From NCBI GenBank assembly GCA_002269645.1, contig NIVC01001263.1, positions 62,001 to 126,000 on the forward strand: a stretch of 64,000 nt of DNA. The letters run 5' to 3'. Below are positions 1-64,000 of the stretch, piece by piece. Made by a program: the position numbers and the translations under genes. The notes beneath the pieces are model-generated. The model ran no database searches. It was given only the letters and a program-made list of their open reading frames with translations, and was not told the DNA's origin. The DNA is from Macrostomum lignano (Eukaryota). Within the stretch, counting starts at the first letter, position 1. The number at the start of each line of letters is the position of its first letter.

Positions 1-1318
1 AAAGCTAATTAGTTAATAATAAAATACAAATACAAAGGTTATTTGAGTATTATTAGCAGGTGCAGCAGAAAGTTACAAAAGATTAGGAAAGGAGTAAATC
101 AAAGCAATCCATGCTCACGCGCAAGCAATAAAGTTCATAATTTTTTATGAGTGTAATTCATAATTAAAGCTCATTAGTAAGAAATTGTTACTTTGCATGA
201 TCATTGTCATTAAGAGATTAATTGGGCATTTAGGTAAATTCAAATATATCCAGTTGTAACTTCTCTTCAGACTTATATTTTTGTTCTTTCTTTGCATCTT
301 TGGTCATTGACATTGGCATTAACTTTAACATTGAATTTGTCATTAACTCACAACATTAATAATGCAATTTTTTTAATCCATTAGTTCAAAAAAAATCCTA
401 ATGGCAGTCTGTTAATGTTAATGAAAAATCTTAACACTTAAAATCTTAACACTTAAAGTCTTAATGCTTATTAATGGATTAACACAGTTTATTAATAGAC
501 TAGTACCCAACACTGGTTCTGGTAGTGTTCTTAATAGCATTCTGGTAGCATCTAGTGTATAATTTTGACCTGAGAGGTCCTACTAGTATTGGTATATGTA
601 CTTTTTTCCAGTCTGGGTGTTACTAAGATTAGAAGGTCATGGCACTTATTCCTAGTACTCCTTTTTGCATGAATTCCAATTCCTTACTTTCTGACCTTCA
701 CAACACTCTTAGAACTCTGATAAATAAGCAATGATCTAAGAAGAGTTATTGAACATGTGACAAAAATTATTGTATATAGATTTTAAATTTTTGTATAAAA
801 ATATGCTGGGCAATAAACTATGTTTCTATTTAAAATTTTAGGCTTATATTTCCAATCTGGACAAAACTATAATTTTTTGCACTATACAAAAATTAGACCA
901 AAGTTTTACAACTTTTATTAATTGACCAGTTTTCTAAAGTAAAGTGTCTTATCAATCTTTTGGTATTGATAAATATAAATACTTTCTCATATTTAATTTT
1001 TTCTTTTGAAAATTGTAGCTTCTATTCAATCTAATGATGAATATTATTATGGATTCAATAGAGATATTGATAATAGATTGTTAACTGCTAACTTATAAAA
1101 CTGTTAATATTGATAAGAGCTGTATAGATGAAAAGCAACAATAAACAATGGTTGTAAGTGCAGATGGACAGCTGGCTAGCCATGGTATTAGTTGTGTGAC
1201 TGCTTTGAGTTGTAAGTCTATTATATCTACCAATCACTAAATTACGCTAATTGACCACCAATTAAGTTTACCCACCTAACTGATATATGAGAGACAAATC
1301 TTTCAAGCCACATTATTA

Positions 1319-2636
1319 CAAGGTGTGATCAAAAAGTTCTGCAAGTGACCTCACAACTCAGTGTTACAGCAGCCACGGCGTCTAATCAGTGTCACATTCC
1401 CTCAAAGTACTTTCCACCACTATCTATGCACCATCGCAATGCGTATGCACCATGTCTGAAAGCAGTCATGGTACTCCGAAGTTGGTATACCCTGTAGAGC
1501 TGAATGTAACGCTTGGGCAAGGTCTTGTATGCGTGAAAACGGCCTCCCAGAAATGACGGATTTGATCCTCAGGAACAGCCAAAAGTCGCACGGTGCTAGG
1601 TCTAGAGAGTAGGGTGGATGGGGCAACATCCGGACCCCCTGCTGCTCCAGGTACACCAAGGTTGAGGCCGCTTTGTGCGGTGCCGCATTGTCATGGTGCA
1701 GCAGGAGTCGAGGTCCATGCCTGGTTCGCACACGTTCCTGCCGCTCCTGCAGCACGCCTGGTAGAACAGTGTCTGTGTAGTACCTGGCAGTCACTGTGGC
1801 ACCCGCTGGAAGGATGTTCACCGATACAACACCCTGAGAGTTGAAAAAATGGTGAATATCCGCTTCCGACTGCGGAATCCGGTCTTCAGCACCTTAGGCC
1901 TAGGCTCATCTTCTGCCAGCCAGACCATGTTGGACTGCTCATCCTTCATGGTAGAGAAGGAGATCCAACTTTTGTCTCCTGTGATGACATCCGACAGTCG
2001 TCGTGGGCCGTGGGGCTCAAAAATTTGCAGTCACAAGTGACAGATGCGCACCCTCTTTGCTTGCTGCTCCGGAGTGAGAAGATGGGGTACCCACCGAGCG
2101 CAGGTCTTTGTGCGGCCTAGTTGCTCATGCATGATGTTATGAGTACTTCCATAGCTGACACCAAGCTCATAGGCAAGGAATCTCAGCATAATGCTCCAAT
2201 TCTCACGAATTATTGCATCGGCATGGGCCACGACATCTTCGGTCACGGATGTCCGGGATCGGCCAGACCTTGGTTCATCGTTGAAGCTGTCCCAGCCTTC
2301 CAAGAAATAGCGCAGCCAGCGGGCAACCATGTCAAATGATGGAGCAGAGTCAGCTAAAACATTCACCAGATCGGTATGAATCTCAGTGACTTTGCAACCA
2401 AGTTGCATGCACATAAAGATGTAGAAGCGAACACTGTCTTTTGATGTTTCCATCAGCTACTGAAAACACATGGAAAATATATGGCTATGAAATTTGACTG
2501 GGGCACATTTGGAAGCCAAAAATTCATATAAATATAGCAAACAGATATAGCCACGTATGTGCAAGTTTTTGGCTTTTGCCGATTCTATAACTAAAAGCTA
2601 TAACAAAAGGTTGCAGAACTTTTTGATCACCCCTCG
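1319..2636 (-). mobile_element. Mariner (Tc1/mariner, D,D34D) DNA transposon, full length but inactivated
   Basis: 26-bp TIRs: CAAGGTGTGATCAAAAAGTTCTGCAA at 1319-1344 and its inverse at 2611-2636 (2 mismatches), with TA on both flanks (1317-1318, 2637-2638). Transposase remnants on the minus strand at about 2453-1392 carry WVPHLL, ITGDKSW, HDNAAPH and YSLDLAPCDFWLF, with 34 residues between the 2nd and 3rd Asp. There is an in-frame TGA at 2031-2033 and frameshifts near 1845 and 1440. Confidence 0.95.
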
Positions 2637-3347
2637 TATGTACCCATTTGAACTGCAGATTTCTAAGAAAATAATTATAAAAATAAAAATGTGCAAAAGT
2701 AAAGGATCACAACACTAGTGTCTTTTAATTTTGTAAATGAGATGTATTAAATTAACTAAAACTATTAAACAAATAACTTCAAAAATCTAACTAAATTCCC
2801 TAGTATTAGCAATGAGATATATGATTTTTGAATATGTAAGTATATATTGTTAGAATAGACATTAAATACTTGGTTTAATATACAATCTTGTGAAAATGTT
2901 AGTATACTAGAAATAAAAAATCTTTTTGACTAATATAAATCAAACAACATTTTTTCTTTGAAATTAAGTCATTTATATAATACTAGAAACTCAAAACTGC
3001 TACCAGTCAATACATTGATTTATACATGTAATAAAACTAAGAGTTCTGATAACTTATGTACCCAATTTAGGCTCTGCTGTTAATTCAATGGTAATTATAT
3101 AAACTAGCCTAGTTATTTCAAGTGTGCACTAACTAAATGGCATTTTCAATTCCCACCAAAACTTTTAGATCAGAGGCGTGAAAAAGTGCACTATGATAAA
3201 ATTACTGCACGCATTCAGAGCCTCTGCAGCGGCTTGAATGAAGACTATGTTGAGCCAGTAAGTGCCTTCACATTGCCTACTAGTTAGTAGCCAGTAGCAT
3301 GTATGTAATTCAGCACTTGTATCTTGGCTCTGCCTTTCAATGCGCAG

Positions 3348-6300
3348 GCGGCGATTACGCGCAAGGTGATTAGCGGGCTTTACCCGGGCGTCACAACCTC
3401 CGAGTTGGACAACCTGGCAGCTGAGACGGCCGCCACGATGACAACAAAGCACCCGGACTATGCCATCCTGGCCGCTCGCATTGCCGTGTCCAACCTGCAC
3501 AAGGACACCAAGGCAAAGTTCTCCGAGGTGATGACTGACCTGTACGAGTACGTGAATCCCAAGACTGGCCTGCACTCGCCTATGGTGACGCGCAACTTCC
3601 TGGATTTCGTGCTGGCCAATCGCGAGCGCCTTGACTCCGCTATCGATTTTGAGCGCGACCTGCACTATAACTACTTCGGCTTCAAGACCTTGGAGAGGTC
3701 CTACCTGTTAAAGATTAACAAGCGAGTCGCCGAGCGGCCGCAGCACCTGCTGATGCGCGTGGCCTGCGGCATCCACTGCGGCAACGTGGAGGCGGCCATC
3801 GAGTCCTACGAGCTCATGTCGCACAGGTGGTTCACCCACGCCAGTCCTACTCTGTTTAATGCCGGCACACCGAAGCCGCAGCTGAGCTCCTGCTTCCTGC
3901 TCACCATGAAGGACGACAGCATTGAGGGCATCTACGACACTCTGAAGCAGTGCGCCCTCATCTCCAAGTCTGCTGGCGGAGTCGGCCTCAACATTCACTG
4001 CATTCGCAGCACCGGCTCCTACATTGCCGGCACCAATGGCACCTCGAATGGCATTGTGCCCTTGCTGAGGGTGTTTAACAATACGGCCAGGTAATTATAA
4101 TATCTATTTGTTTCTTACTTCCCTTTACTGCTAAAGTTAAAGATTAATCATGCTATCCCCAGATCACGGGATAATATGCGCAGGGGGTTTTATATACCCT
4201 CAGGCAGGGGATAATGTATGCAGGGGATCCCCAGGGAGATGATGTGTGCAGGGGATCCTCAGGGAGGGGATAATGTATGCAGGGGATCCCCAGGGAGGAG
4301 ATGATGTGTGCAGGGGATCCTCAGGGAGGGGATAATGTGTGCAAGGGATCCCCAGGGAGGAGATGATGTGTGCAGGGGATCCTCAGGGAGGGGATAATGT
4401 GTGCAAGGGATCCCCAGGGAGGAGATGATTTGTGCAGGGGATCCTCAGGTAGGGGATAATGTGTGCAAGGGATCCCCAGGGAGGAGATGATGTGTGCAGG
4501 CGATCCTCAGGGAGGGGATAATGTATGCAGGGGATCCTCAGAGAGGAGATAGTGTGTGCAGGGATCCTCAGAGACGAGATAGTGTGTGCAGGGATCCTCA
4601 GAGACGAGATAGTGTGTGCAGGGATCCTCAGAGACGAGATAGTGTGTGCAGGGATCCTCAGAATTTAACCCAACTCATAAGCCACTCGCCCCCCCATCGG
4701 CAGGTATGTTGACCAGGGCGGCAACAAGCGGCCCGGTGCATTCGCCATCTACCTGGAGCCTTGGCACCCGGATGTGTTCGAATTCCTCGACCTGCGCAAG
4801 AACACCGGCAAAGATGAGAATCGAGCCCGCGACCTGTTCTACGCGCTCTGGGTGCCGGACCTCTTCATGCAGCGCGTCGAGTCCAACGGCCAGTGGACCC
4901 TCATGGACCCGCACGAGTGTCCCGGCCTGTCCGATGCCTGGGGCGCGGATTTCGTCAAGCTGTACGAGTCATACGAATCGGCCGGCAAGGGGCGCAAGAC
5001 AGTGCGCGCCCAGGAGCTCTGGTACGCAATTATCGAGGCCCAGATCGAGACTGGCACGCCCTACATGCTGTACAAGGACTCGTGCAACTCCAAGAGCAAC
5101 CAGCAGCACCTTGGCACCATCAAGTGCTCAAACCTGTGCACGGAGATTGTCGAATACAGCAGCCCAGATGAGGTGGCAGTGTGCAATCTGGCCAGCGTAG
5201 CACTGAACAGGTGAGAAACGGTTTGTAATTTAATTTGCTCCGTCTGCGAGTTTTTTTGCTTATTAGAGGTGTGACCGCGCTCACGTTAAAAACGGTACCG
5301 TGACAAGAGTTGCCTAAAAGCTGTTGAAAACAACTCTCTAGTGGCTCTACGGCGACTCTTGTGGCTTTTTAACGACTCAAACTCGTCTAATACGACGGAG
5401 AGGCGACTGTTACGTCACAGGTGCGTCACGCGAGTTGTAGAATCGTGAAAGAGTCGTCCAAGAATCGTTGCGTTGGTGTTTAACTCAACAGAGCGCTTTT
5501 GCGACTTTTAGCGATTGAAGAACGCCGCTGAAGCGCTGGAGACGCGACTAATTCCCGGCCTAAGCAACGCAAACCGCTTCAAGAAACTCATGACACACTA
5601 CACAGCGACTCTAGCACGCCTCAAATTCGACTCTACGGCCCCAGAGCCGCAGACAATAAACCAAACGCTTCAAAGTGATTCTTGGACGACTTTTTGAGGA
5701 CTTGTGCCATGACATCTCGCCGTTTTATAGTCGTTTAGAGTCATTTCTCTCCTATTTTACCTGACTCTGAAACGATTTTGGGGTGACGCAAGTGACGCTT
5801 CTTGGCCTAACCGCCTGGGTACCATCTCGGGACCGTATTGACTGATAATCCACTCTCTCCATCCGCCAGGTTCGTGAAGGAGCCCGGACAGTTCGACTTC
5901 GCCATGCTGCGTCACGTGACCCACGTTGTTGTCCGCAACCTGAACCGCATCATCGACATCAACTTCTACCCGGTGCCGGAGGCCGAGCGCTCCAACATGC
6001 GCCACCGGCCCATCGGCATCGGCGTGCAGGGTCTGGCGGACGCCTTCCAGCTGATGCGCTACGCCTGGGAGTCCCCGGAGGCCGCCCAGCTCAACAAGGA
6101 CATCTTCGCCACCATCTATTATTCAGCGCTGGAGGCCAGCTGCATGGAGGCCCGCAAGTTCGGGCCGCACGAGACCCATCCGGGCAGCCCGGCCAGCAAG
6201 GGCATCCTGCAGCCGGACATGTGGTCCGTGGCCACGCCGGACAGGCCGGACATTGGCCTGAACTGGACTCAGCTGCGGGCGGACATTGCCAAGTACGGCC

Positions 6301-7109
6301 TGCGCAATAGCCTCCTGCTGGCCCCGATGCCTACCGCCTCCACAGCTCAAATTCTCGGCAACAATGAGAGCATTGAGGCCTACACTAGCAATGTGTACAG
6401 CAGGCGGGTTCTGTCCGGCGAATTCCAGGTGGTTAATCCGCATCTGCTGCGCGACCTCACCAGGCTGGGTCTCTGGTCAGACGATCTGAAGACTGCAATC
6501 GTGGCTAACCAGGTGAGTCGTATGCATCAATAATTAGCTATTTAGAGACATCCTGGTTGGCGCATTGGCCTTTGAGCGGCCATTCTGAAATTCGACTCTG
6601 AAAAGGACAATTAGATACGAAGTATTATATGTTCTATGCACATGTTCTATCCCAGCTGACCCATTGTCACTCCGCAGGGCTCCGTCCAGAGCATCGATGG
6701 CATACCGCAGGAGGTGAAGGACCTGTACAAGACGGTGTGGGAGATCCCGCAGAAGCGCATCATGGAAATGGCCGCCGACCGCGGCGCCTACATTGACCAG
6801 AGCCAGAGCCTGAACCTGCACATCGCCCAGCCCAACTTTGCCAAGATCACCAGCATGCACTTCTTCGCCTGGCGCAGCGGCCTGAAGACCGGCATGTACT
6901 ACCTGCGCACCAGGCCGGCCGCCCAGCCAATCCAGTTCACCGTGGACAAGGCCAGGGTTCGGGTCAAGGGCAAGGAGAACGACGCCTCCGAACCGGCTGG
7001 CGACACCAAGCAGGCGGAGGCCGCTATGCAGGAGCTCCGCCTGCAGAACCAGAAGGACATGCTCTGCTCGCTGGAGAACAAGGAGGCCTGTCTGAGCTGC
7101 CAGGGCTGA
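3348..7109 (+). CDS. RRM1: Ribonucleoside-diphosphate reductase large subunit (class Ia R1), 5'-partial
   Basis: Exons 3348-4090, 4704-5210, 5870-6512 and 6678-7109 (GT-AG, phases consistent, 774 aa). Motifs: LSSCFLL, SNLCTEI (catalytic N-C-E), [22 protein letters not shown] and C-terminal CLSC. About 36 N-terminal ATP-cone residues are missing, so exon 1 should lie upstream of the window. Confidence 0.97.
4168..4661. repeat. Intronic minisatellite, ~30-bp units (partly a 61-bp dimer)
   Basis: GGGATCCTCAGAGACGAGATAGTGTGTGCA and related units inside an RRM1 intron. Confidence 0.9.
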
Positions 7110-7885
7110 GCCAGCTATTGAGTGCTGTTTTTCAGCTTTAAACTACTTTAAGTAGCTACCAAACTGTGTTTTTATCTCAATTTTTTCTACTAAAGTCCCA
7201 ATATTTTTATAAAACTTTTTAAACACTTTCCATATTTGATCAGCTATTTAATGCGAGGCATTTCATACCTGCTTTGAGTACTGCTTGTCTATTTTCTACA
7301 GTTCAGTGACGTTCGGTGCTAATTTTACAAGCTAACAGGCAGCGTTTTGCATGGCGCAATTCCTACCCTAATAAGTAAAAATGATTACTCACTGCACTGT
7401 TTTGTGTTTGTCCGCATTTTATTACAATCGTACTCTGAAGCTTGTCTCTAAGTCTCAATAATGCTTTTAATCTGAACTCCCGAAATGTTTTTATTGTTAC
7501 ACCAATTTTTGTCCTTTATTTTATAGTCCCAACAGTTTTCTTTTGTTACAATAATCAATCTGTGGTGCGAAATTCGTAATGTTTATATATTTATAGTGCA
7601 CAATTTGTAAGCCACTTTTATTATCATCCTGCCCTTAATTAAACTGATTTAAATATTACAGTGCACCGAGTCGGTCCGGCCGCTGCCCCAATATAATTTA
7701 ATCCTATGCCAACTCTCTTTATTCGAAAAAATTGATTTATTAGACTTCTTAAATCTCATTTTACTTACGAGTAAACCACTGAACCACATTAGACTTGATA
7801 AATGCGTCACAGTGACCACAGAGCGGCAGTTGTGTGTACGAGCGTAGATAAAGGAGAGGATTGCTTCTTAACCTTGAAAGCATCA

Positions 7886-8122
7886 CAAGTCCGAACCTTC
7901 ACAAGTTCCAAATTTCGCAAGTCCGAACCCCTTCACTAGTTCCAAATTTCGCAAGTCCGAACCCCTTCACTAGTTCCAAATTTCGCAAGTCCGAACCCCT
8001 TCACTAGTTCCAAATTTCGCAAGTCCGAACCCCTTCACTAGTTCCAAATTTCGCAAGTCCGAACCTTCACAAGTTCCAAATTTCGCAAGTCCGAACCTTT
8101 CACAAGTCAAAATTTCACAAGT
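7886..8122. repeat. 34-bp minisatellite, ~7 copies
   Basis: Unit GTCCGAACCCCTTCACTAGTTCCAAATTTCGCAA. Confidence 0.9.
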
Positions 8123-9357
8123 TAATTATGCATTGATGCAACCCCTTCATACCACTGCACAAGTGTAGTTTTGTCAAGACTCATTGGAATACTACTGTAT
8201 TCCACCAAACAAAAAGTGATACACTGCAAGTTTTTTGTCTGTGAGCCTAGAAAAACAGCTTACTCAAAAGTTATTCAGTGTAACATTATCAGATAAGCAC
8301 GGTGAGTCTAGCTGGCCAATTTTAATTTGCATGACTTCATAAGTGACTCCAAACTCTTGAAATCTAAATTGATAAATAAGTTCGGTGACGCATTGCAGAC
8401 CAGAAGGCGTGCCTGTGCGCAACTGCTTGGGCAGGCAAGGCTATTGACTAACATTATACTTAGCACACAGCGGGGACAGGGGCTGCCTTACCCCGCTGCT
8501 GCTGTCTGCTGCATTTTCGCCTTTCCTTTCTCCGCTCTCTTACTTTCCCGTTGCTGCGTACATTTTATCTGCAAGTGGAGCGCCCGCCCCAGCCCGCTCG
8601 GATGTGCGGTCCGGTGGTCCCGGTGTGCGCGGCTCGTACACTGGGCGAGGAGGCGGGCGCTCCAAGGTGGCAGGAAGGAGATCTCTGCTGCACCCGCAGC
8701 GGAGTGTAAATCTACAGTCCTACACTGCGCGCCATGTGTAATAAAAGATCTCTTGGACAGATCTGCTCAGCTTCTCCACGGAGAACCTGAGCTGTCATCA
8801 TCTATCAGTTGCGAGCAAACGTTTCTGGCTGATCCGGTAAGGCAACTGGGAATTCTGTCATGCTACTGCCAGCGATTTCCCTGCTGAGGATATTTGACAT
8901 CTTGGGGAAAATTGGCATGGCATGCCAGCAATGCAACTGGTTGCTTCAAATGTTGAACAAGTCACTTGCAATAAAAATACGAGGCTTTCATTTAAAAGAG
9001 CTAGTTTGTCGAAAATGAATTTCTGCAAGCTCGCTGATCAAAGAGTGGATAGATTTTCTGCTTATTTAAATCAAGGACTAATCAAGTAGGACGGACATTT
9101 CTTGGAAACATTTTAAAGGCCGGTTTGACCGAAAAAATAAATTGCGGTGAATTTCTTCAGCAAAAAAAATTATTGCTTTTGATAGAAGGCAGACCCAATA
9201 TTTATCTTTTGAAATGCCTGGCCTTCTTATGGCTCTATTGATATTTGTACTTAGGATTCTATGTTAATTTTACATGTACATCCTACGTACATGCCCAGTG
9301 CCAATTTTCTAAGATATGTAGTTTCCCGTTAATCTACTTGAATAGTATATCACTAGC

Positions 9358-9565
9358 TATCACTGGCAGTCACTGTTACTGGCAGTCACTGTTACTGGCA
9401 GTCAGTTGTCACTGGCACTAAGCTGTCACTGGCAGTCAGTTGTCACTGGCAGTCAGTTGTCACTGGCACTCAGTTGTCATTTGCAGTCAGTTGTCTCTGG
9501 CAGTCATTTGCAGTCAGTTGTCTCTGGCAGTCAATTGTCACTGACAGTTGTCACTGGCAGTCAGC
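9358..9565. repeat. ~17-bp degenerate tandem repeat
   Basis: CTGGCAGTCAGTTGTCA-like units just upstream of the GRAMD4 ATG. Confidence 0.8.
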
Positions 9566-9772
9566 GGTAGTAGACGCAGAAATCGTTAATCTTTGCTTTA
9601 GTCAGTGCCCGTGTAGGTTCATGTAGATGAATGTGGGGTTGCGACTAAAAGATTGCCGGGTTGTGAAGTGTAGAAGACCCCAGCAGGCACCATTCGAGTG
9701 ACTTCTTATAATTGATAGTGGATTTTCTAAAGTTCCTCCTTTATAAATCGTAAATGAATTGCGCCATCAAGG

Positions 9773-17959
<8,187 letters not shown>

Positions 17960-18202
17960 CCCCTCAGGGCTGACAGACTCCAGCTCATTCTCCCATGAAC
18001 ACTGCGCTCATATTTATCCTGATATTCCGCTTTCATCTGTAGCAGAGGGCTGTGTGATCCTCGGGCACTCAAATTGACCAAGAGCAAATAAATCCTCCGA
18101 CCTGCTCTTACCCGAAAATTGCGATTTGCGGCTGTTGTCTGCGTCTTAAATTGATTTAAAATGGCGTTTTAGCCTGACTAAGTCCCTTGCGAATAATCAG
18201 TA

Positions 18203-19395
18203 CCTGCCAGTTGTCTGTCAGTGAGTGATGAGGTGACTGCCAGTTGTCTGTCAGTGAGTGATGAGGTGACTGCCAGTTGTCTGTCAGTGAGTGATGGGTG
18301 ACTGCCAGTTGTCTGTCAGTGAGTGATGGGTGACTGCCAGTTGTCTGTCAGTGAGTGATGAGGTGACTGCCAGTTGTCTGTCAGTGAGTGATGAGGTGAC
18401 TGCCAGTTGTCTGTCAGTGAGTGATGAGGTGACTGCCAGTTGTCTGTCAGTGAGTGATGAGGTGACTGCCAGTTGTCTGTCAGTGAGTGATGAGGTGACT
18501 GCCAGTTGTCTGTCAGTGAGTGATGAGGTGACTGCCAGTTGTCTGTCAGTGAGTGATGAGTGACTGCCAGTTGTCTGTCAGTGAGTGATGAGGTGACTGC
18601 CAGTTGTCTGTCAGTGAGTGATGGGTGACTGCCAGTTGTCTGTCAGTGAGTGATGAGGTGACTGCCAGTTGTCTGTCAGTGAGTGATGAGGTGACTGCCA
18701 ATTGTCTGTCAGTGAGTGATGAGGTGACTGCCAGTTGTCTGTCAGTGAGTGATGAGGTGACTGCCAGTTGTCTGTCAGTGAGTGATGAGGTGACTGCCAG
18801 TTGTCTGTCAGTGAGTGATGAGGTGACTGCCAGTTGTCTGTCAGTGAGTGATGAGTGACTGCCAGTTGTCTGTCAGTGAGTGATGAGGTGACTGCCAGTT
18901 GTCTGTCAGTGAGTGATGAGTGACTGCCAGTTGTCTGTCAGTGAGTGATGAGGTGACTGCCAGTTGTCTGTCAGTGAGTGATGAGGCTGCCAGTTGTCTG
19001 TCAGTGAGTGATGAGGTGACTGCCAGTTGTCTGTCAGTGAGTGATGGGTGACTGCCAGTTGTCTGTCAGTGAGTGATGAGGCTGCCAGTTGTCTGTCAGT
19101 GAGTGATGAGGTGACTGCCAGTTGTCTGTCAGTGAGTGATGGGTGACTGCCAGTTGTCTGTCAGTGAGTGATGAGGCTGCCAGTTGTCTGTCAGTGAGTG
19201 ATGAGGTGACTGCCAGTTGTCTGTCAGTGAGTGATGAGGTGACTGCCAGTTGTCTGTCAGTGAGTGATGGGTGACTGCCAGTTGTCAATCAATTAGTGAT
19301 GAGGTGACTGCCAGTTGTCTGTCAGTGAGTGACGAGGTGACTGCCAGTTGTCTGTCAGTGAGTGACGAGGTGACTGTCAGTTGTCAATTAGTGAT
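18203..19395. repeat. 33-bp minisatellite filling the GRAMD4-receptor intergenic space
   Basis: (GTGACTGCCAGTTGTCTGTCAGTGAGTGATGAG)n, about 35 copies. Confidence 0.97.
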
Positions 19396-19474
19396 GAGTT
19401 GCCTGTTTGCCTTCGCACTAGCAGCCGATGAAGCTCATCTGGCCAAGAATCGCCGGTACCTGCTGAGCCGTGCG

Positions 19475-19577
19475 CTGATTGGCTGGGTGCGGGTGACCAG
19501 TTCTTTCTCGACCCTCATCTGAGCCGCACTGGCTGGAGACAGACGGCAGGGGTGCGGTGACTTTGCGTATAATTTAA
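19475..19577 (+). promoter_or_regulatory. Possible proximal promoter of the PstS-receptor gene
   Basis: Reverse CCAAT box CTGATTGGCT at 19475-19484 and TATA-like TATAATTTAA at 19568-19577, about 120 nt before the ATG at 19698. Motif evidence only. Confidence 0.35.
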
Positions 19578-19697
19578 TCCTGGCGGGATGCGGCATCCGG
19601 CAGGCAGTCCGGAGAATTTTAGCGCAGCCTCCATAGCCACCGCTGGACTCGGGACTCTAGGAGGGGGCTTTGACCTCCCTGCCGACTCTTAGCAAGC

Positions 19698-22600
19698 ATG
19701 ACAGGCGCTGTGCTGTTGAACATGGTTGGCATGGTAACCGTGATAGCCGCCGGCTCGGCCGAAGCCATCACTGTGCGCGGCAGCGGGGCGACCTTCCCGC
19801 AGAATGTATACATTGCCGTCTGCGACCGCTACAGTGCGCACCGCAGCGCCTGGGCGGACGTCAGCATCGTCTACTCGGGCGTGGGCAGCGGCACCGGCCG
19901 GCTCAATTTCCAGCGGGGCTACAACAACCAGGCCGACCCCGACTACCAGCTGTTTGCCGGCAGCGACTCCATCATGAAGGACTCGGAGTACAGCAGCTAC
20001 CCGGAGAGCCAGATGTTCCCCACGCTGGCGGGGTGAGCTGCTGGCGGGATCTCCACCTTGTCTCTGCGACTCTGCGAGGGATTGCTAGTTTAGCCTACAA
20101 GCACTGGAGTAGAATGGATTGCTAGTCTAGCCTACATGCACTGGAGTAGAATGGATTGCTAGTCTAGCCTAAATGCACTGGAGTAGAATGGATTGCTAGT
20201 CTAGCCTACATGCACTGGAGTAGAATGGATTGCTAGTCTAGCCTACATGCACTGGAGTAGAATGGATTGCTAGTCTAGCCTACATGCACTGGAGTAGAAT
20301 GGATTGCTAGTCTAGCCTACAAGCACTGGAGTAGAATGGATTGCTAGTCTAGCCTACATGCACTGGAGTAGAATGGATTGCTAGTCTAGCCTAAATGCAC
20401 TGGAGTAGAATGGATTGCTAGTCTAGCCTACATGCACTGGAGTAGAATGGATTGCTAGTCTAGCCTACATGCACTGGAGTAGAATGGATTGCTAGTCTAG
20501 CCTACATGCACTGGAGTAGAATGGATTGCTAGTCTAGCCTACATGCACTGGAGTAGAATGGATTGCTAGTCTAGCCTAAATGCACTGGAGTAGAATGGAT
20601 TGCTAGTCTAGCCTAAATGCACTGGAGTAGAATGGATTGCTAGTCTAGCCTAAATGCACTGTAGTAGAATGGATTGCTAGTCTAGCCTACATGCACTGGA
20701 GTAGAATGGATTGCTAGTCTAGCCTACATGCACTGGAGTAGAATGGATTGCTAGTCTGAGCATTTTGTTGTTGTTAGTCTACAGATCTAACCCATCTATC
20801 GCATAGATTCATTGGAATCTGTGACAAGTTTTTATCTGCAGATATTGTTGAAGATTTCCTTTCTGTCAGTTCTATCCTGCTGCAGGCTCGCGAGTCAGTG
20901 TTTGGTCGGATTGTATAAAAAGTATACAAAACAAACTCATTGTGCCGGTGCAGCCCGTCAGAGCAAGCAATCCACTTTGACTTTTGTGCTGTGGCTGCAA
21001 AAACAAAAGTGGCAGGTCTAAGACCCAAAGCAGGCAAAAGTGCTGCTTTCATGCCGGGATCTGGAAGTAGCAGCGCGGGATTTTAGGCTGCTTTTTAGCT
21101 CGTAAAAGCAACATTGAAGAATGAGAAGGGAGAGGCGGGCTGCTCCATCTCAACCTGAAAACAGGCCACAAGCCATGTTGTTTTTTCTTGAGCATACTTT
21201 TCCGCGGCTGAGCTCTCGGCTCTGCTAGCTTGAGGTGGCGCCTGTCTCTTTTTAGTTCCGTTTGTAGTTGTATTTCAGAAAATTGGATTTGATCCAGAAA
21301 AAGGACTCGTCTCTGGTGGTCCTGAGGCTGGAAATTAATATCTATATAGCGACAGAAAAACGATGAAGGGTGGAGAATATGATTGATAAAGAAAGCAGGA
21401 ACTGGTGACTTTTAGGTCAGATGTGGGTGGGTAGGTAGGTAGGTAGTTAGGTAGGTACGTGGGTAAGTGGATAGGTAGATAGGTGGGTAGGTGCGTGAAT
21501 TGGTGGGTAGGCAGTTAGGTGGGTAGATTGGTGGGTAGGTACTTGGTAGGTTGATCGGTAGGTAGATAGGTAGGTAGGTAGGTAGGTAGGTAGGTAGGTA
21601 GGTAGGTAGGTAGGTAGGTAGGTAGGTAGGTAGGTAGGCACGTAAATAGGTGGGTAGGTAGATGGGTGGGTAGGTGGGTAGGTAGGTTGGTAGGTGGGTA
21701 GGTAGTTAGGTAGGTGGGTAGGTAGTTAGGTAGGTAGGTGGGTAGGTAGTTAGGTAGGTAGGTGGGTAGGTAGGTGGGTAGGCAGGTGGGTAGGTAGTTA
21801 GGTAGGTAGTTAGGTAGGTAGGTGGGTAGGTAGGTGGGTAGGTAGGTGGGTAGGTAGTTAGGTAGGTAGGTGGGTAGGTAGTTAGGTAGGTAGTTAGGTA
21901 GGCAGGTGGGTAGGCAGGTGGGTAGGCAGGTGGGTAGGCAGGTGGGTAGGCAGGTGGGTAGGCAGGTGAATAGGTGGGTAGGCAGGTGGGTAGGCAGGTG
22001 GGTAGGCAGGTGGGTAGGCAGGTGGGTAGGCAGGTGGGTAGGCAGGTGGGTAGGCAGGTGGGTAGGCAGGTGGGTAGGCAGGTGGGTAGGCAGGTGGGTA
22101 GGCAGGTGGGTAGGCAGGTAGGCATACAGGCAGTTCAGTAATTGAATAGCCAGGCAAAGCAAGCCAGTTGGACTCGAGAACTCCAACAAAGATGAAAGCC
22201 CTCAGCTCATCAAACAGCTCGCATCGCTCACTCTAATTCAGAGTTAAGACTAGGAAAGATTTGTCACCCGACTGGCTCACAATGATTTCCAGCTTGGCAG
22301 AATCGCGAATCAGACTTTGACAGAAAGCAGAGCTGACTTTTTAACTCTTAGCGAAACAGGAAACTTGTGTATGTCGAGATCCGCCCATGCAGCAGTTCCC
22401 CACGTCAGCGGCAGCTCTGAGGACTCTGTTAATTGAAACTTAGCCGCTGATCCGCTGCTACAAAAAGTTTGTTTTTTTCCAGCCCACCTTGCTGAGTCTT
22501 TTTTTCTCCACTTCATTGTTTTGCCCTCCGCTCCGCCGCCATGGGGCTGCTGGCTCATGACGGCGCCTCCCGCCCTCCGCTCCGCCGCCATGGGGCTGCT

Positions 22601-25600
22601 GGCTCATGACGGCGCCTCCCGCCCTCCGCTCCGCCGCCATGGGGCTGCTGGCTCATGACGGCGCCTCCCGTCCTCCGCTCCGCCGCCATGGGGCTGCTGG
22701 CTCATGACGGCGCCTCCCGCCCTCCGCTCCGCCGCCATGGGGCTGCTGGCTCATGACGGCGCCTCCCGTCCTCCGCTCCGCCGCCATGGGGCTGCTGGCT
22801 CATGACGGCGCCTCCCGCCCTCCGCTCCGCCGCCATGGGGCTGCTGGCTCATGACGGCGCCTCCCGCCCTCCGCTCCGCCGCCATGGGGCTGCTGGCTCA
22901 TGACGGCGCATCCCGTCCTCCGCTCCGCCGCCATGGGGCTGCTGGCTCATGACGGCGCCTCCCGCCCTCCGCTCCGCCGCCATGGGGCTGCTGGCTCATG
23001 ACGGCGCCTCCCGTCCTCCGCTCCGCCGCCATGGGGCTGCTGGCTCATGACGGCGCCTCCCGCCCTCCGCTCCGCCCCCAGCTTTGGCACCGTAAGCTCT
23101 GTTCAAATAGCCAATTGAGCTGAAACCCTGAGCCGCTATTAGGCTGGGCCGTATGCCTGAGCTCTGGCCTGATGGCCACCCTCTGCCGCGCCAGTCTCTG
23201 CAACAACTCATTAATTAATGGGCCGTGAAGGGTTTAATTCCGCCAGCAGTAACCGGCCTGCCCTCGCCTCACAGTAGCCTCACAATAAAAATTGCCATCC
23301 AGCATCGGCAGGACAAGTGTAGAGACCAGCGATCGCCGCTATTTAAAGTACGAGACCAGTCAGAGCGATAGCCTGCCTTAGTGTAGAAGATCCATGCTAA
23401 TATTTACAGATGCATGAATTGCTCAGATATGTCTTTTGCGAGTGTGTGCTTTCATTGTGTACTTTGGCTGAATTATGCACGAGTTTACAGTTTGCTGAGA
23501 TCTCAGCTTATCCGTGCCTACAGACTCTCGAGAAACTCCCGTGACTACTGCAATGCACGGGACTGGTTGCAAGGACCGACCGCTAGGTCTGCTTTTGCAT
23601 TCACAAGCCGCTCTGGAGACAGACATGGCGTGATGCAGGCATGGCGTGATACAGACATGGCGTGATACAGGCATGGCGTGATGCAGGCATGGCGTGATGC
23701 AGGCATGGTGTGATGCAGGCATGGTGTGATACAGATATGGTGTGACACAGATATGGTGTGATTCAGGCTTGAGTAGCCCTGGAGTGTGTCAGGGGGCTTG
23801 AGTAGCCCTGGAGCGTGTCAGGGGGGGCTTGAGTAGCCCTGGAGTGTGTCAGGGGGGCTTGAGTAGCCCTGGAGCGTGTCAGGGGGCTTGAATAGTACTG
23901 GAGTGTGTCGGGGGACTCTGGGGGAGTGAGGCTTACTCGAACATAGCCAGTTGAGAGGCCTCGAGGTGCTGAGAAGCTAAATGAAAGCCAACGAACTCCC
24001 ACAGCGCCGTGGCGGTGGCCTATCACCCGCCGTCCTTCGGTGCAACACGGCTGCGCCTGACCCGCCAGACTCTGGTCGACATCTACATGGGGAAAACTTC
24101 GCACTGGGACAGCCCGGGCATTGTTAACGCGAACCCGAACTCGAGTCTGCCCCACAACCCCATCCGGCCCATGGCTCGCATGGACAAGTCGGGCTCCACC
24201 GCAGTCTTCACCCAAGCTCTGAGCTCCTTCTCAGCCGAGTGGAAGGCCAAGTACGGCGAGTTCGAGCGCGAGCTCAACAAAGTCACCTGGAGACACCCGG
24301 ACTGGAACAATTCAGTTGTTGAGTTCTTCGCCCAGGGTACCGATGGGCTCACCGCCCTACTCAGCAGCCTGCGAAACTCCATCGCCTACATATCGGCCTC
24401 GGATCTCAGACTGAACGATGAGAGCCTCGTGAGCCTCGCGCTGATTGAGAACGCCAACGGAAGCTTCGTGGACGCCTCGCAACCGGCCTCCGTGCAGGCG
24501 GCCATGGACTTCTACGCTAACACAATGGACTCCCGGCTAACTGGACACCTCATTGACGCCCAGAACCCGGACGCCTACCCAATCGCCACCTACACCTACT
24601 TCATCATCAAGATGAACATGACTGCGAAGTGAGTCTTATGGGACGGTTTCTCTTGTTTTATATAAACACTATTGTTTCCTGCAGCCTAAGTTTGTTTGTC
24701 GATTAGAGCTAAAGGCAGCAAAGCTTAAAGAGGATCTGGGTTCACACAGCTACAGGGGTTTTTCCTAGAAAATACTAGCAGGAAGTCTGTTTCCTAGATA
24801 ACAGCAAGGACTATTGTACATGTAACGAGTAGAATAAGGACGATTGTACATGTAACGAGTAGAATAAGGACGATTGTACATGTAACGAGTAGAATAAGGA
24901 CGATTGTACATGTAACGAGTAGAATAAGGACGATTGTACATGTAACGAGTAGAATAAGGACTATTGTACATGTAACGAGTAGAATAAGGACTATTGTACA
25001 TGTAACGAGTAGAATAAGGACGATTGTACATGTAACGAGTAGAACAAGGACGATTGTACAGGCAATGAGTAGAATAAGGACTATTGTACAGTCAATGAGT
25101 AGAACAAGGACTACTGGACCGGCAATGAGAGTAGAACAAGGACTACTGGACCGGCAATGAGAGTAGAACAAGGACTACTGGACCGGCAATGAGAGTAGAA
25201 CAAGGACTACTGGACCAGCAATGAGAGTAGAACAAGGACTACTGGACCGGCAATGAGAGTAGAACAAGGACTACTGGACCGGCAATGAGAGTAGAACAAG
25301 GACTACTGGACCGGCAATGAGAGTAGAACAAGGACTACTGGACCGGCAATGAGAGTAGAACAAGGACTACTGGACCGGCAATGAGAGTAGAACAAGGACT
25401 ACTGGACCGGCAATGAGAGTAGAATCATTGAGAAGTCTCATTCAGCCCCAGAGGATAAGCAGACGCAATGGGGATCGTATGTGAACTGAAGCCTCTTTAT
25501 TGGACATGATGCTGTGTGCTTATGAAGGCCAGTCCCTCTCAATCGTTGCATATCCACTGTGGGGTTATGTAGCTGTCGACGGCTGCAGCATTTGCACGGG

Positions 25601-28600
25601 GCGATAACCTCTTAAAACTGAACCTTAAAACTGACTAACCAAACAGACCTCACTCAGCAGCCCTTTGTGCGAGTGAGGTCTGATAACAATGGAACAGCAG
25701 TCTCTGCTGATTCTTTCATTCTAATGTCGTGGATTGGTTTTATTGGACAGCCCGACGCTTAATTTTCATAATTGCTGTGCTTCCAGGCTAAAAGCAATAA
25801 AAGATGCACAAATTATTTAAATTGATTGCAGGCCAAGGCTTTTCATGTTTCGCATATAGAAAGGACACAAGAGCGACATGCGTGTAGATGGGGCAAAGAG
25901 AGGACTGTAGAGTGGACAAGAAAGGACTGTAGAGTGGACAAGAGAGGACTGTCGAGTGGACAAGAGAGGACTGTAGAGTGGACAAGAGAGGACTGTCGAG
26001 AGGACAAGAGAGGACTGTCGAGAGGACAAGAGAGGACTGTAGAGTGGACAAGAGAGGACTGTCTTGAGGACAAGAGAGGACTGTAGAGAGGACAAGAGAG
26101 GACTGTAGACTGGACAAGAGAGGACTGTAGAGTGGACAAGAGAGGACTGTCGAGAGGACAAGAGAGGACTGTAGAGTGGACAAGAGAGGACTGTCGAGAG
26201 GACAAGAGAGGACTGTAGAGTGGACAATAGAGGACTGTCGAGAGGACAAGAAAGGACTGTAGAGTGGACAATAGAGGACTGTCGAGAGGACAAGAAAGGA
26301 CTGTAGAGTGGACAATAGAGGACTGTCGAGAGGACAAGAAAGGACTGTAGAGTGGACAAGAGAGGACTGTAGAGTGGACAAGAGAGGACTGTAGAGTGGA
26401 CTGTAGAGTGGACAAGAGAGGACTGTAGAGTGGACTGTAGAGTGGACAAGAGAGGACTGTAGAGTGGACAAGAGAGAACTATAGAGTGGACTGTAGAGTA
26501 GACAAGAGAGGACTGTAGAGTAGACAAGAGGGGACTGTAGAGTGGACAAGAGAGGACTGGTTAATGTTAGAGGGCTATAAAACAAAAATTCAGACGGCCG
26601 AAAGGTACTAAATAGATAGGGCACTCAGCACTAGCCAGACTCCGCCCGAACTCCAGGTGCGATGAAGCCACCGAGTTCTATGGCTTCCTGAACTGGTTCT
26701 ACACGGACCCGGAGCCGGCCAGCATTATCCGCGCCAACAATTTCGTGCCGCTCAGCAACGCTGTCCGCCAGAAGGTCCGGACGCAGGTGCTCGACAAGGC
26801 CGCTTGCGGTGGGCGGCTCCTGCGCGAGCTCTGGCTGGAGAAGCGGCGCCGCGAGCAGACGGAAGCGGAGAGCCGGAACTCGTCCTGGATGGCGCCGACG
26901 CTCGCCTCCGTTGGCGTCGGGCTGCTGGTGGCCGGCGGCCTCGGGGCGTACATTGCCAGGCAGAGCTACGTGCAGTGGAAGCTGCTCAACCAGGTGAGCC
27001 AATTCTGAAGCTTCAGCAACACACTGTATTTTTACATTCTTATTCCTCAGGTTGTAGAGAAAGCCTCCGGATCCTTGAATTTTTCGTGCCTGCTCGTGTG
27101 CCGCGTCTCCATCCAGGTTTTCTTGACTGGCACTGAGAGTTCATCCGTCAGTCTTTAGACAAGCCTTCAGGCAGCAAAGCAGCTCACAGCTCAACACCAA
27201 GGGAGCAGGAGAGACCAAGGAGATTTGGGCTGGGCTCTTTACGCAGAGTGAAAGTAGTTTGGATAACATATGAGCCGCTGGTTAGGTGGGGCACGCCACA
27301 AAGGCAGTTGATACTTACTTCTGCATCAAAAAGTCGCGCAGGTGCCAGACAGCAACTCTCCCCCTCCTCAAAACTTGGCCCGCGCAGGACCTGTGGCTGG
27401 TGCCGATCGAGGAGATCATGTTCTTCGCTCCGCGCAGCCGCGGCCGCAACCGATCAATGCGCAGCTTCCGCATGGACGATTCCGACACGATCTCCGTCGG
27501 CACGCAGATGACGGAGGATGAAGCGGAGAGCGAGGAGGATTACGACGCGGACACGGTGCTGCAGTGGCCGGGCAAGTTCCGGGAGGCCAGCGTCGGCGTG
27601 CGACTGCTGCAGACGCAGCGATCGCAAGAGAGGCTCGACATCTCCACTAAGAAGCTGCTGCAGTGGATGATGGACCGCGTCCACCACAACAACGTGGCAG
27701 CGTTCCACGGCCTGACCCAGGTCGAGCGGGACTTCTTTGTTGTGTCAGAGTACTGCGAGCGCGGCCCGCTCAGCAAGGTTGTGCACAACCCCAAGCTGGA
27801 CCTGGCGCCCGCGGTCAAAGGCTCCATAGTGATGGACATCTGCCAGGCTGTCAGCTACCTGCACAGCCAGGGCATCGTGCACGGCATGCTGCGGACCAGC
27901 GCCTGCCTCATGGACAGCAAGTGGACGGTGAAGCTAGCGGACTGGGAGTACCTCATGTACTATTCAACCACCACCCGGGCCGTCAAAGACGCCCGGCCGG
28001 CCATCCAGTACGTCCGCGACGCCATACTGGGCGAGTATCCCAGCGAGCAGCAGGTCCTGGACTTCGACATCTACGTTGCACCCGAGATCCTCCGCTCCGA
28101 GCTGCAGTGGCCGCCGGACCAGAGCTCCGACATTTACTCCTGCGCTGTGATCTTCTACGAGATCTTCACCCGGAGCATTCCCTTCGCCAGCTACAGGGAG
28201 GACCTGAGCAACGCCCGGGACCTGCTCACGGCCATTGTGAAGAACTCGCTGCGGCCTGACCAGCTTCAGGACATCCCCATCACCTTCCGCCAGGTGCTGG
28301 AAACCTCCTGGAGCGACGATCCCAGGGTCCGGCCCAGCGCCGAGAACCTCACCAAGCTGGTCAAGAAGTGCTTCCCCAGGCGCAAGAACATGATGCAGAG
28401 CATGTTTGACAGCCTGGAGTCCGAGCACCTGCTGCTGGAGAATGAGATGCTGGCATTAAACTCGGCCATGGAGGAGCAGCGAGACTCCTACCAGGCCATG
28501 ATCCGCTCCAACCTGCCCGAGTTCTACGCCAGCCGATTGCTCAACGACCAGCCGTTCCAGCCAGAGTACAAGCGGCTGGCTGGGGTGCTCTTCGTGCGCC

Positions 28601-31295
28601 TGGATGGCCTGGCCTGCCTCAGCGACGTCAACCGGCCCTTTGAGGTGAACGCCGTCTCCAACGCCCACTACCACGTATTCAACAGCATCGCCGCCAGCTA
28701 CAGGGACGTCCACATGCGCCACGCGTTCGGCGACCTCTTCCTGTTCCTATGCGGCCTGCGGCGAAAGTCCTCTCGACGCAGCGTCCGCGATCTGCTGCGC
28801 CTGGCTGAGCACCTAATCCGCCTAGTGCGATGCGGCGGAGTCCATGTCAATGACGACGCCGACTGCGGCAATGGCGGCGGTGTAGCGTCACCGCCGATGG
28901 CCGCCTGCGCAGGGCTGCACTGCGGCCCAGTGTCCATCGGCGTCATCACTTCCGGCGTCCCGGCGCTCTTCGCTGGCGGCGGCGCGCTCCATGTGGCCCT
29001 GCAGCTGGCGCTGAGCGCCGAGAAGCACCAGGTGCACGCGTCCGAGACGGTGCGGCGGGCCCTCGCGGGCGAAACTGAGGAGAACGAAGAGCCGGAGACT
29101 GCAGCGCCATCAGAGCCAGAGCAGCCAACCGACGAGGCTGCGAAGTTGGAGGCGGCGATGGAGGCAGCTGAGGGGGCGGCGCAGGAAATGGGCAACGGAG
29201 CCGACGGGGAAGCCGCCGAGAGTGCCACGGCGGATCAGGCAGAAGCTCAGCCCCCGATTCCACAGCCGGAGCCAAAGTCCGCCACCGCAGCGGCGAAGGT
29301 GGCGGCGGCAGCGGCGGCAACCGCTGCGGCGGCTGCGAATGCGGCAGCCACGGCGGCGGCAACGGCGGCAGCGGCAGCTTCGGGCACCTCGCCACCGCCG
29401 GGCTTGGAGGCGGCCGGCGAAAAACGCAGCGACAGGAAGAAAAAGAAAAAGAAAAAGGAGCAGCAAAAGTTCCACTTTGAGAAGCGACTCTGCCCGGCTT
29501 CGGTGAGTGCAAATTCGAGGTCGCTGAGGCATTGGTGGCCGGTGCTGACACCTGCTATGTTTCTAATGTGGCTTGAAGCAGCAGGCATCCGCCTGAGTTT
29601 TTATTAATAGCTCTACCGAGTCCACTTCAAAGCCAGCTCCCCCCATCAATCAGGATAATGACGGAACTGTCTTCAGAGCAAAATGCTCAACTTCCAAAGA
29701 GCAGAATTGTTCTACCCAGTGATTAATTAGGCTTGCAGAATGCGCAATTGACGGTTGGGCAGGTGAGGCCAGCTCAGAGTTGCACCTGTGAGTAGGCTGG
29801 TAATTTCCCTACTTTACTTGGGTAAATCCTATTTAGGGAAAAGATGGTCATCTTTAATATTGTCGAAAATTTCTGAGCAATGCTTCCAGTAAGACTATAA
29901 TCAGAGGGCTACCTTATCCTTCAAATAAGCATCTATCGATTTCAGAATCCCTCAATGCTCCCAGGCGGGCTCGCCTTTTGTTTCACTGCACTGCGGCCCG
30001 TCCCCAGCCCTCACTTGAGTTGGTGGCGGGCGCTGCGGTGTCAATATTTGAGTCCGGCAGGCCCGGCAGCAGCTCCTGATCGATTGCCGGAGCAGAATGG
30101 CGGGAGGGGCGGCCGGCTGTAATCGAATTTCACGTCAGCGAGTCTCAGAGATATGTAATTAGACCTGCAAATTAATTTGGGGTAATTTTGGCCCCGACAG
30201 ATGCAGCACAGGCTGGGGTTGGCATGGCTGGCCAGACTCCGGACCATAAAATTCAGTCCCTAGTGGGGCGCCCACTCCATTATGAAAAAAATGCGCATGG
30301 CAGTGCGATGGGCAGGGAGAGAGAGAGAGAGAGAGAAAGAGGGGGAGAGAGAGAGGACTTTTATCCGAACAATGGCGTGGTGGAGAAGCTGGGCTTAGCG
30401 AGGCGAATTCCAGAAACGTGAAATTCGCGAGAAAAAGTCGGATTCGCAATCGTCATCAATTAAGAAAAGATTAGATAAGAAGACAGACAACAAGAATTAT
30501 AAAACAGGTGGCAAATGGCGTGACGTCACAGTGGGGACACCGCAGGCTCACCGAGCTGCCCCCCCTCCCCACCCACAGGACGGCAAATTTGTTACCACCT
30601 ACTGCATCTCGAGCGTCAGCGATGAGGCTGAGGATTCCATGCTCCTGGAGGCTGGGGACGCGCTGATCCCGTCTGACGTCGAAGCGGATGGCGACGCGGA
30701 TGCCGACGCGGATGCGGACGCGGGCTCCGACGAGGAGGCGAACCCGTCCTGGGGGGCGCAGCGCCTCCGCGGCACGGCCCGCTCGCCGCCGCCCGCCCCC
30801 GCCCTGGGCAGCCGCCGCTATCGCCTGCACGCCGCTGCCAGAGACTCCGACGAATCGGCGGCGGCGGCGGCGGCGGCCTCGCCAGATCGCGTCACTGTCA
30901 CAGTCGTCGACGAGGTCCGGCCGCCGACGCCGCCGCTGCCATCAACGCGGCCGGCCGCCACGGAGGCGCAGAAGCTGCTGCCGCGCAGCCTGCAGAAAGC
31001 GCGGCTGACCGGCAGCGGCTCCGAGGCGGCGCCGTTTCGCATCTTTATGTCCAGCGAGTCTCTGGAGATGTCGGCGCTGGGACCGGCGCAGCGCAGCAAC
31101 GGCACCGCGGCGCGGAAGTCGATCCTCAGCCGCAGCGCCGGCACCAACGGGTCCGCCAACGCCAAGAAGAAGGTGCTGTCATTCTGCGACGATACGGCGA
31201 TCGCCGTGGTCATCGAGGAGGGCGCGACGAATCGAGCATTTATTGAGGACTCGGTGGAGGACGATGCCGAGGGCAGCCTCGTCTGCGAGCTCTGA
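19698..31295 (+). CDS. Single-pass receptor: signal peptide, PstS-type phosphate-binding domain, TM helix, kinase-homology domain, degenerate guanylate cyclase domain (receptor-GC-like, ~1375 aa)
   Basis: Exons 19698-20032, 24005-24628, 26657-26993, 27388-29502 and 30579-31295 (GT-AG, in phase, 4128 nt). Ectodomain motifs [46 protein letters not shown] and [12 protein letters not shown] align with E. coli PstS. TM is [27 protein letters not shown] motifs are [21 protein letters not shown] and YVAPE. Cyclase-like motifs are [31 protein letters not shown] and QVHASE. AATAAA at 31477. Confidence 0.9.
20082..20757. repeat. 37-bp minisatellite in receptor intron 1
   Basis: (GCTAGTCTAGCCTACATGCACTGGAGTAGAATGGATT)n, about 18 copies. 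Confidence 0.95.
21420..22125. repeat. G-rich (GGTA)n/(GGTGGGTAGGCA)n satellite in receptor intron 1
   Basis: Direct inspection; source of the PTYL/PAYP pseudo-ORFs. Confidence 0.95.
22525..23080. repeat. 49-bp GC/CpG-rich minisatellite in receptor intron 1
   Basis: (CCGCCATGGGGCTGCTGGCTCATGACGGCGCCTCCCGCCCTCCGCTCCG)n, about 11 copies. Confidence 0.95.
23620..23912. repeat. Two adjacent short arrays (16-bp and ~28-30-bp units)
   Basis: GCATGGCGTGATGCAG units followed by GGGGCTTGAGTAGCCCTGGAGTGTGTCA units. Confidence 0.85.
24800..25425. repeat. 30-bp array grading into a 32-bp variant (receptor intron 2)
   Basis: AGGACGATTGTACATGTAACGAGTAGAATA units change to AGGACTACTGGACCGGCAATGAGAGTAGAACA units. 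Confidence 0.9.
25880..26560. repeat. 22-bp minisatellite (receptor intron 2)
   Basis: (GAGAGGACTGTAGAGTGGACAA)n. Confidence 0.92.
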
Positions 31296-31606
31296 GGCGC
31301 GTCGGCACCGCCAAGGCCGCCTCTCTAATGCTATTTCTGTAACTTTTGCAATTCATTATATTTTCCTGTACTCAAGACTGCAGACTGGTGGCAGTTCTAC
31401 GCTCGTATTTATTTGCTGACTCAGAACCGCGAACGTAACCTGTTTGCTATTTTACTTTGAAAGTAGAAGTGTTTTTAATAAATATTTTTAATGAGCCTCG
31501 CAACTGGATCCCATTCTAGCGGCAGCTGTCCAACAGGATTCAGCGACTGCTGCCAGTCTTACCCGGTTAAGCCTGAGAAAAATTACAAAATTTATTAGCC
31601 TTTGCC

Positions 31607-31607
<1 letters not shown>

Positions 31608-31645
<38 letters not shown>

Positions 31646-31648
31646 TAG

Positions 31649-31687
<39 letters not shown>

Positions 31688-31688
31688 G

Positions 31689-31743
<55 letters not shown>

Positions 31744-31744
31744 G

Positions 31745-31817
<73 letters not shown>

Positions 31818-31834
31818 TAGTGTGTGTCTGTCTT

Positions 31835-31885
<51 letters not shown>

Positions 31886-31892
31886 TAGTGTG

Positions 31893-31967
<75 letters not shown>

Positions 31968-31970
31968 TTT

Positions 31971-32033
<63 letters not shown>

Positions 32034-32040
32034 ATCTGTC
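31608..32040. repeat. (TCTG)n microsatellite
   Basis: Direct inspection. Confidence 0.97.
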
Positions 32041-32142
32041 TTCATCCGCATACAGAGCGAAGGAAACGCAAATGAGCCAAAGAGGAGGCAGAGACGGAAG
32101 TTTTTCAACTCCCCAGCCTGGGCTAAGCTGCTCCAAGACGCT

Positions 32143-32803
32143 TCAGCCCCCACCTGCTAGCAACTCCGGGGGAGGCTTGAAGACACGCTTGCAGCCCGCC
32201 AGCTTCCTGGGAAGCCTTATGTAGTCGGACTCATTGCAAGCATGAGCCGGGAGCTTTGCAGCCAGCCCGGGTGACTCAACTAAACTGCTTCTTGGCTCAT
32301 ATTTACACTTTATTCGCACTGTTTGCACTGAATCTTTTCGCTAAAAACCGTGCGGCAGTGTTATTTCAGCCGTCAATCTGTTTCTTCTGGCGCTGTCTAT
32401 TTCGGTTTGTCTAATTGAGGTCCGCCTTTCTCGCTTTGCGCCAGAAGCCGCTTGTGCGAGCTGCGATCCGATCTGAGTTGATACTGATTATAGATCAGTT
32501 ATGCGCCTACTGATGAGCTTTAATCAGCTTGGGCAAAGCAAAGGAAACTCTTTAATTAGGTATTTTTCTCTGTACTTTTTCGGGGTTTTTTCGACTTCTG
32601 CTACTAGAAGCAAAGTCGCTCTTCTCTGAAGAAATGCTCTCTCTCTCTCTACCTCTGCTCCAAGCGCTGACTTGGGACGCGGCAGCGGGCGCGGGTTCGG
32701 CGTCGGCATCGCCCGCCGGACAGCAGCCATGCAGCGGGCAGAGCCGGTGATAACCTGTCTCTGACCCCGCCTCTTCCACGTTCGGACTGGCGGCTTCACT
32801 TCG
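32143..32803 (-). other. Possible two terminal exons of an unidentified small gene
   Basis: GC-rich segments 32803-32653 and 32279-32143 have AG/GT boundaries and join in phase to give RSEAASPNVEE...AWSRVESPGLAAKLP...LLAGGG*. No homologue recognised. Confidence 0.25.
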
Positions 32804-32896
32804 CTAAACGCCGCCTGCTCTCCCCGGACTCGGAGGACGCCCCTGGTGGTCCTGAACGCAACAGGCCGCTTCTGGATGGCTCACCCAGCATCCGGT

Positions 32897-33331
32897 TGAG
32901 CAAACCAACAGTACTGAGGCTTGCTTCACTGCGGGACCGGCGGCAAACCAACAGTACTGGGGCTTGCTTCACTGCGGGACCGGCGGCAAACCAACTGTAC
33001 TGGGGCTTGCTTCACTGCGGGACCGGCGGCAAACCAACTGTACTGGGGCTTGCTTCACTGCGGGACCGGCGGCAAACCAACTGTACTGGGGCTTGCTTCA
33101 CTGCGGGACCGGCGGCAAACCAACAGTACTGGGGCTTGCTTCACTGCGGGACCGGCGGCAAACCAACAGTACTGGGGCTTGCTTCACTGCGGGACCGGCG
33201 GCAAACCAACTGTACTGGGGCTTGCTTCACTGCGGGACCGGCGGCAAACCAACTGTACTGGGGCTTGCTTCACTGCGGGACCGGCGGCAAACCAACTGTA
33301 CTGGGGCTTGCTTCACTGCGGGACCGGCGGC
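32897..33331. repeat. 43-bp minisatellite, ~10 copies
   Basis: (CAAACCAACTGTACTGGGGCTTGCTTCACTGCGGGACCGGCGG)n. Confidence 0.95.
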
Positions 33332-33669
33332 GCGCAATGAATTCGACCCTCTAAAACAATGATAAAACCCTCTTAGACCAATTTTATTCTTCTCAGCGCT
33401 TGAGTTTATTCCTGCGCTGACATCCTGACTGAGAACTTTCAGGCTAGCAGATCACTGTAGACCAGAGCGCCTCAGGACAAAGGAAACGCAGTAATCATCA
33501 TGCACTCATAAATTTTCGGCTTACAACCAACTGACTGCTTGATACTGATGCCCACCAACAGCTGGACCAGCCACTGCAACCCGAGACTGCGGAGATGATC
33601 AGGGGATCAGGGGGATCTGTCTCGATTTATATAGCAGAAAATTCATATCAAGGAAGCTGTTCTCTTTAT

Positions 33670-34215
33670 CTTCTCTCTGGGGATATTTGAGCATATTTGC
33701 ACCCAGCTATGCCTGTCTCTTTATGGGTCTCTGGGAGGAAACTGCCCTGAGAACTTCCTTCTATAAGCCGGACATCTACTTCAGGTACATAGATGATAGC
33801 TTTATTCACTGGGACCACCCGGCTGATACTCTGACAGAATTTGTTCGTCTCCTGACTTCCATCAACCCTATAACATTAATCTCTCCGTCAGCTCCTCATT
33901 GATTGAGGTCAGCTTCCTTGACATGACCATCAAGAAAGCTCACAATCGTTTCACGCCACAACTGTCTTTATTGCACCGACAGTCCTTCCATCCGTCACAC
34001 AACTTCAAGGGGGGAGTAAAAGCCCAAGCTCGAGTCTGTGACGACTGCAAGTCTTTCAACGATGCTTTTAATTCGTTAAAATCGGAACTCAAGCTACTAG
34101 GGTACTCTAGGATATTTCTTAGAAACTTCTTAATGAGGTACAGGAGCATCATCTGCGACACTCCTGTGGTACCAATCTGGGGAAATCCTCTATGTAGGGA
34201 TAACAAGAAGGACAA
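33670..34215 (+). mobile_element. Decayed Penelope-like element reverse transcriptase fragment
   Basis: FAPSYACLFMGLWE...YFRYIDDSFIHW...FVRLLTSINP, then EVSFLDMTI after a frameshift. These are typical PLE RT motifs. Confidence 0.75.
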
Positions 34216-34484
34216 TGAGAGAAAGAATGAAACATTAACAGGGGATCGGAGTTTTCAGCACACTTTCTCATCCCCAACCACTCCATTGCAAACTTTGTCA
34301 CCTTCGCTATTGAACAAGTCCAAAATAAAACAAAATCAAACTAAGGAAAGAAGTTAAGGCAGAAGAAAAGGATTAAAAAACTGGGGACTGACAATCCCGG
34401 TTGACAACCATCTTCTCCGAGCCATCCCGCTGGTCCTTCCTTTTCATCCATCTTCGGTCTAGCTTGATGCGTCGTGTTATTTCA

Positions 34485-35103
34485 CCCATTGATTCTCCCC
34501 ATTGATTCTCCCCATTGATTCTCCCATTGATTCTCCCCATTGATTCTCCCATTGATTCTCCCCATTGCTTCTCCCCATTGATTCTCCCCATTGATTCTCC
34601 CCATTGATTCTCCCCATTGATTCTCCCCATTGATTCTCCCCATTGATTCTCCCCATTGATTCTCCCCATTGATTCTCCCCATTGATTCTCCCCATTGATT
34701 CTCCCCATTGCTTCTCCCCATTGATTCTCCCCATTGATTCTCCCCATTGATTCTCCCCATTGATTCTCCCCATTGATTCTCCCCATTGATTCTCCCCATT
34801 GATTCTCCCCATTGATTCTCCCCATTGATTCTCCCCATTGCTTCTCCCCATTGATTCTCCCCATTGATTCTCCCCATTGATTCTCCCCATTGATTCTCCC
34901 CATTGATTCTCCCCATTGATTCTCCCCATTGATTCTCCCATTGATTCTCCCCATTGATTCTCCCCATTGATTCTCCCCATTGATTCTCCCCATTGATTCT
35001 CCCCATTGATTCTCCCCATTGATTCTCCCCATTGATTATCCCCATTGATTCTCCCCATTGATTATCCCCATTGATTCTCCCCATTGATTCTCCCCATTGA
35101 TTC
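34485..35103. repeat. 13-bp minisatellite
   Basis: (CCCCATTGATTCT)n. Confidence 0.97.
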
Positions 35104-36530
35104 TCAATCGCACTTGCAAATATCAACTTTTATGGAAGCTTGAAAATTTCCCGCCGAGGTTCGTCCTGCATTGCTTTTTTGCTGCAGCGAATCCAGCCAT
35201 GTGGCAGATTTTGCAATGCTTGGTACATCTTTTAAAGAGATTTCTAGGACAAAGCAGCCTGGCATATACATGAATTAGTAGCTCACCGATGTACTCCTAC
35301 ATGAATATAGCAATGAAAACATACAAGAAAAATAAGCATTTGCTATGCAGTTACTATCGAAACATTTGATCGGGTAAATCTCTTTATTGACTCACCAAGC
35401 ATTGGGCCGGAGGCAATGCAGACAAAATTTGCGTGGCAGAAATGCGCTGCAGGAAGAAAGCACTGCGGGCAAACCTCGGCGGGAAAAGCTTGGCGGGTAA
35501 TTCGTCTGCGGGGAATTCTCGTGGACCCGACTTTTATGCTCCCGACTTCGGAAAAAGCACTTTTTTAATACACTAATTATACTGACTGGTTAAAAGCCTC
35601 CGGGACAAGATAGAACAGGTTCATGTATGTACATCGCTCATTCAACCAAATCTAAGTTCATACATAAAAGGCAAATATTCGTTCAATTAATTTTACTAAC
35701 TCAATACGTCGTGACCTCCCCCCCTTTTTTCTCTCACTATCTACGCACTCCACTCCGTTGACTGACATGTGTCGAACAACAACTGTTGGGCAGCAACAAC
35801 AGCAGCAAGCAGCTGATAAGTTTTTGCCAGTTCGTATTTAATTACGCAACATTAATGCTCTGCAGGTAAAATTTCGACTTAGCAATAAAATCTCACGGCC
35901 TGTTGGGGTTGGTGGGCCACTTTTTTCAATGGTTGCCATTAGCAACGGTGGGTGGGAGAGCCAAGCTGTCATGTGAGGCTCCGAGTGCCCCGGAGTGCGC
36001 ACGTGGTCAGATCGGGCGGGCGCTGCCAGGTCGATCCGAAACTGTAGCGAGAAATCGAAATTGCTACAGTCAGTCGATAAAGCAACTCTCACTGCCTGTA
36101 AACACAATAAACAGAGGAGGGGGGCTCTCAGATTATGCGGAAAATGCTGGCACGGTGTCGCCATAAAACTTGGACTTGCTCGGTGCAGCTTGCGCTGGGG
36201 TGACGCAGGCCAGGGGAGGCAGCGGGGCACGGGGAGGGCGGGTCACCATTAACTTATTAAGAGCCTTGGCGTGCGGCCTAAGCTTGGCTGTTTATCTTAT
36301 CAGCGGGGCCTCCCCATCCAATCCGTCCTCCAACTGGAGCCCCCAGCCCACAGAGCCGCGGAGCCACCTTTCCGTGCCCTCCTCGAGCCGCAGCCAGAGA
36401 TAAATCGGTACAGATACGGCGGGTTAGGCCAGGACTCGAGGAGTTTTGCAGCAAGCAAGCCGAGCAAACTCAACTCTGCCTGTGTTGTCGATCCGCACAA
36501 AGAGCAGAACTCTAAGCACCTAAGCGAGCC

Positions 36531-37657
36531 ATGCAGCATCCCTGCCGACTGCTCATTGCGCTATTCTTGGCCACAGCGGCTCCGCTGATCGCCAAATCCC
36601 AGGAAGACTCGTCCGACGGCATCGGCTGCGGCTACAGCTGGCAGCAGTCGATCTGCAAGCTCGCGCCAGCCGATTTCAGCTTCAATGACGGCTGCAACAC
36701 GGTGACCTGCGACGGTAGCGGCTCGCTGGTCTCCACGCTGATGGCCTGCCCGCCGGCCGCCACAGCCGAGGAGCGACAGCGCTGCCAGACGATCCGTGAG
36801 AACATACAGCTGCGACTGGACGATGCGGACAGGGTAACCTGCCCGGCGCTGTCCATGCAGGCCGTCTGCGCCACCGCCGGTGCCGGCTTCACTTACAGCG
36901 ACGGCTGCAACCCGGTGGTCTGCGACGGCAACGGCAGCGGCACGTCCACGTTGATGTTCTGCCCGTCGCCGGGAGACCCTACCCAGATCGCCAGGTGCGA
37001 GCGGCGCATGGAGCGCCTGGTCGAACGGATGGAGCCGCGGACCTGCTCGGGATCAACAAGACGGAGGTCTGCCGGATGGAGGGCATCGGGTACCGATTCA
37101 GCGACGGCTGCAACACGATCGAGTGCGGAGAGAGCGGCATGTGGACCAGCACGCTCATGGGCTGCCCGCCAGCCAGTTCCGAGAGCGCCCTCTGCCAGTG
37201 GGTGGTCAGCAAAGCCCGCCGAACTGCTCCTGAGGGCAACCGGGACCTCGACTGTCCGGAGCTGGCCATGTCGCGAATCTGCACGAATGAGATGAACGGC
37301 TTTCGCTACAACGACGGATGCAACGAAGTGTACTGCTCCTCGCCGGGCCGTGGTGTCAGCACCACCCGCCTCTGTCGGGTGGGCAGCGAGGCGGAGGCCG
37401 CTCGCAGGTGCAGCGACGCCAAGACGGCCATGGAGGCGAAGCGCCGAGAGTCAAAGCGGCGCACGAGCTGCCTGACGGCTGCGGACGTCTGCAAGCAGCC
37501 CGGGGAGCGGAAATCGTTCTTCGACGGCTGCAACTATTGCTTCTGCATGGGCGTCAATCGGGCAGGCTGCACCCGGCGGGCTTGTCAGCCCTACTTCAGC
37601 ACTGAGGAGGAGTTCAGGGCAGAGTGCGTGCGGCGCAAGGCCGGCATCATCAACTAG
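36531..37657 (+). CDS. Secreted pacifastin-like Cys-rich repeat protein A (5 repeats, ~375 aa), interrupted by a 1-nt frameshift at about 37049-37051
   Basis: Signal peptide MQHPCRLLIALFLATAAPLIAKS. Four (F/Y)x(F/Y)xDGCNxVxC...STxxxC repeats are followed by a canonical pacifastin motif CKQPGERKSFFDGCNYCFCMGVNRAGCTRRAC. The track splits it into ORFs 36531-37295 and 36995-37657. Intronless. Confidence 0.75.
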
Positions 37658-38787
37658 AGACCCTGCCGATTTCGTTCACGTACCTGTGCCTTGACCAACC
37701 ATCAGCGAAGCCGCACATCAATGTTATACGAGACTCGAGGCGTTTCCACAAAAATTTGCTGTTGTTTTTAGAATTTGCACGGGTGACTGGGAAAGGTTTC
37801 AGTTGCGCTCGCGGCTTGGCAAATGACAATGGGGGGTTGGCCGGTAGCTGGAAGCGTCTCGCTGACCTTGTGATGGGCTGTAGAAGTAAAACTTGTAAAC
37901 TTTTCTCGTGCAAGCGCTGCGAGGGGCGTCATTTTTTAAAAACTCCGCGTTACTTACTTTGCTAGTACTCGCTTTATACATTCTGCATGCGGCCTCCGAT
38001 CTCTGTTGATGCATCTCTTTCCCTCTCATTAACCCCGATTTCATTACCGATAGAACCTCGATAATGCTGGTGTAGACTTGATCAATACGTAATCTTATTT
38101 TCCAATTTGTTGATTATTCCCAATGCCGCTATCCCTGTGTACATGCGACACGTCATCCCATCGCGTTTTTAGGCCAGGACTTGTAGCTCAGTATTTCCTT
38201 GCGGTCCGGGCTCTGGCCCAGCGCTTGATTGCAGAGCTGGGCAGACCGGGGGCGGGGCTGACAAAGGGACCAACCGCGTTTGTCGCTAAGCCAGGGCCTG
38301 GCCGCAATCGTTTTGACCTCGGCATCAACCGCTTTATTTGCGCTGAATGAAATAGAATAAAACATTTCGCACAGTCAACACGAAACTGGGCCTGTTGCCC
38401 GAGTTGGCGCTTTCTCACTGGGCTGGGCAATTGTGAGCTGCCATCGGTCAGTTTGCGGATCTGGCCAATGCAGCGGCAGCTGACCACCAAAACTGGAGAA
38501 TTGATGAGTCAGGAGCCCCTCCCCGTCAGTGCCAGATCAGCCTGAGCTGGCGGGGCTTGAAAGGGTAGAAAGGTTCGCCCAGCAACCGGTTCGCACTGCC
38601 AATTATGTCGGCAATTATCAGCAATCAGCTTTGAAATGCTAAATGTCAGAAAACGGAAGTTCAAACTGCCATTTTACTCTTCGAACTGTCCGCTTCGTTG
38701 GCATAAAAGACTTGAAAAGCTGATGCTTTTCCCACAGCAAAATATCAATTCAGCTTTTCTAAGAGACTACTGGGATAAACGAAAACT

Positions 38788-39756
38788 ATGCAGCTTCTCT
38801 TCCTCATCACGGTGGGCCTGCTGTGCACTGCCGTTTCGAGTAGTCAGGCCGAGAAGGATGAGCCGGCCCTGCGCTGTCCGGACCTCGATCCCGGACTCGT
38901 CTGCAACGCCACGGAGTCCGGCTTCAGCTACAACGATGGCTGCAACACCGTCACCTGCAACGATGGCGGTCTGGCGAGCACCACCCTCCTGGCCTGCCCG
39001 GAGCCCAGCAGCCGGGGCGAGCGGAACCTCTGCGAGAGCCTCTCCCGCGCCGTCTGGAGCCGCCTCGGCCCCTTCACTTGCTACAACATCGATGCCGACT
39101 CCGTCTGTACCCGCCGCGGCGCCGGCTTCGCCTTCAGCGACGGCTGCAACCGGGTCCGCTGTCTGGCGGCCGGCGGCCACGCCAGGACCCGCATGGAATG
39201 CCCGGTGACCGACCCGACCGGCCCGTACTGCCGCTTCGTGGCATTGGCGTTGGAGTCGGAGGGCTCGGAAAAGCAGCAGTCGGAGGAGCCGCGAGCCGGC
39301 GCGCTCGAGGAGGACGAGTTCGAGTGCCCGGCGCTGCGGCACAGCCGCATCTGCGAGGAGTTCCTGCCGGGCTTCCAGTACAACGACGGCTGTCGGAACG
39401 TCACCTGCGTGTCGGACGGCCTGGCCCGCGTGGCCGACAGCCGCGAGTGCCCGCAGCCGGAGCCCGACAACGAGGCCGCCGCTCTCTACTGCCGGGAGGC
39501 GCAGCGCCGCTTCCAGGAGAAGAAGGACCGGTCGCGCTTCTACACGACCTGCCTGGACGCCGACAGCCTGTGCAGGGGCCGGCGCACCGCCGAACTGGCC
39601 TTCTTCGACGGCTGCAACCGCTGCTTCTGCCTGCCGGACCGCAGCGCCGCCTGCACCCGGGCTGCCTGCCCGCCGATGTTCATCACCCCGGAGGAGTTCA
39701 CCGCCCACTGCCGCCGCGTCGGAGCGGGCGTGCTGTCGCACAGACGGCGGAAGTAG
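38788..39756 (+). CDS. Secreted pacifastin-like Cys-rich repeat protein B (4 repeats, 322 aa)
   Basis: Intact intronless ORF with signal peptide MQLLFLITVGLLCTAVSSSQA, three degenerate repeats and a terminal canonical motif CRGRRTAELAFFDGCNRCFCLPDRSAACTRAAC. AATAAA at 39927. Paralogue of protein A. Confidence 0.85.
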   Translation: MQLLFLITVGLLCTAVSSSQAEKDEPALRCPDLDPGLVCNATESGFSYNDGCNTVTCNDGGLASTTLLACPEPSSRGERNLCESLSRAVWSRLGPFTCYNIDADSVCTRRGAGFAFSDGCNRVRCLAAGGHARTRMECPVTDPTGPYCRFVALALESEGSEKQQSEEPRAGALEEDEFECPALRHSRICEEFLPGFQYNDGCRNVTCVSDGLARVADSRECPQPEPDNEAAALYCREAQRRFQEKKDRSRFYTTCLDADSLCRGRRTAELAFFDGCNRCFCLPDRSAACTRAACPPMFITPEEFTAHCRRVGAGVLSHRRRK

Positions 39757-40619
39757 GGTGCAGAAGGGTGGGGCACCGCTGAACTGGATGTCCAGTCCAA
39801 TTATACTAACGAACTACAGGCTTCATTCAGTATGACAGATGCAACAAGCAACAGTTTATTTTTTCAACACTGCTTTGCCACCTGCTGTCTCATGGCTACA
39901 CTAATCTTGTGTTAACTAAAATATACAATAAAACAAATATTTAAAAGGTTTCCAGCCGGATTCTCACAGTTAGTGTTAATTACTTTGGTTGAACTGTAGC
40001 CAGTTCGAGACGGATGCTCATAGCTCTTGGGGCTCCTAATTAGTTGTCAGCGATGTGCAGCTTTGGTGGGTGGTGGGCCGAAACCCAACAGGTGTCAGGG
40101 ACCAACGGAGGTGGAGAGGGCCCTGAGCCCACTGAAAGTCCCTATCTGGAAGAACTCGGAGCTCGGGGGCCGGCCAGGGCCCTTCAAAGGGCCGAGCGCT
40201 CAAAACCGCAGACCCGTCCGACAGAGAAGCTCAAACTTGTGCGCCCCACGAGTTTAATAAGGGCTAAGTTAGAAGGGCCAAGACAGCCAAGAGACGCCAA
40301 AGGGCTTGAGGGCTCTCGCGCCATGATAAAAGGCACTCACGAACGACCGTTTCTTTAAGCTCTGTGTGGTGAAGATACCTGATGGCTCGGTCACGGAGAG
40401 CTATAAAGAGACCCTAGAGCTCAGCAGCTGCGACTTGTCCCTTCATTTGCGCTCAGCTCAACTCCCTAATGCGCACTTGTGCCACTTTTTAGCAAGTTTA
40501 CATGCATGTCAGCAGTGTAAACCGTACGCAGATGGGGGCCGAACCCCTTGAATCGCCCCCCCCCCATAAACGCTGTGCTCCTCCAAAAACAAAGTCCCTA
40601 GAGACCTAGAGATCTAGAA

Positions 40620-41112
40620 ACAGGAGCGCTCATCTAGAGACAGGAGCGCTCACCTTGAGAATTGAGCGCTCAACTAGAGACAGGAGCGCTCATCTAGAGA
40701 CAGGAGCGCTCATCTAGAGACAGAAGCGCTCGTCTAGAGACAAGGGCACTACACCTATAGACAGAAGCGCTCGTCTAGAGACAAGGGCACTACACCTATA
40801 GACAGAAGCGCTCGTCTAGAGACAAGGGCACTACACCTATAGACAGAAGCGCTCGTCTAGAGACAAGGGCACTACACCTATAGACAGAAGCGCTCGTCTA
40901 GAGACAAGGGCACTACACCTATAGACAGAAGCGCTCGTCTAGAGACAAGGGCACTACACCTATAGACAGAAGCGCTCGTCTAGAGACAAGGGCACTACAC
41001 CTATAGACAGAAGCGCTCGTCTAGAGACAAGGGCACTACACCTATAGACAGGAGCGCTCGTCTAGAGACAAGGGCACTACACCTATAGACAGGAGCGCTC
41101 GTCTAGAGACAG
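40620..41112. repeat. 41-bp minisatellite preceded by a related 20-bp monomer
   Basis: (TCTAGAGACAAGGGCACTACACCTATAGACAGAAGCGCTCG)n after TCTAGAGACAGGAGCGCTCA units. Confidence 0.92.
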
Positions 41113-41838
41113 GGGCGCCCACCAAAAGCCAAAAATCGGTGCCCCAAAAAATTGCAGCGCACGCAACTGCAAGGCGGTGATATGCTTTATGACACAGTAT
41201 ACTCATTCGGCTTACTGATTGATTTTTATATTTTCAGCTAACTTCACCAACCACGAACTGAGATCGGTTCCCAGCCTGCTTAGACTTATCAAATTTCTGG
41301 CTCAAAAGCGAATGAGAAGCCGATCGATTGATTCAAACACGATTTTTACGCTCAAGATGATTCGCAGATGCACTTTAAGGCCTAACTATTTACGGCAAAA
41401 TCAAAGCAGCCGGAGACTTTGCTCGCACAATTTCAGGTTGATCATGTTATCAGAAGGCCAGACACAAAGGACTTAAAAATGCAGTCAAACAGTCTATGGA
41501 GTTAGTTTTCTAATTAAACGGCAGAGTATATTTGTTATAGTAGTTATTACTGCCCTTAGCTCAATAACGGAATTGTTACACGCTGATAAAATGATCACAG
41601 CTCACCAGGTTTCGGGGCCAAAGCATTCATTGGGCAAAAATCAAAATAAATATATATTTAGCATAAGGCAATAATCAGTAAGGATCCGCACAGATTGCAG
41701 ATCAGTTCCTAAAATGAATCAGCTTCAATATCAATCGATAAGATGAATCAATAGTACTGGCACAGGTGCCTATTGTAAATCTGTAACAACGAACATATCC
41801 GACAGTTGGCAACTGGCAGGGGGATTCCCCATCTCTGC

Positions 41839-44800
41839 CTACTCCTCGGGCGCTGAGCCGGCCAGCAGCTGCATGTACAGCTCCTCAGGCAGGCCCTCCG
41901 CCTTGTCGAGCATTTCCTTGTTGCTAAGCTCGGGCGTGCCGAAGTACTTGCTCGTGTCCGCCCACTTCTTCACTCCGAAGGCAGACACCCCAGTGGAGGA
42001 GTTGACGAACTTGAACGGCTCCACCTTCAGCCAGGGGAACACCAGGTCCTTGAACTTGCGCAGGCCGCCCCACAGCTTCTGGCACTTGGCGCAGACAATC
42101 TGCGAGTTCAGCAGGTCTTCGGCGGGGCCGCCCGGCCTTGGCTGCAGACGAGCGCGGCCGTCGGTCAGCAGGGAGTCGCGCAGCACCACGAAATGCTTGT
42201 CGGCCATGCGGAGGTCCAGCGAAGTGCAAGCGAGGGTGTTGCAGCCGACGCACTGCAGGTTGTAGTGGGGCCGCGGCGTTGAACCCCGAGGCGCAGCAGC
42301 ACCCCTCGCGGAAGCGGCAGACTTCTGGATCTGCTGAATCTTGCGCAGGCAGGCCTGGTCGGACTGCAGTTTCTGCACCTGATGGAGTCAAGACGCAAGA
42401 GCTGAAATCAGCGTTTCTAAAGGCGCATACACGCTAGCACACATTGGGACACATTGAGGCGCCTAAAGACACACCAGCCTCTCACAAGACAAAATTCAAA
42501 ATAGACACAGTAACATCCTTAAAGACATGAACATCCTTAAAGACAAGTAACGTGCTCAAAGACACATTAACATACTAAGACACACTAACATAATCAAAGA
42601 CAGATTAACATCCTCAAAGACAGATTAACATCTTCAAAGACACATTAACATCCTCAAAGACACATTGACATCCTCAAAGACAGATTAACCTCCTCAAAGA
42701 CACATTGACATCCTCAAAGACAGATTAACATCCTCAAAGACACATTAACATCCTCAAAGACAGATAAACATCCTCAAAGACACATTAACATCCTCAAAGA
42801 CACATTAACATCCTCAAAGACAGATTAACATCCTCAAAGACACATTAACATCCTCAAAGACACATTAACATCCTCAAAGACAGATTAACAACCTCAAAGA
42901 CACATTGACATCCTCAAAGACAGATTAACATCCTCAAAGACACATTAACATCCTCAAAGACAGATAAACATCCTCAAAGACACATTAACATCCTCAAAGA
43001 CACATTAACATCCTCAAAGACAGATTAACATCTTCAAAGACAGATTAACAACCTCAAAGACACATTGACATCCTCAAAGACAGATTGACATCGTCAAAGA
43101 CAGATTGACATCCTCAAAGACACATTAACATCCTCAAAGACAGATTAACATCTTCAAAGACAGATTAACAACCTCAAAGACACATTAACATCCTCAAAGA
43201 CAGATTAACATCTTCAAAGACATATTAACAACCTCAAAGACACATTGACATCCTCAAAGACAGATTGACATCGTCAAAGACAGATTGACATGCTCAAAGA
43301 CACAGTAACATCCTCAAAGACACATTGACATCCTCAAAGACTCATTAACAATCTCAAAGACACATTGACATCCTCAAAGACTCATTAACATTATCAAAGA
43401 CAGAAAGGAGAAATTTCAAACCCATAAAAATCATCAAAGACGCTAGCAGCCTCACAACACGCAAGCATATCTACAAAGCCAAACGAGCACAGAGACCAGA
43501 GCAGCACCTTGGCCTGGAACTCCAGCTGCTCCATCTTGCTCAGCCGCAGCACAGCCTCCTGCATCATCTCGTCCCGCATCCTGTTTGTCTTCTCCTTGTC
43601 GGACAGCCAGCCCAGCTGCTCGGGCACAATCACGTGATACGTGCTGCCCTCGGCCCGGCCGCGGCCCTTCGACTGCACCATGGCGATTTCGTTGGTGACG
43701 TGGCAGAAGCGAACAACCATGTTGCACTTTTGCACGTCCAGGCCCTCCTCGCTGACGCTCGTGCTGATGAGAATCTGCGGGGTTTCATAATAATAATAGT
43801 AATAATAATAATAATAATTCAGGTGGGCTCTGGGCAACCTGGCGCAACGCGATTCTGCCCACTCTGCTAACCCCTGAGCTTAGAATAACCCAAAAACCAC
43901 CCGAATCCCACCCACAATCCCTCAAATCCCCACCTTAGCCACGCCCCGCCTAAAGTCGGCCAGCGTGTCGGTCTGCGCATTCTGCGTGATGCCGCCAACG
44001 GCGCCACAGGCGTTCGCACCGGTCATGACGGCGGCCCTGACCCCGGCGTTGGCCAGCTCGGGCTGGCTGCTGTCCAAGAAGTCCTTGATGGAGCGGGTGA
44101 AGCAGCGCTGCTGCACAAAGATGATCACCCGCGAGTCCCCGTTCTGGCCAAACTGACCGCGAAGGATTTCGGCCAAGATTTTCAGAGCGGGACTCGAACC
44201 TGCGGCCTCGGGCTGCTCCCGGCAGAACGCGTCCATTTTCGGCAGGGCGCTGCGAAGGTCGTCCCGCAGATCCCGGTCCAGCCGGCAGGTGGGCTGGCCA
44301 CACTTCGGGTCCAGCTCGTCCCGGAGGTAGCGAAGGGCGTCCACAGACCTGCGGGATAGGAAGGAACCACTGGGCTTGTTGCACTATTAAACCTATTGGC
44401 GCTATTTATCAGCCTCTCAACCCACCCTATCAGCCTCCCCACCCACCCTATCAGCCTCCCACCCACCCTATCAGCCTCCCCACCCATCCTATCAGCCTCC
44501 CAACCCTGCCTCCCCACCAGCCTATCAGCCTCCCCACCTACCCTATCAGCCTCCCCACCCATCCTATCAGCCTCCCCACCCACCCTATCAGCCTCCCCAC
44601 CCACCCTATCAGCCTCCCCACCTACCCTATCAGCCTCCCCACCCATCCTATCAGCCTCCCCAGTCCCCACCCATCCTATCAGCCTCCCCACCCACCCTAT
44701 CAGCCTCCCCACCCACCCTATCAGCCTCCCCACCCATCCTATCAGCCTCCCCACCTACCCTATCAGCCTCCCCACCCTATCAGCCTCCCCACCCACCCTA

Positions 44801-47800
44801 TCAGCCTCCCCACCCACCCTATCAGCCTCCCCACCCATCCTATCAGCCTCCCCACCTACCCTATCAGCCTCCCCACCCTATCAGCCTCCCCACCCATCCT
44901 ATCAGCCTCCCCACCCACCCCATCAGCCTCCCCACCCATCCTATCAGCCTCCCCACCCACCCTATCAGCCTCCCCACCAGCCTATCAGCCTTCCCACCAG
45001 CCTATCAGCCTTCCCACCAGCCTATCAGCCTTCCCACCAGCCTATCAGCCTTCCTACCAGCCTATCAGCCCTCCCACCAGCCTATCAGCCTTCCCACCAG
45101 CCTATCAGCCTCCTCACCAGCATTCGTCGCACTGGTGAGTGGCTAGTCAATTTGGAATACAATACCAGCATTTGACAAGCTGCGAGACACTTATCAGCAG
45201 TTACTGGCTTGGCTGGTCAAATTTTGGTCAAAAGCTTTTGCTGGTTAAGTGTGGAATGCTGGTGAAAAGTGCGTACTTAGCCTCCATTGCATCTCGAAAG
45301 CTGGTTAAGCTTTCGTCAGGAGTGCAAAGGCGTGTAGGGACCTTGATTTCTTCTAGTCAGAATTTTCGATGCAACTGCCCTTCATTGACTAGACCCTATT
45401 CGTGTCTTGGGTAGGGTTACTTTCATTGCGACTGCCCCGGGTGACAGGGCTCAAACTATCTTCCCGCATCACACAGCTGCCTTTGCAGTAACTGGGTTGA
45501 GTAACTAACTCAAACTTTACCACCGATTTTTAGAACTTTATAAAAATAGATTCGTGAAACTTGAGCTTTTTCAGGAGTTTTCACACTACTGCTATGAAAT
45601 CTGCTTATGAAAGAATTGTTATACGGTTAGAAGATTTTTTTTTAACTAATGAAAGTGATATGCTGTGGTATCTTTTAAATGACAATGCTGACTTTCTTAT
45701 CCTCACAGACGTCTGCACAGACGTTAACACCTGGCGTTTTAAAGAACTTTTGCCAGTTATAGCATTTTAAAACAATCATTCAAGTGACAATGCCGGTAAT
45801 TTTGGCAGACAATCGTGTTGTACCCACTTCAAAGCGGCGCGTATGAGACACACGAGATTTGACTCCGACTGTAGTAATAAGTCGCGTCCTATCAGCCTCC
45901 TCATCAACCTTATCAGCCCCACCCACCACGATATCAGCCTCCCCACCTACACTATCAGCCTCCCCACCCACCATATCAGCCTCCCCACCCACCATACCAG
46001 CCTCCCCACTCACCCTATCAGCCTCCCCACACACCATATTAGCCTCTTCACCCACCCTATTAGCCTCTTCACCTACCCTATTAGCCTCCCTATCATATCA
46101 TATCTATCATATCAGCCTCCCCACTACCCTACCAGCCTCCCCGCCGACTCTCCCCAGCTGTAACCGTCCCACAGCACATGCAAGCGGCGCACCTGAACAA
46201 GCTGCAGATGAGATGGGCAAAGTTGTACCGCAGCAGGTGCTTCCAGGCCGCGTGCAGCATGCAGGACGGCTGCTCCCGAGTCTCCTCCTTGAGCATCTTG
46301 TGCAGCATGCCAGTGTAGTTGGTGTAAATGAAGCTGCCCCGAGCCGAAGGCGGTCTCGGAATGAGAAACTCGAATCGCTTGGCCTCATGGGCTAGCAGGT
46401 CCTCCGCTCGCTGCATCAGGCGGTCCAGCTCGCCCAGCAGGGAGTCTGTGAAGGGCTTGGCGGGGGCCCAGTGCATTCTGTCCTTGGGGTCGAAGACGCT
46501 GGTGCGCAGGCTGGGGAGATGCTGCCGCACCGTGCAGAGCTCCTGGCAGTCCAGGTTGGCGCAGATTTTCAGCACATGCTCGGTGGCCTCCTGGAGCTTG
46601 CAGGCTTGGCCGGTGCCAGGACTGGCGGTCAGGCCCACGATCTGCGGCAGCCGCTTGCCCGGGTTGGAATCCCGGTACTGGGGAATGCGATGGACAGGGG
46701 GGACAGCTATTAGCTTAGTCACTAGCGGGTCGCCATCACAAGCCCGCAAAAATCACAATTCCGAAATTTCTAACAACGACCAATGGTATTTTGATTTTCG
46801 GAATTGTGATATTTCGGTTTTATGAATTATGATGGTAAGCGCCTTTCGGAGGCTGTGATTTTGCGGGCTTGTGATGCCCCCCGTCACTATAACTGTCAGA
46901 TCACCTCAGTCCTAGCAGCCGTCATTGTTAACATCGGGTTTGTGTCCGATATGTTTATTGACAAAAATGCAGTAATTAAGTGCCTAAAGACCTCTGACAT
47001 TACGGCCGCTTATGCACTCAGTGCAGTGGCATTCAGTGATCAGATTTAATCATCAGTAAAATGTGTATCTCCATCTTCATCTGCACAACTCCATCAGTAA
47101 ACACAATACTTTACACAGGAATGCACTCATACACACGCTCACACAGGGTGTACAGGGGCTTGACTTTCTAAACCTTAGGCAGGTACACTCTGTGTGGCCT
47201 GGGGGTTGGCTCTCACGGGTGAGTCGCTTGACAACCCACCGGCCGATAAATATGAGGCCGCACCAGACCTGAAAGTAAAGATCCATGATCTTCTTGCTAG
47301 GGTGGTCCTTGTCACAGTGGTGGCACTCGTCGAAGATCAGCAGACTGAACTTGGCAACGTCCCCGGCCAGGCCGTCCTCGCTCTCATCTAGCAGATTGTT
47401 GAGCAGTATCTGGGTGCTCAGCACCAGCACAGAGTGATCCCGCAGTGAATAGGACAGCGGGAACTGCTCCACTGAGCCGCCGCGAACGCAGATGACGCGA
47501 CTTCGATGCGGCTCGGGCAGGCCGTTTTTGAATGCCGCGTACTGCTGATCAACCAGCTGCGTGCGGTCGGCCAGAAACGCCACCTGGGATTGGCCAGTTT
47601 TAGCATCAGTTTATAAAATAGAATTTGCATACGCTAGCTGCTCTACTTAATCGTAGTTAGTAGCAAGTATTGAAAAATAGCAAAATTCTTGGGGGAGAGT
47701 GACCTGGGTTTTTGTGTCAGTGCGTATGGCATGACAGGTTAACTTCAATTTTGGTATCGGGCTATTTTCAAGTAGTTTGAAGTATCAATAATTTCATAAT

Positions 47801-50800
47801 TCCTGGGATTACTGGGATTCAAATGATTGTCAAATTTGATTAATCTGTAAGCATGGAGCCCTGAAGACTTCTGTGGGTCTGAGAGGCTCGGCAGTGTAAA
47901 GTCAGGCTTAGAGAAGTTGGTATCTTGTTTGATTTTTATTTTTTAGACTGACGCCAGTTGACATCGGATCTTCCTTTTTGAGATCATCCCCGGGGTTCGC
48001 AAGCAGCCCCGCCGCACCTTGGCTCCGTCCGGATCCTCAGCCAGGCGGCGGGCAGCGATCTCGATGCCCACCAGAGTCTTGCCGGAGCCGGTGGGCGCCA
48101 CCACCATGCAGTTGCGGCCGGCCAGGCCCGCCTCCGCCAGCTCCAGCTGGTAAGCCCGCATCTGCTGCCTGCTGCTGCGCTCCGCCTCCTCCACCTCAGC
48201 CTCCTCCTGTGAGGCTGCGCCGACTGGCAGCTGCGGGCCATTGTCGCCTCCGCCGCTGGCTGCAGCCGCTTTCGCGGCCGGGTCTTCCCTAGTCGTTTCA
48301 GCGAATTCCGACGGCAGCTCCTCGAAGGCGTAGGCATTGGCGCGGATGAACGAGTCGAAGGCGGTCCGGACAATTTGCTCGGCTCTGTCGCGCTCAGCGC
48401 CAGTCTCGTCCAGGCGCCTCTGCAGGTCCGCAAGGCTGCAGCGCTGGCCTGGCGCGGGTGGTGGTAATGTTAGCAGTATGCACGAGTTACCTTACTGCTA
48501 GCTGATGTGTAAATACAGGATCAAACTGATCTGTAAGCCAGTAACCCAACCCAAACATAACCTAAAGCTGCAGAGGTCGGCAAACTTTTTTTACCTAAAA
48601 AGGGCCAAATAAACAATCCAGCTCATGGCTGCGGGCCAGGTGACAGGAAAGGAGAGGGAGTAGAAGATGAGAGTTAAGAGAAGAGGGGAGAGGAGGGAGA
48701 GACCTAAGAGGGGAGAGGAGAGAACAGAGAAAAAGATAGAGGGGAGAGAGGAGAGAAGAGAAGGGGAGCTGGGAAGAGACAGACCTTGAGTGGGTTAAGG
48801 TCTGTGCCTGTACTCAGAAGCAAGCCAGATTGCTATTGTGAAAAATCAAAAGACACGAGGGCCGGCTAGAGAGGCTTCGTGAGCTGCAAGCCGGAGTTTG
48901 CCGACCCCTGACCTAAAGCATGTACTCCAACCCAAACATTACCTAAAGCATGTACTGTAACCCAAACATTACCTAAAGCATGTACTCTAACCCAAACATT
49001 ACCTAAAGCATGTACTCTAACCCGAACATTACCTAAAGCATGTACTCTAACCCGAACATTACCTAAAGCATGATTTACTCTAACCCGAACATTACCTAAA
49101 GCATGTACTCTAACCCAAACATGACCTAAAGCATGTACTCTAACCCGAACATTACCTAAAGCATGTACTCTAACCCAAACATTACCTAAAGCATGTACTC
49201 TAACCCGAACATTACCTAAAGCATGTACTCTAACCCAAACATTACCTAAAGCATGTACTCTAACCCGAACATTACCTAAAGCATGTACTCTAACCCGAAC
49301 ATTACCTAAAGCATGTACTCTAACCCGAACATTACCTAAAGCATGTACTCTAACCCGAACATTACCTAAAGCATGTACTCTAACCCGAACATGACCTAAA
49401 GCATGTACTCTAACCCAAACATTACCTAAAGCATGTACTCTAACCAAAACATTACCTAAAGCATGTATTCTAACCAAAACATGACCTAAAGCATGTACTC
49501 TAACCCAAACATTACCTAAAGCATGTACTCTAACCAAAACATTACCTAAAGCATGTATTCTAACCAAAACATGACCTAAAGCATGTACTCTAACCCAAAC
49601 ATTACCTAAAGCATGTACTCTAACCCGAACATTATCTAAAGCATGATGTACTCTAACCCGAACATTACCTAAAGCATGTACTCTAACCCGAACATTACCT
49701 AAAGTATGTACTCTAACCCGAACATTACCTAAAGCATGATGTACTCTAACCCAAACATTACCTAAAGCATGTACTCTAACCCGAACATTACCTAAAGCAT
49801 GATGTACTCTAACCCGAACATTACCTAAAGCATGTACTCTAACCCAAACATTACCTAAAGCATGTACTCTAACCCAAACATTACCTAAAGCATGTACTCT
49901 AACCCAAACATTACCTAAAGCATGTACTCTAACCCAAACATTACCTAAAGCATGTACTCTAACCCGAACATTACCTAAAGCATGTACTCTAACCCAAACA
50001 TTACCTAAAGCATGTACTCTAACCCGAACATTACCTAAAGCATGTACTCTAACCCAAACATTACCTAAAGCATTTACTCAGCCGAAGCATAACTTAAAGC
50101 ATTTACTATAACCTTAAGCATGTACCCTAGCACAAAGCATGGAAACCATTATTAAATGCTGCAACCCAACTGGAAACCTAGACCAGTCCTCACCCTGCAC
50201 CAGATACTCCTCAAAGCCGGGCAGCAGCCTCTCCAGGTGATGGCAGTTCCCCTCAGAGTACACAATAGCTGTCAGAAACTTGGCTGGCCACTCCTCGTGC
50301 TTCATCAGCACTGATAGAAGCGCTGGCATCTCTAAAATATTAGCGATTGCAAAATTAATTGTATTGGGAAAATTTTCTTGTGCACCTGACTCAGGTAAAA
50401 CAGGCAAGGTAGGATAGTTTGTGAGAGGATTGGATTGATTTGAGATAAACAGAGCAAGACAGTGTATAGATAAACTGCAGTACTGCGATAGCTGGGTATT
50501 TGTACTTTGACATCCGGATTTGGTTGCAAAATGGACTGATTAATGCGGGGAGATGGGATCGGGGCGTAATTTGGTAGATTGGATCACTGAGACATGTTAG
50601 GGGAGATAGAATTAGGGAGATTGAATCGGGAGATAACTGGGAGAATGAGGGACATAGGATTAGAGAGATGGGATTGGGGGAGTGGAATCGGTAAGATGGG
50701 ATTGAGGAGATTGGATCAAAGAGATGAGATTGGGGATAGGATTGGAGAGATGGGATTGGGAGATAAGATCGGAGAGATGGGATCGGGGAGATGGGATTGG

Positions 50801-52947
50801 GGAGAGATGGGATTGGGGAGATGGTATTGGTGAGATAGGATCGGAGAGATGGGATTGGGGAGATAGGATTGGGGAGATGGGATCGGAGAGATAGGATAGG
50901 AGAGATGGGATCGAAGAGATGGGATTGGGGAGATAGAATCGGAAAGATGGGATTGGGGAGAGATGGGATTGGGGAGATGGTATTGGTGAGATAGGATCGG
51001 AGAGATGGGATTGGTGAGATAGGATGAAGGAGAGATGTGGGAAACACCCGTAAAGGAATTCCTATGCTTTCCCTACACGCGCGCTCCAACCACCTACTTC
51101 GTTCACTTTTGCGCACGTCTTCAACGTCATTTTCAGTCAGGGCGTTAAAGTCACACAGCGTGGTCAGCAGCAGGTCGTTCACCAGGCTGTCGTTCTCGCC
51201 CGACTTGCCATCGCTGCCCAGCAGGCAATGCCGGTAGTGCTCAGCCAGGCAGTCCAGCAGCCGGCGCTCCGACTCAGAGCGGCGCCGTTTCAGCAGCGCC
51301 ACGGCCTCGGTGAAGCGCTCTGCAGGGCGCGGCGTCAACTTCTTATGTCTTACCGTATCTCACCAATCCGTCTTTGTATGTCCTACTGTATCTCACCAAT
51401 CCATCTTTGTATGTCCTACTGTATCTCACCAATCCGTCTTTGTATGTCCTACCGTATCTCACCAGTCCGTCTTTGTATGTCCTACCGTATCTCACCAGTC
51501 CGTCTCTGTATGTCCTAATGTATCTCACCAATCCGTCTTTGTATGTCCTACCGTATCTCACCAGTCCGTCTCTGTATGTCCTACCGTATCTCACCAGTCC
51601 ACTCCGTATGTCCTACCGTATCTCACCAATCCGTCTTTGTATGTCCTACTGTATCTCACCAGTCCACTCTGTATGTCCTACCGTATCTCACCAGTCCACT
51701 CCGTATGTCCTACCGTATCTCACCAGTCCACTCCGTATGTCCTACCGTATCTCACCAGTCCACTCCGTATGTCCTACCGTATCTCACCAGTCCACTCCGT
51801 ATGTCCTACCGTATCTCACCAGTCCACTCCGTATGTCCTACCGTATCTCACCAGTCTACTTACATCCCTTAAGCATCTTACCACTCTACTTCACCAGTCC
51901 TGCACATCACAAAAGGTAAAATTTAAGGACATTTAAACCAGCATGTACACTCTTGGTAAGCAGCTTGCGCTGAGAAATACTTACGCCTCTCCAGCAGCTC
52001 GCAGAAGTGAAAGTACTTTTTCTCTAGTCTCGACTCGCGCAGCTTCTCAAATACCAGGTCATTCAGCCCGTAGATCTGCTCAAGATTCTGCGCCGAGTTG
52101 TCAGGTATTAATACTTCAAATATCAGCGAAAGCTCGTTGAGATCCGCTAACAGTGAGAGTTGATTGGCGAATTCACAAATCAGAGTGAATTTAAATGCTG
52201 CTACCCTCCCCAATGCCAGTGATTCAGAGAGCTGCTGCACCCTCCCCAATGCCAGTGATTCAGAGAGCTGCTGCTACCCTCCCCAATGCCACAGTGATTC
52301 AGAGAGCTGCTGCTATTCTCCCCAATGCCACAATGATTCAGAGAGCTGCTGCTACCCTCCCCAATGCCACAGTGATTCAGAGAGCTGCTGCTATTCTCCC
52401 CAATGCCACAGTGATTCAGAGAGCTGCTGCTACCCTCCCCAATGCCACAGTGATTCAGAGAGCTGCTGCACCCTCCCCAATGCCACAGTGATTCAGAGAG
52501 CTGCTGCTACCCTCCCCAATGCCACAGTGATTCAGAGAGCTGCTGCTATTCTCCCCAATGCCACAGTGATTCAGAGAGCTGCTGCACCCTCCCCAATGCC
52601 AGTGATTCAGAGAGCTGCTGCTACCCTCCCCAATGCCACAGTGATTCAGAGAGCTGCTGCACCCTCCCCAATGCCACAGTGATTCAGAGAGCTGCTGCAC
52701 CCTCCCCAATGCCACAGTGATTCAGAGAGCTGCTGCTCCCCTCCCCAATGCCACAGTGATTCAGAGAGCTGCTGCTACCCAAGTCCATTTGATAAACAAA
52801 TAACTCACACTGCACAATGCACTTCTGTAAATCCTCATTGTAGCTAAGAATATTTGGCAGAAAGCGGCGTAGCTCCGGCCAGTGCACCTCCAATTGCAAC
52901 TGGCATCGGCTGTCCTCATTAGCCACATGACTTGTAGCTGTTGGCAT
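41839..52947 (-). CDS. RIG-I-like receptor (RIG-I/MDA5 family DExD/H helicase): N-terminal death-fold/CARD-like region, Hel1-Hel2i-Hel2, pincer and Zn-binding CTD, ~1037 aa
   Basis: Exons 5'->3': 52947-52809, 52146-51985, 51319-51098 (donor uncertain), 50331-50194, 48448-48018, 47583-47269, 46677-46193, 44348-43934, 43774-43508 and 42378-41839; phases consistent (3114 nt). Motifs: APTGSGKT, FLADRTQLVDQQ, DECHH, PQIVGLTASPG, RVIIFVQQR, ILISTSVSEEGLDV, MVQSKGRGRA, and CTD CVGC...CAKC..WG. The start exon is less certain than the helicase and CTD exons. Confidence 0.92.
42500..43400. repeat. 20-bp minisatellite in the last RLR intron
   Basis: (CACATTAACATCCTCAAAGA)n. Confidence 0.95.
44400..46140. 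repeat. Two related ~20-21-bp arrays (44400-45120 and 45888-46140) in one RLR intron
   Basis: CTATCAGCCTCCCCACCCACC-type units separated by about 770 bp of unique sequence. Confidence 0.9.
48571..48910. mobile_element. hAT-type MITE (~340 bp)
   Basis: TIRs CAGAGGTCGGCAAACT (48571-48586) and AGTTTGCCGACCCCTG (48895-48910), 16 bp with 1 mismatch. ACCTAAAG occurs on both flanks (48560-48567, with 3 extra nt before the TIR, and 48911-48918). GA-rich interior, no ORF. Confidence 0.7.
48911..50095. repeat. 30-bp minisatellite in an RLR intron
   Basis: (ACCTAAAGCATGTACTCTAACCCGAACATT)n, about 39 copies. Confidence 0.97.
50540..51035. repeat. Degenerate GA-rich array (GAGATGGGATTGGG-like)
   Basis: Direct inspection; lies in an RLR intron. 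Confidence 0.8.
51345..51865. repeat. 32-33-bp minisatellite in an RLR intron
   Basis: TATGTCCTACCGTATCTCACCAGTCCACTCCG-type units. Confidence 0.9.
52195..52780. repeat. 37-39-bp minisatellite in RLR intron 1
   Basis: CTCCCCAATGCCACAGTGATTCAGAGAGCTGCTGCTACC-type units. Confidence 0.92.
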
Positions 52948-55189
52948 TTCTAGGCCAATCTTATGCAATAGTTTGATACATGCATTAAAGTATAAGGCAT
53001 TAAGACTTATTATTAACCAGCATAAAAAATAGTACTTAAACAGAAACTGGATTTTAGCTTAGGTCTAATATAGGGTTAAAAATAAATAAGGCCAGGGCAG
53101 TGGGTTTAAAATAATTATATGGCTAATTCTAGTAGTTGTAAATAGTAAAGTAGACATTATATATTTATATTAGGCCCTATACAAAAATGAATAATTATAT
53201 TGCTCATGAATGTTAGGAATATCCTTTATTGGCTATAAGCTAATTTTTGGTAAAAAAAATAATGTAAAATATCAAGTTAAATATCAAGATCATTAATATT
53301 AAGATAGGGGCCTACTAGGGCCTATGCTAGACTCCTTGAACTTTAAGTGCAATAGCTTTCTTCCCTTTCTATAAAAATGCAAAAATAGGCCCTGCAACAA
53401 ATAAGGATTTCTAAGCCTAAGGTAGGCTTAATAATATTAAGATAACTATGTTTTGCTAATACAATAATTAGTAAAGTAAGCTATTACCTTATAAAGCTAC
53501 ATGATCCAAAACAAATTGCAATGCAATTTATAGCATCTAAACTTCCAATAATATGCAGAATCTATGCATAAAAAGGTCTACTTTTAGCAATCCATGCAGA
53601 TCTACAACTAGATATTTAATGAAGTATTTTTTCTTGAAAATAAGCCATATTTTAATTCAATTTTCGCAGAAATGGTTACTGGAATAATGAATGAACCATC
53701 ATAAAACTCAGCTAGGTAGGGCCTAATCTGCTAGGCCTAGATAGGCCTATATTAACTATTAAGCTTATTTAAGCTATAGTATATAGTCCCTTGACTATCA
53801 CAATGTAAAATAAACACAAAATTACAAGTCTCAACACAAAAGCTATTTCGAACCTTGACTAAATTGATTGACTGGGCATATGATTGCTTCTTAGAGGAGG
53901 CCAATTCTTATATTATTGTTGAATGACTATTTGGATGGCTGTGGTTTTCTCGGTTTTTCCAAGACATTTCTTGTCCGTCCATTCATACCCGGCCGGTGTA
54001 CACTTGATATTCTAGGTGTACGCTCGTGCTTACACGTGCGATAGCTAAATTTGCAGCCGTGTTTAGTGTACATTGTTCAAGTGAAGTCAACGTGCACACA
54101 TTGAAAATTGACAAAGCAACTGGGGCTGAAGCAACTGTGCCTCAAATCTGGTTAAAAAATCGAGAGAAATTGAGGTCGAAAAATATTATTTATTTCACAC
54201 TGTTGAAATGCTTATAGGAGTCATTTTGTTTTGACTAATTTATTTATTTATTTTAGGAAATAAATAATTTAAATTTTAATCAAATTAAAGCCTCTTGGTT
54301 CGTGGAGGAGAGAGACCGCACGAAGATTCAAGCAGGGGACACGATCCTACCAACGGCCCCTTGAGGAACTATAGAGGAACTATATGAAGAACTATATGAG
54401 GGACAGCTATATGAGGAACTATATGACGAACTATTATATATGAGGGACTATGAGGAACTATGATGAATTGATATACTTGGTATTTGGTATTAGGAGGTCA
54501 AAATTTACAAGACAGCATAAATAAATAAGCAACGCAGGTGTCACCCGCACCACGCCTACACACTGGCACGAAGCCTACTGTCGCCCAAAAAGCACATTTA
54601 AGGTTTGGCGAAGCGACAACTACAAAAGCAGCAAAATGGGGAGGACAGTGAGCGTATGAATGGGGAGGGAGCAAAGAAAGAACAGTGTGAGACAAGGGCA
54701 AGCAGACATCAACTGATGGCTGCTACGGTTAGCCATTAGCGACATTACCATCAGAGATGTACCGCAAAATCGCCGAGCTGACAGCTGAGCCTATATCGAC
54801 CAGCTCACGAGAGGTGGGGTCTGCAATCTTAATGCGGCCGGAAGCCGGAGGTTACGGATCATGTCCTGGGTGCAGTGGTGATCTCGTCGATCCTTTGTAG
54901 GTGGCCGAGATGTCTCCGCGTTTTGTTGTGTTCGGCTCATATTTGGCCCTCATACGGCGCATATGGTGGATTCCGCTCTCACTCGGAGTGAAGGAGACTA
55001 ATTTCGGGGCACCATCATGTGGCTTCTTGGGATCTGTTGTTCTTCGGCCGCTGTTGTCAGATATCGGGGTAGGCTAGCTGTTCGACATGTGCCGAGGCAG
55101 GTGTGGCCGAAGTGCCCTCTGGTTGTCGCAGTCAATCAATTAATTCGAGTGTAAAGTGGATCGCTTCAATAGTAGAAGGTATACGAAGG

Positions 55190-55560
55190 TCAGAGCCAAC
55201 ATTATTTAGTAGAGCCGATGCATTTCGAACAAAAAGCGGTCCAGAAAGAGGCCTGTGAAATTAGGTTTGCGGAAGACGCCAGTGACAACACCACTCTCAC
55301 CGGCATACACGTCAATTTCGAGGAGGGGGAGACTCCTGCCACCCCTCAACGGTGTAAATTGGATGTTCACGAGTTGAGTTGATGGCGTTGAGAAACTCAT
55401 CCTTTTTAGTAAATAAGCGTCAAAAATGGTGAAAGTGTCATCGGCATAGCGTCTATTAAAACATTGGAGTAGAGGACAGCTTAAGCCATTCCTTCTCCCC
55501 GTGGTTCATGCAGATATTTGCAAGGGTGGGGGCCAGTGGGCTTCCCATGGCACAGTCGGC
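55190..55560 (-). mobile_element. Second decayed Penelope-like RT fragment
   Basis: The minus strand reads GSPLAPTLANICM...RRYADDTFTIF...NIQFT...LPLLEIDV...TGVFRKPNFTGLFL, across frameshifts. Confidence 0.75.
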
Positions 55561-56405
55561 AATTTGGCGGTAATATTTGTCTTGGAAGAGGAAGACAACT
55601 AAATGTGTTCCGAGGTGTGGAGGCGCACATTAGTGTGTGCACTCTTAATCGCTTTATCCTTTAGTTAATTGTCTTTCTAAAGCACAACTTTTTATCTCGT
55701 GCTTCAAAATTGTCCAACTGTCTCCCGTCTATTGGACTATATATACGTACCTGGTACCTCTATTTATTGTAACGAGCTAAAAAAACTTTTCGTTTGATCA
55801 TAAAAAATATTTTGCCCTGACGATGACCGGTTGTCCTTTTGACGCCTCACCGGATCAGTTGTGGCGAACTCAAATAAATGAGGCGTAAAAGGCGGCCGTC
55901 CCGTCCGTGTATATACGAGCTAGTACCTGCACTGTCTGGTGCTTTTTATTTACAGATAAATTTAACAGAAAGTTCTAGAATTCGGGAATATTGGGGATGT
56001 GTGTGCTCGCGGGAGATTAAATTTCCTAATATAGAAAGTTTTATTTACTCGTTCGTAGGCGGGAATTTCTAGAGAAGGCTGGATGCAATAACACTGTTTT
56101 GACATAAAAGCATTACTTCAAGGGAAACTTACAGTCCTCTGATCAGTGACAGGAGTTTCCGTCTCAGCTACCAAGGTCTGTCTATTTGTTCGCCCTAGCG
56201 GAAATCCAACCAGTCAAGGAAGCTCAAACGGGGTCTGCGGAATAATCCAATCATATAATTTAATTTAATTTAGTAAATAGGTAAACAGTTTTGCACACAG
56301 CCCGCTGCTTAGGTCAGACTGCTGCCGACTCAATTTACTATGGTCTCAGCATACTCGCACATGTATGTACTTGGACGCCTCACGGTTGTAGTGCACGTTA
56401 CTAAG

Positions 56406-57144
56406 CAAAGGGGATGTGCACTTAAGAGTCAAAATGGAGCCTGAAGCATTGGGTCCCGATTTCTCTACGCAAATTCCTTCATTTGTAGCCAAATAGCTCC
56501 CGTTATGCCGAAAACCCGACCAATTTAGCGTTTGGGGATCTTTATGGGGAGAAACGGGATAAATGAGGATTTCATGTGAACTTACGAGCTAAGGCTCTAG
56601 GAGCTTCAACTACTTAAATGACGAGATGACCATGATGACCAGATGACCAGAGCGTTAGCATGGTCATCACGCGATCAACGACTAACCCATCTGGCGACCA
56701 GATCCAACAGTCCCAGAACGACCACACCACAGCCTCTGCTGAAGCGGCCCATGCTGCGGGGCAGCCGCACGTCGAACATGGCGGCCAGCCGGCAACTTCA
56801 GCCACCCCGACTTTGGATTTTCCCGTCTCATCCCCGATCACTGCCTCGTCACCTGCTGCACGACGTCAACGCCCTCCTCACCTCCATGACTGCAATGTGC
56901 AGCAGAATCAGCTGCTCAATCAACAGCTCACCGCTAATACCCATCCTGCCCCGACTTCAGCGTCGTCATCCGCTACGAGTGATCGCGATCCGGCCGCTCT
57001 CATCCGCTCCACTACTGTCCTTTTGAAGGTTCGTCTACCCAAAAATCGACGGCACCGACCCTGCTGCATTCCCGTAGTCCCGTAGAGAAATCGGGACCCA
57101 ATGCTTCAGGTTCCATTTTGACTCTTAAGTACACAGCCCATTTG
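56406..57144. repeat. Long inverted repeat (64-bp arms, 4 mismatches) around a ~610-bp spacer
   Basis: Arm 56406-56469 is the reverse complement of 57081-57144 (core CTTAAGAGTCAAAATGGAGCCTGAAGCATTGGGTCCCGATTTCTCTACG). Confidence 0.85.
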
Positions 57145-58431
57145 GAGTTTTTCCCTCCAAATTTAACACTAGCCTAATTCCTGCTTCAGAGGCCTATTAG
57201 CTCAATAGTAACGCGTCTAATTATTGAAAGTACCAATTGGCTCGGCTCCGTGCGCAGCCAACAGTAAGTTGGGGCTCGTGCACGAAAAGCTTGTGCCATT
57301 CTTGTGCCAGCTTGGCCAGAAGCAGAGTGTAGCTCGTACATGCCTCATGATGAGAAAGTCAGGAGCTCTGTACACCTGTGTCCGTGCTCAGGAGTCAGCG
57401 TTGCCTCCTCTCTAGCTACGCGTCTACTGTCGCCTCTACTTGTGGCGGTGCCCAAAGCCCTTCTGCTAACAACTAATAACTCCTACTTTAATTTCGCAGC
57501 TGGAACTCATTCTGAAAAGCGTGGAACAGTCTGACAGATCTCTATATTTTTGTCTGAACCTTATTTTTATCCAATGATGATGCCTTCATATTGCTAACGA
57601 ATTGTGACGTCCGATAGATCGGCTGAATTAGGAGTGAATGCTGCAGGGACGGCAGTTTGGAGGCTTCATTTCTCGATTCTTATTAGATGAAATTTCGGAG
57701 TACATCGCGTTGCGTGTCAGCTGGAATCAGCGCACTGATCCGGTGAATTTCTGTTTGCCCGGAGCAATCAAAACACAATGGCCGGCCATGCCAGGATGCA
57801 TTAACGTTTCCTACCCATATTATGTATCAGATTATAAAAAAAGAAAGACAGAAATCAACATTCAAACAAGAAAAGGGGCTGGCTGCATGCAATTAGCTCG
57901 CGAGATCGCACTTTGACACTCGAACAGATTGCTGCCAATTCCACATCGATTTGGCACCACTTGATGCAAAAAAGCAGTTTATAAAACCTCATGTCACGAT
58001 AGTTGAAAGATTCAGTTTGAGATTTCAGAGGCTATTAGCTAGTGTGGGTTTCGAGCGCGTTATTCATCCCATTTTTGGCTAAGAGGGAGATTTTTTGGAT
58101 TTGGGGCAGCCTCAGATGCTTTTACTTCTCTTTAGACCAATCAGGATGGAGGACGAGTAGAGGGGGTGGAGGCAACTCAACCCAAACCACTGCAAGCTTC
58201 TATCCAGTAGTATATTTTCCGAAGCCTAAAAAGGCAACCTGGCGCAAGGACCCCCCTGACTCGCTTCCTGGAGCTAACAGACCAACAGAAGAGATCTTGA
58301 GCTACCATGCTGGTCAGCACTGCCCCTCCAATTGAGCTGTCGACTGCTGCTGCAAATGGCAACTTCAGCAACGCCCCGCATCCCAGCGTAAGTTGTAAAT
58401 TAGTGCAGCATCCACGGATCTGCAAGCGAAT

Positions 58432-58872
58432 GGGACAGTGACTGAGTGTCAGTGTGGGTTGTGTCAAAGAGAGTGGGACAGTGACAGTGTGTCAGTGTGG
58501 GTTGTTTCAAAGAGAGTGGGACAGTGACTGAGTGTCAGTGTGGGTTGTGTCAAACAGAGTGGGACAGTGACGGTGTCAGTGTGGGTTGTGTCAAAGAGAG
58601 TGGGACAGTGACAGTGTGTCAGTGTGGGTTGTGTCAAAGAGAGTGGGACAGTGACGGTGTCAGTGTGGGTTGTGTCAAAGAGAGTGGGACAGTGACGGTG
58701 TCAGTGTGGGTTGTGTCAAAGAGAGTGGGACAGTGACGGTGTCAGTGTGGGTTGTGTCAAAGAGAGTGGGACAGTGACGGTGTCAGTGTGGGTTGTGTCA
58801 AAGAGAGTGGGACAGTGACAGTGTGTCAGTGTGGGTTGTGTCAAAGAGAGTGGGACAGTGACGGTGTCAGTG
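58432..58872. repeat. ~41-bp minisatellite
   Basis: (GTGTCAGTGTGGGTTGTGTCAAAGAGAGTGGGACAGTGACG)n. Confidence 0.92.
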
Positions 58873-60371
58873 TGTCGTTGTTTGCGCTGCAAGCGAGTGG
58901 GACGGAGCGAGTGATATGAACCAGTGAAGTCTAAGCATCTGTGATTGTGAAGATCACAGTTGAGCACAGTTACTCGCAGCTTATCACAGCTGAGCAGCCT
59001 GCAGGTGGTGAGTTGCATGAGATGAGACTGAAGTCTGAGTGGAGAGGCAATATCGAAAGTGCTCATCTTGGCCTCCTCAGCTTGGTTTTCAGCTTTTTTC
59101 ACCTCCATCCTGCATGCGGCAGTGAATATTGCGGAGTGCATTTTTATTGAAAAACCAGACCAGCTCAAGCTGCCAAAACTCCATCTCATCTTCTCTTGCT
59201 TTCATTTCGCTCTGTCCTGCATCCACAGCAATTTAGCCTGACCCAGGATAAAAGTAGCAATTTCCAATTCAGACAGCTTGATGCGGGCCACTCGCTATCC
59301 GCACCGGCTCAAATAATGAGCAGCTGCTCAAAACTGTCCATCTGATGCGGCTGCCAGCCTGTAGACTGTAGCCTGTAGGCTCCATCATCTTTCACAGCTT
59401 CCTGCCTCCTTTCCCGTTCCGACGCGGTCTTATTAGAACTCTCTGTCAGATTCCAGCAGACCAGGAAAGGCACCGCACTTGCGTATCTCCACTGCAGCCT
59501 CCCCACCGCTCTCTTTCTCCCCTTCTCTGTCTCCCTTCCTGCTCCCCCAGCATCCCTGCTCAGAAGCGCTTATTTTTCATTGTATTTTCGCAAGTTCAAC
59601 TTTCATTACTTAATATTGCGGAGGTTAATTCCTTCTCCCAGTTCCTGCAAGTCCCCAGATTCCGTCTCCCCCACAGGCTGCGCAGCGCAAGCTCAGCTGT
59701 TTCATGCCATACCGCTGGGATCCGAACTCCGAGGTGGAGCTGCCGGCTTATGAGATTGGGAGAAACCGGTTGAAATAATCGAAAAATTAACTATACTGCT
59801 CCGCCTGAGTCCCGCCTGCCCTCAGCTCCCGCCCCCTCCCCAGTCCAGTCACCCGGAGTCCCTGCCAACCTGAATAATGTAGCCGGCATGGACCATGATG
59901 AATAACACCCGGCCTGACCAGTCGAGCCCTTGCAGCAGCAACCTTCCACTGGTTTGTCTGCAACAGGCAGTGCGTTTAAAAATACACGGAGATTTTGTTC
60001 ATCTGCGGACTGCAGACAGATTTTTTCCGGCAGAAGACAATTCAAAGCCGGAGCTTTGCACTTCTCGCCCGAGCCCTTTCTCCATCCCGGATGCCAATCA
60101 AAGCTGAGGCTGGCTCAGACGGCCAAGCCGGCGGGCTTACAGAAGCGACAGATCGGAGGACGGGCAGTTGATTGCCTTGCCCGCTGCAGGAAACCGGGCC
60201 GCCTCTCTCGAATCTGCATGAAACTCCTTGACGTCAAGCTTTTTCTTATGATCGGTTTTCTTCTTTTTCATCTCTCGCCTGATATGCTCAATGCTTATTT
60301 GTTATTTATATTATCTATGTCATACATTGCGAACTCGAAGCCCCCCCCCAACTCCCCCACCGAACTGACAG

Positions 60372-62669
60372 CTGAACCAGCTGGGCTACTTCCTGTCACT
60401 GTCCGTGAACCTGGCGCTCATTCTCATTGGCAACACGGCGCTACTGGCAAGCGTGGCCAGGCGACAGAAGTGCCGCATGACCTGCTTCATCACCAACCTA
60501 GGCGTGGCAGGTGAGAGACTGCGATATTGTGACTAAAGATGAGGATGAGGGTAAGACTGAGATTGAGAATGAGATTGATATTGATATTGAAATTAGGATT
60601 GAGATTGAGATTGAGATTGAGATTGAGATTGAGATTGAGATTAGGATTAAAATTGAGATTGAGATTGACATTGAGATGAAGATTTAGATTGATTTGGGAT
60701 TGAGATTGAGATTGAGATTGAGATTTAGATTGATTTGGGATTGAGATTGAGATTGAGATTGAGATTGAGATTGAGATTGAGATTTAGATTGAGATTAGGA
60801 TTGAGATTAGGATTAAAATTGAGATTGAGATTGAGATTGATATTGAGATTGAGATTGAGATTGAGATTGAGATTTAGATTGAGATTAGGATTGAGATTAG
60901 GATTAAAATTGAGATTGAGATTGAGATTGATATTGAGATTGAGATTGAGATTGAGATTGAGATTTAGATTGAGATTAGGATTGAGATTATGATTAAAATT
61001 GAGATTGAGATTGAGATTGAGATTGAGATTGAGATTGAGATTGAGATTAGGATTGAGATTAGGATTAAAATTGAGATTGAGATTGAGATTGAGATTGAGA
61101 TTGAGATTGAGATTGAGATTGAGATTGAGATTTAGATTGAGATTAGGATTGAGATTATGATTAAAATTGAGATTGAGATTGAGATTGAGATTGAGATTTA
61201 GATTGAGATTAGGATTGAGATTAGGATTAAAATTGAGATTGAGATTGAGATTGAGATTGAGATTGAGATTGAGATTGAGATTGAGATTTAGATTGAGATT
61301 AGGATTGAGATTAGGATTAAAATTGAGATTGAGATTGAGATTTAGATTGAGATTGAGATTTAGATTGAGATTAGGATTAAAATTGAGATTAAGATTGAGA
61401 TTGAGATTGAGATTTAGAATGAGATTGAGATTGAGATTGAGATTGAGATTGAGATTGAGATTGAGATTGAGATTGAGATTGAGATTGAAATTGAGATTTA
61501 GATTGAGATTGAGATTGAGATTGAGATTAAGATTGAGATTGAGATTGAGATTGAGATTAGGATTGAGATTGAGATTGAGATTGAGATGGATCAATAAGCT
61601 CAGTCTAGGCATGGGCTCAAACGAAGACAATTTACATTGTTCTTAGTAAAAGTGCATTTGATGCAGATCAGAGGCAGATTCCTTAATTAGAGAGCGGATC
61701 ACGGAAGCTATTCTCGCGGCTCTTTGTAACTCAAAAAAGAATGAGGCGCCACGAATGCCGACAAAGGATCCTTGTGGGTGAAAAATATTTTCTCTTTTGG
61801 GTGGTAATGCTTTTCATTCCCCTGACTGATAATCCCGATTAGGAACCCAATCTCAAAGCATAATCCCATTTTCCAAGGTTTTTCAGTCTCAATCTCTCTC
61901 ACCTATGCATGATGTGTTTTTGCCCTCGAGGACTATAGGGGAGAGAGGGGAGCCCAGCCTGCTGATGAGGCATTTCTGGAACACGTTGATGAAATCGCGG
62001 AATATTGCCAACAGTTTTAATGCAGGAAAATATCAGGTAATAAAAAAGTCCAAAGATACGCGGCTGCCCGGGCGGCTATAATGGGTTAGGAAGCTGATCC
62101 TTCATCGGATTAGTGAGCGCTCGTGGCTGGATTGTTTAACGCATCGATGACTACTTTTGTGAAGGCCAGCAGGGCAGTTAATAGCCTGAAACAAGCGACA
62201 GGAAGTGTCAAGGATGCGAGCTCTCCCACAAGCTGAGATGCTGGGCCTGCAGGGCGCACCTTCGTCAATAAGGGCGCTCGCAGAACGCTCTTCCACCCTC
62301 CCAGTTCGGCTCACCGACAACTTGTCGAAATTCAATTTGCGATTCACGGCGCCTCCAACTCTCCAAATCAGATCCGGAATATTTGATTAGGCGGCTTGAA
62401 AGCAGAACGGCAGTTTCTGTTGGAGAATATTGTGTTGGGAGCAAGTTCTGCAGCCTTCCAACGCATCTAACCCACAAGCTAACCCACAAGAAGTTTGTTC
62501 TTTTCTGTCCTGCACTTTTGCCACGAGTGAAAAAAACTTAACTGATTCAGCCCAACAACCCACAGACCTCCTGGTTGGCCTGGTGCTGGTGCTGCCGCAG
62601 ATTGCGGAGCGGCTTCTCATGCAGTTTCACGGGCCTGAGTTTCTTTGCAAGGCGAAGTTCTTTGTTCAG
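60372..62669 (+). CDS. Rhodopsin-class GPCR of vasopressin/oxytocin-receptor type, 5' part (TM1 to start of TM3); continues beyond the window
   Basis: Exon 60372-60510 reads LNQLGYFLSLSVNLALILIGNTALLASVARRQKCRMTCFITNLGVA. It splices in phase 1 (G|AC = Asp) to exon 62566-62669, DLLVGLVLVLPQIAERLLMQFHGPEFLCKAKFFVQ. This shows the TM1 GN, TM2 LxxAD, and the VLPQ and F.GP..LC signatures of OXTR/AVPR. A possible first exon is 59895-59951 (MMNNTRPDQSSPCSSNLPL), at low confidence. Confidence 0.8.
60560..61587. repeat. (GAGATT)n hexamer satellite in a GPCR intron
   Basis: Direct inspection; source of the LNLNLN and LRLRLR pseudo-ORFs. Confidence 0.97.
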
Positions 62670-62761
62670 GTATGCTTTGATACTTACAGAAACTATTGGG
62701 TCAGGGGAGGCGGCAAAGTGCTCGAGATATGCACCATTGAGTATGGGGAGAGCCGGGTAAC

Positions 62762-63495
62762 ACTGTGTCTGGTGGCATTGTGTCTGGTGGCATTGTGTCT
62801 GGTGGCATTGTGTCTGGTGGCATTGTGTCTGGTGGCATTGTGTCTGGTGGCATTGTGTCTGGTGGCATTGTGTCTGGTGGCATTGTGTCTGGTGGCATTG
62901 TGTCTGGTGGCATTGTGTCTGGTGGCATTGTGTCTGGTGGCATTGTGTCTGGTGGCATTGTGTCTGGTGGCATTGTGTCTGGTGGCATTGTGTCTGGTGG
63001 CATTGTGTCTGGTGGCATTGTGTCTGGTGGCATTGTGTCTGGTGGCATTGTGTCTGGTGGCATTGTGTCTGGTGGCATTGTGTCTGGTGGCATTGTGTCT
63101 GGTGGCATTGTGTCTGGTGGCATTGTGTCTGGTGGCATTGTGTCTGGTGGCATTGTGTCTGGTGGCATTGTGTCTGGTGGCATTGTGTCTGGTGGCATTG
63201 TGTCTAGTGGCATTGTGTCTGGTGGCATTGTGTCTGGTGGCATTGTGTCTGGTGGCATTGTGTCTGGTGGCATTGTGTCTGGTGGCATTGTGTCTGGTGG
63301 CATTGTGTCTGGTGGCATTCTGTCGGGTGGCATTGTGTCTGGTGGCATTCTGTCTGGTGGCATTCTGTCTGGTGAAATTCTATCTGGTGACATTGTGTCT
63401 GGTGGCATTGTGTCTGGTGGCATTCTGTCTGGTGACATTGTGTCTGGTGACATTGTGTCAGGTGGCATTGTCTCTAGTGACATTGTGCCTGGTGG
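62762..63495. repeat. 15-bp minisatellite in a GPCR intron
   Basis: (GTGTCTGGTGGCATT)n, homogeneous at the 5' end and degenerate at the 3' end. Confidence 0.97.
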
Positions 63496-64000
63496 CATTT
63501 TGTATGGTGGAATTGTGCGAGTAGTGCACAGTGCTAAAAGCCTAAAAGCCCTCCCGCCTTCATCCCGGTCAGCACCTGGTTGCCTACGCAGCCGCTCACG
63601 CGCTGGTAGCTTTGAGCATCGACCGAGTGGACGCCATCTCGAATCCGCTGAGAGCGTCAACATCCAAGAGAGGTGAGGAAATTCCATAACCAATTTGACA
63701 GCAGCTTTCTGTAGTAAAATGCTTGCTGAGATAAAGCAAGTACGAGCGTAGATACCCTGCTTCTAGGTCGTACACGCATGTAAAGTGTGTTGATGGAAGA
63801 CTAAAAAAGCAGGGCAAGGTGGCTGAGGGGCCGAACCGGCTCAACAGCAGCGCATGGCAAGATAATTAAGTCAGGAGTCTAGAATAGAAACTCTTACACC
63901 CGTTACACCTGTTACACCTGTTTATCTACGATCATATTGATAATGACGATAATGACGCGATGACTAAACGGCTGCAAATTTCAGGCTTTCAAACCGGCTG

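Follow-up and report, generated by a model that had tools for sequence, protein, structure and literature searches.

Sequence analysis of the window, a 64,000-nucleotide stretch of the genome of the flatworm Macrostomum lignano, suggested that five exons on the + strand, between positions 19698 and 31295, are spliced in frame into a coding sequence of 4128 nt, predicted to encode a type I membrane protein of 1375 residues: all four introns begin with GT and end with AG, their phases (2, 2, 0 and 0) are compatible throughout, and no frameshift or internal stop interrupts the 4.1 kb of coding sequence. A first-pass annotation made from the letters alone had proposed these five exons and an animal source; both proposals held.

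All features described here lie on the + strand. Exon 1 (19698-20032) contains the start codon, the signal peptide (residues 1-23, 19698-19766) and the beginning of a PstS domain, with the phosphate-site codons for T32 and F33 (19791-19796), S64 (19887-19889) and D90 (19965-19967); it ends in phase 2 within the codon of Gly112. Exon 2 (24005-24628), which also ends in phase 2, encodes the middle of the PstS domain, including the phosphate loop R-M-D-K-S-G-S (R170-S176, 24177-24197). Exon 3 (26657-26993) encodes the C-terminal part of the domain with Cys321 and Cys370, an extracellular stalk helix and the transmembrane (TM) helix (approximately 26895-26960). Exon 4 (27388-29502) begins with the juxtamembrane motif W-x-x-P-I-E-E-I and a disordered acidic insert, and continues through the kinase-homology domain (KHD; residues 490-765, 27559-28386), the signalling helix (residues 767-807, 28390-28512), the core of the cyclase-homology domain (CHD; residues 825-993, 28564-29070) and an Ala/Glu-rich low-complexity insertion (residues 994-1123, 29071-29460); the first half of the last CHD hairpin is encoded at its 3' end. 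The remnant of this beta-hairpin is completed at the start of exon 5 (30579-31295), in positions 30579-30617, and is followed by a low-complexity tail of about 225 residues and a TGA stop codon (31293-31295). An AATAAA hexamer, a candidate polyadenylation signal as read from the sequence, is located at 31477-31482, about 180 nt past the stop.

The two longest introns were found to be filled with satellites, as the first-pass annotation had described. Tandem repeats occupy 56% of intron 1 (20033-24004, 3972 bp), with minisatellite units of 37, 12, 49, 16/48 and 29 bp, and 63% of intron 2 (24629-26656, 2028 bp), with units of 30/32 and 22/44 bp. Intron 3 (26994-27387, 394 bp) is repeat-free, and intron 4 (29503-30578) is 1076 bp long.

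Several observations support the splice junctions. Junctions 1-3 fall within unbroken alignments to mollusc homologues, and a M. lignano fragment from UniProt (P0005), 99-100% identical to the window protein (4 of 353 residues differ), shares junctions 2 and 3 with it. Intron 1 interrupts, in phase 2, the Gly codon following FPTLA in the window gene, in Haliotis and in Owenia alike; intron 4, in phase 0, is located 10 residues before the hairpin end T-[YF]-[WC]-[LI], as in Owenia. Exon 5 has a GC3 of 0.85 and a codon score of +0.42 in frame, against approximately -0.5 out of frame, and it was the best of 338 tail windows at completing the CHD profile (+11.9 bits). The alternative of reading through intron 4 gave codon usage resembling that of non-coding sequence. 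A CHD truncated at residue 993 was discarded, the terminal hairpin having been located across the exon 4/exon 5 junction. Read with these junctions, which are inferred from homology, the locus is one intact gene.

The spliced ectodomain was analyzed by profile searches. PF12849 (PBP_like_2) matched it across junctions 1-3 with 77.1 bits (cutoff 27), whereas the exons taken separately gave 17.8 and 45.2 bits. TIGR00975 gave 192.2 bits (E 1e-56), slightly short of its equivalog cutoff of 205, and covered 311 of the 315 profile positions. PBP_like_2 was the only domain found in the ectodomain by the profile scan, in which ANF_receptor was absent. A Pfam scan of the whole 1375-residue protein did not list PBP_like_2, although the ectodomain alone gives 77 bits; we take this to be an effect of the filter or bias correction on the low-complexity tail and not an absence of the domain. 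Searches with phmmer against PstS proteins of solved structure gave E values of 2e-26 (Yersinia) and 4e-25 (E. coli). The AF2 model of the ectodomain has a pLDDT of 92.7, and its comparison with PDB structures by Foldseek, a superposition that had been suggested beforehand, returned PstS/PhoX-type phosphate-binding proteins for all of the top 16 matches (TM 0.73-0.86), including 5WNN, 1PBP and 2ABH (E about 4e-29). By the PF12849 profile, by homology to solved structures and by predicted fold, the ectodomain is of the PstS type.

The residues contacting phosphate in E. coli PstS were located by HMMER alignment to 1IXH and 2Z22. T10, F11, S38 and D56 correspond to T32, F33, S64 and D90, and R135, D137, S139 and G140 correspond to R170, D172, S174 and G175; the only contact that is not identical is T141, replaced by S176. 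An earlier manual alignment, with Ser in place of T141, had given the same assignment. G138 of E. coli PstS is a Lys in the window ectodomain.

The domain thus compared has the fold of bacterial PstS (E. coli 1IXH/2ABH, Yersinia 2Z22; TM 0.75-0.86) and retains its phosphate-contact residues, but it is encoded in an intron-bearing eukaryotic gene, is anchored by a TM helix that leads to a signalling module, and is without an ABC transporter partner. Its closest bacterial relative (P0006) sits in a phoRB-pstSCAB-phoU operon, whereas no transporter genes were noticed on inspection of the window ORFs of at least 130 residues. The C-terminal Cys pair is common to the nearest bacterial relatives. 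Since the ectodomain resembles bacterial PstS (33-35% identity) no less than it does its animal homologues, the locus could be an artefact, produced by bacterial contamination, by mis-assembly or by the wrong joining of a secreted PstS-like gene to an orphan gene resembling a receptor guanylyl cyclase (RGC). Against this, spliceosomal introns lie within the PstS domain, and one of them has a counterpart of identical position and phase in both a gastropod and an annelid; a single ORF in exon 3 runs from the last part of the PstS domain through the TM helix; the same collinear architecture occurs in dozens of animal proteins; and codon usage agrees with that of the neighbouring RNR gene. Contamination and gene mis-joining were rejected on these grounds, and an artefact of any of the three kinds is extremely unlikely.

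The two most hydrophobic 19-residue segments of the protein are residues 1-19, in the signal peptide, and residues 402-420, in the TM helix. AF2 predicted helices at 398-431 and at 767-807, corresponding to the TM region and to the signalling helix, and the full-length model is confident for every domain. N-glycosylation sequons number five in the ectodomain (373 residues) and four in the intracellular part (944 residues). The KHD matched PK_Tyr_Ser-Thr with 90.7 bits; its motifs read HGML for HRD and DWE for DFG, and an Arg stands at the position of the VAIK Lys. The intracellular part is collinear with NPR1, its best PDB match, over the KHD, the coiled coil and the CHD (E 4.8e-27), the signalling helix aligning with the NPR1 linker. 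No second kinase domain, and nothing after the CHD, was found in the window protein by the Pfam scan. These profiles, the hydrophobicity and the NPR1 alignment bear out the proposed order of signal peptide, PstS domain, TM helix, kinase-homology domain, coiled coil and cyclase-like domain, and with it the reading of the locus as a PstS ectodomain on an RGC chassis.

The window protein shares with the animal RGCs (NPR1/GC-A, GC-C, the retinal guanylyl cyclases and the GCY chemoreceptors of C. elegans) the single-pass type I topology, the KHD motif HGxL(K/R)S..C..D and, C-terminal to the KHD, a signalling helix and then a cyclase-homology domain of class III. It differs from them in having a PstS/PBP_like_2 ectodomain in place of ANF_receptor, in having DWE and not DFG and Arg in place of the VAIK Lys, and in the loss of the cyclase catalytic residues.

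The last difference bears on the output of the receptor. The Guanylate_cyc profile gave 26.5 bits for the window CHD, compared with approximately 220 bits for the related proteins of Owenia and Priapulus, whereas a CHD profile built from the family gave 98-114 bits. The canonical catalytic set D-E-D-R-C-N-R reads R-H-D-A-F-H-Q: six of the seven residues are replaced (first Asp by Arg, Glu by His, Arg by Ala, Cys by Phe, Asn by His and the last Arg by Gln), among them the first metal-binding Asp and the transition-state Asn and Arg, and the second Asp alone is kept. The description of this domain as cyclase-like was therefore right as to homology, a CHD being present, but the catalytic set is degenerate. 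Because six of the seven residues are gone, synthesis of cGMP by the window copy is unlikely, and its output is probably not cGMP made by that protein alone, as judged from the sequence. An active guanylyl or adenylyl cyclase, in which phosphate would switch cGMP production by a homodimer, would fit the RGC-type architecture of a family in which some members retain all catalytic residues, and it would fit a CHD whose fold is predicted with confidence and whose terminal hairpin is still encoded; with the replaced catalytic and specificity residues, the low Guanylate_cyc score and a CHD split by the 130-residue low-complexity insertion, we consider such activity very unlikely.

Word-indexed searches returned four matches with the full protein and two with the intracellular half, and the full-protein search missed the M. 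lignano fragment P0005. As these searches were nearly empty, an exhaustive profile search was needed to reveal the family: approximately 100 clusters at 50% identity match along the ectodomain and on into, or right through, the intracellular part. Auto-annotated invertebrate homologues had been anticipated, and many were found in this search. The named members belong to molluscs, annelids, a nemertean, a priapulid and Trichinella, and their annotations include "ANP receptor 2-like" (Haliotis), "gcy-29-like" (Liolophura), "retinal guanylyl cyclase 2-like" (Argopecten and Tubulanus), "Guanylate cyclase" (Owenia, A0A8J1UIS0) and "gcy-1-like" (Priapulus, XP_014672517.1). These auto-annotated proteins, those of Haliotis and Liolophura among them, are collinear with the window protein from end to end (27-31% identity, 96-100% query coverage). 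Many exon-2 ORFs of the family genes were also seen to have been placed in metagenome protein sets as though they were prokaryotic.

The window protein has the architecture, the phosphate site and the Cys pair of its protostome homologues, and introns 1 and 4 are common where compared (Haliotis, Owenia). It differs from them in the additional introns 2 and 3, in the CHD insertion of 130 residues and in the tail of 225 residues. The fully canonical set D-E-D-R-C-N-R is present in 10 of 45 tabulated PstS-type sequences (Owenia, Priapulus and eight other sampled members) and not in the window protein, which forms a long branch with at most 31% identity to any other full-length member and is the most divergent of those examined.

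Signatures of the subfamily present in the window protein are DWE for DFG, Arg for the VAIK Lys, Cys321/Cys370 and the juxtamembrane motif W-x-[IV]-P-I-E. A K[IVLM]xxW motif was found in 43 of 46 PstS-type sequences and in none of 36 canonical RGCs. In a neighbour-joining tree of the intracellular part the PstS-type proteins and the canonical RGCs were separated in 59 of 60 bootstraps, and DWE for DFG follows this split. Only the unrooted split was used, since midpoint rooting is unreliable with degenerate CHDs on long branches. The window gene is a divergent member of a large protostome family, and not a one-off fusion. A search of the full-text literature readable without subscription returned no description of a PstS ectodomain combined with an RGC in animals, and the family has apparently not been described before.

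Conservation of the pocket within this family bears on the ligand. In an alignment of 48 sequences, 40 family rows extend across the phosphate loop; 36 of these have the residue equivalent to R135, and the remaining loop residues are conserved in the majority. Venus-flytrap domains have often been re-tuned once fused to receptors, and identity to characterised PstS is about 25-35% only; with T141 as Ser, G138 as Lys and a Trichinella member in which the phosphate site is lost altogether, the ectodomain might bind arsenate, phosphite, a phosphonate or a phosphorylated molecule instead of orthophosphate, or might serve as a mere dimerisation or structural module. This we regard as unlikely: none of the eight hydrogen-bonding positions has been lost, nor has the D137-R135 pair; conservation of the pocket residues in most of the covering rows points to selection for the same anion pocket; and an Asp is found at the position of E. 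coli PstS D56, a feature by which PstS rejects sulfate.

The degenerate CHD, the long low-complexity insertions and the very long branch would also suit a paralogue on its way to becoming a pseudogene, one that arose by family expansion in a recently duplicated genome and has no receptor function; near-identical duplicates, such as the P0005 fragment, do occur in M. lignano. Such decay is distinctly improbable given an uninterrupted coding sequence with canonical splice sites throughout, a strong codon bias that extends to exon 5, and an intact phosphate site, Cys pair, set of KHD motifs and signalling helix.

Proteins of similar plan are known outside the animals. The architecture of the kinase-flanked nucleotidyl cyclases of Acanthamoeba and giant viruses was described by Clarke et al. 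2013 (PMC4053784). These proteins, and a protein of Fabomonas, have in common with the window protein an extracellular receptor domain, one TM helix, a kinase and a cyclase. PBP_like_2 ectodomains are carried by a giant-virus protein (P0245, from the 1.1-Mb record MG807320.1) and by the Fabomonas protein (P0231); a combination of PstS, kinase and cyclase in a giant virus of amoebae had been mentioned in the first-pass annotation, and P0245 agrees with that statement and with the published description. Both P0245 and P0231 have two PstS-like domains in tandem, whereas the window protein has one. In the amoeba/virus type the cyclase is followed by another kinase domain (P0245 has two kinases), whereas the window protein has a single kinase-like domain; and the amoeba, virus and Fabomonas kinases score as typical protein kinases (PK_Tyr_Ser-Thr 446 bits in P0245, compared with 91 in the window protein). 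In a rough neighbour-joining tree the amoeba/virus-type and Fabomonas ectodomains did not group with those of animals. The animal ectodomains were monophyletic in only 57% of bootstraps, and no stable sister group was obtained for them in the tree of animal, protist/viral and bacterial sequences; the ectodomain may have come from bacteria or from an ancient lineage of eukaryotes.

Two other groups of proteins invite comparison. The DING proteins, including the "human phosphate-binding protein", are phosphate binders of the PstS superfamily reported from eukaryotic samples; they matched the window ectodomain at far greater distance (E 8e-9, compared with 2e-26 for solved PstS; TM about 0.65), and they are soluble proteins that lack a receptor module. 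The Venus kinase receptors of protostomes carry a periplasmic-binding (Venus-flytrap) ectodomain on a single-pass signalling receptor and so follow the same design principle, a bacterial-type binding ectodomain on an invertebrate single-pass receptor. Their ectodomain belongs to another periplasmic-binding class and binds amino acids, and their output is an active tyrosine kinase, so that both class and output differ from those of the window protein.

We favour, with a probability of roughly 0.6, the reading of the locus as an intact gene for a receptor of a PstS-type RGC subfamily that binds phosphate and, in the flatworm copy, signals without catalysis. The gene structure, the architecture, the homology, the residue conservation and the predicted fold are observed or computed; phosphate binding, coupling across the membrane and a non-catalytic output are what we infer. 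In this distinct subfamily the PstS-type domain would take the place of the usual ANF-receptor ectodomain. Extracellular orthophosphate would be held between the two PstS lobes by the hydrogen-bonding residues of the bacterial type, and Asp90, the equivalent of E. coli D56, would favour protonated phosphate or arsenate over sulfate. Closure of the lobes would be transmitted through the stalk and the TM helix to the pseudokinase, the signalling helix and the cyclase-homology module, as in the natriuretic-peptide receptors. Members with a canonical cyclase, such as those of Owenia and Priapulus, would make cGMP as their output.

The flatworm CHD appears to have kept the fold while losing six of seven catalytic residues and gaining a disordered insertion of 130 residues. 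Signalling by this copy would most likely be non-catalytic: the protein would bind phosphate and either regulate or form a heterodimer with a competent cyclase, or else its pseudokinase and long tail would provide a scaffold. Given the geometry of class III cyclases, pairing an active subunit with one that is wholly dead would leave no complete active site, so that such a partnership would be inhibitory or allosteric and not complementing. No catalytically competent M. lignano paralogue that could be the partner was found in the word-indexed protein searches.

For the family as a whole we propose tentatively, at somewhat short of even odds, that the RGCs with PstS ectodomains are dedicated orthophosphate receptors occurring throughout the protostomes, in which canonical members produce cGMP and degenerate paralogues act as phosphate-binding modulators or heterodimer partners. 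If so, they would be the first animal receptors with a true phosphate-binding protein as ligand-binding domain; canonical members would turn external or body-fluid phosphate directly into cGMP, and the likely roles would be environmental phosphate chemosensation or systemic phosphate homeostasis.

How animals detect extracellular inorganic phosphate is unsettled, and the mammalian candidates (PiT transporters, CaSR and FGFR1) are indirect or disputed. The family described here joins a textbook phosphate-binding domain, with an anion pocket conserved in most of the sampled flatworm, mollusc, annelid, nemertean and priapulid members, to a well-understood receptor chassis. Public labels that liken these proteins to natriuretic-peptide receptors or retinal guanylyl cyclases conceal the likely ligand. 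Across the family the CHD has repeatedly decayed to a pseudo-enzyme while the sensor domain was preserved. As some members have an intact cyclase, the relation "phosphate in, cGMP out" is directly testable, in heterologous cells and by RNAi in a tractable flatworm, and the family could show how some animals sense the phosphate outside their cells.

The five plus-strand coding blocks proposed in the first-pass annotation were found exactly in place, both in the ORF listing and by direct reading of the sequence: exon 1 (19698-20032), exon 2 (24005-24628), exon 3 (26657-26993), exon 4 (27388-29502) and exon 5 (30579-31295). All boundaries are GT...AG and the blocks splice in frame, as had been claimed, with junction phases 2, 2, 0 and 0, yielding a CDS of 4128 nt that codes for 1375 amino acids. 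Introns 1 and 2 are 56% and 63% minisatellite, respectively (Tandem Repeats Finder), which explains why the gene is invisible on the ORF track alone; the earlier remark that satellite-filled introns hide the fusion was thus correct. The gene is intact.

The splice junctions, deduced by comparison with other sequences, are well supported. UniProt lists a 353-aa fragment from the free-living flatworm M. lignano, P0005 ('PBP_domain domain-containing protein'), which matches residues 189-541 of the model at 99-100% identity and splices at the same junctions 2 and 3; moreover, alignment to full-length mollusc proteins is unbroken across junctions 1-3. Exact exon structures were rebuilt for the homologous genes of Haliotis asinina and Owenia fusiformis. 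In both, a phase-2 intron interrupts the Gly codon after F/L-P-T/V-L-A, which is also the codon and phase of window intron 1, and a phase-0 intron lies just upstream of the G-K-G...T-[YF]-W-L hairpin that closes the cyclase domain. When anchored on this hairpin, window intron 4 falls at the same residue and phase as the Owenia intron. The peptide spanning the exon 4/5 junction (14 residues before and 12 after the splice) was the best of 338 tail windows at completing the family cyclase-domain profile, adding 11.9 bits (background median 0, 95th percentile 3.3, maximum from 200 shuffles 9.0 bits). Codon usage in exon 5 gave a GC3 of 0.85 and an in-frame score of +0.42, versus about -0.5 out of frame. 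Read-through to position 29607 in place of exon 5 would give codon usage that looks non-coding.

Pfam matched PBP_like_2 on exons 1 and 2 separately and, once the ectodomain was spliced, as a single match of 77.1 bits covering profile positions 3-266 of 267 and crossing three junctions. NCBIfam TIGR00975, the equivalog model of the bacterial phosphate-binding protein PstS, aligned over 311 of its 315 positions with 192 bits (E 1e-56), slightly below the 205-bit cutoff. The top phmmer matches among PDB sequences were Yersinia PstS (2Z22, E 2e-26) and E. coli PstS (1IXH/2ABH, E 4e-25), DING proteins being much weaker in the same search (E 8e-9). In the phmmer alignment the phosphate-site residues T10, F11, S38, D56, R135, D137, S139 and G140 are unchanged, with Ser in place of T141, exactly as read by eye in the first-pass annotation. 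An AlphaFold2 model of the ectodomain, built from a 39-sequence alignment, reached a mean pLDDT of 92.7; its top 16 Foldseek matches in the PDB were all PstS/PhoX-type phosphate-binding proteins (E about 4e-29, TM 0.73-0.86), so that the predicted fold is also of this type. The nearest non-animal relatives are metagenomic PstS proteins with 33-35% identity, the best of which, P0006, sits in a phoR-phoB-pstS-pstC-pstA-pstB-phoU operon. A C-terminal Cys pair (window Cys321/Cys370) is common to the animal proteins and the nearest bacterial PstS sequences. The two most hydrophobic 19-residue windows of the model lie at residues 1-19, the signal peptide, and 402-420, the transmembrane segment. The protein has a PstS domain on the secreted side, its anion pocket complete, and one transmembrane helix.

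On exon 4, Pfam identified a protein-kinase domain and Guanylate_cyc. The region after the membrane is collinear with natriuretic peptide receptor 1 (NPR1) through the kinase-homology domain (KHD), linker helix and cyclase domain (E 4.8e-27). Pfam, hydrophobicity and the NPR1 alignment together reproduce the proposed domain order of signal peptide, PstS, transmembrane segment, KHD, coiled coil and cyclase-like domain. A full-length AlphaFold2 model was confident for the ectodomain, the transmembrane helix (398-431), the KHD, the cyclase-homology domain (CHD) and a helix of 40 residues (767-807); confidence was low only in an acidic insert next to the membrane (449-488) and in a single loop. 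The KHD has HGML instead of HRD, DWE instead of DFG and Arg instead of the VAIK Lys, and is by these residues a pseudokinase of the receptor guanylyl cyclase (RGC) type. At the seven key positions of the CHD, comparison with NPR1 and a canonical Owenia cyclase gave R-H-D-A-F-H-Q, not D-E-D-R-C-N-R, so that this copy is predicted to be catalytically dead. The cyclase chassis postulated earlier is therefore present in its architecture, with an RGC-type KHD, helix and CHD, but it has lost the cyclase residues. Two plus-strand disordered insertions without counterpart in the mollusc homologues are lineage-specific: the acidic juxtamembrane one (27388-27560, residues 449-488), and an Ala/Glu-rich one of about 130 residues ending in a Lys run (29071-29460, residues 994-1123), placed inside the CHD between its core and terminal hairpin.

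When 1.84 billion representatives were searched exhaustively with a profile, about 100 clusters (50% identity) gave matches that begin in the PstS domain and extend into the KHD and CHD or all the way through them. Named members occur in bivalves (Argopecten, Mercenaria, Mya), gastropods (Haliotis, Bulinus, Nucella), a chiton (Liolophura), a nemertean (Tubulanus), annelids (Owenia, Helobdella), a priapulid (Priapulus) and a nematode (Trichinella), all under generic labels such as 'atrial natriuretic peptide receptor 2-like' or 'retinal guanylyl cyclase 2-like'; the first-pass annotation had allowed for auto-annotated invertebrate homologues. By these comparisons the family is widespread in protostomes, and the window gene is one of its divergent members, with a dead cyclase. 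Most of the members in an alignment of 48 sequences keep the phosphate loop, with R135 in 36 of the 40 family rows covering it, and almost all keep the Cys pair. The fully canonical cyclase set was found in 10 of 45 PstS-type sequences, among them Owenia, Priapulus and Trichinella, the others being degenerate in varied ways. Trichinella pseudospiralis P0201 ('Guanylate cyclase 2G', 1605 aa) has canonical cyclase residues and has lost the phosphate loop (Y-x-G-x-S-R-A), a pattern of decay opposite to that of the window gene; its C-terminus carries a long Cys-rich extension, which points to a fused gene model.

A neighbour-joining (NJ) tree of the intracellular region separated PstS-type proteins from canonical RGCs in 59 of 60 bootstraps, and the DWE-type motif occurred in 43/46 PstS-type sequences versus 0/36 canonical RGCs. 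Ectodomain and signalling module have thus co-evolved as one subfamily. The ENA, Logan and JGI sets contain many 'proteins' of about 860-900 aa (P0125-P0168) that begin at profile position 110-114, the conserved intron-1 site, and are therefore probably the large exon 2 of eukaryotic PstS-RGC genes taken for a stand-alone ORF; they look like eukaryotic exons annotated as genes of prokaryotes. One of them, P0145, is named by JGI 'class 3 adenylate cyclase/ABC-type phosphate transport system substrate-binding protein'.

Outside animals, Fabomonas P0231 combines two PstS domains with kinase and cyclase, and Euglena and Entosiphon have proteins with PstS-like ectodomains. Record MG807320.1 (1.098 Mb), probably a moumouvirus, carries an intronless gene (positions 1001-5857 of the extracted record L003) for P0245, with two PstS domains, kinase, cyclase and kinase; the size of the record and the structure of the gene point to a giant virus. 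PMC4053784 reports a receptor domain/kinase/cyclase/kinase architecture in 67 Acanthamoeba cyclases and in giant viruses of amoebae; P0245 shares it, here with PBP_like_2 ectodomains, in line with the PstS-kinase-cyclase proteins mentioned for such viruses in the first-pass annotation. In the ichthyosporean Chromosphaera perkinsii, a 2386-aa protein (P0146) has four PstS domains in tandem, then ephrin-receptor-like repeats and a TRP-channel-like region; it may represent another type of phosphate-sensing membrane protein, in an organism closely related to animals. In a rough NJ tree of ectodomains animal monophyly had 57% support and no sister group was stable; the ectodomain may therefore be of bacterial or of ancient eukaryotic origin.

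No description of PstS-type ectodomains on animal receptor cyclases was found in the full-text literature, in which few subscription journals were covered. Member proteins are already in public databases with precomputed Pfam matches, under misleading names. The original observation is confirmed and its interpretation supported, with two corrections: the cyclase domain of this copy is, by its residues, dead, and the gene belongs to a wide protostome family.

Elsewhere in the window, a multi-exon gene for the ribonucleotide reductase large subunit (3324-7109, plus strand) shows ATP-cone, Ribonuc_red_lgN and Ribonuc_red_lgC over at least four ORF blocks. A Mariner/Tc1-like transposase remnant of two ORFs (1420-2453, minus strand) has a Mos1-type HTH (2031-2453) and a DDE-like C-terminal part (1420-1821). 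Two neighbouring plus-strand genes (36531-37657 and 38788-39756) code for secreted proteins of Cys-rich repeats that contain pacifastin-type inhibitor motifs and a repeated 'DGCN.V.C' unit. A RIG-I-like receptor helicase gene (41839-47583, minus strand) contains the RIG-I C-terminal regulatory domain (41839-42378), Helicase_C (43394-43837) and ResIII/DEAD (47077-47583); its introns likewise contain minisatellites. Minisatellite and microsatellite arrays are very dense throughout, inside and between genes (for example 10800-12490, 19000-19385, 31607-32041, 32896-33362, 34373-35126, 44182-45175, 48866-49567, 51310-52682, 60725-61646 and 62430-63693), and give rise to many long spurious ORFs on both strands.

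In the mechanism we propose, phosphate would close the two lobes of the PstS domain, with Asp90 discriminating against sulfate in favour of protonated phosphate or arsenate, an established role of this Asp in PstS. Closure would be relayed via the stalk and transmembrane helix into the intracellular module, where cGMP would be the natural output of members with a canonical cyclase. For the window copy we favour non-catalytic signalling, in which the protein would serve either as a partner, regulatory or heterodimeric, or as a scaffold. Each active site of a class III cyclase is built from two subunits, one supplying the metal-binding Asp residues and its partner the Asn, the Arg and the specificity residues, so that a fully dead subunit would silence, not complement, a partner. 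PstS proteins bind phosphate with sub-micromolar affinity, which suggests, speculatively, that these receptors may sense low environmental phosphate, for instance in sea water or sediment, rather than the millimolar levels of body fluid.

Follow-up and report, generated by a model that had tools for sequence, protein, structure and literature searches.

In a 64,000-nucleotide stretch of the Macrostomum lignano genome (contig NIVC01001263.1, positions 62,001 to 126,000; hereafter the window), a gene coding for a receptor with a PstS ectodomain was found on the + strand at 19698-31295. In our gene model it consists of five exons and codes for 1375 aa. All four introns are GT-AG, and the 1375 codons are open through the five exons with canonical splice sites. 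The gene model, Pfam and an AF2 model gave the order of parts of a receptor guanylyl cyclase, from the signal peptide through the PstS (PBP_like_2) domain, one transmembrane helix, the kinase-homology domain and a signalling helix to the class III cyclase fold at the C-terminal side. The features are as follows.

19698-20032, + strand: exon 1, with the start codon, the signal peptide (aa 1-23) and the PstS N-lobe (open reading frame; donor GG/GTGAGC)
19779-19799, 19878-19898 and 19953-19967, + strand: phosphate ligands GSGATFP, GVGSGTG and FAGSD, respectively, in exon 1
24005-24628, + strand: exon 2, central part of PstS (acceptor CACAG/C, donor AA/GTGAGT; tblastn of the model, 100%)
24177-24200, + strand: phosphate-binding loop RMDKSGST, in exon 2
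26657-26993, + strand: exon 3, end of PstS, stalk and the single transmembrane helix (splice sites; UniRef fragment P0001)
26892-26957, + strand: the transmembrane helix, 22 aa, in exon 3
27388-28383, + strand: first part of exon 4, juxtamembrane segment and kinase-homology domain, a pseudokinase (Pfam PK_Tyr_Ser-Thr; alignments to RIPK1, GC-A and GC-C)
28384-28512, + strand: signalling helix, the coiled-coil linker from the kinase-homology to the cyclase domain (AF2, family alignment)
28513-29070, + strand: core of the cyclase fold, with degenerate catalytic positions (Pfam Guanylate_cyc, HMMER against GC-A, AF2, Foldseek)
29071-29463, + strand: low-complexity insert of ~130 aa (aa 994-1124) within the cyclase domain (gap in alignment A2; AF2)
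29464-29502, + strand: end of exon 4, penultimate cyclase strand, 13 aa (donor TCG/GTGAGT)
29503-30578, + strand: intron before the last cyclase strand, between exons 4 and 5
30579-30620, + strand: start of exon 5, last cyclase strand, 12 aa (acceptor CACAG/GAC; equivalent to KGKG..TYWL)
30621-31295, + strand: C-terminal tail, ~225 aa (stop codon 31293-31295; open frame 30399-31292)

The UniRef fragment P0001 of M. lignano runs across the exon 2-3-4 junctions with 99% identity to the gene model, while the splice between exons 4 and 5 and the 3' end of the gene were placed by homology and splice signals. The intron at the exon 1 donor has the same position and phase in Haliotis, and a phase-0 Haliotis intron lies within one codon of the exon 4/5 intron. 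A 773-codon frame of the gene would be open by chance with p ~5e-10 at the local base composition. We rejected a model in which exon 4 runs to the stop at 29607 (1171 aa), as the donor at 29503 together with exon 5 completes the cyclase fold. The original prediction had assigned the intracellular domains to 27388-30620, and these limits were right, as exon 4 begins at 27388 (acceptor CAG/GAC) and the last beta strand of the cyclase, which is in exon 5, ends at 30611-30620. In the tail, neither a domain nor a recognisable motif was found with Pfam, and no conservation across the clade was seen in the family alignment; this part of the gene may be spliced further.

A second UniRef entry, A0A1I8FU75 (P0206), was considered as a 69%-identical paralogue. 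It was rejected: the entry models the same locus, or one nearly identical to it, with a frame shift, and therefore gives no evidence for a diverged paralogue.

Ectodomain and intracellular domains

The ectodomain matched PF12849 (PBP_like_2) with 77.1 bits (cut-off 27; E 2.4e-21) over profile positions 3-266 of 267, and PstS proteins in the PDB with E values down to 1.9e-26. PBP_like_2 was the only Pfam match of the ectodomain; an ANF_receptor match was absent from the Pfam search. We take the phosphate-ligating residues of E. coli PstS (1IXH) to be T10, F11, S38, D56, R135, S139, G140 and T141. HMMER alignment to 1IXH showed that all of these ligand sites are retained in the segments GSGATFP, GVGS, AGSD and RMDKSGS; the equivalents of R135, D137, S139 and G140 are kept, and T141 is replaced by Ser. 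The ectodomain would therefore be expected to bind extracellular phosphate or a similar oxyanion.

The kinase-homology domain matched Pfam PK_Tyr_Ser-Thr with E 1.3e-25. Since the match begins at position 28 of the 258 in the profile, the domain has no Gly loop. VGVR (aa 501-504, 27592-27603) stands where VAxK of strand beta3 would lie; it was placed by eye, because local alignments to kinases and GC-C begin further downstream. In alignments to RIPK1 and GC-C, HGM (27880-27888) takes the place of HRD/HKD and DWE (27940-27948) that of DFG/DLG, the DFG Asp being retained. Of the features of an active protein kinase, the domain is thus without the Gly loop, the HRD Asp and, by the placement of VGVR, the beta3 Lys, which is the usual condition in receptor cyclases. 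Loss of the HRD Asp is the norm of the receptor-cyclase family, because GC-C itself reads HGH at this position, in line with the earlier statement that such domains are normally pseudokinases.

The cyclase domain gave a weak but real match to Pfam Guanylate_cyc (PF00211; 26.5 bits, cut-off 21.9, E 5.7e-6). Its catalytic residues were read from a HMMER alignment to human GC-A (PDB 9bcv) and from a MAFFT family alignment, and the two agreed with each other and with the manual alignment to GC-A on which the prediction had been based. FSDIVGF is changed to FVRLDGL, so that the first metal-binding Asp (Asp1) is R836 (28597-28599). KVETIGD is changed to MRHAFGD, in which Glu is H877 (28720-28722) and the second Asp (Asp2) is retained as D881 (28732-28734). 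PRYCLFGD is changed to PALFAGGG, with A958 for Arg and F960 for Cys (within 28963-28983), and NTASR to HVALQ, with H967 for Asn and Q971 for Arg (within 28990-29004). When 70 cyclase domains were aligned by profile, every canonical member had DEDRCNR at the seven catalytic positions, against RHDAFHQ in the flatworm protein. Six of the seven are replaced, and Asp2 is the sole survivor, as had been claimed. An additional Asp lies two residues past the lost Asp1, in FVRLDGL.

An active cyclase has the pair of metal Asp, the guanine-specifying Glu and Cys, the transition-state Asn and Arg, and the PRYC Arg, and this set is broken here at each of its parts. A complementary subunit would have one complete half-site, that is, either both metal Asp or the base-specifying residues with the Asn/Arg set, a rule that follows from established class III cyclase structures and from PMC5225109; with one of seven positions retained, the protein has neither. 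The claim that both intracellular domains lack catalytic residues thus held for the cyclase as for the kinase-homology domain. The protein is predicted to be unable to make cGMP, either alone or as the donor of a complementing half-site.

The fold, in contrast to the active site, is retained. The cyclase core (pLDDT >90) and the signalling helix (model residues 2-43, pLDDT >90) were modelled by AF2 with high confidence, and the helix corresponds in the family alignment to the conserved segment KSVLDSMME..LEE..EE. The best Foldseek matches to the model were the cyclase domains of sGC (E 6e-15) and GC-A, the latter with a TM score of 0.77 and an rmsd of 2.4. The cyclase fold is complete, yet it is interrupted ahead of the last strand by the insert and an intron. 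The insert, which is acidic, then rich in poly-Ala/Thr and then in poly-Lys, precedes the last two strands; it is a gap in 19 of the 19 other sequences of alignment A2 and has low to medium AF2 confidence. The penultimate strand is also modelled as a strand by AF2, and canonical cyclases have GYITAKRGQIHIK and FQYEVRGETFLK at the aligned place.

A family of PstS receptor cyclases in protostomes

Word-indexed homology searches did not reveal a family: the only eukaryotic relative returned was a 353-aa M. lignano fragment, followed by distant GC-C proteins or by bacterial PstS. When such a search was made with the family profile, two Haliotis members were added and the rest were bacterial PstS. 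The exhaustive search returned 183 representatives at E <1e-30. Among the matches listed, at least 56 carry all three domains (PstS, kinase-homology and cyclase), with ~20 members canonical and ~33 degenerate at the catalytic positions. They come from nemerteans, molluscs, annelids, priapulids, tardigrades and Trichinella. These proteins bear database labels such as 'retinal guanylyl cyclase 2-like' and 'ANP receptor-like', which hide both the PstS ectodomain and the dead catalytic site. No description of the combination was found in the literature that we searched on PstS or phosphate-binding together with guanylyl cyclase. The proteins apparently form an old invertebrate (protostome) receptor family that has not been described.

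The flatworm protein has LQWPGKF at aa 490-496 (27559-27579), at the start of the kinase-homology domain. The motif QWPGK was present in 13 of the 33 degenerate members and in none of the 20 canonical ones. We defined clade A by QWPGK[WFY] together with a profile score that, with the cyclase domain excluded, is higher for clade A than for the canonical members. The region from PstS to the kinase-homology domain of the flatworm protein scored 612.7 bits with the profile of degenerate clade A, 545.9 with clade B and 540.9 with the canonical profile. In a neighbour-joining tree from BLOSUM distances the protein fell inside clade A, whereas in bootstraps with Poisson distances it was in a group free of canonical members in ~32% of replicates, an instability that comes from its long branch. 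Because of this weak bootstrap support, we relied on the classification by profile score, which assigned 33 of 35 sequences correctly in a leave-one-out control. By this measure the flatworm protein classifies with degenerate clade A.

Its closest relatives there are Tubulanus XP_074655677, Haliotis XP_071091629, Argopecten XP_069113401 and Bulinus KAH9502938, at 30-33% identity end to end. They share QWPGK and a degenerate cyclase with it, and Haliotis also shares intron positions. The catalytic substitutions, however, differ by lineage within the clade, and the flatworm protein is the most divergent, with the insert and a longer tail. Canonical members, such as Owenia fusiformis A0A8J1UIS0, Priapulus XP_014672517 and Trichinella pseudospiralis KRZ27753, are automatically annotated as guanylate cyclases. 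They have the same layout of PstS, transmembrane helix, kinase-homology and cyclase domains and ~28-30% identity over the full length, but they keep DEDRCNR and lack QWPGK, and the flatworm protein is ~70 bits nearer to the degenerate clade. When canonical and degenerate members were sought in the same ENA sample, the only co-occurrence was of two clade-A-like genes.

Within the degenerate clade, the replaced catalytic positions follow no new consensus, and scaffold residues alone are conserved in the dead cyclase domains. Long, variable C-terminal tails occur in many family members. Selection was estimated from one orthologue pair of the dead-cyclase clade, both from abalones and not from Macrostomum: between Haliotis cracherodii and H. 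asinina, dN/dS was lowest for the kinase-homology domain (0.05), with 0.17 for PstS and 0.18 for the cyclase. The dead cyclase domain is under purifying selection in these orthologues. A dN/dS near 1 had been named beforehand as the sign of a domain that is simply decaying. The value of ~0.18 in abalone, together with the spread of the dead-cyclase clade over several phyla, indicated that the gene is not simply decaying.

Function of the receptor

We consider that the protein is probably a type I receptor of the QWPGK subclade, composed of a PstS ectodomain, a pseudokinase and a pseudo-cyclase, which signals phosphate without catalysis, most likely through a competent PstS cyclase as partner. 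Phosphate or a similar oxyanion would be bound outside the cell by the ectodomain, and the signal would be passed on, with no catalytic step, through the signalling helix and the dimer interface of the cyclase fold. In the most likely mode, the protein would pair with a catalytically competent PstS cyclase and thereby impair or modulate the two composite active sites, in the way that NPR-C acts on GC-A. Blocking of a receptor cyclase by heterodimerisation with a silent receptor is documented (PMC10334801). In an alternative mode it would act as a homodimeric scaffold that signals through the long C-terminal tail. The likeliest role is therefore that of a non-catalytic phosphate-sensing subunit, which inhibits a partner cyclase or serves as a scaffold.

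A heterodimer partner or inhibitor of an active cyclase had been proposed in the original prediction. A suitable partner is plausible, because the family also includes PstS receptor cyclases with canonical catalytic residues. As Asp2 alone is kept, neither composite site should function in a dimer with a working cyclase. A catalytic contribution to such a pair was not supported: with neither half-site kept, the protein may inhibit or modulate its partner but would not share in catalysis.

The alternative that survives best, though we think it unlikely, is a non-catalytic receptor that works with no cyclase partner, either as a homodimeric scaffold acting through its pseudokinase or 225-aa tail, or as a phosphate sink or decoy at the cell surface. 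The age and diversity of the dead clade and the long tails of many members fit this idea, and conservation of scaffold residues alone is what a structural dimerisation module would be expected to show. The tail, however, has no recognisable domain or motif and is not conserved across the clade, and it is easier to see why the full signalling helix and cyclase fold have been kept for >500 million years if they are still coupled to machinery of the cyclase type.

Much less probable is a complementing subunit of the sGC alpha/beta or ODR-1/DAF-11 type, which would lend a half-site to a differently degenerate partner. Obligate heterodimers are known among receptor cyclases, a single site being assembled from parts of both monomers (PMC5225109), and many differently degenerate members are present in the family. 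A metal half-site, however, needs both Asp, and here Asp1 is Arg and the PRYC Arg is Ala; in the half-site for substrate and transition state, the E, C, N and R that are required are here H, F, H and Q. Since neither is intact, the protein would have nothing to contribute to a composite site.

A pseudogene, recently dead or still decaying, and an artefact of assembly are similarly improbable explanations. The Pfam score of the cyclase is barely over the threshold, the low-complexity insert lies within this domain, the gene sits in repeat-rich DNA, and the second UniRef model of the locus is frame-shifted. Against this stand the open, canonically spliced frame, its low chance probability, the agreement with an independent protein model, and retention of the phosphate ligands and of the residues that determine the fold; the same degenerate state, moreover, is found under purifying selection in orthologous clades of other phyla. 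An unorthodox enzymatic activity, with another nucleotide, metal geometry or reaction, is about as improbable: Asp2, the polar H967 and Q971 at the Asn and Arg positions and the additional Asp of FVRLDGL could be cited for it, but the lack of a new consensus at the replaced positions argues against a new shared active site.

To our knowledge, the sensing of extracellular phosphate by animals is poorly understood. The family joins a PstS domain with all ligand residues to a receptor guanylyl cyclase module in at least five protostome phyla, and it has two kinds of member, those with an intact catalytic site and old pseudo-cyclases maintained by selection. Judged from the sequences, it is a testable candidate for a direct pathway from phosphate to cGMP, and it provides another case in nature of a receptor subunit that is a pseudoenzyme. 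More speculatively, PstS receptor cyclases, with their bacterial-type phosphate-binding domain, might be the direct sensors of extracellular phosphate in protostomes, with the dead clade as a dedicated regulatory subunit that would itself bind phosphate and set the gain of cGMP through inactive or attenuated heterodimers; we hold this broader proposal to be doubtful. If it is true, the intact and dead members would make up a two-component phosphate-sensing system of animals, so far undescribed. RNAi and transgenesis are established in M. lignano, and the gene can thus be studied in vivo.

Comparison with known systems

Bacterial PstS, represented by E. coli 1IXH, belongs to the same fold family and has the same eight phosphate-binding positions, with one conservative change from Thr to Ser in the flatworm protein. 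The nearest bacterial sequences are from Chloroflexota/Anaerolineales, at 33-36% identity. Bacterial PstS serves an ABC transporter, whereas the flatworm protein joins the domain to a transmembrane helix and a signalling module of animal type.

GC-A/NPR1 and GC-C have the same intracellular layout, in which a juxtamembrane segment is followed by a kinase-homology domain with HGx in place of HRD, the signalling helix and the class III fold. GC-C proteins were the best full-length matches outside the PstS family, and GC-A was the best sequence match among solved structures, its cyclase domain being the closest structural superposition. Their ectodomain, however, has the ANF-receptor fold, and that of the flatworm protein the type II periplasmic-binding fold of PstS. 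The flatworm protein further differs from them in the six replaced catalytic residues, the 130-aa insert in the cyclase and the long tail.

The subunits of sGC (alpha/beta) and of C. elegans ODR-1/DAF-11 are each short of catalytic residues and are active only as dimers (PMC5225109). They are complementary, with one intact half-site each, whereas the flatworm protein keeps neither. NPR-C is likewise a non-catalytic member of the receptor-cyclase family, which binds the same class of ligand as the active receptors, heterodimerises and suppresses cGMP (PMC10334801). NPR-C has lost the whole kinase-homology and cyclase region, whereas the flatworm protein keeps both as folded pseudo-enzymes.

Gene structure of the PstS receptor

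The window is eukaryotic and rich in repeats. A 773-codon open frame (27286-29607, + strand) covers the region to which the original prediction referred, and it contained a protein kinase domain (Pfam E = 1.3e-25) and a Guanylate_cyc domain, the latter weak yet above threshold (26.5 bits; cut-off 21.9). A PstS-type domain was encoded by open segments upstream of this frame. Reading of the splice junctions gave a five-exon gene.

Exons of the receptor gene, from splice-junction reading
19698-20032, + strand, exon 1
24005-24628, + strand, exon 2
26657-26993, + strand, exon 3
27388-29502, + strand, exon 4
30579-31295, + strand, exon 5

In this model all introns were canonical GT-AG, and all four donors read GTGAG[C/T]. 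The exon 2-3-4 junctions were supported by P0001, a 353-aa M. lignano UniRef fragment (A0A1I8GI19-type, 'PBP_domain domain-containing protein'), which spanned them and matched the window at 99-100%. The product of 1375 aa consists of a signal peptide, a PstS/PBP_like_2 ectodomain (PBP_like_2 match, E = 2.4e-21), one transmembrane helix, a juxtamembrane segment, a kinase-homology domain, a signalling helix, a cyclase domain and a 225-aa C-terminal tail without recognisable domain.

The gene was single-copy within the 64-kb window. The 199-aa M. lignano protein A0A1I8FU75 was considered as a diverged paralogue and rejected: against window 26666-27700 it is a mosaic of three reading frames, drawn from this locus or one nearly identical to it, and is probably a gene model from an indel-rich older assembly. 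Long tandem-repeat arrays occupied introns and flanks (17000-19500, 21500-23100, 24800-26600, 31500-32200 and 32900-33400) and gave rise, on either strand, to numerous spurious ORFs of repetitive sequence, such as repeated 48-aa units at 22.4-23.1 kb. Upstream lay ribonucleotide reductase large subunit exons (3324-4094 and 5838-6533, +) matching Pfam ATP-cone, RNR_lgN and RNR_lgC with E down to 1e-70, and downstream, pacifastin-type protease inhibitor domains (PF05375) were encoded in open frames at 36531-37295 and 38788-39756 (+; E = 2.5e-8 and 2.6e-13).

Ligand-binding and catalytic positions

The ectodomain was aligned to E. coli PstS (1IXH), in which we take T10, F11, S38, D56, R135, S139, G140 and T141 to be the phosphate-binding residues. 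The eight positions were identical in the receptor except that T141 was replaced by Ser. The nearest non-animal PstS relatives in the word-indexed search were bacterial (Chloroflexota/Anaerolineales, 33-36% identity). Another PstS domain was present in a Euglena-like transcript of 791 aa (eukprot EG_transcript_3874), thus PstS domains in eukaryotic multidomain proteins are not limited to animals.

The original prediction, from a manual alignment to GC-A, was that both intracellular enzyme domains look catalytically dead and that only the second metal-binding Asp of the cyclase survives. With HMMER against human GC-A (PDB 9bcv), receptor segments of 13, 18 and 19 residues aligned with tiyFSDIVGFtal, dvyKVETIGDaymvvsgl and mPRYCLFGDTVNTASRMes, and MAFFT alignment with 19 family members gave the same columns, confirming the manual alignment. 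We then aligned 70 cyclase domains to a profile made from canonical domains and read seven catalytic positions (Asp1, Glu, Asp2, Arg of PRYC, Cys, Asn, Arg). All canonical members had DEDRCNR, as did all retrieved vertebrate GC-C-like proteins but one (DDDRCNR). The receptor had RHDAFHQ, in which the second metal Asp, D881, is indeed the sole survivor.

The kinase reading also held. The Gly loop was missing (the Pfam profile match starts at position 28), HRD was replaced by HGM and DFG by DWE, and VGVR stood at the expected place of the beta3 VAxK motif, a site placed by eye since local alignments start downstream. GC-C has HGH at the HRD place; a degenerate kinase-homology domain is thus the normal state in receptor cyclases, as the prediction had also stated.

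Beyond what was predicted, the cyclase fold was found to be complete. A 14-residue segment is followed by a low-complexity insert of ~130 aa (29071-29463), a 13-residue segment ending exon 4, the intron, and a 12-residue segment opening exon 5; in the MAFFT alignment the end of exon 4 and the start of exon 5 matched F.....RG...KGKG...TYWL of working cyclases. The insert, an acidic stretch followed by poly-Ala/Thr and KKKKKKKK, lies between the last helix and the last two strands and was missing in 19 of 19 aligned relatives. In an AlphaFold2 model with the family alignment as input, pLDDT exceeded 90 for the signalling helix and the core of the cyclase and was ~85 for its last two strands, with the insert at low confidence. 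The top Foldseek matches in the PDB were catalytic domains of soluble and receptor guanylyl cyclases (E = 6e-15), and the GC-A cyclase domain superposed with TM 0.77 and rmsd 2.4 A.

A family with canonical and degenerate cyclases

Apart from the M. lignano fragment, word-indexed searches turned up nothing but bacterial PstS and distant GC-C proteins. When 1.84 billion representatives were searched exhaustively with HMMER, 183 proteins reached E <1e-30, many of them aligning full-length at 28-33% identity. PstS, kinase-homology and cyclase domains occurred together in at least 56 proteins among the 150 matches listed and their cluster mates. Named members came from a nemertean (Tubulanus), molluscs (Haliotis, Argopecten, Mercenaria, Bulinus, Lymnaea), an annelid (Owenia), a priapulid (Priapulus), a tardigrade (Paramacrobiotus) and a nematode (Trichinella). 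Family proteins are in public databases under generic, automatically assigned names such as 'retinal guanylyl cyclase 2-like' and 'atrial natriuretic peptide receptor 2-like'. Five of the family matches, proteins of 1300-2400 aa (P0138, P0211, P0242, P0270, P0275), carried three or four tandem PstS domains without kinase or cyclase, and four (P0215, P0227, P0246, P0262) had four to six repeated kinase-homology domains.

Among the domains aligned, ~20 members were canonical, for example those of Owenia, Priapulus and Trichinella, and ~33 were degenerate with substitutions differing from member to member (Tubulanus EQDNCNT, Haliotis DNDKVDS, Argopecten DPCTVDA, Mercenaria KNGLTEK). Only scaffold positions (H.G....G, P, G, L, S) were conserved across the degenerate set. 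The catalytic positions had no new consensus, which points to relaxed selection there and counts against a new shared active site.

An NJ tree built on BLOSUM distances from the PstS-to-kinase region, leaving out the cyclase, placed the receptor in a clade of degenerate members only. Because it is long-branched and the canonical-free grouping appeared in only ~32% of Poisson-distance bootstrap replicates, two further tests were made. Profiles of the same region from the degenerate clades A and B and from canonical members scored the receptor at 612.7, 545.9 and 540.9 bits, respectively (leave-one-out control, 33 of 35 correct). At its start, the kinase-homology domain of the receptor carries LQWPGKF, an instance of the motif QWPGK[WFY]; 13 of the 33 degenerate members have this motif and none of the 20 canonical ones. 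Gene structure agrees with placement in clade A: the receptor gene and its Haliotis cracherodii orthologue share the first intron (phase 2, splitting the Gly codon after FPTLA) and, within one codon, the last (phase 0, just before the final strand), while the PstS/TM part of the flatworm gene is interrupted by two additional introns. In H. cracherodii and H. asinina a single giant exon (aa 109-971) encodes most of PstS, the TM helix, the kinase-homology domain and the cyclase core.

A maintained pseudo-cyclase clade and the likely role of the receptor

The probability that the 773-codon frame is open by chance at this base composition is ~5e-10. Together with the canonical splice sites, the kept phosphate positions and the large family, this argues against a decaying gene. 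Selection was measured between the clade A orthologues of H. cracherodii and H. asinina by the Nei-Gojobori method, with codons taken by tblastn (dS ~0.5-0.8).

dN/dS by domain in the Haliotis pair
PstS: 0.17
TM and juxtamembrane: 0.08
Kinase-homology domain: 0.05
Signalling helix: 0.02
Cyclase: 0.18
Tail: 0.14

Purifying selection acts on the dead cyclase domain of abalone as strongly as on the ligand-binding domain. A ratio near 1 had been proposed as the sign of decay, and the value of 0.18, measured in Haliotis orthologues, argues against decay at the level of clade A.

Each active site of class III cyclases is built across the dimer, as in adenylyl cyclase and sGC structures: one protomer supplies the two metal Asp, and the other the base-specifying residues and the Asn/Arg pair. 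Since only one metal Asp is left in the receptor and every residue of the other set is replaced, it is predicted to be incapable of cGMP synthesis as a homodimer and of giving a working half-site. The obligate ODR-1/DAF-11 heterodimer follows the same split-site logic (PMC5225109). The heterodimer-partner proposal survives in part: the domain is dead and maintained and a regulatory role is likely, but with both half-sites incomplete the receptor would not be co-catalytic.

On pairing with a canonical cyclase both composite sites would lose essential residues, so the receptor would act as an inhibitor or attenuator. NPR-C is a direct precedent, as it heterodimerises with GC-A and GC-B and blocks formation of a functional cyclase domain (PMC10334801). 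Such a subunit would sense ligand and dock through the cyclase-type interface, in keeping with the receptor's conserved signalling helix, preserved cyclase fold and retained phosphate ligands. The leading alternative is that the receptor works on its own as a scaffold or decoy, acting via its pseudokinase or tail.

None of the ENA samples checked placed a canonical member together with a degenerate one in a single assembly. In the ENA assembly ERZ25072999, a separate ORF with a Guanylate_cyc match (locus L002, 6763-7380) lay ~2 kb downstream of P0141, a clade-A-like PstS and kinase-homology ORF; both probably belong to one gene, which a prokaryote-style gene call has broken at an intron. P0143, another degenerate member, came from the same sample.

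Full-text searches combining PstS, phosphate-binding or PBP_like_2 with guanylyl or guanylate cyclase found no description of this architecture in the literature covered; as that coverage was incomplete, the result is no more than absence of evidence. Through this gene a broad and apparently unstudied family comes to light, which is a candidate phosphate sensor of animals and has a pseudoenzyme branch built in. Inside the cell the receptor has the module of receptor guanylyl cyclases; outside it, PstS takes the place of the ANF-receptor fold. Lacking the full catalytic set of an active class III cyclase and the complete half-site of a complementing heterodimer subunit, the receptor should, on its sequence, be classed not as a guanylyl cyclase but as a pseudo-cyclase within a family of PstS-ectodomain receptor cyclases.
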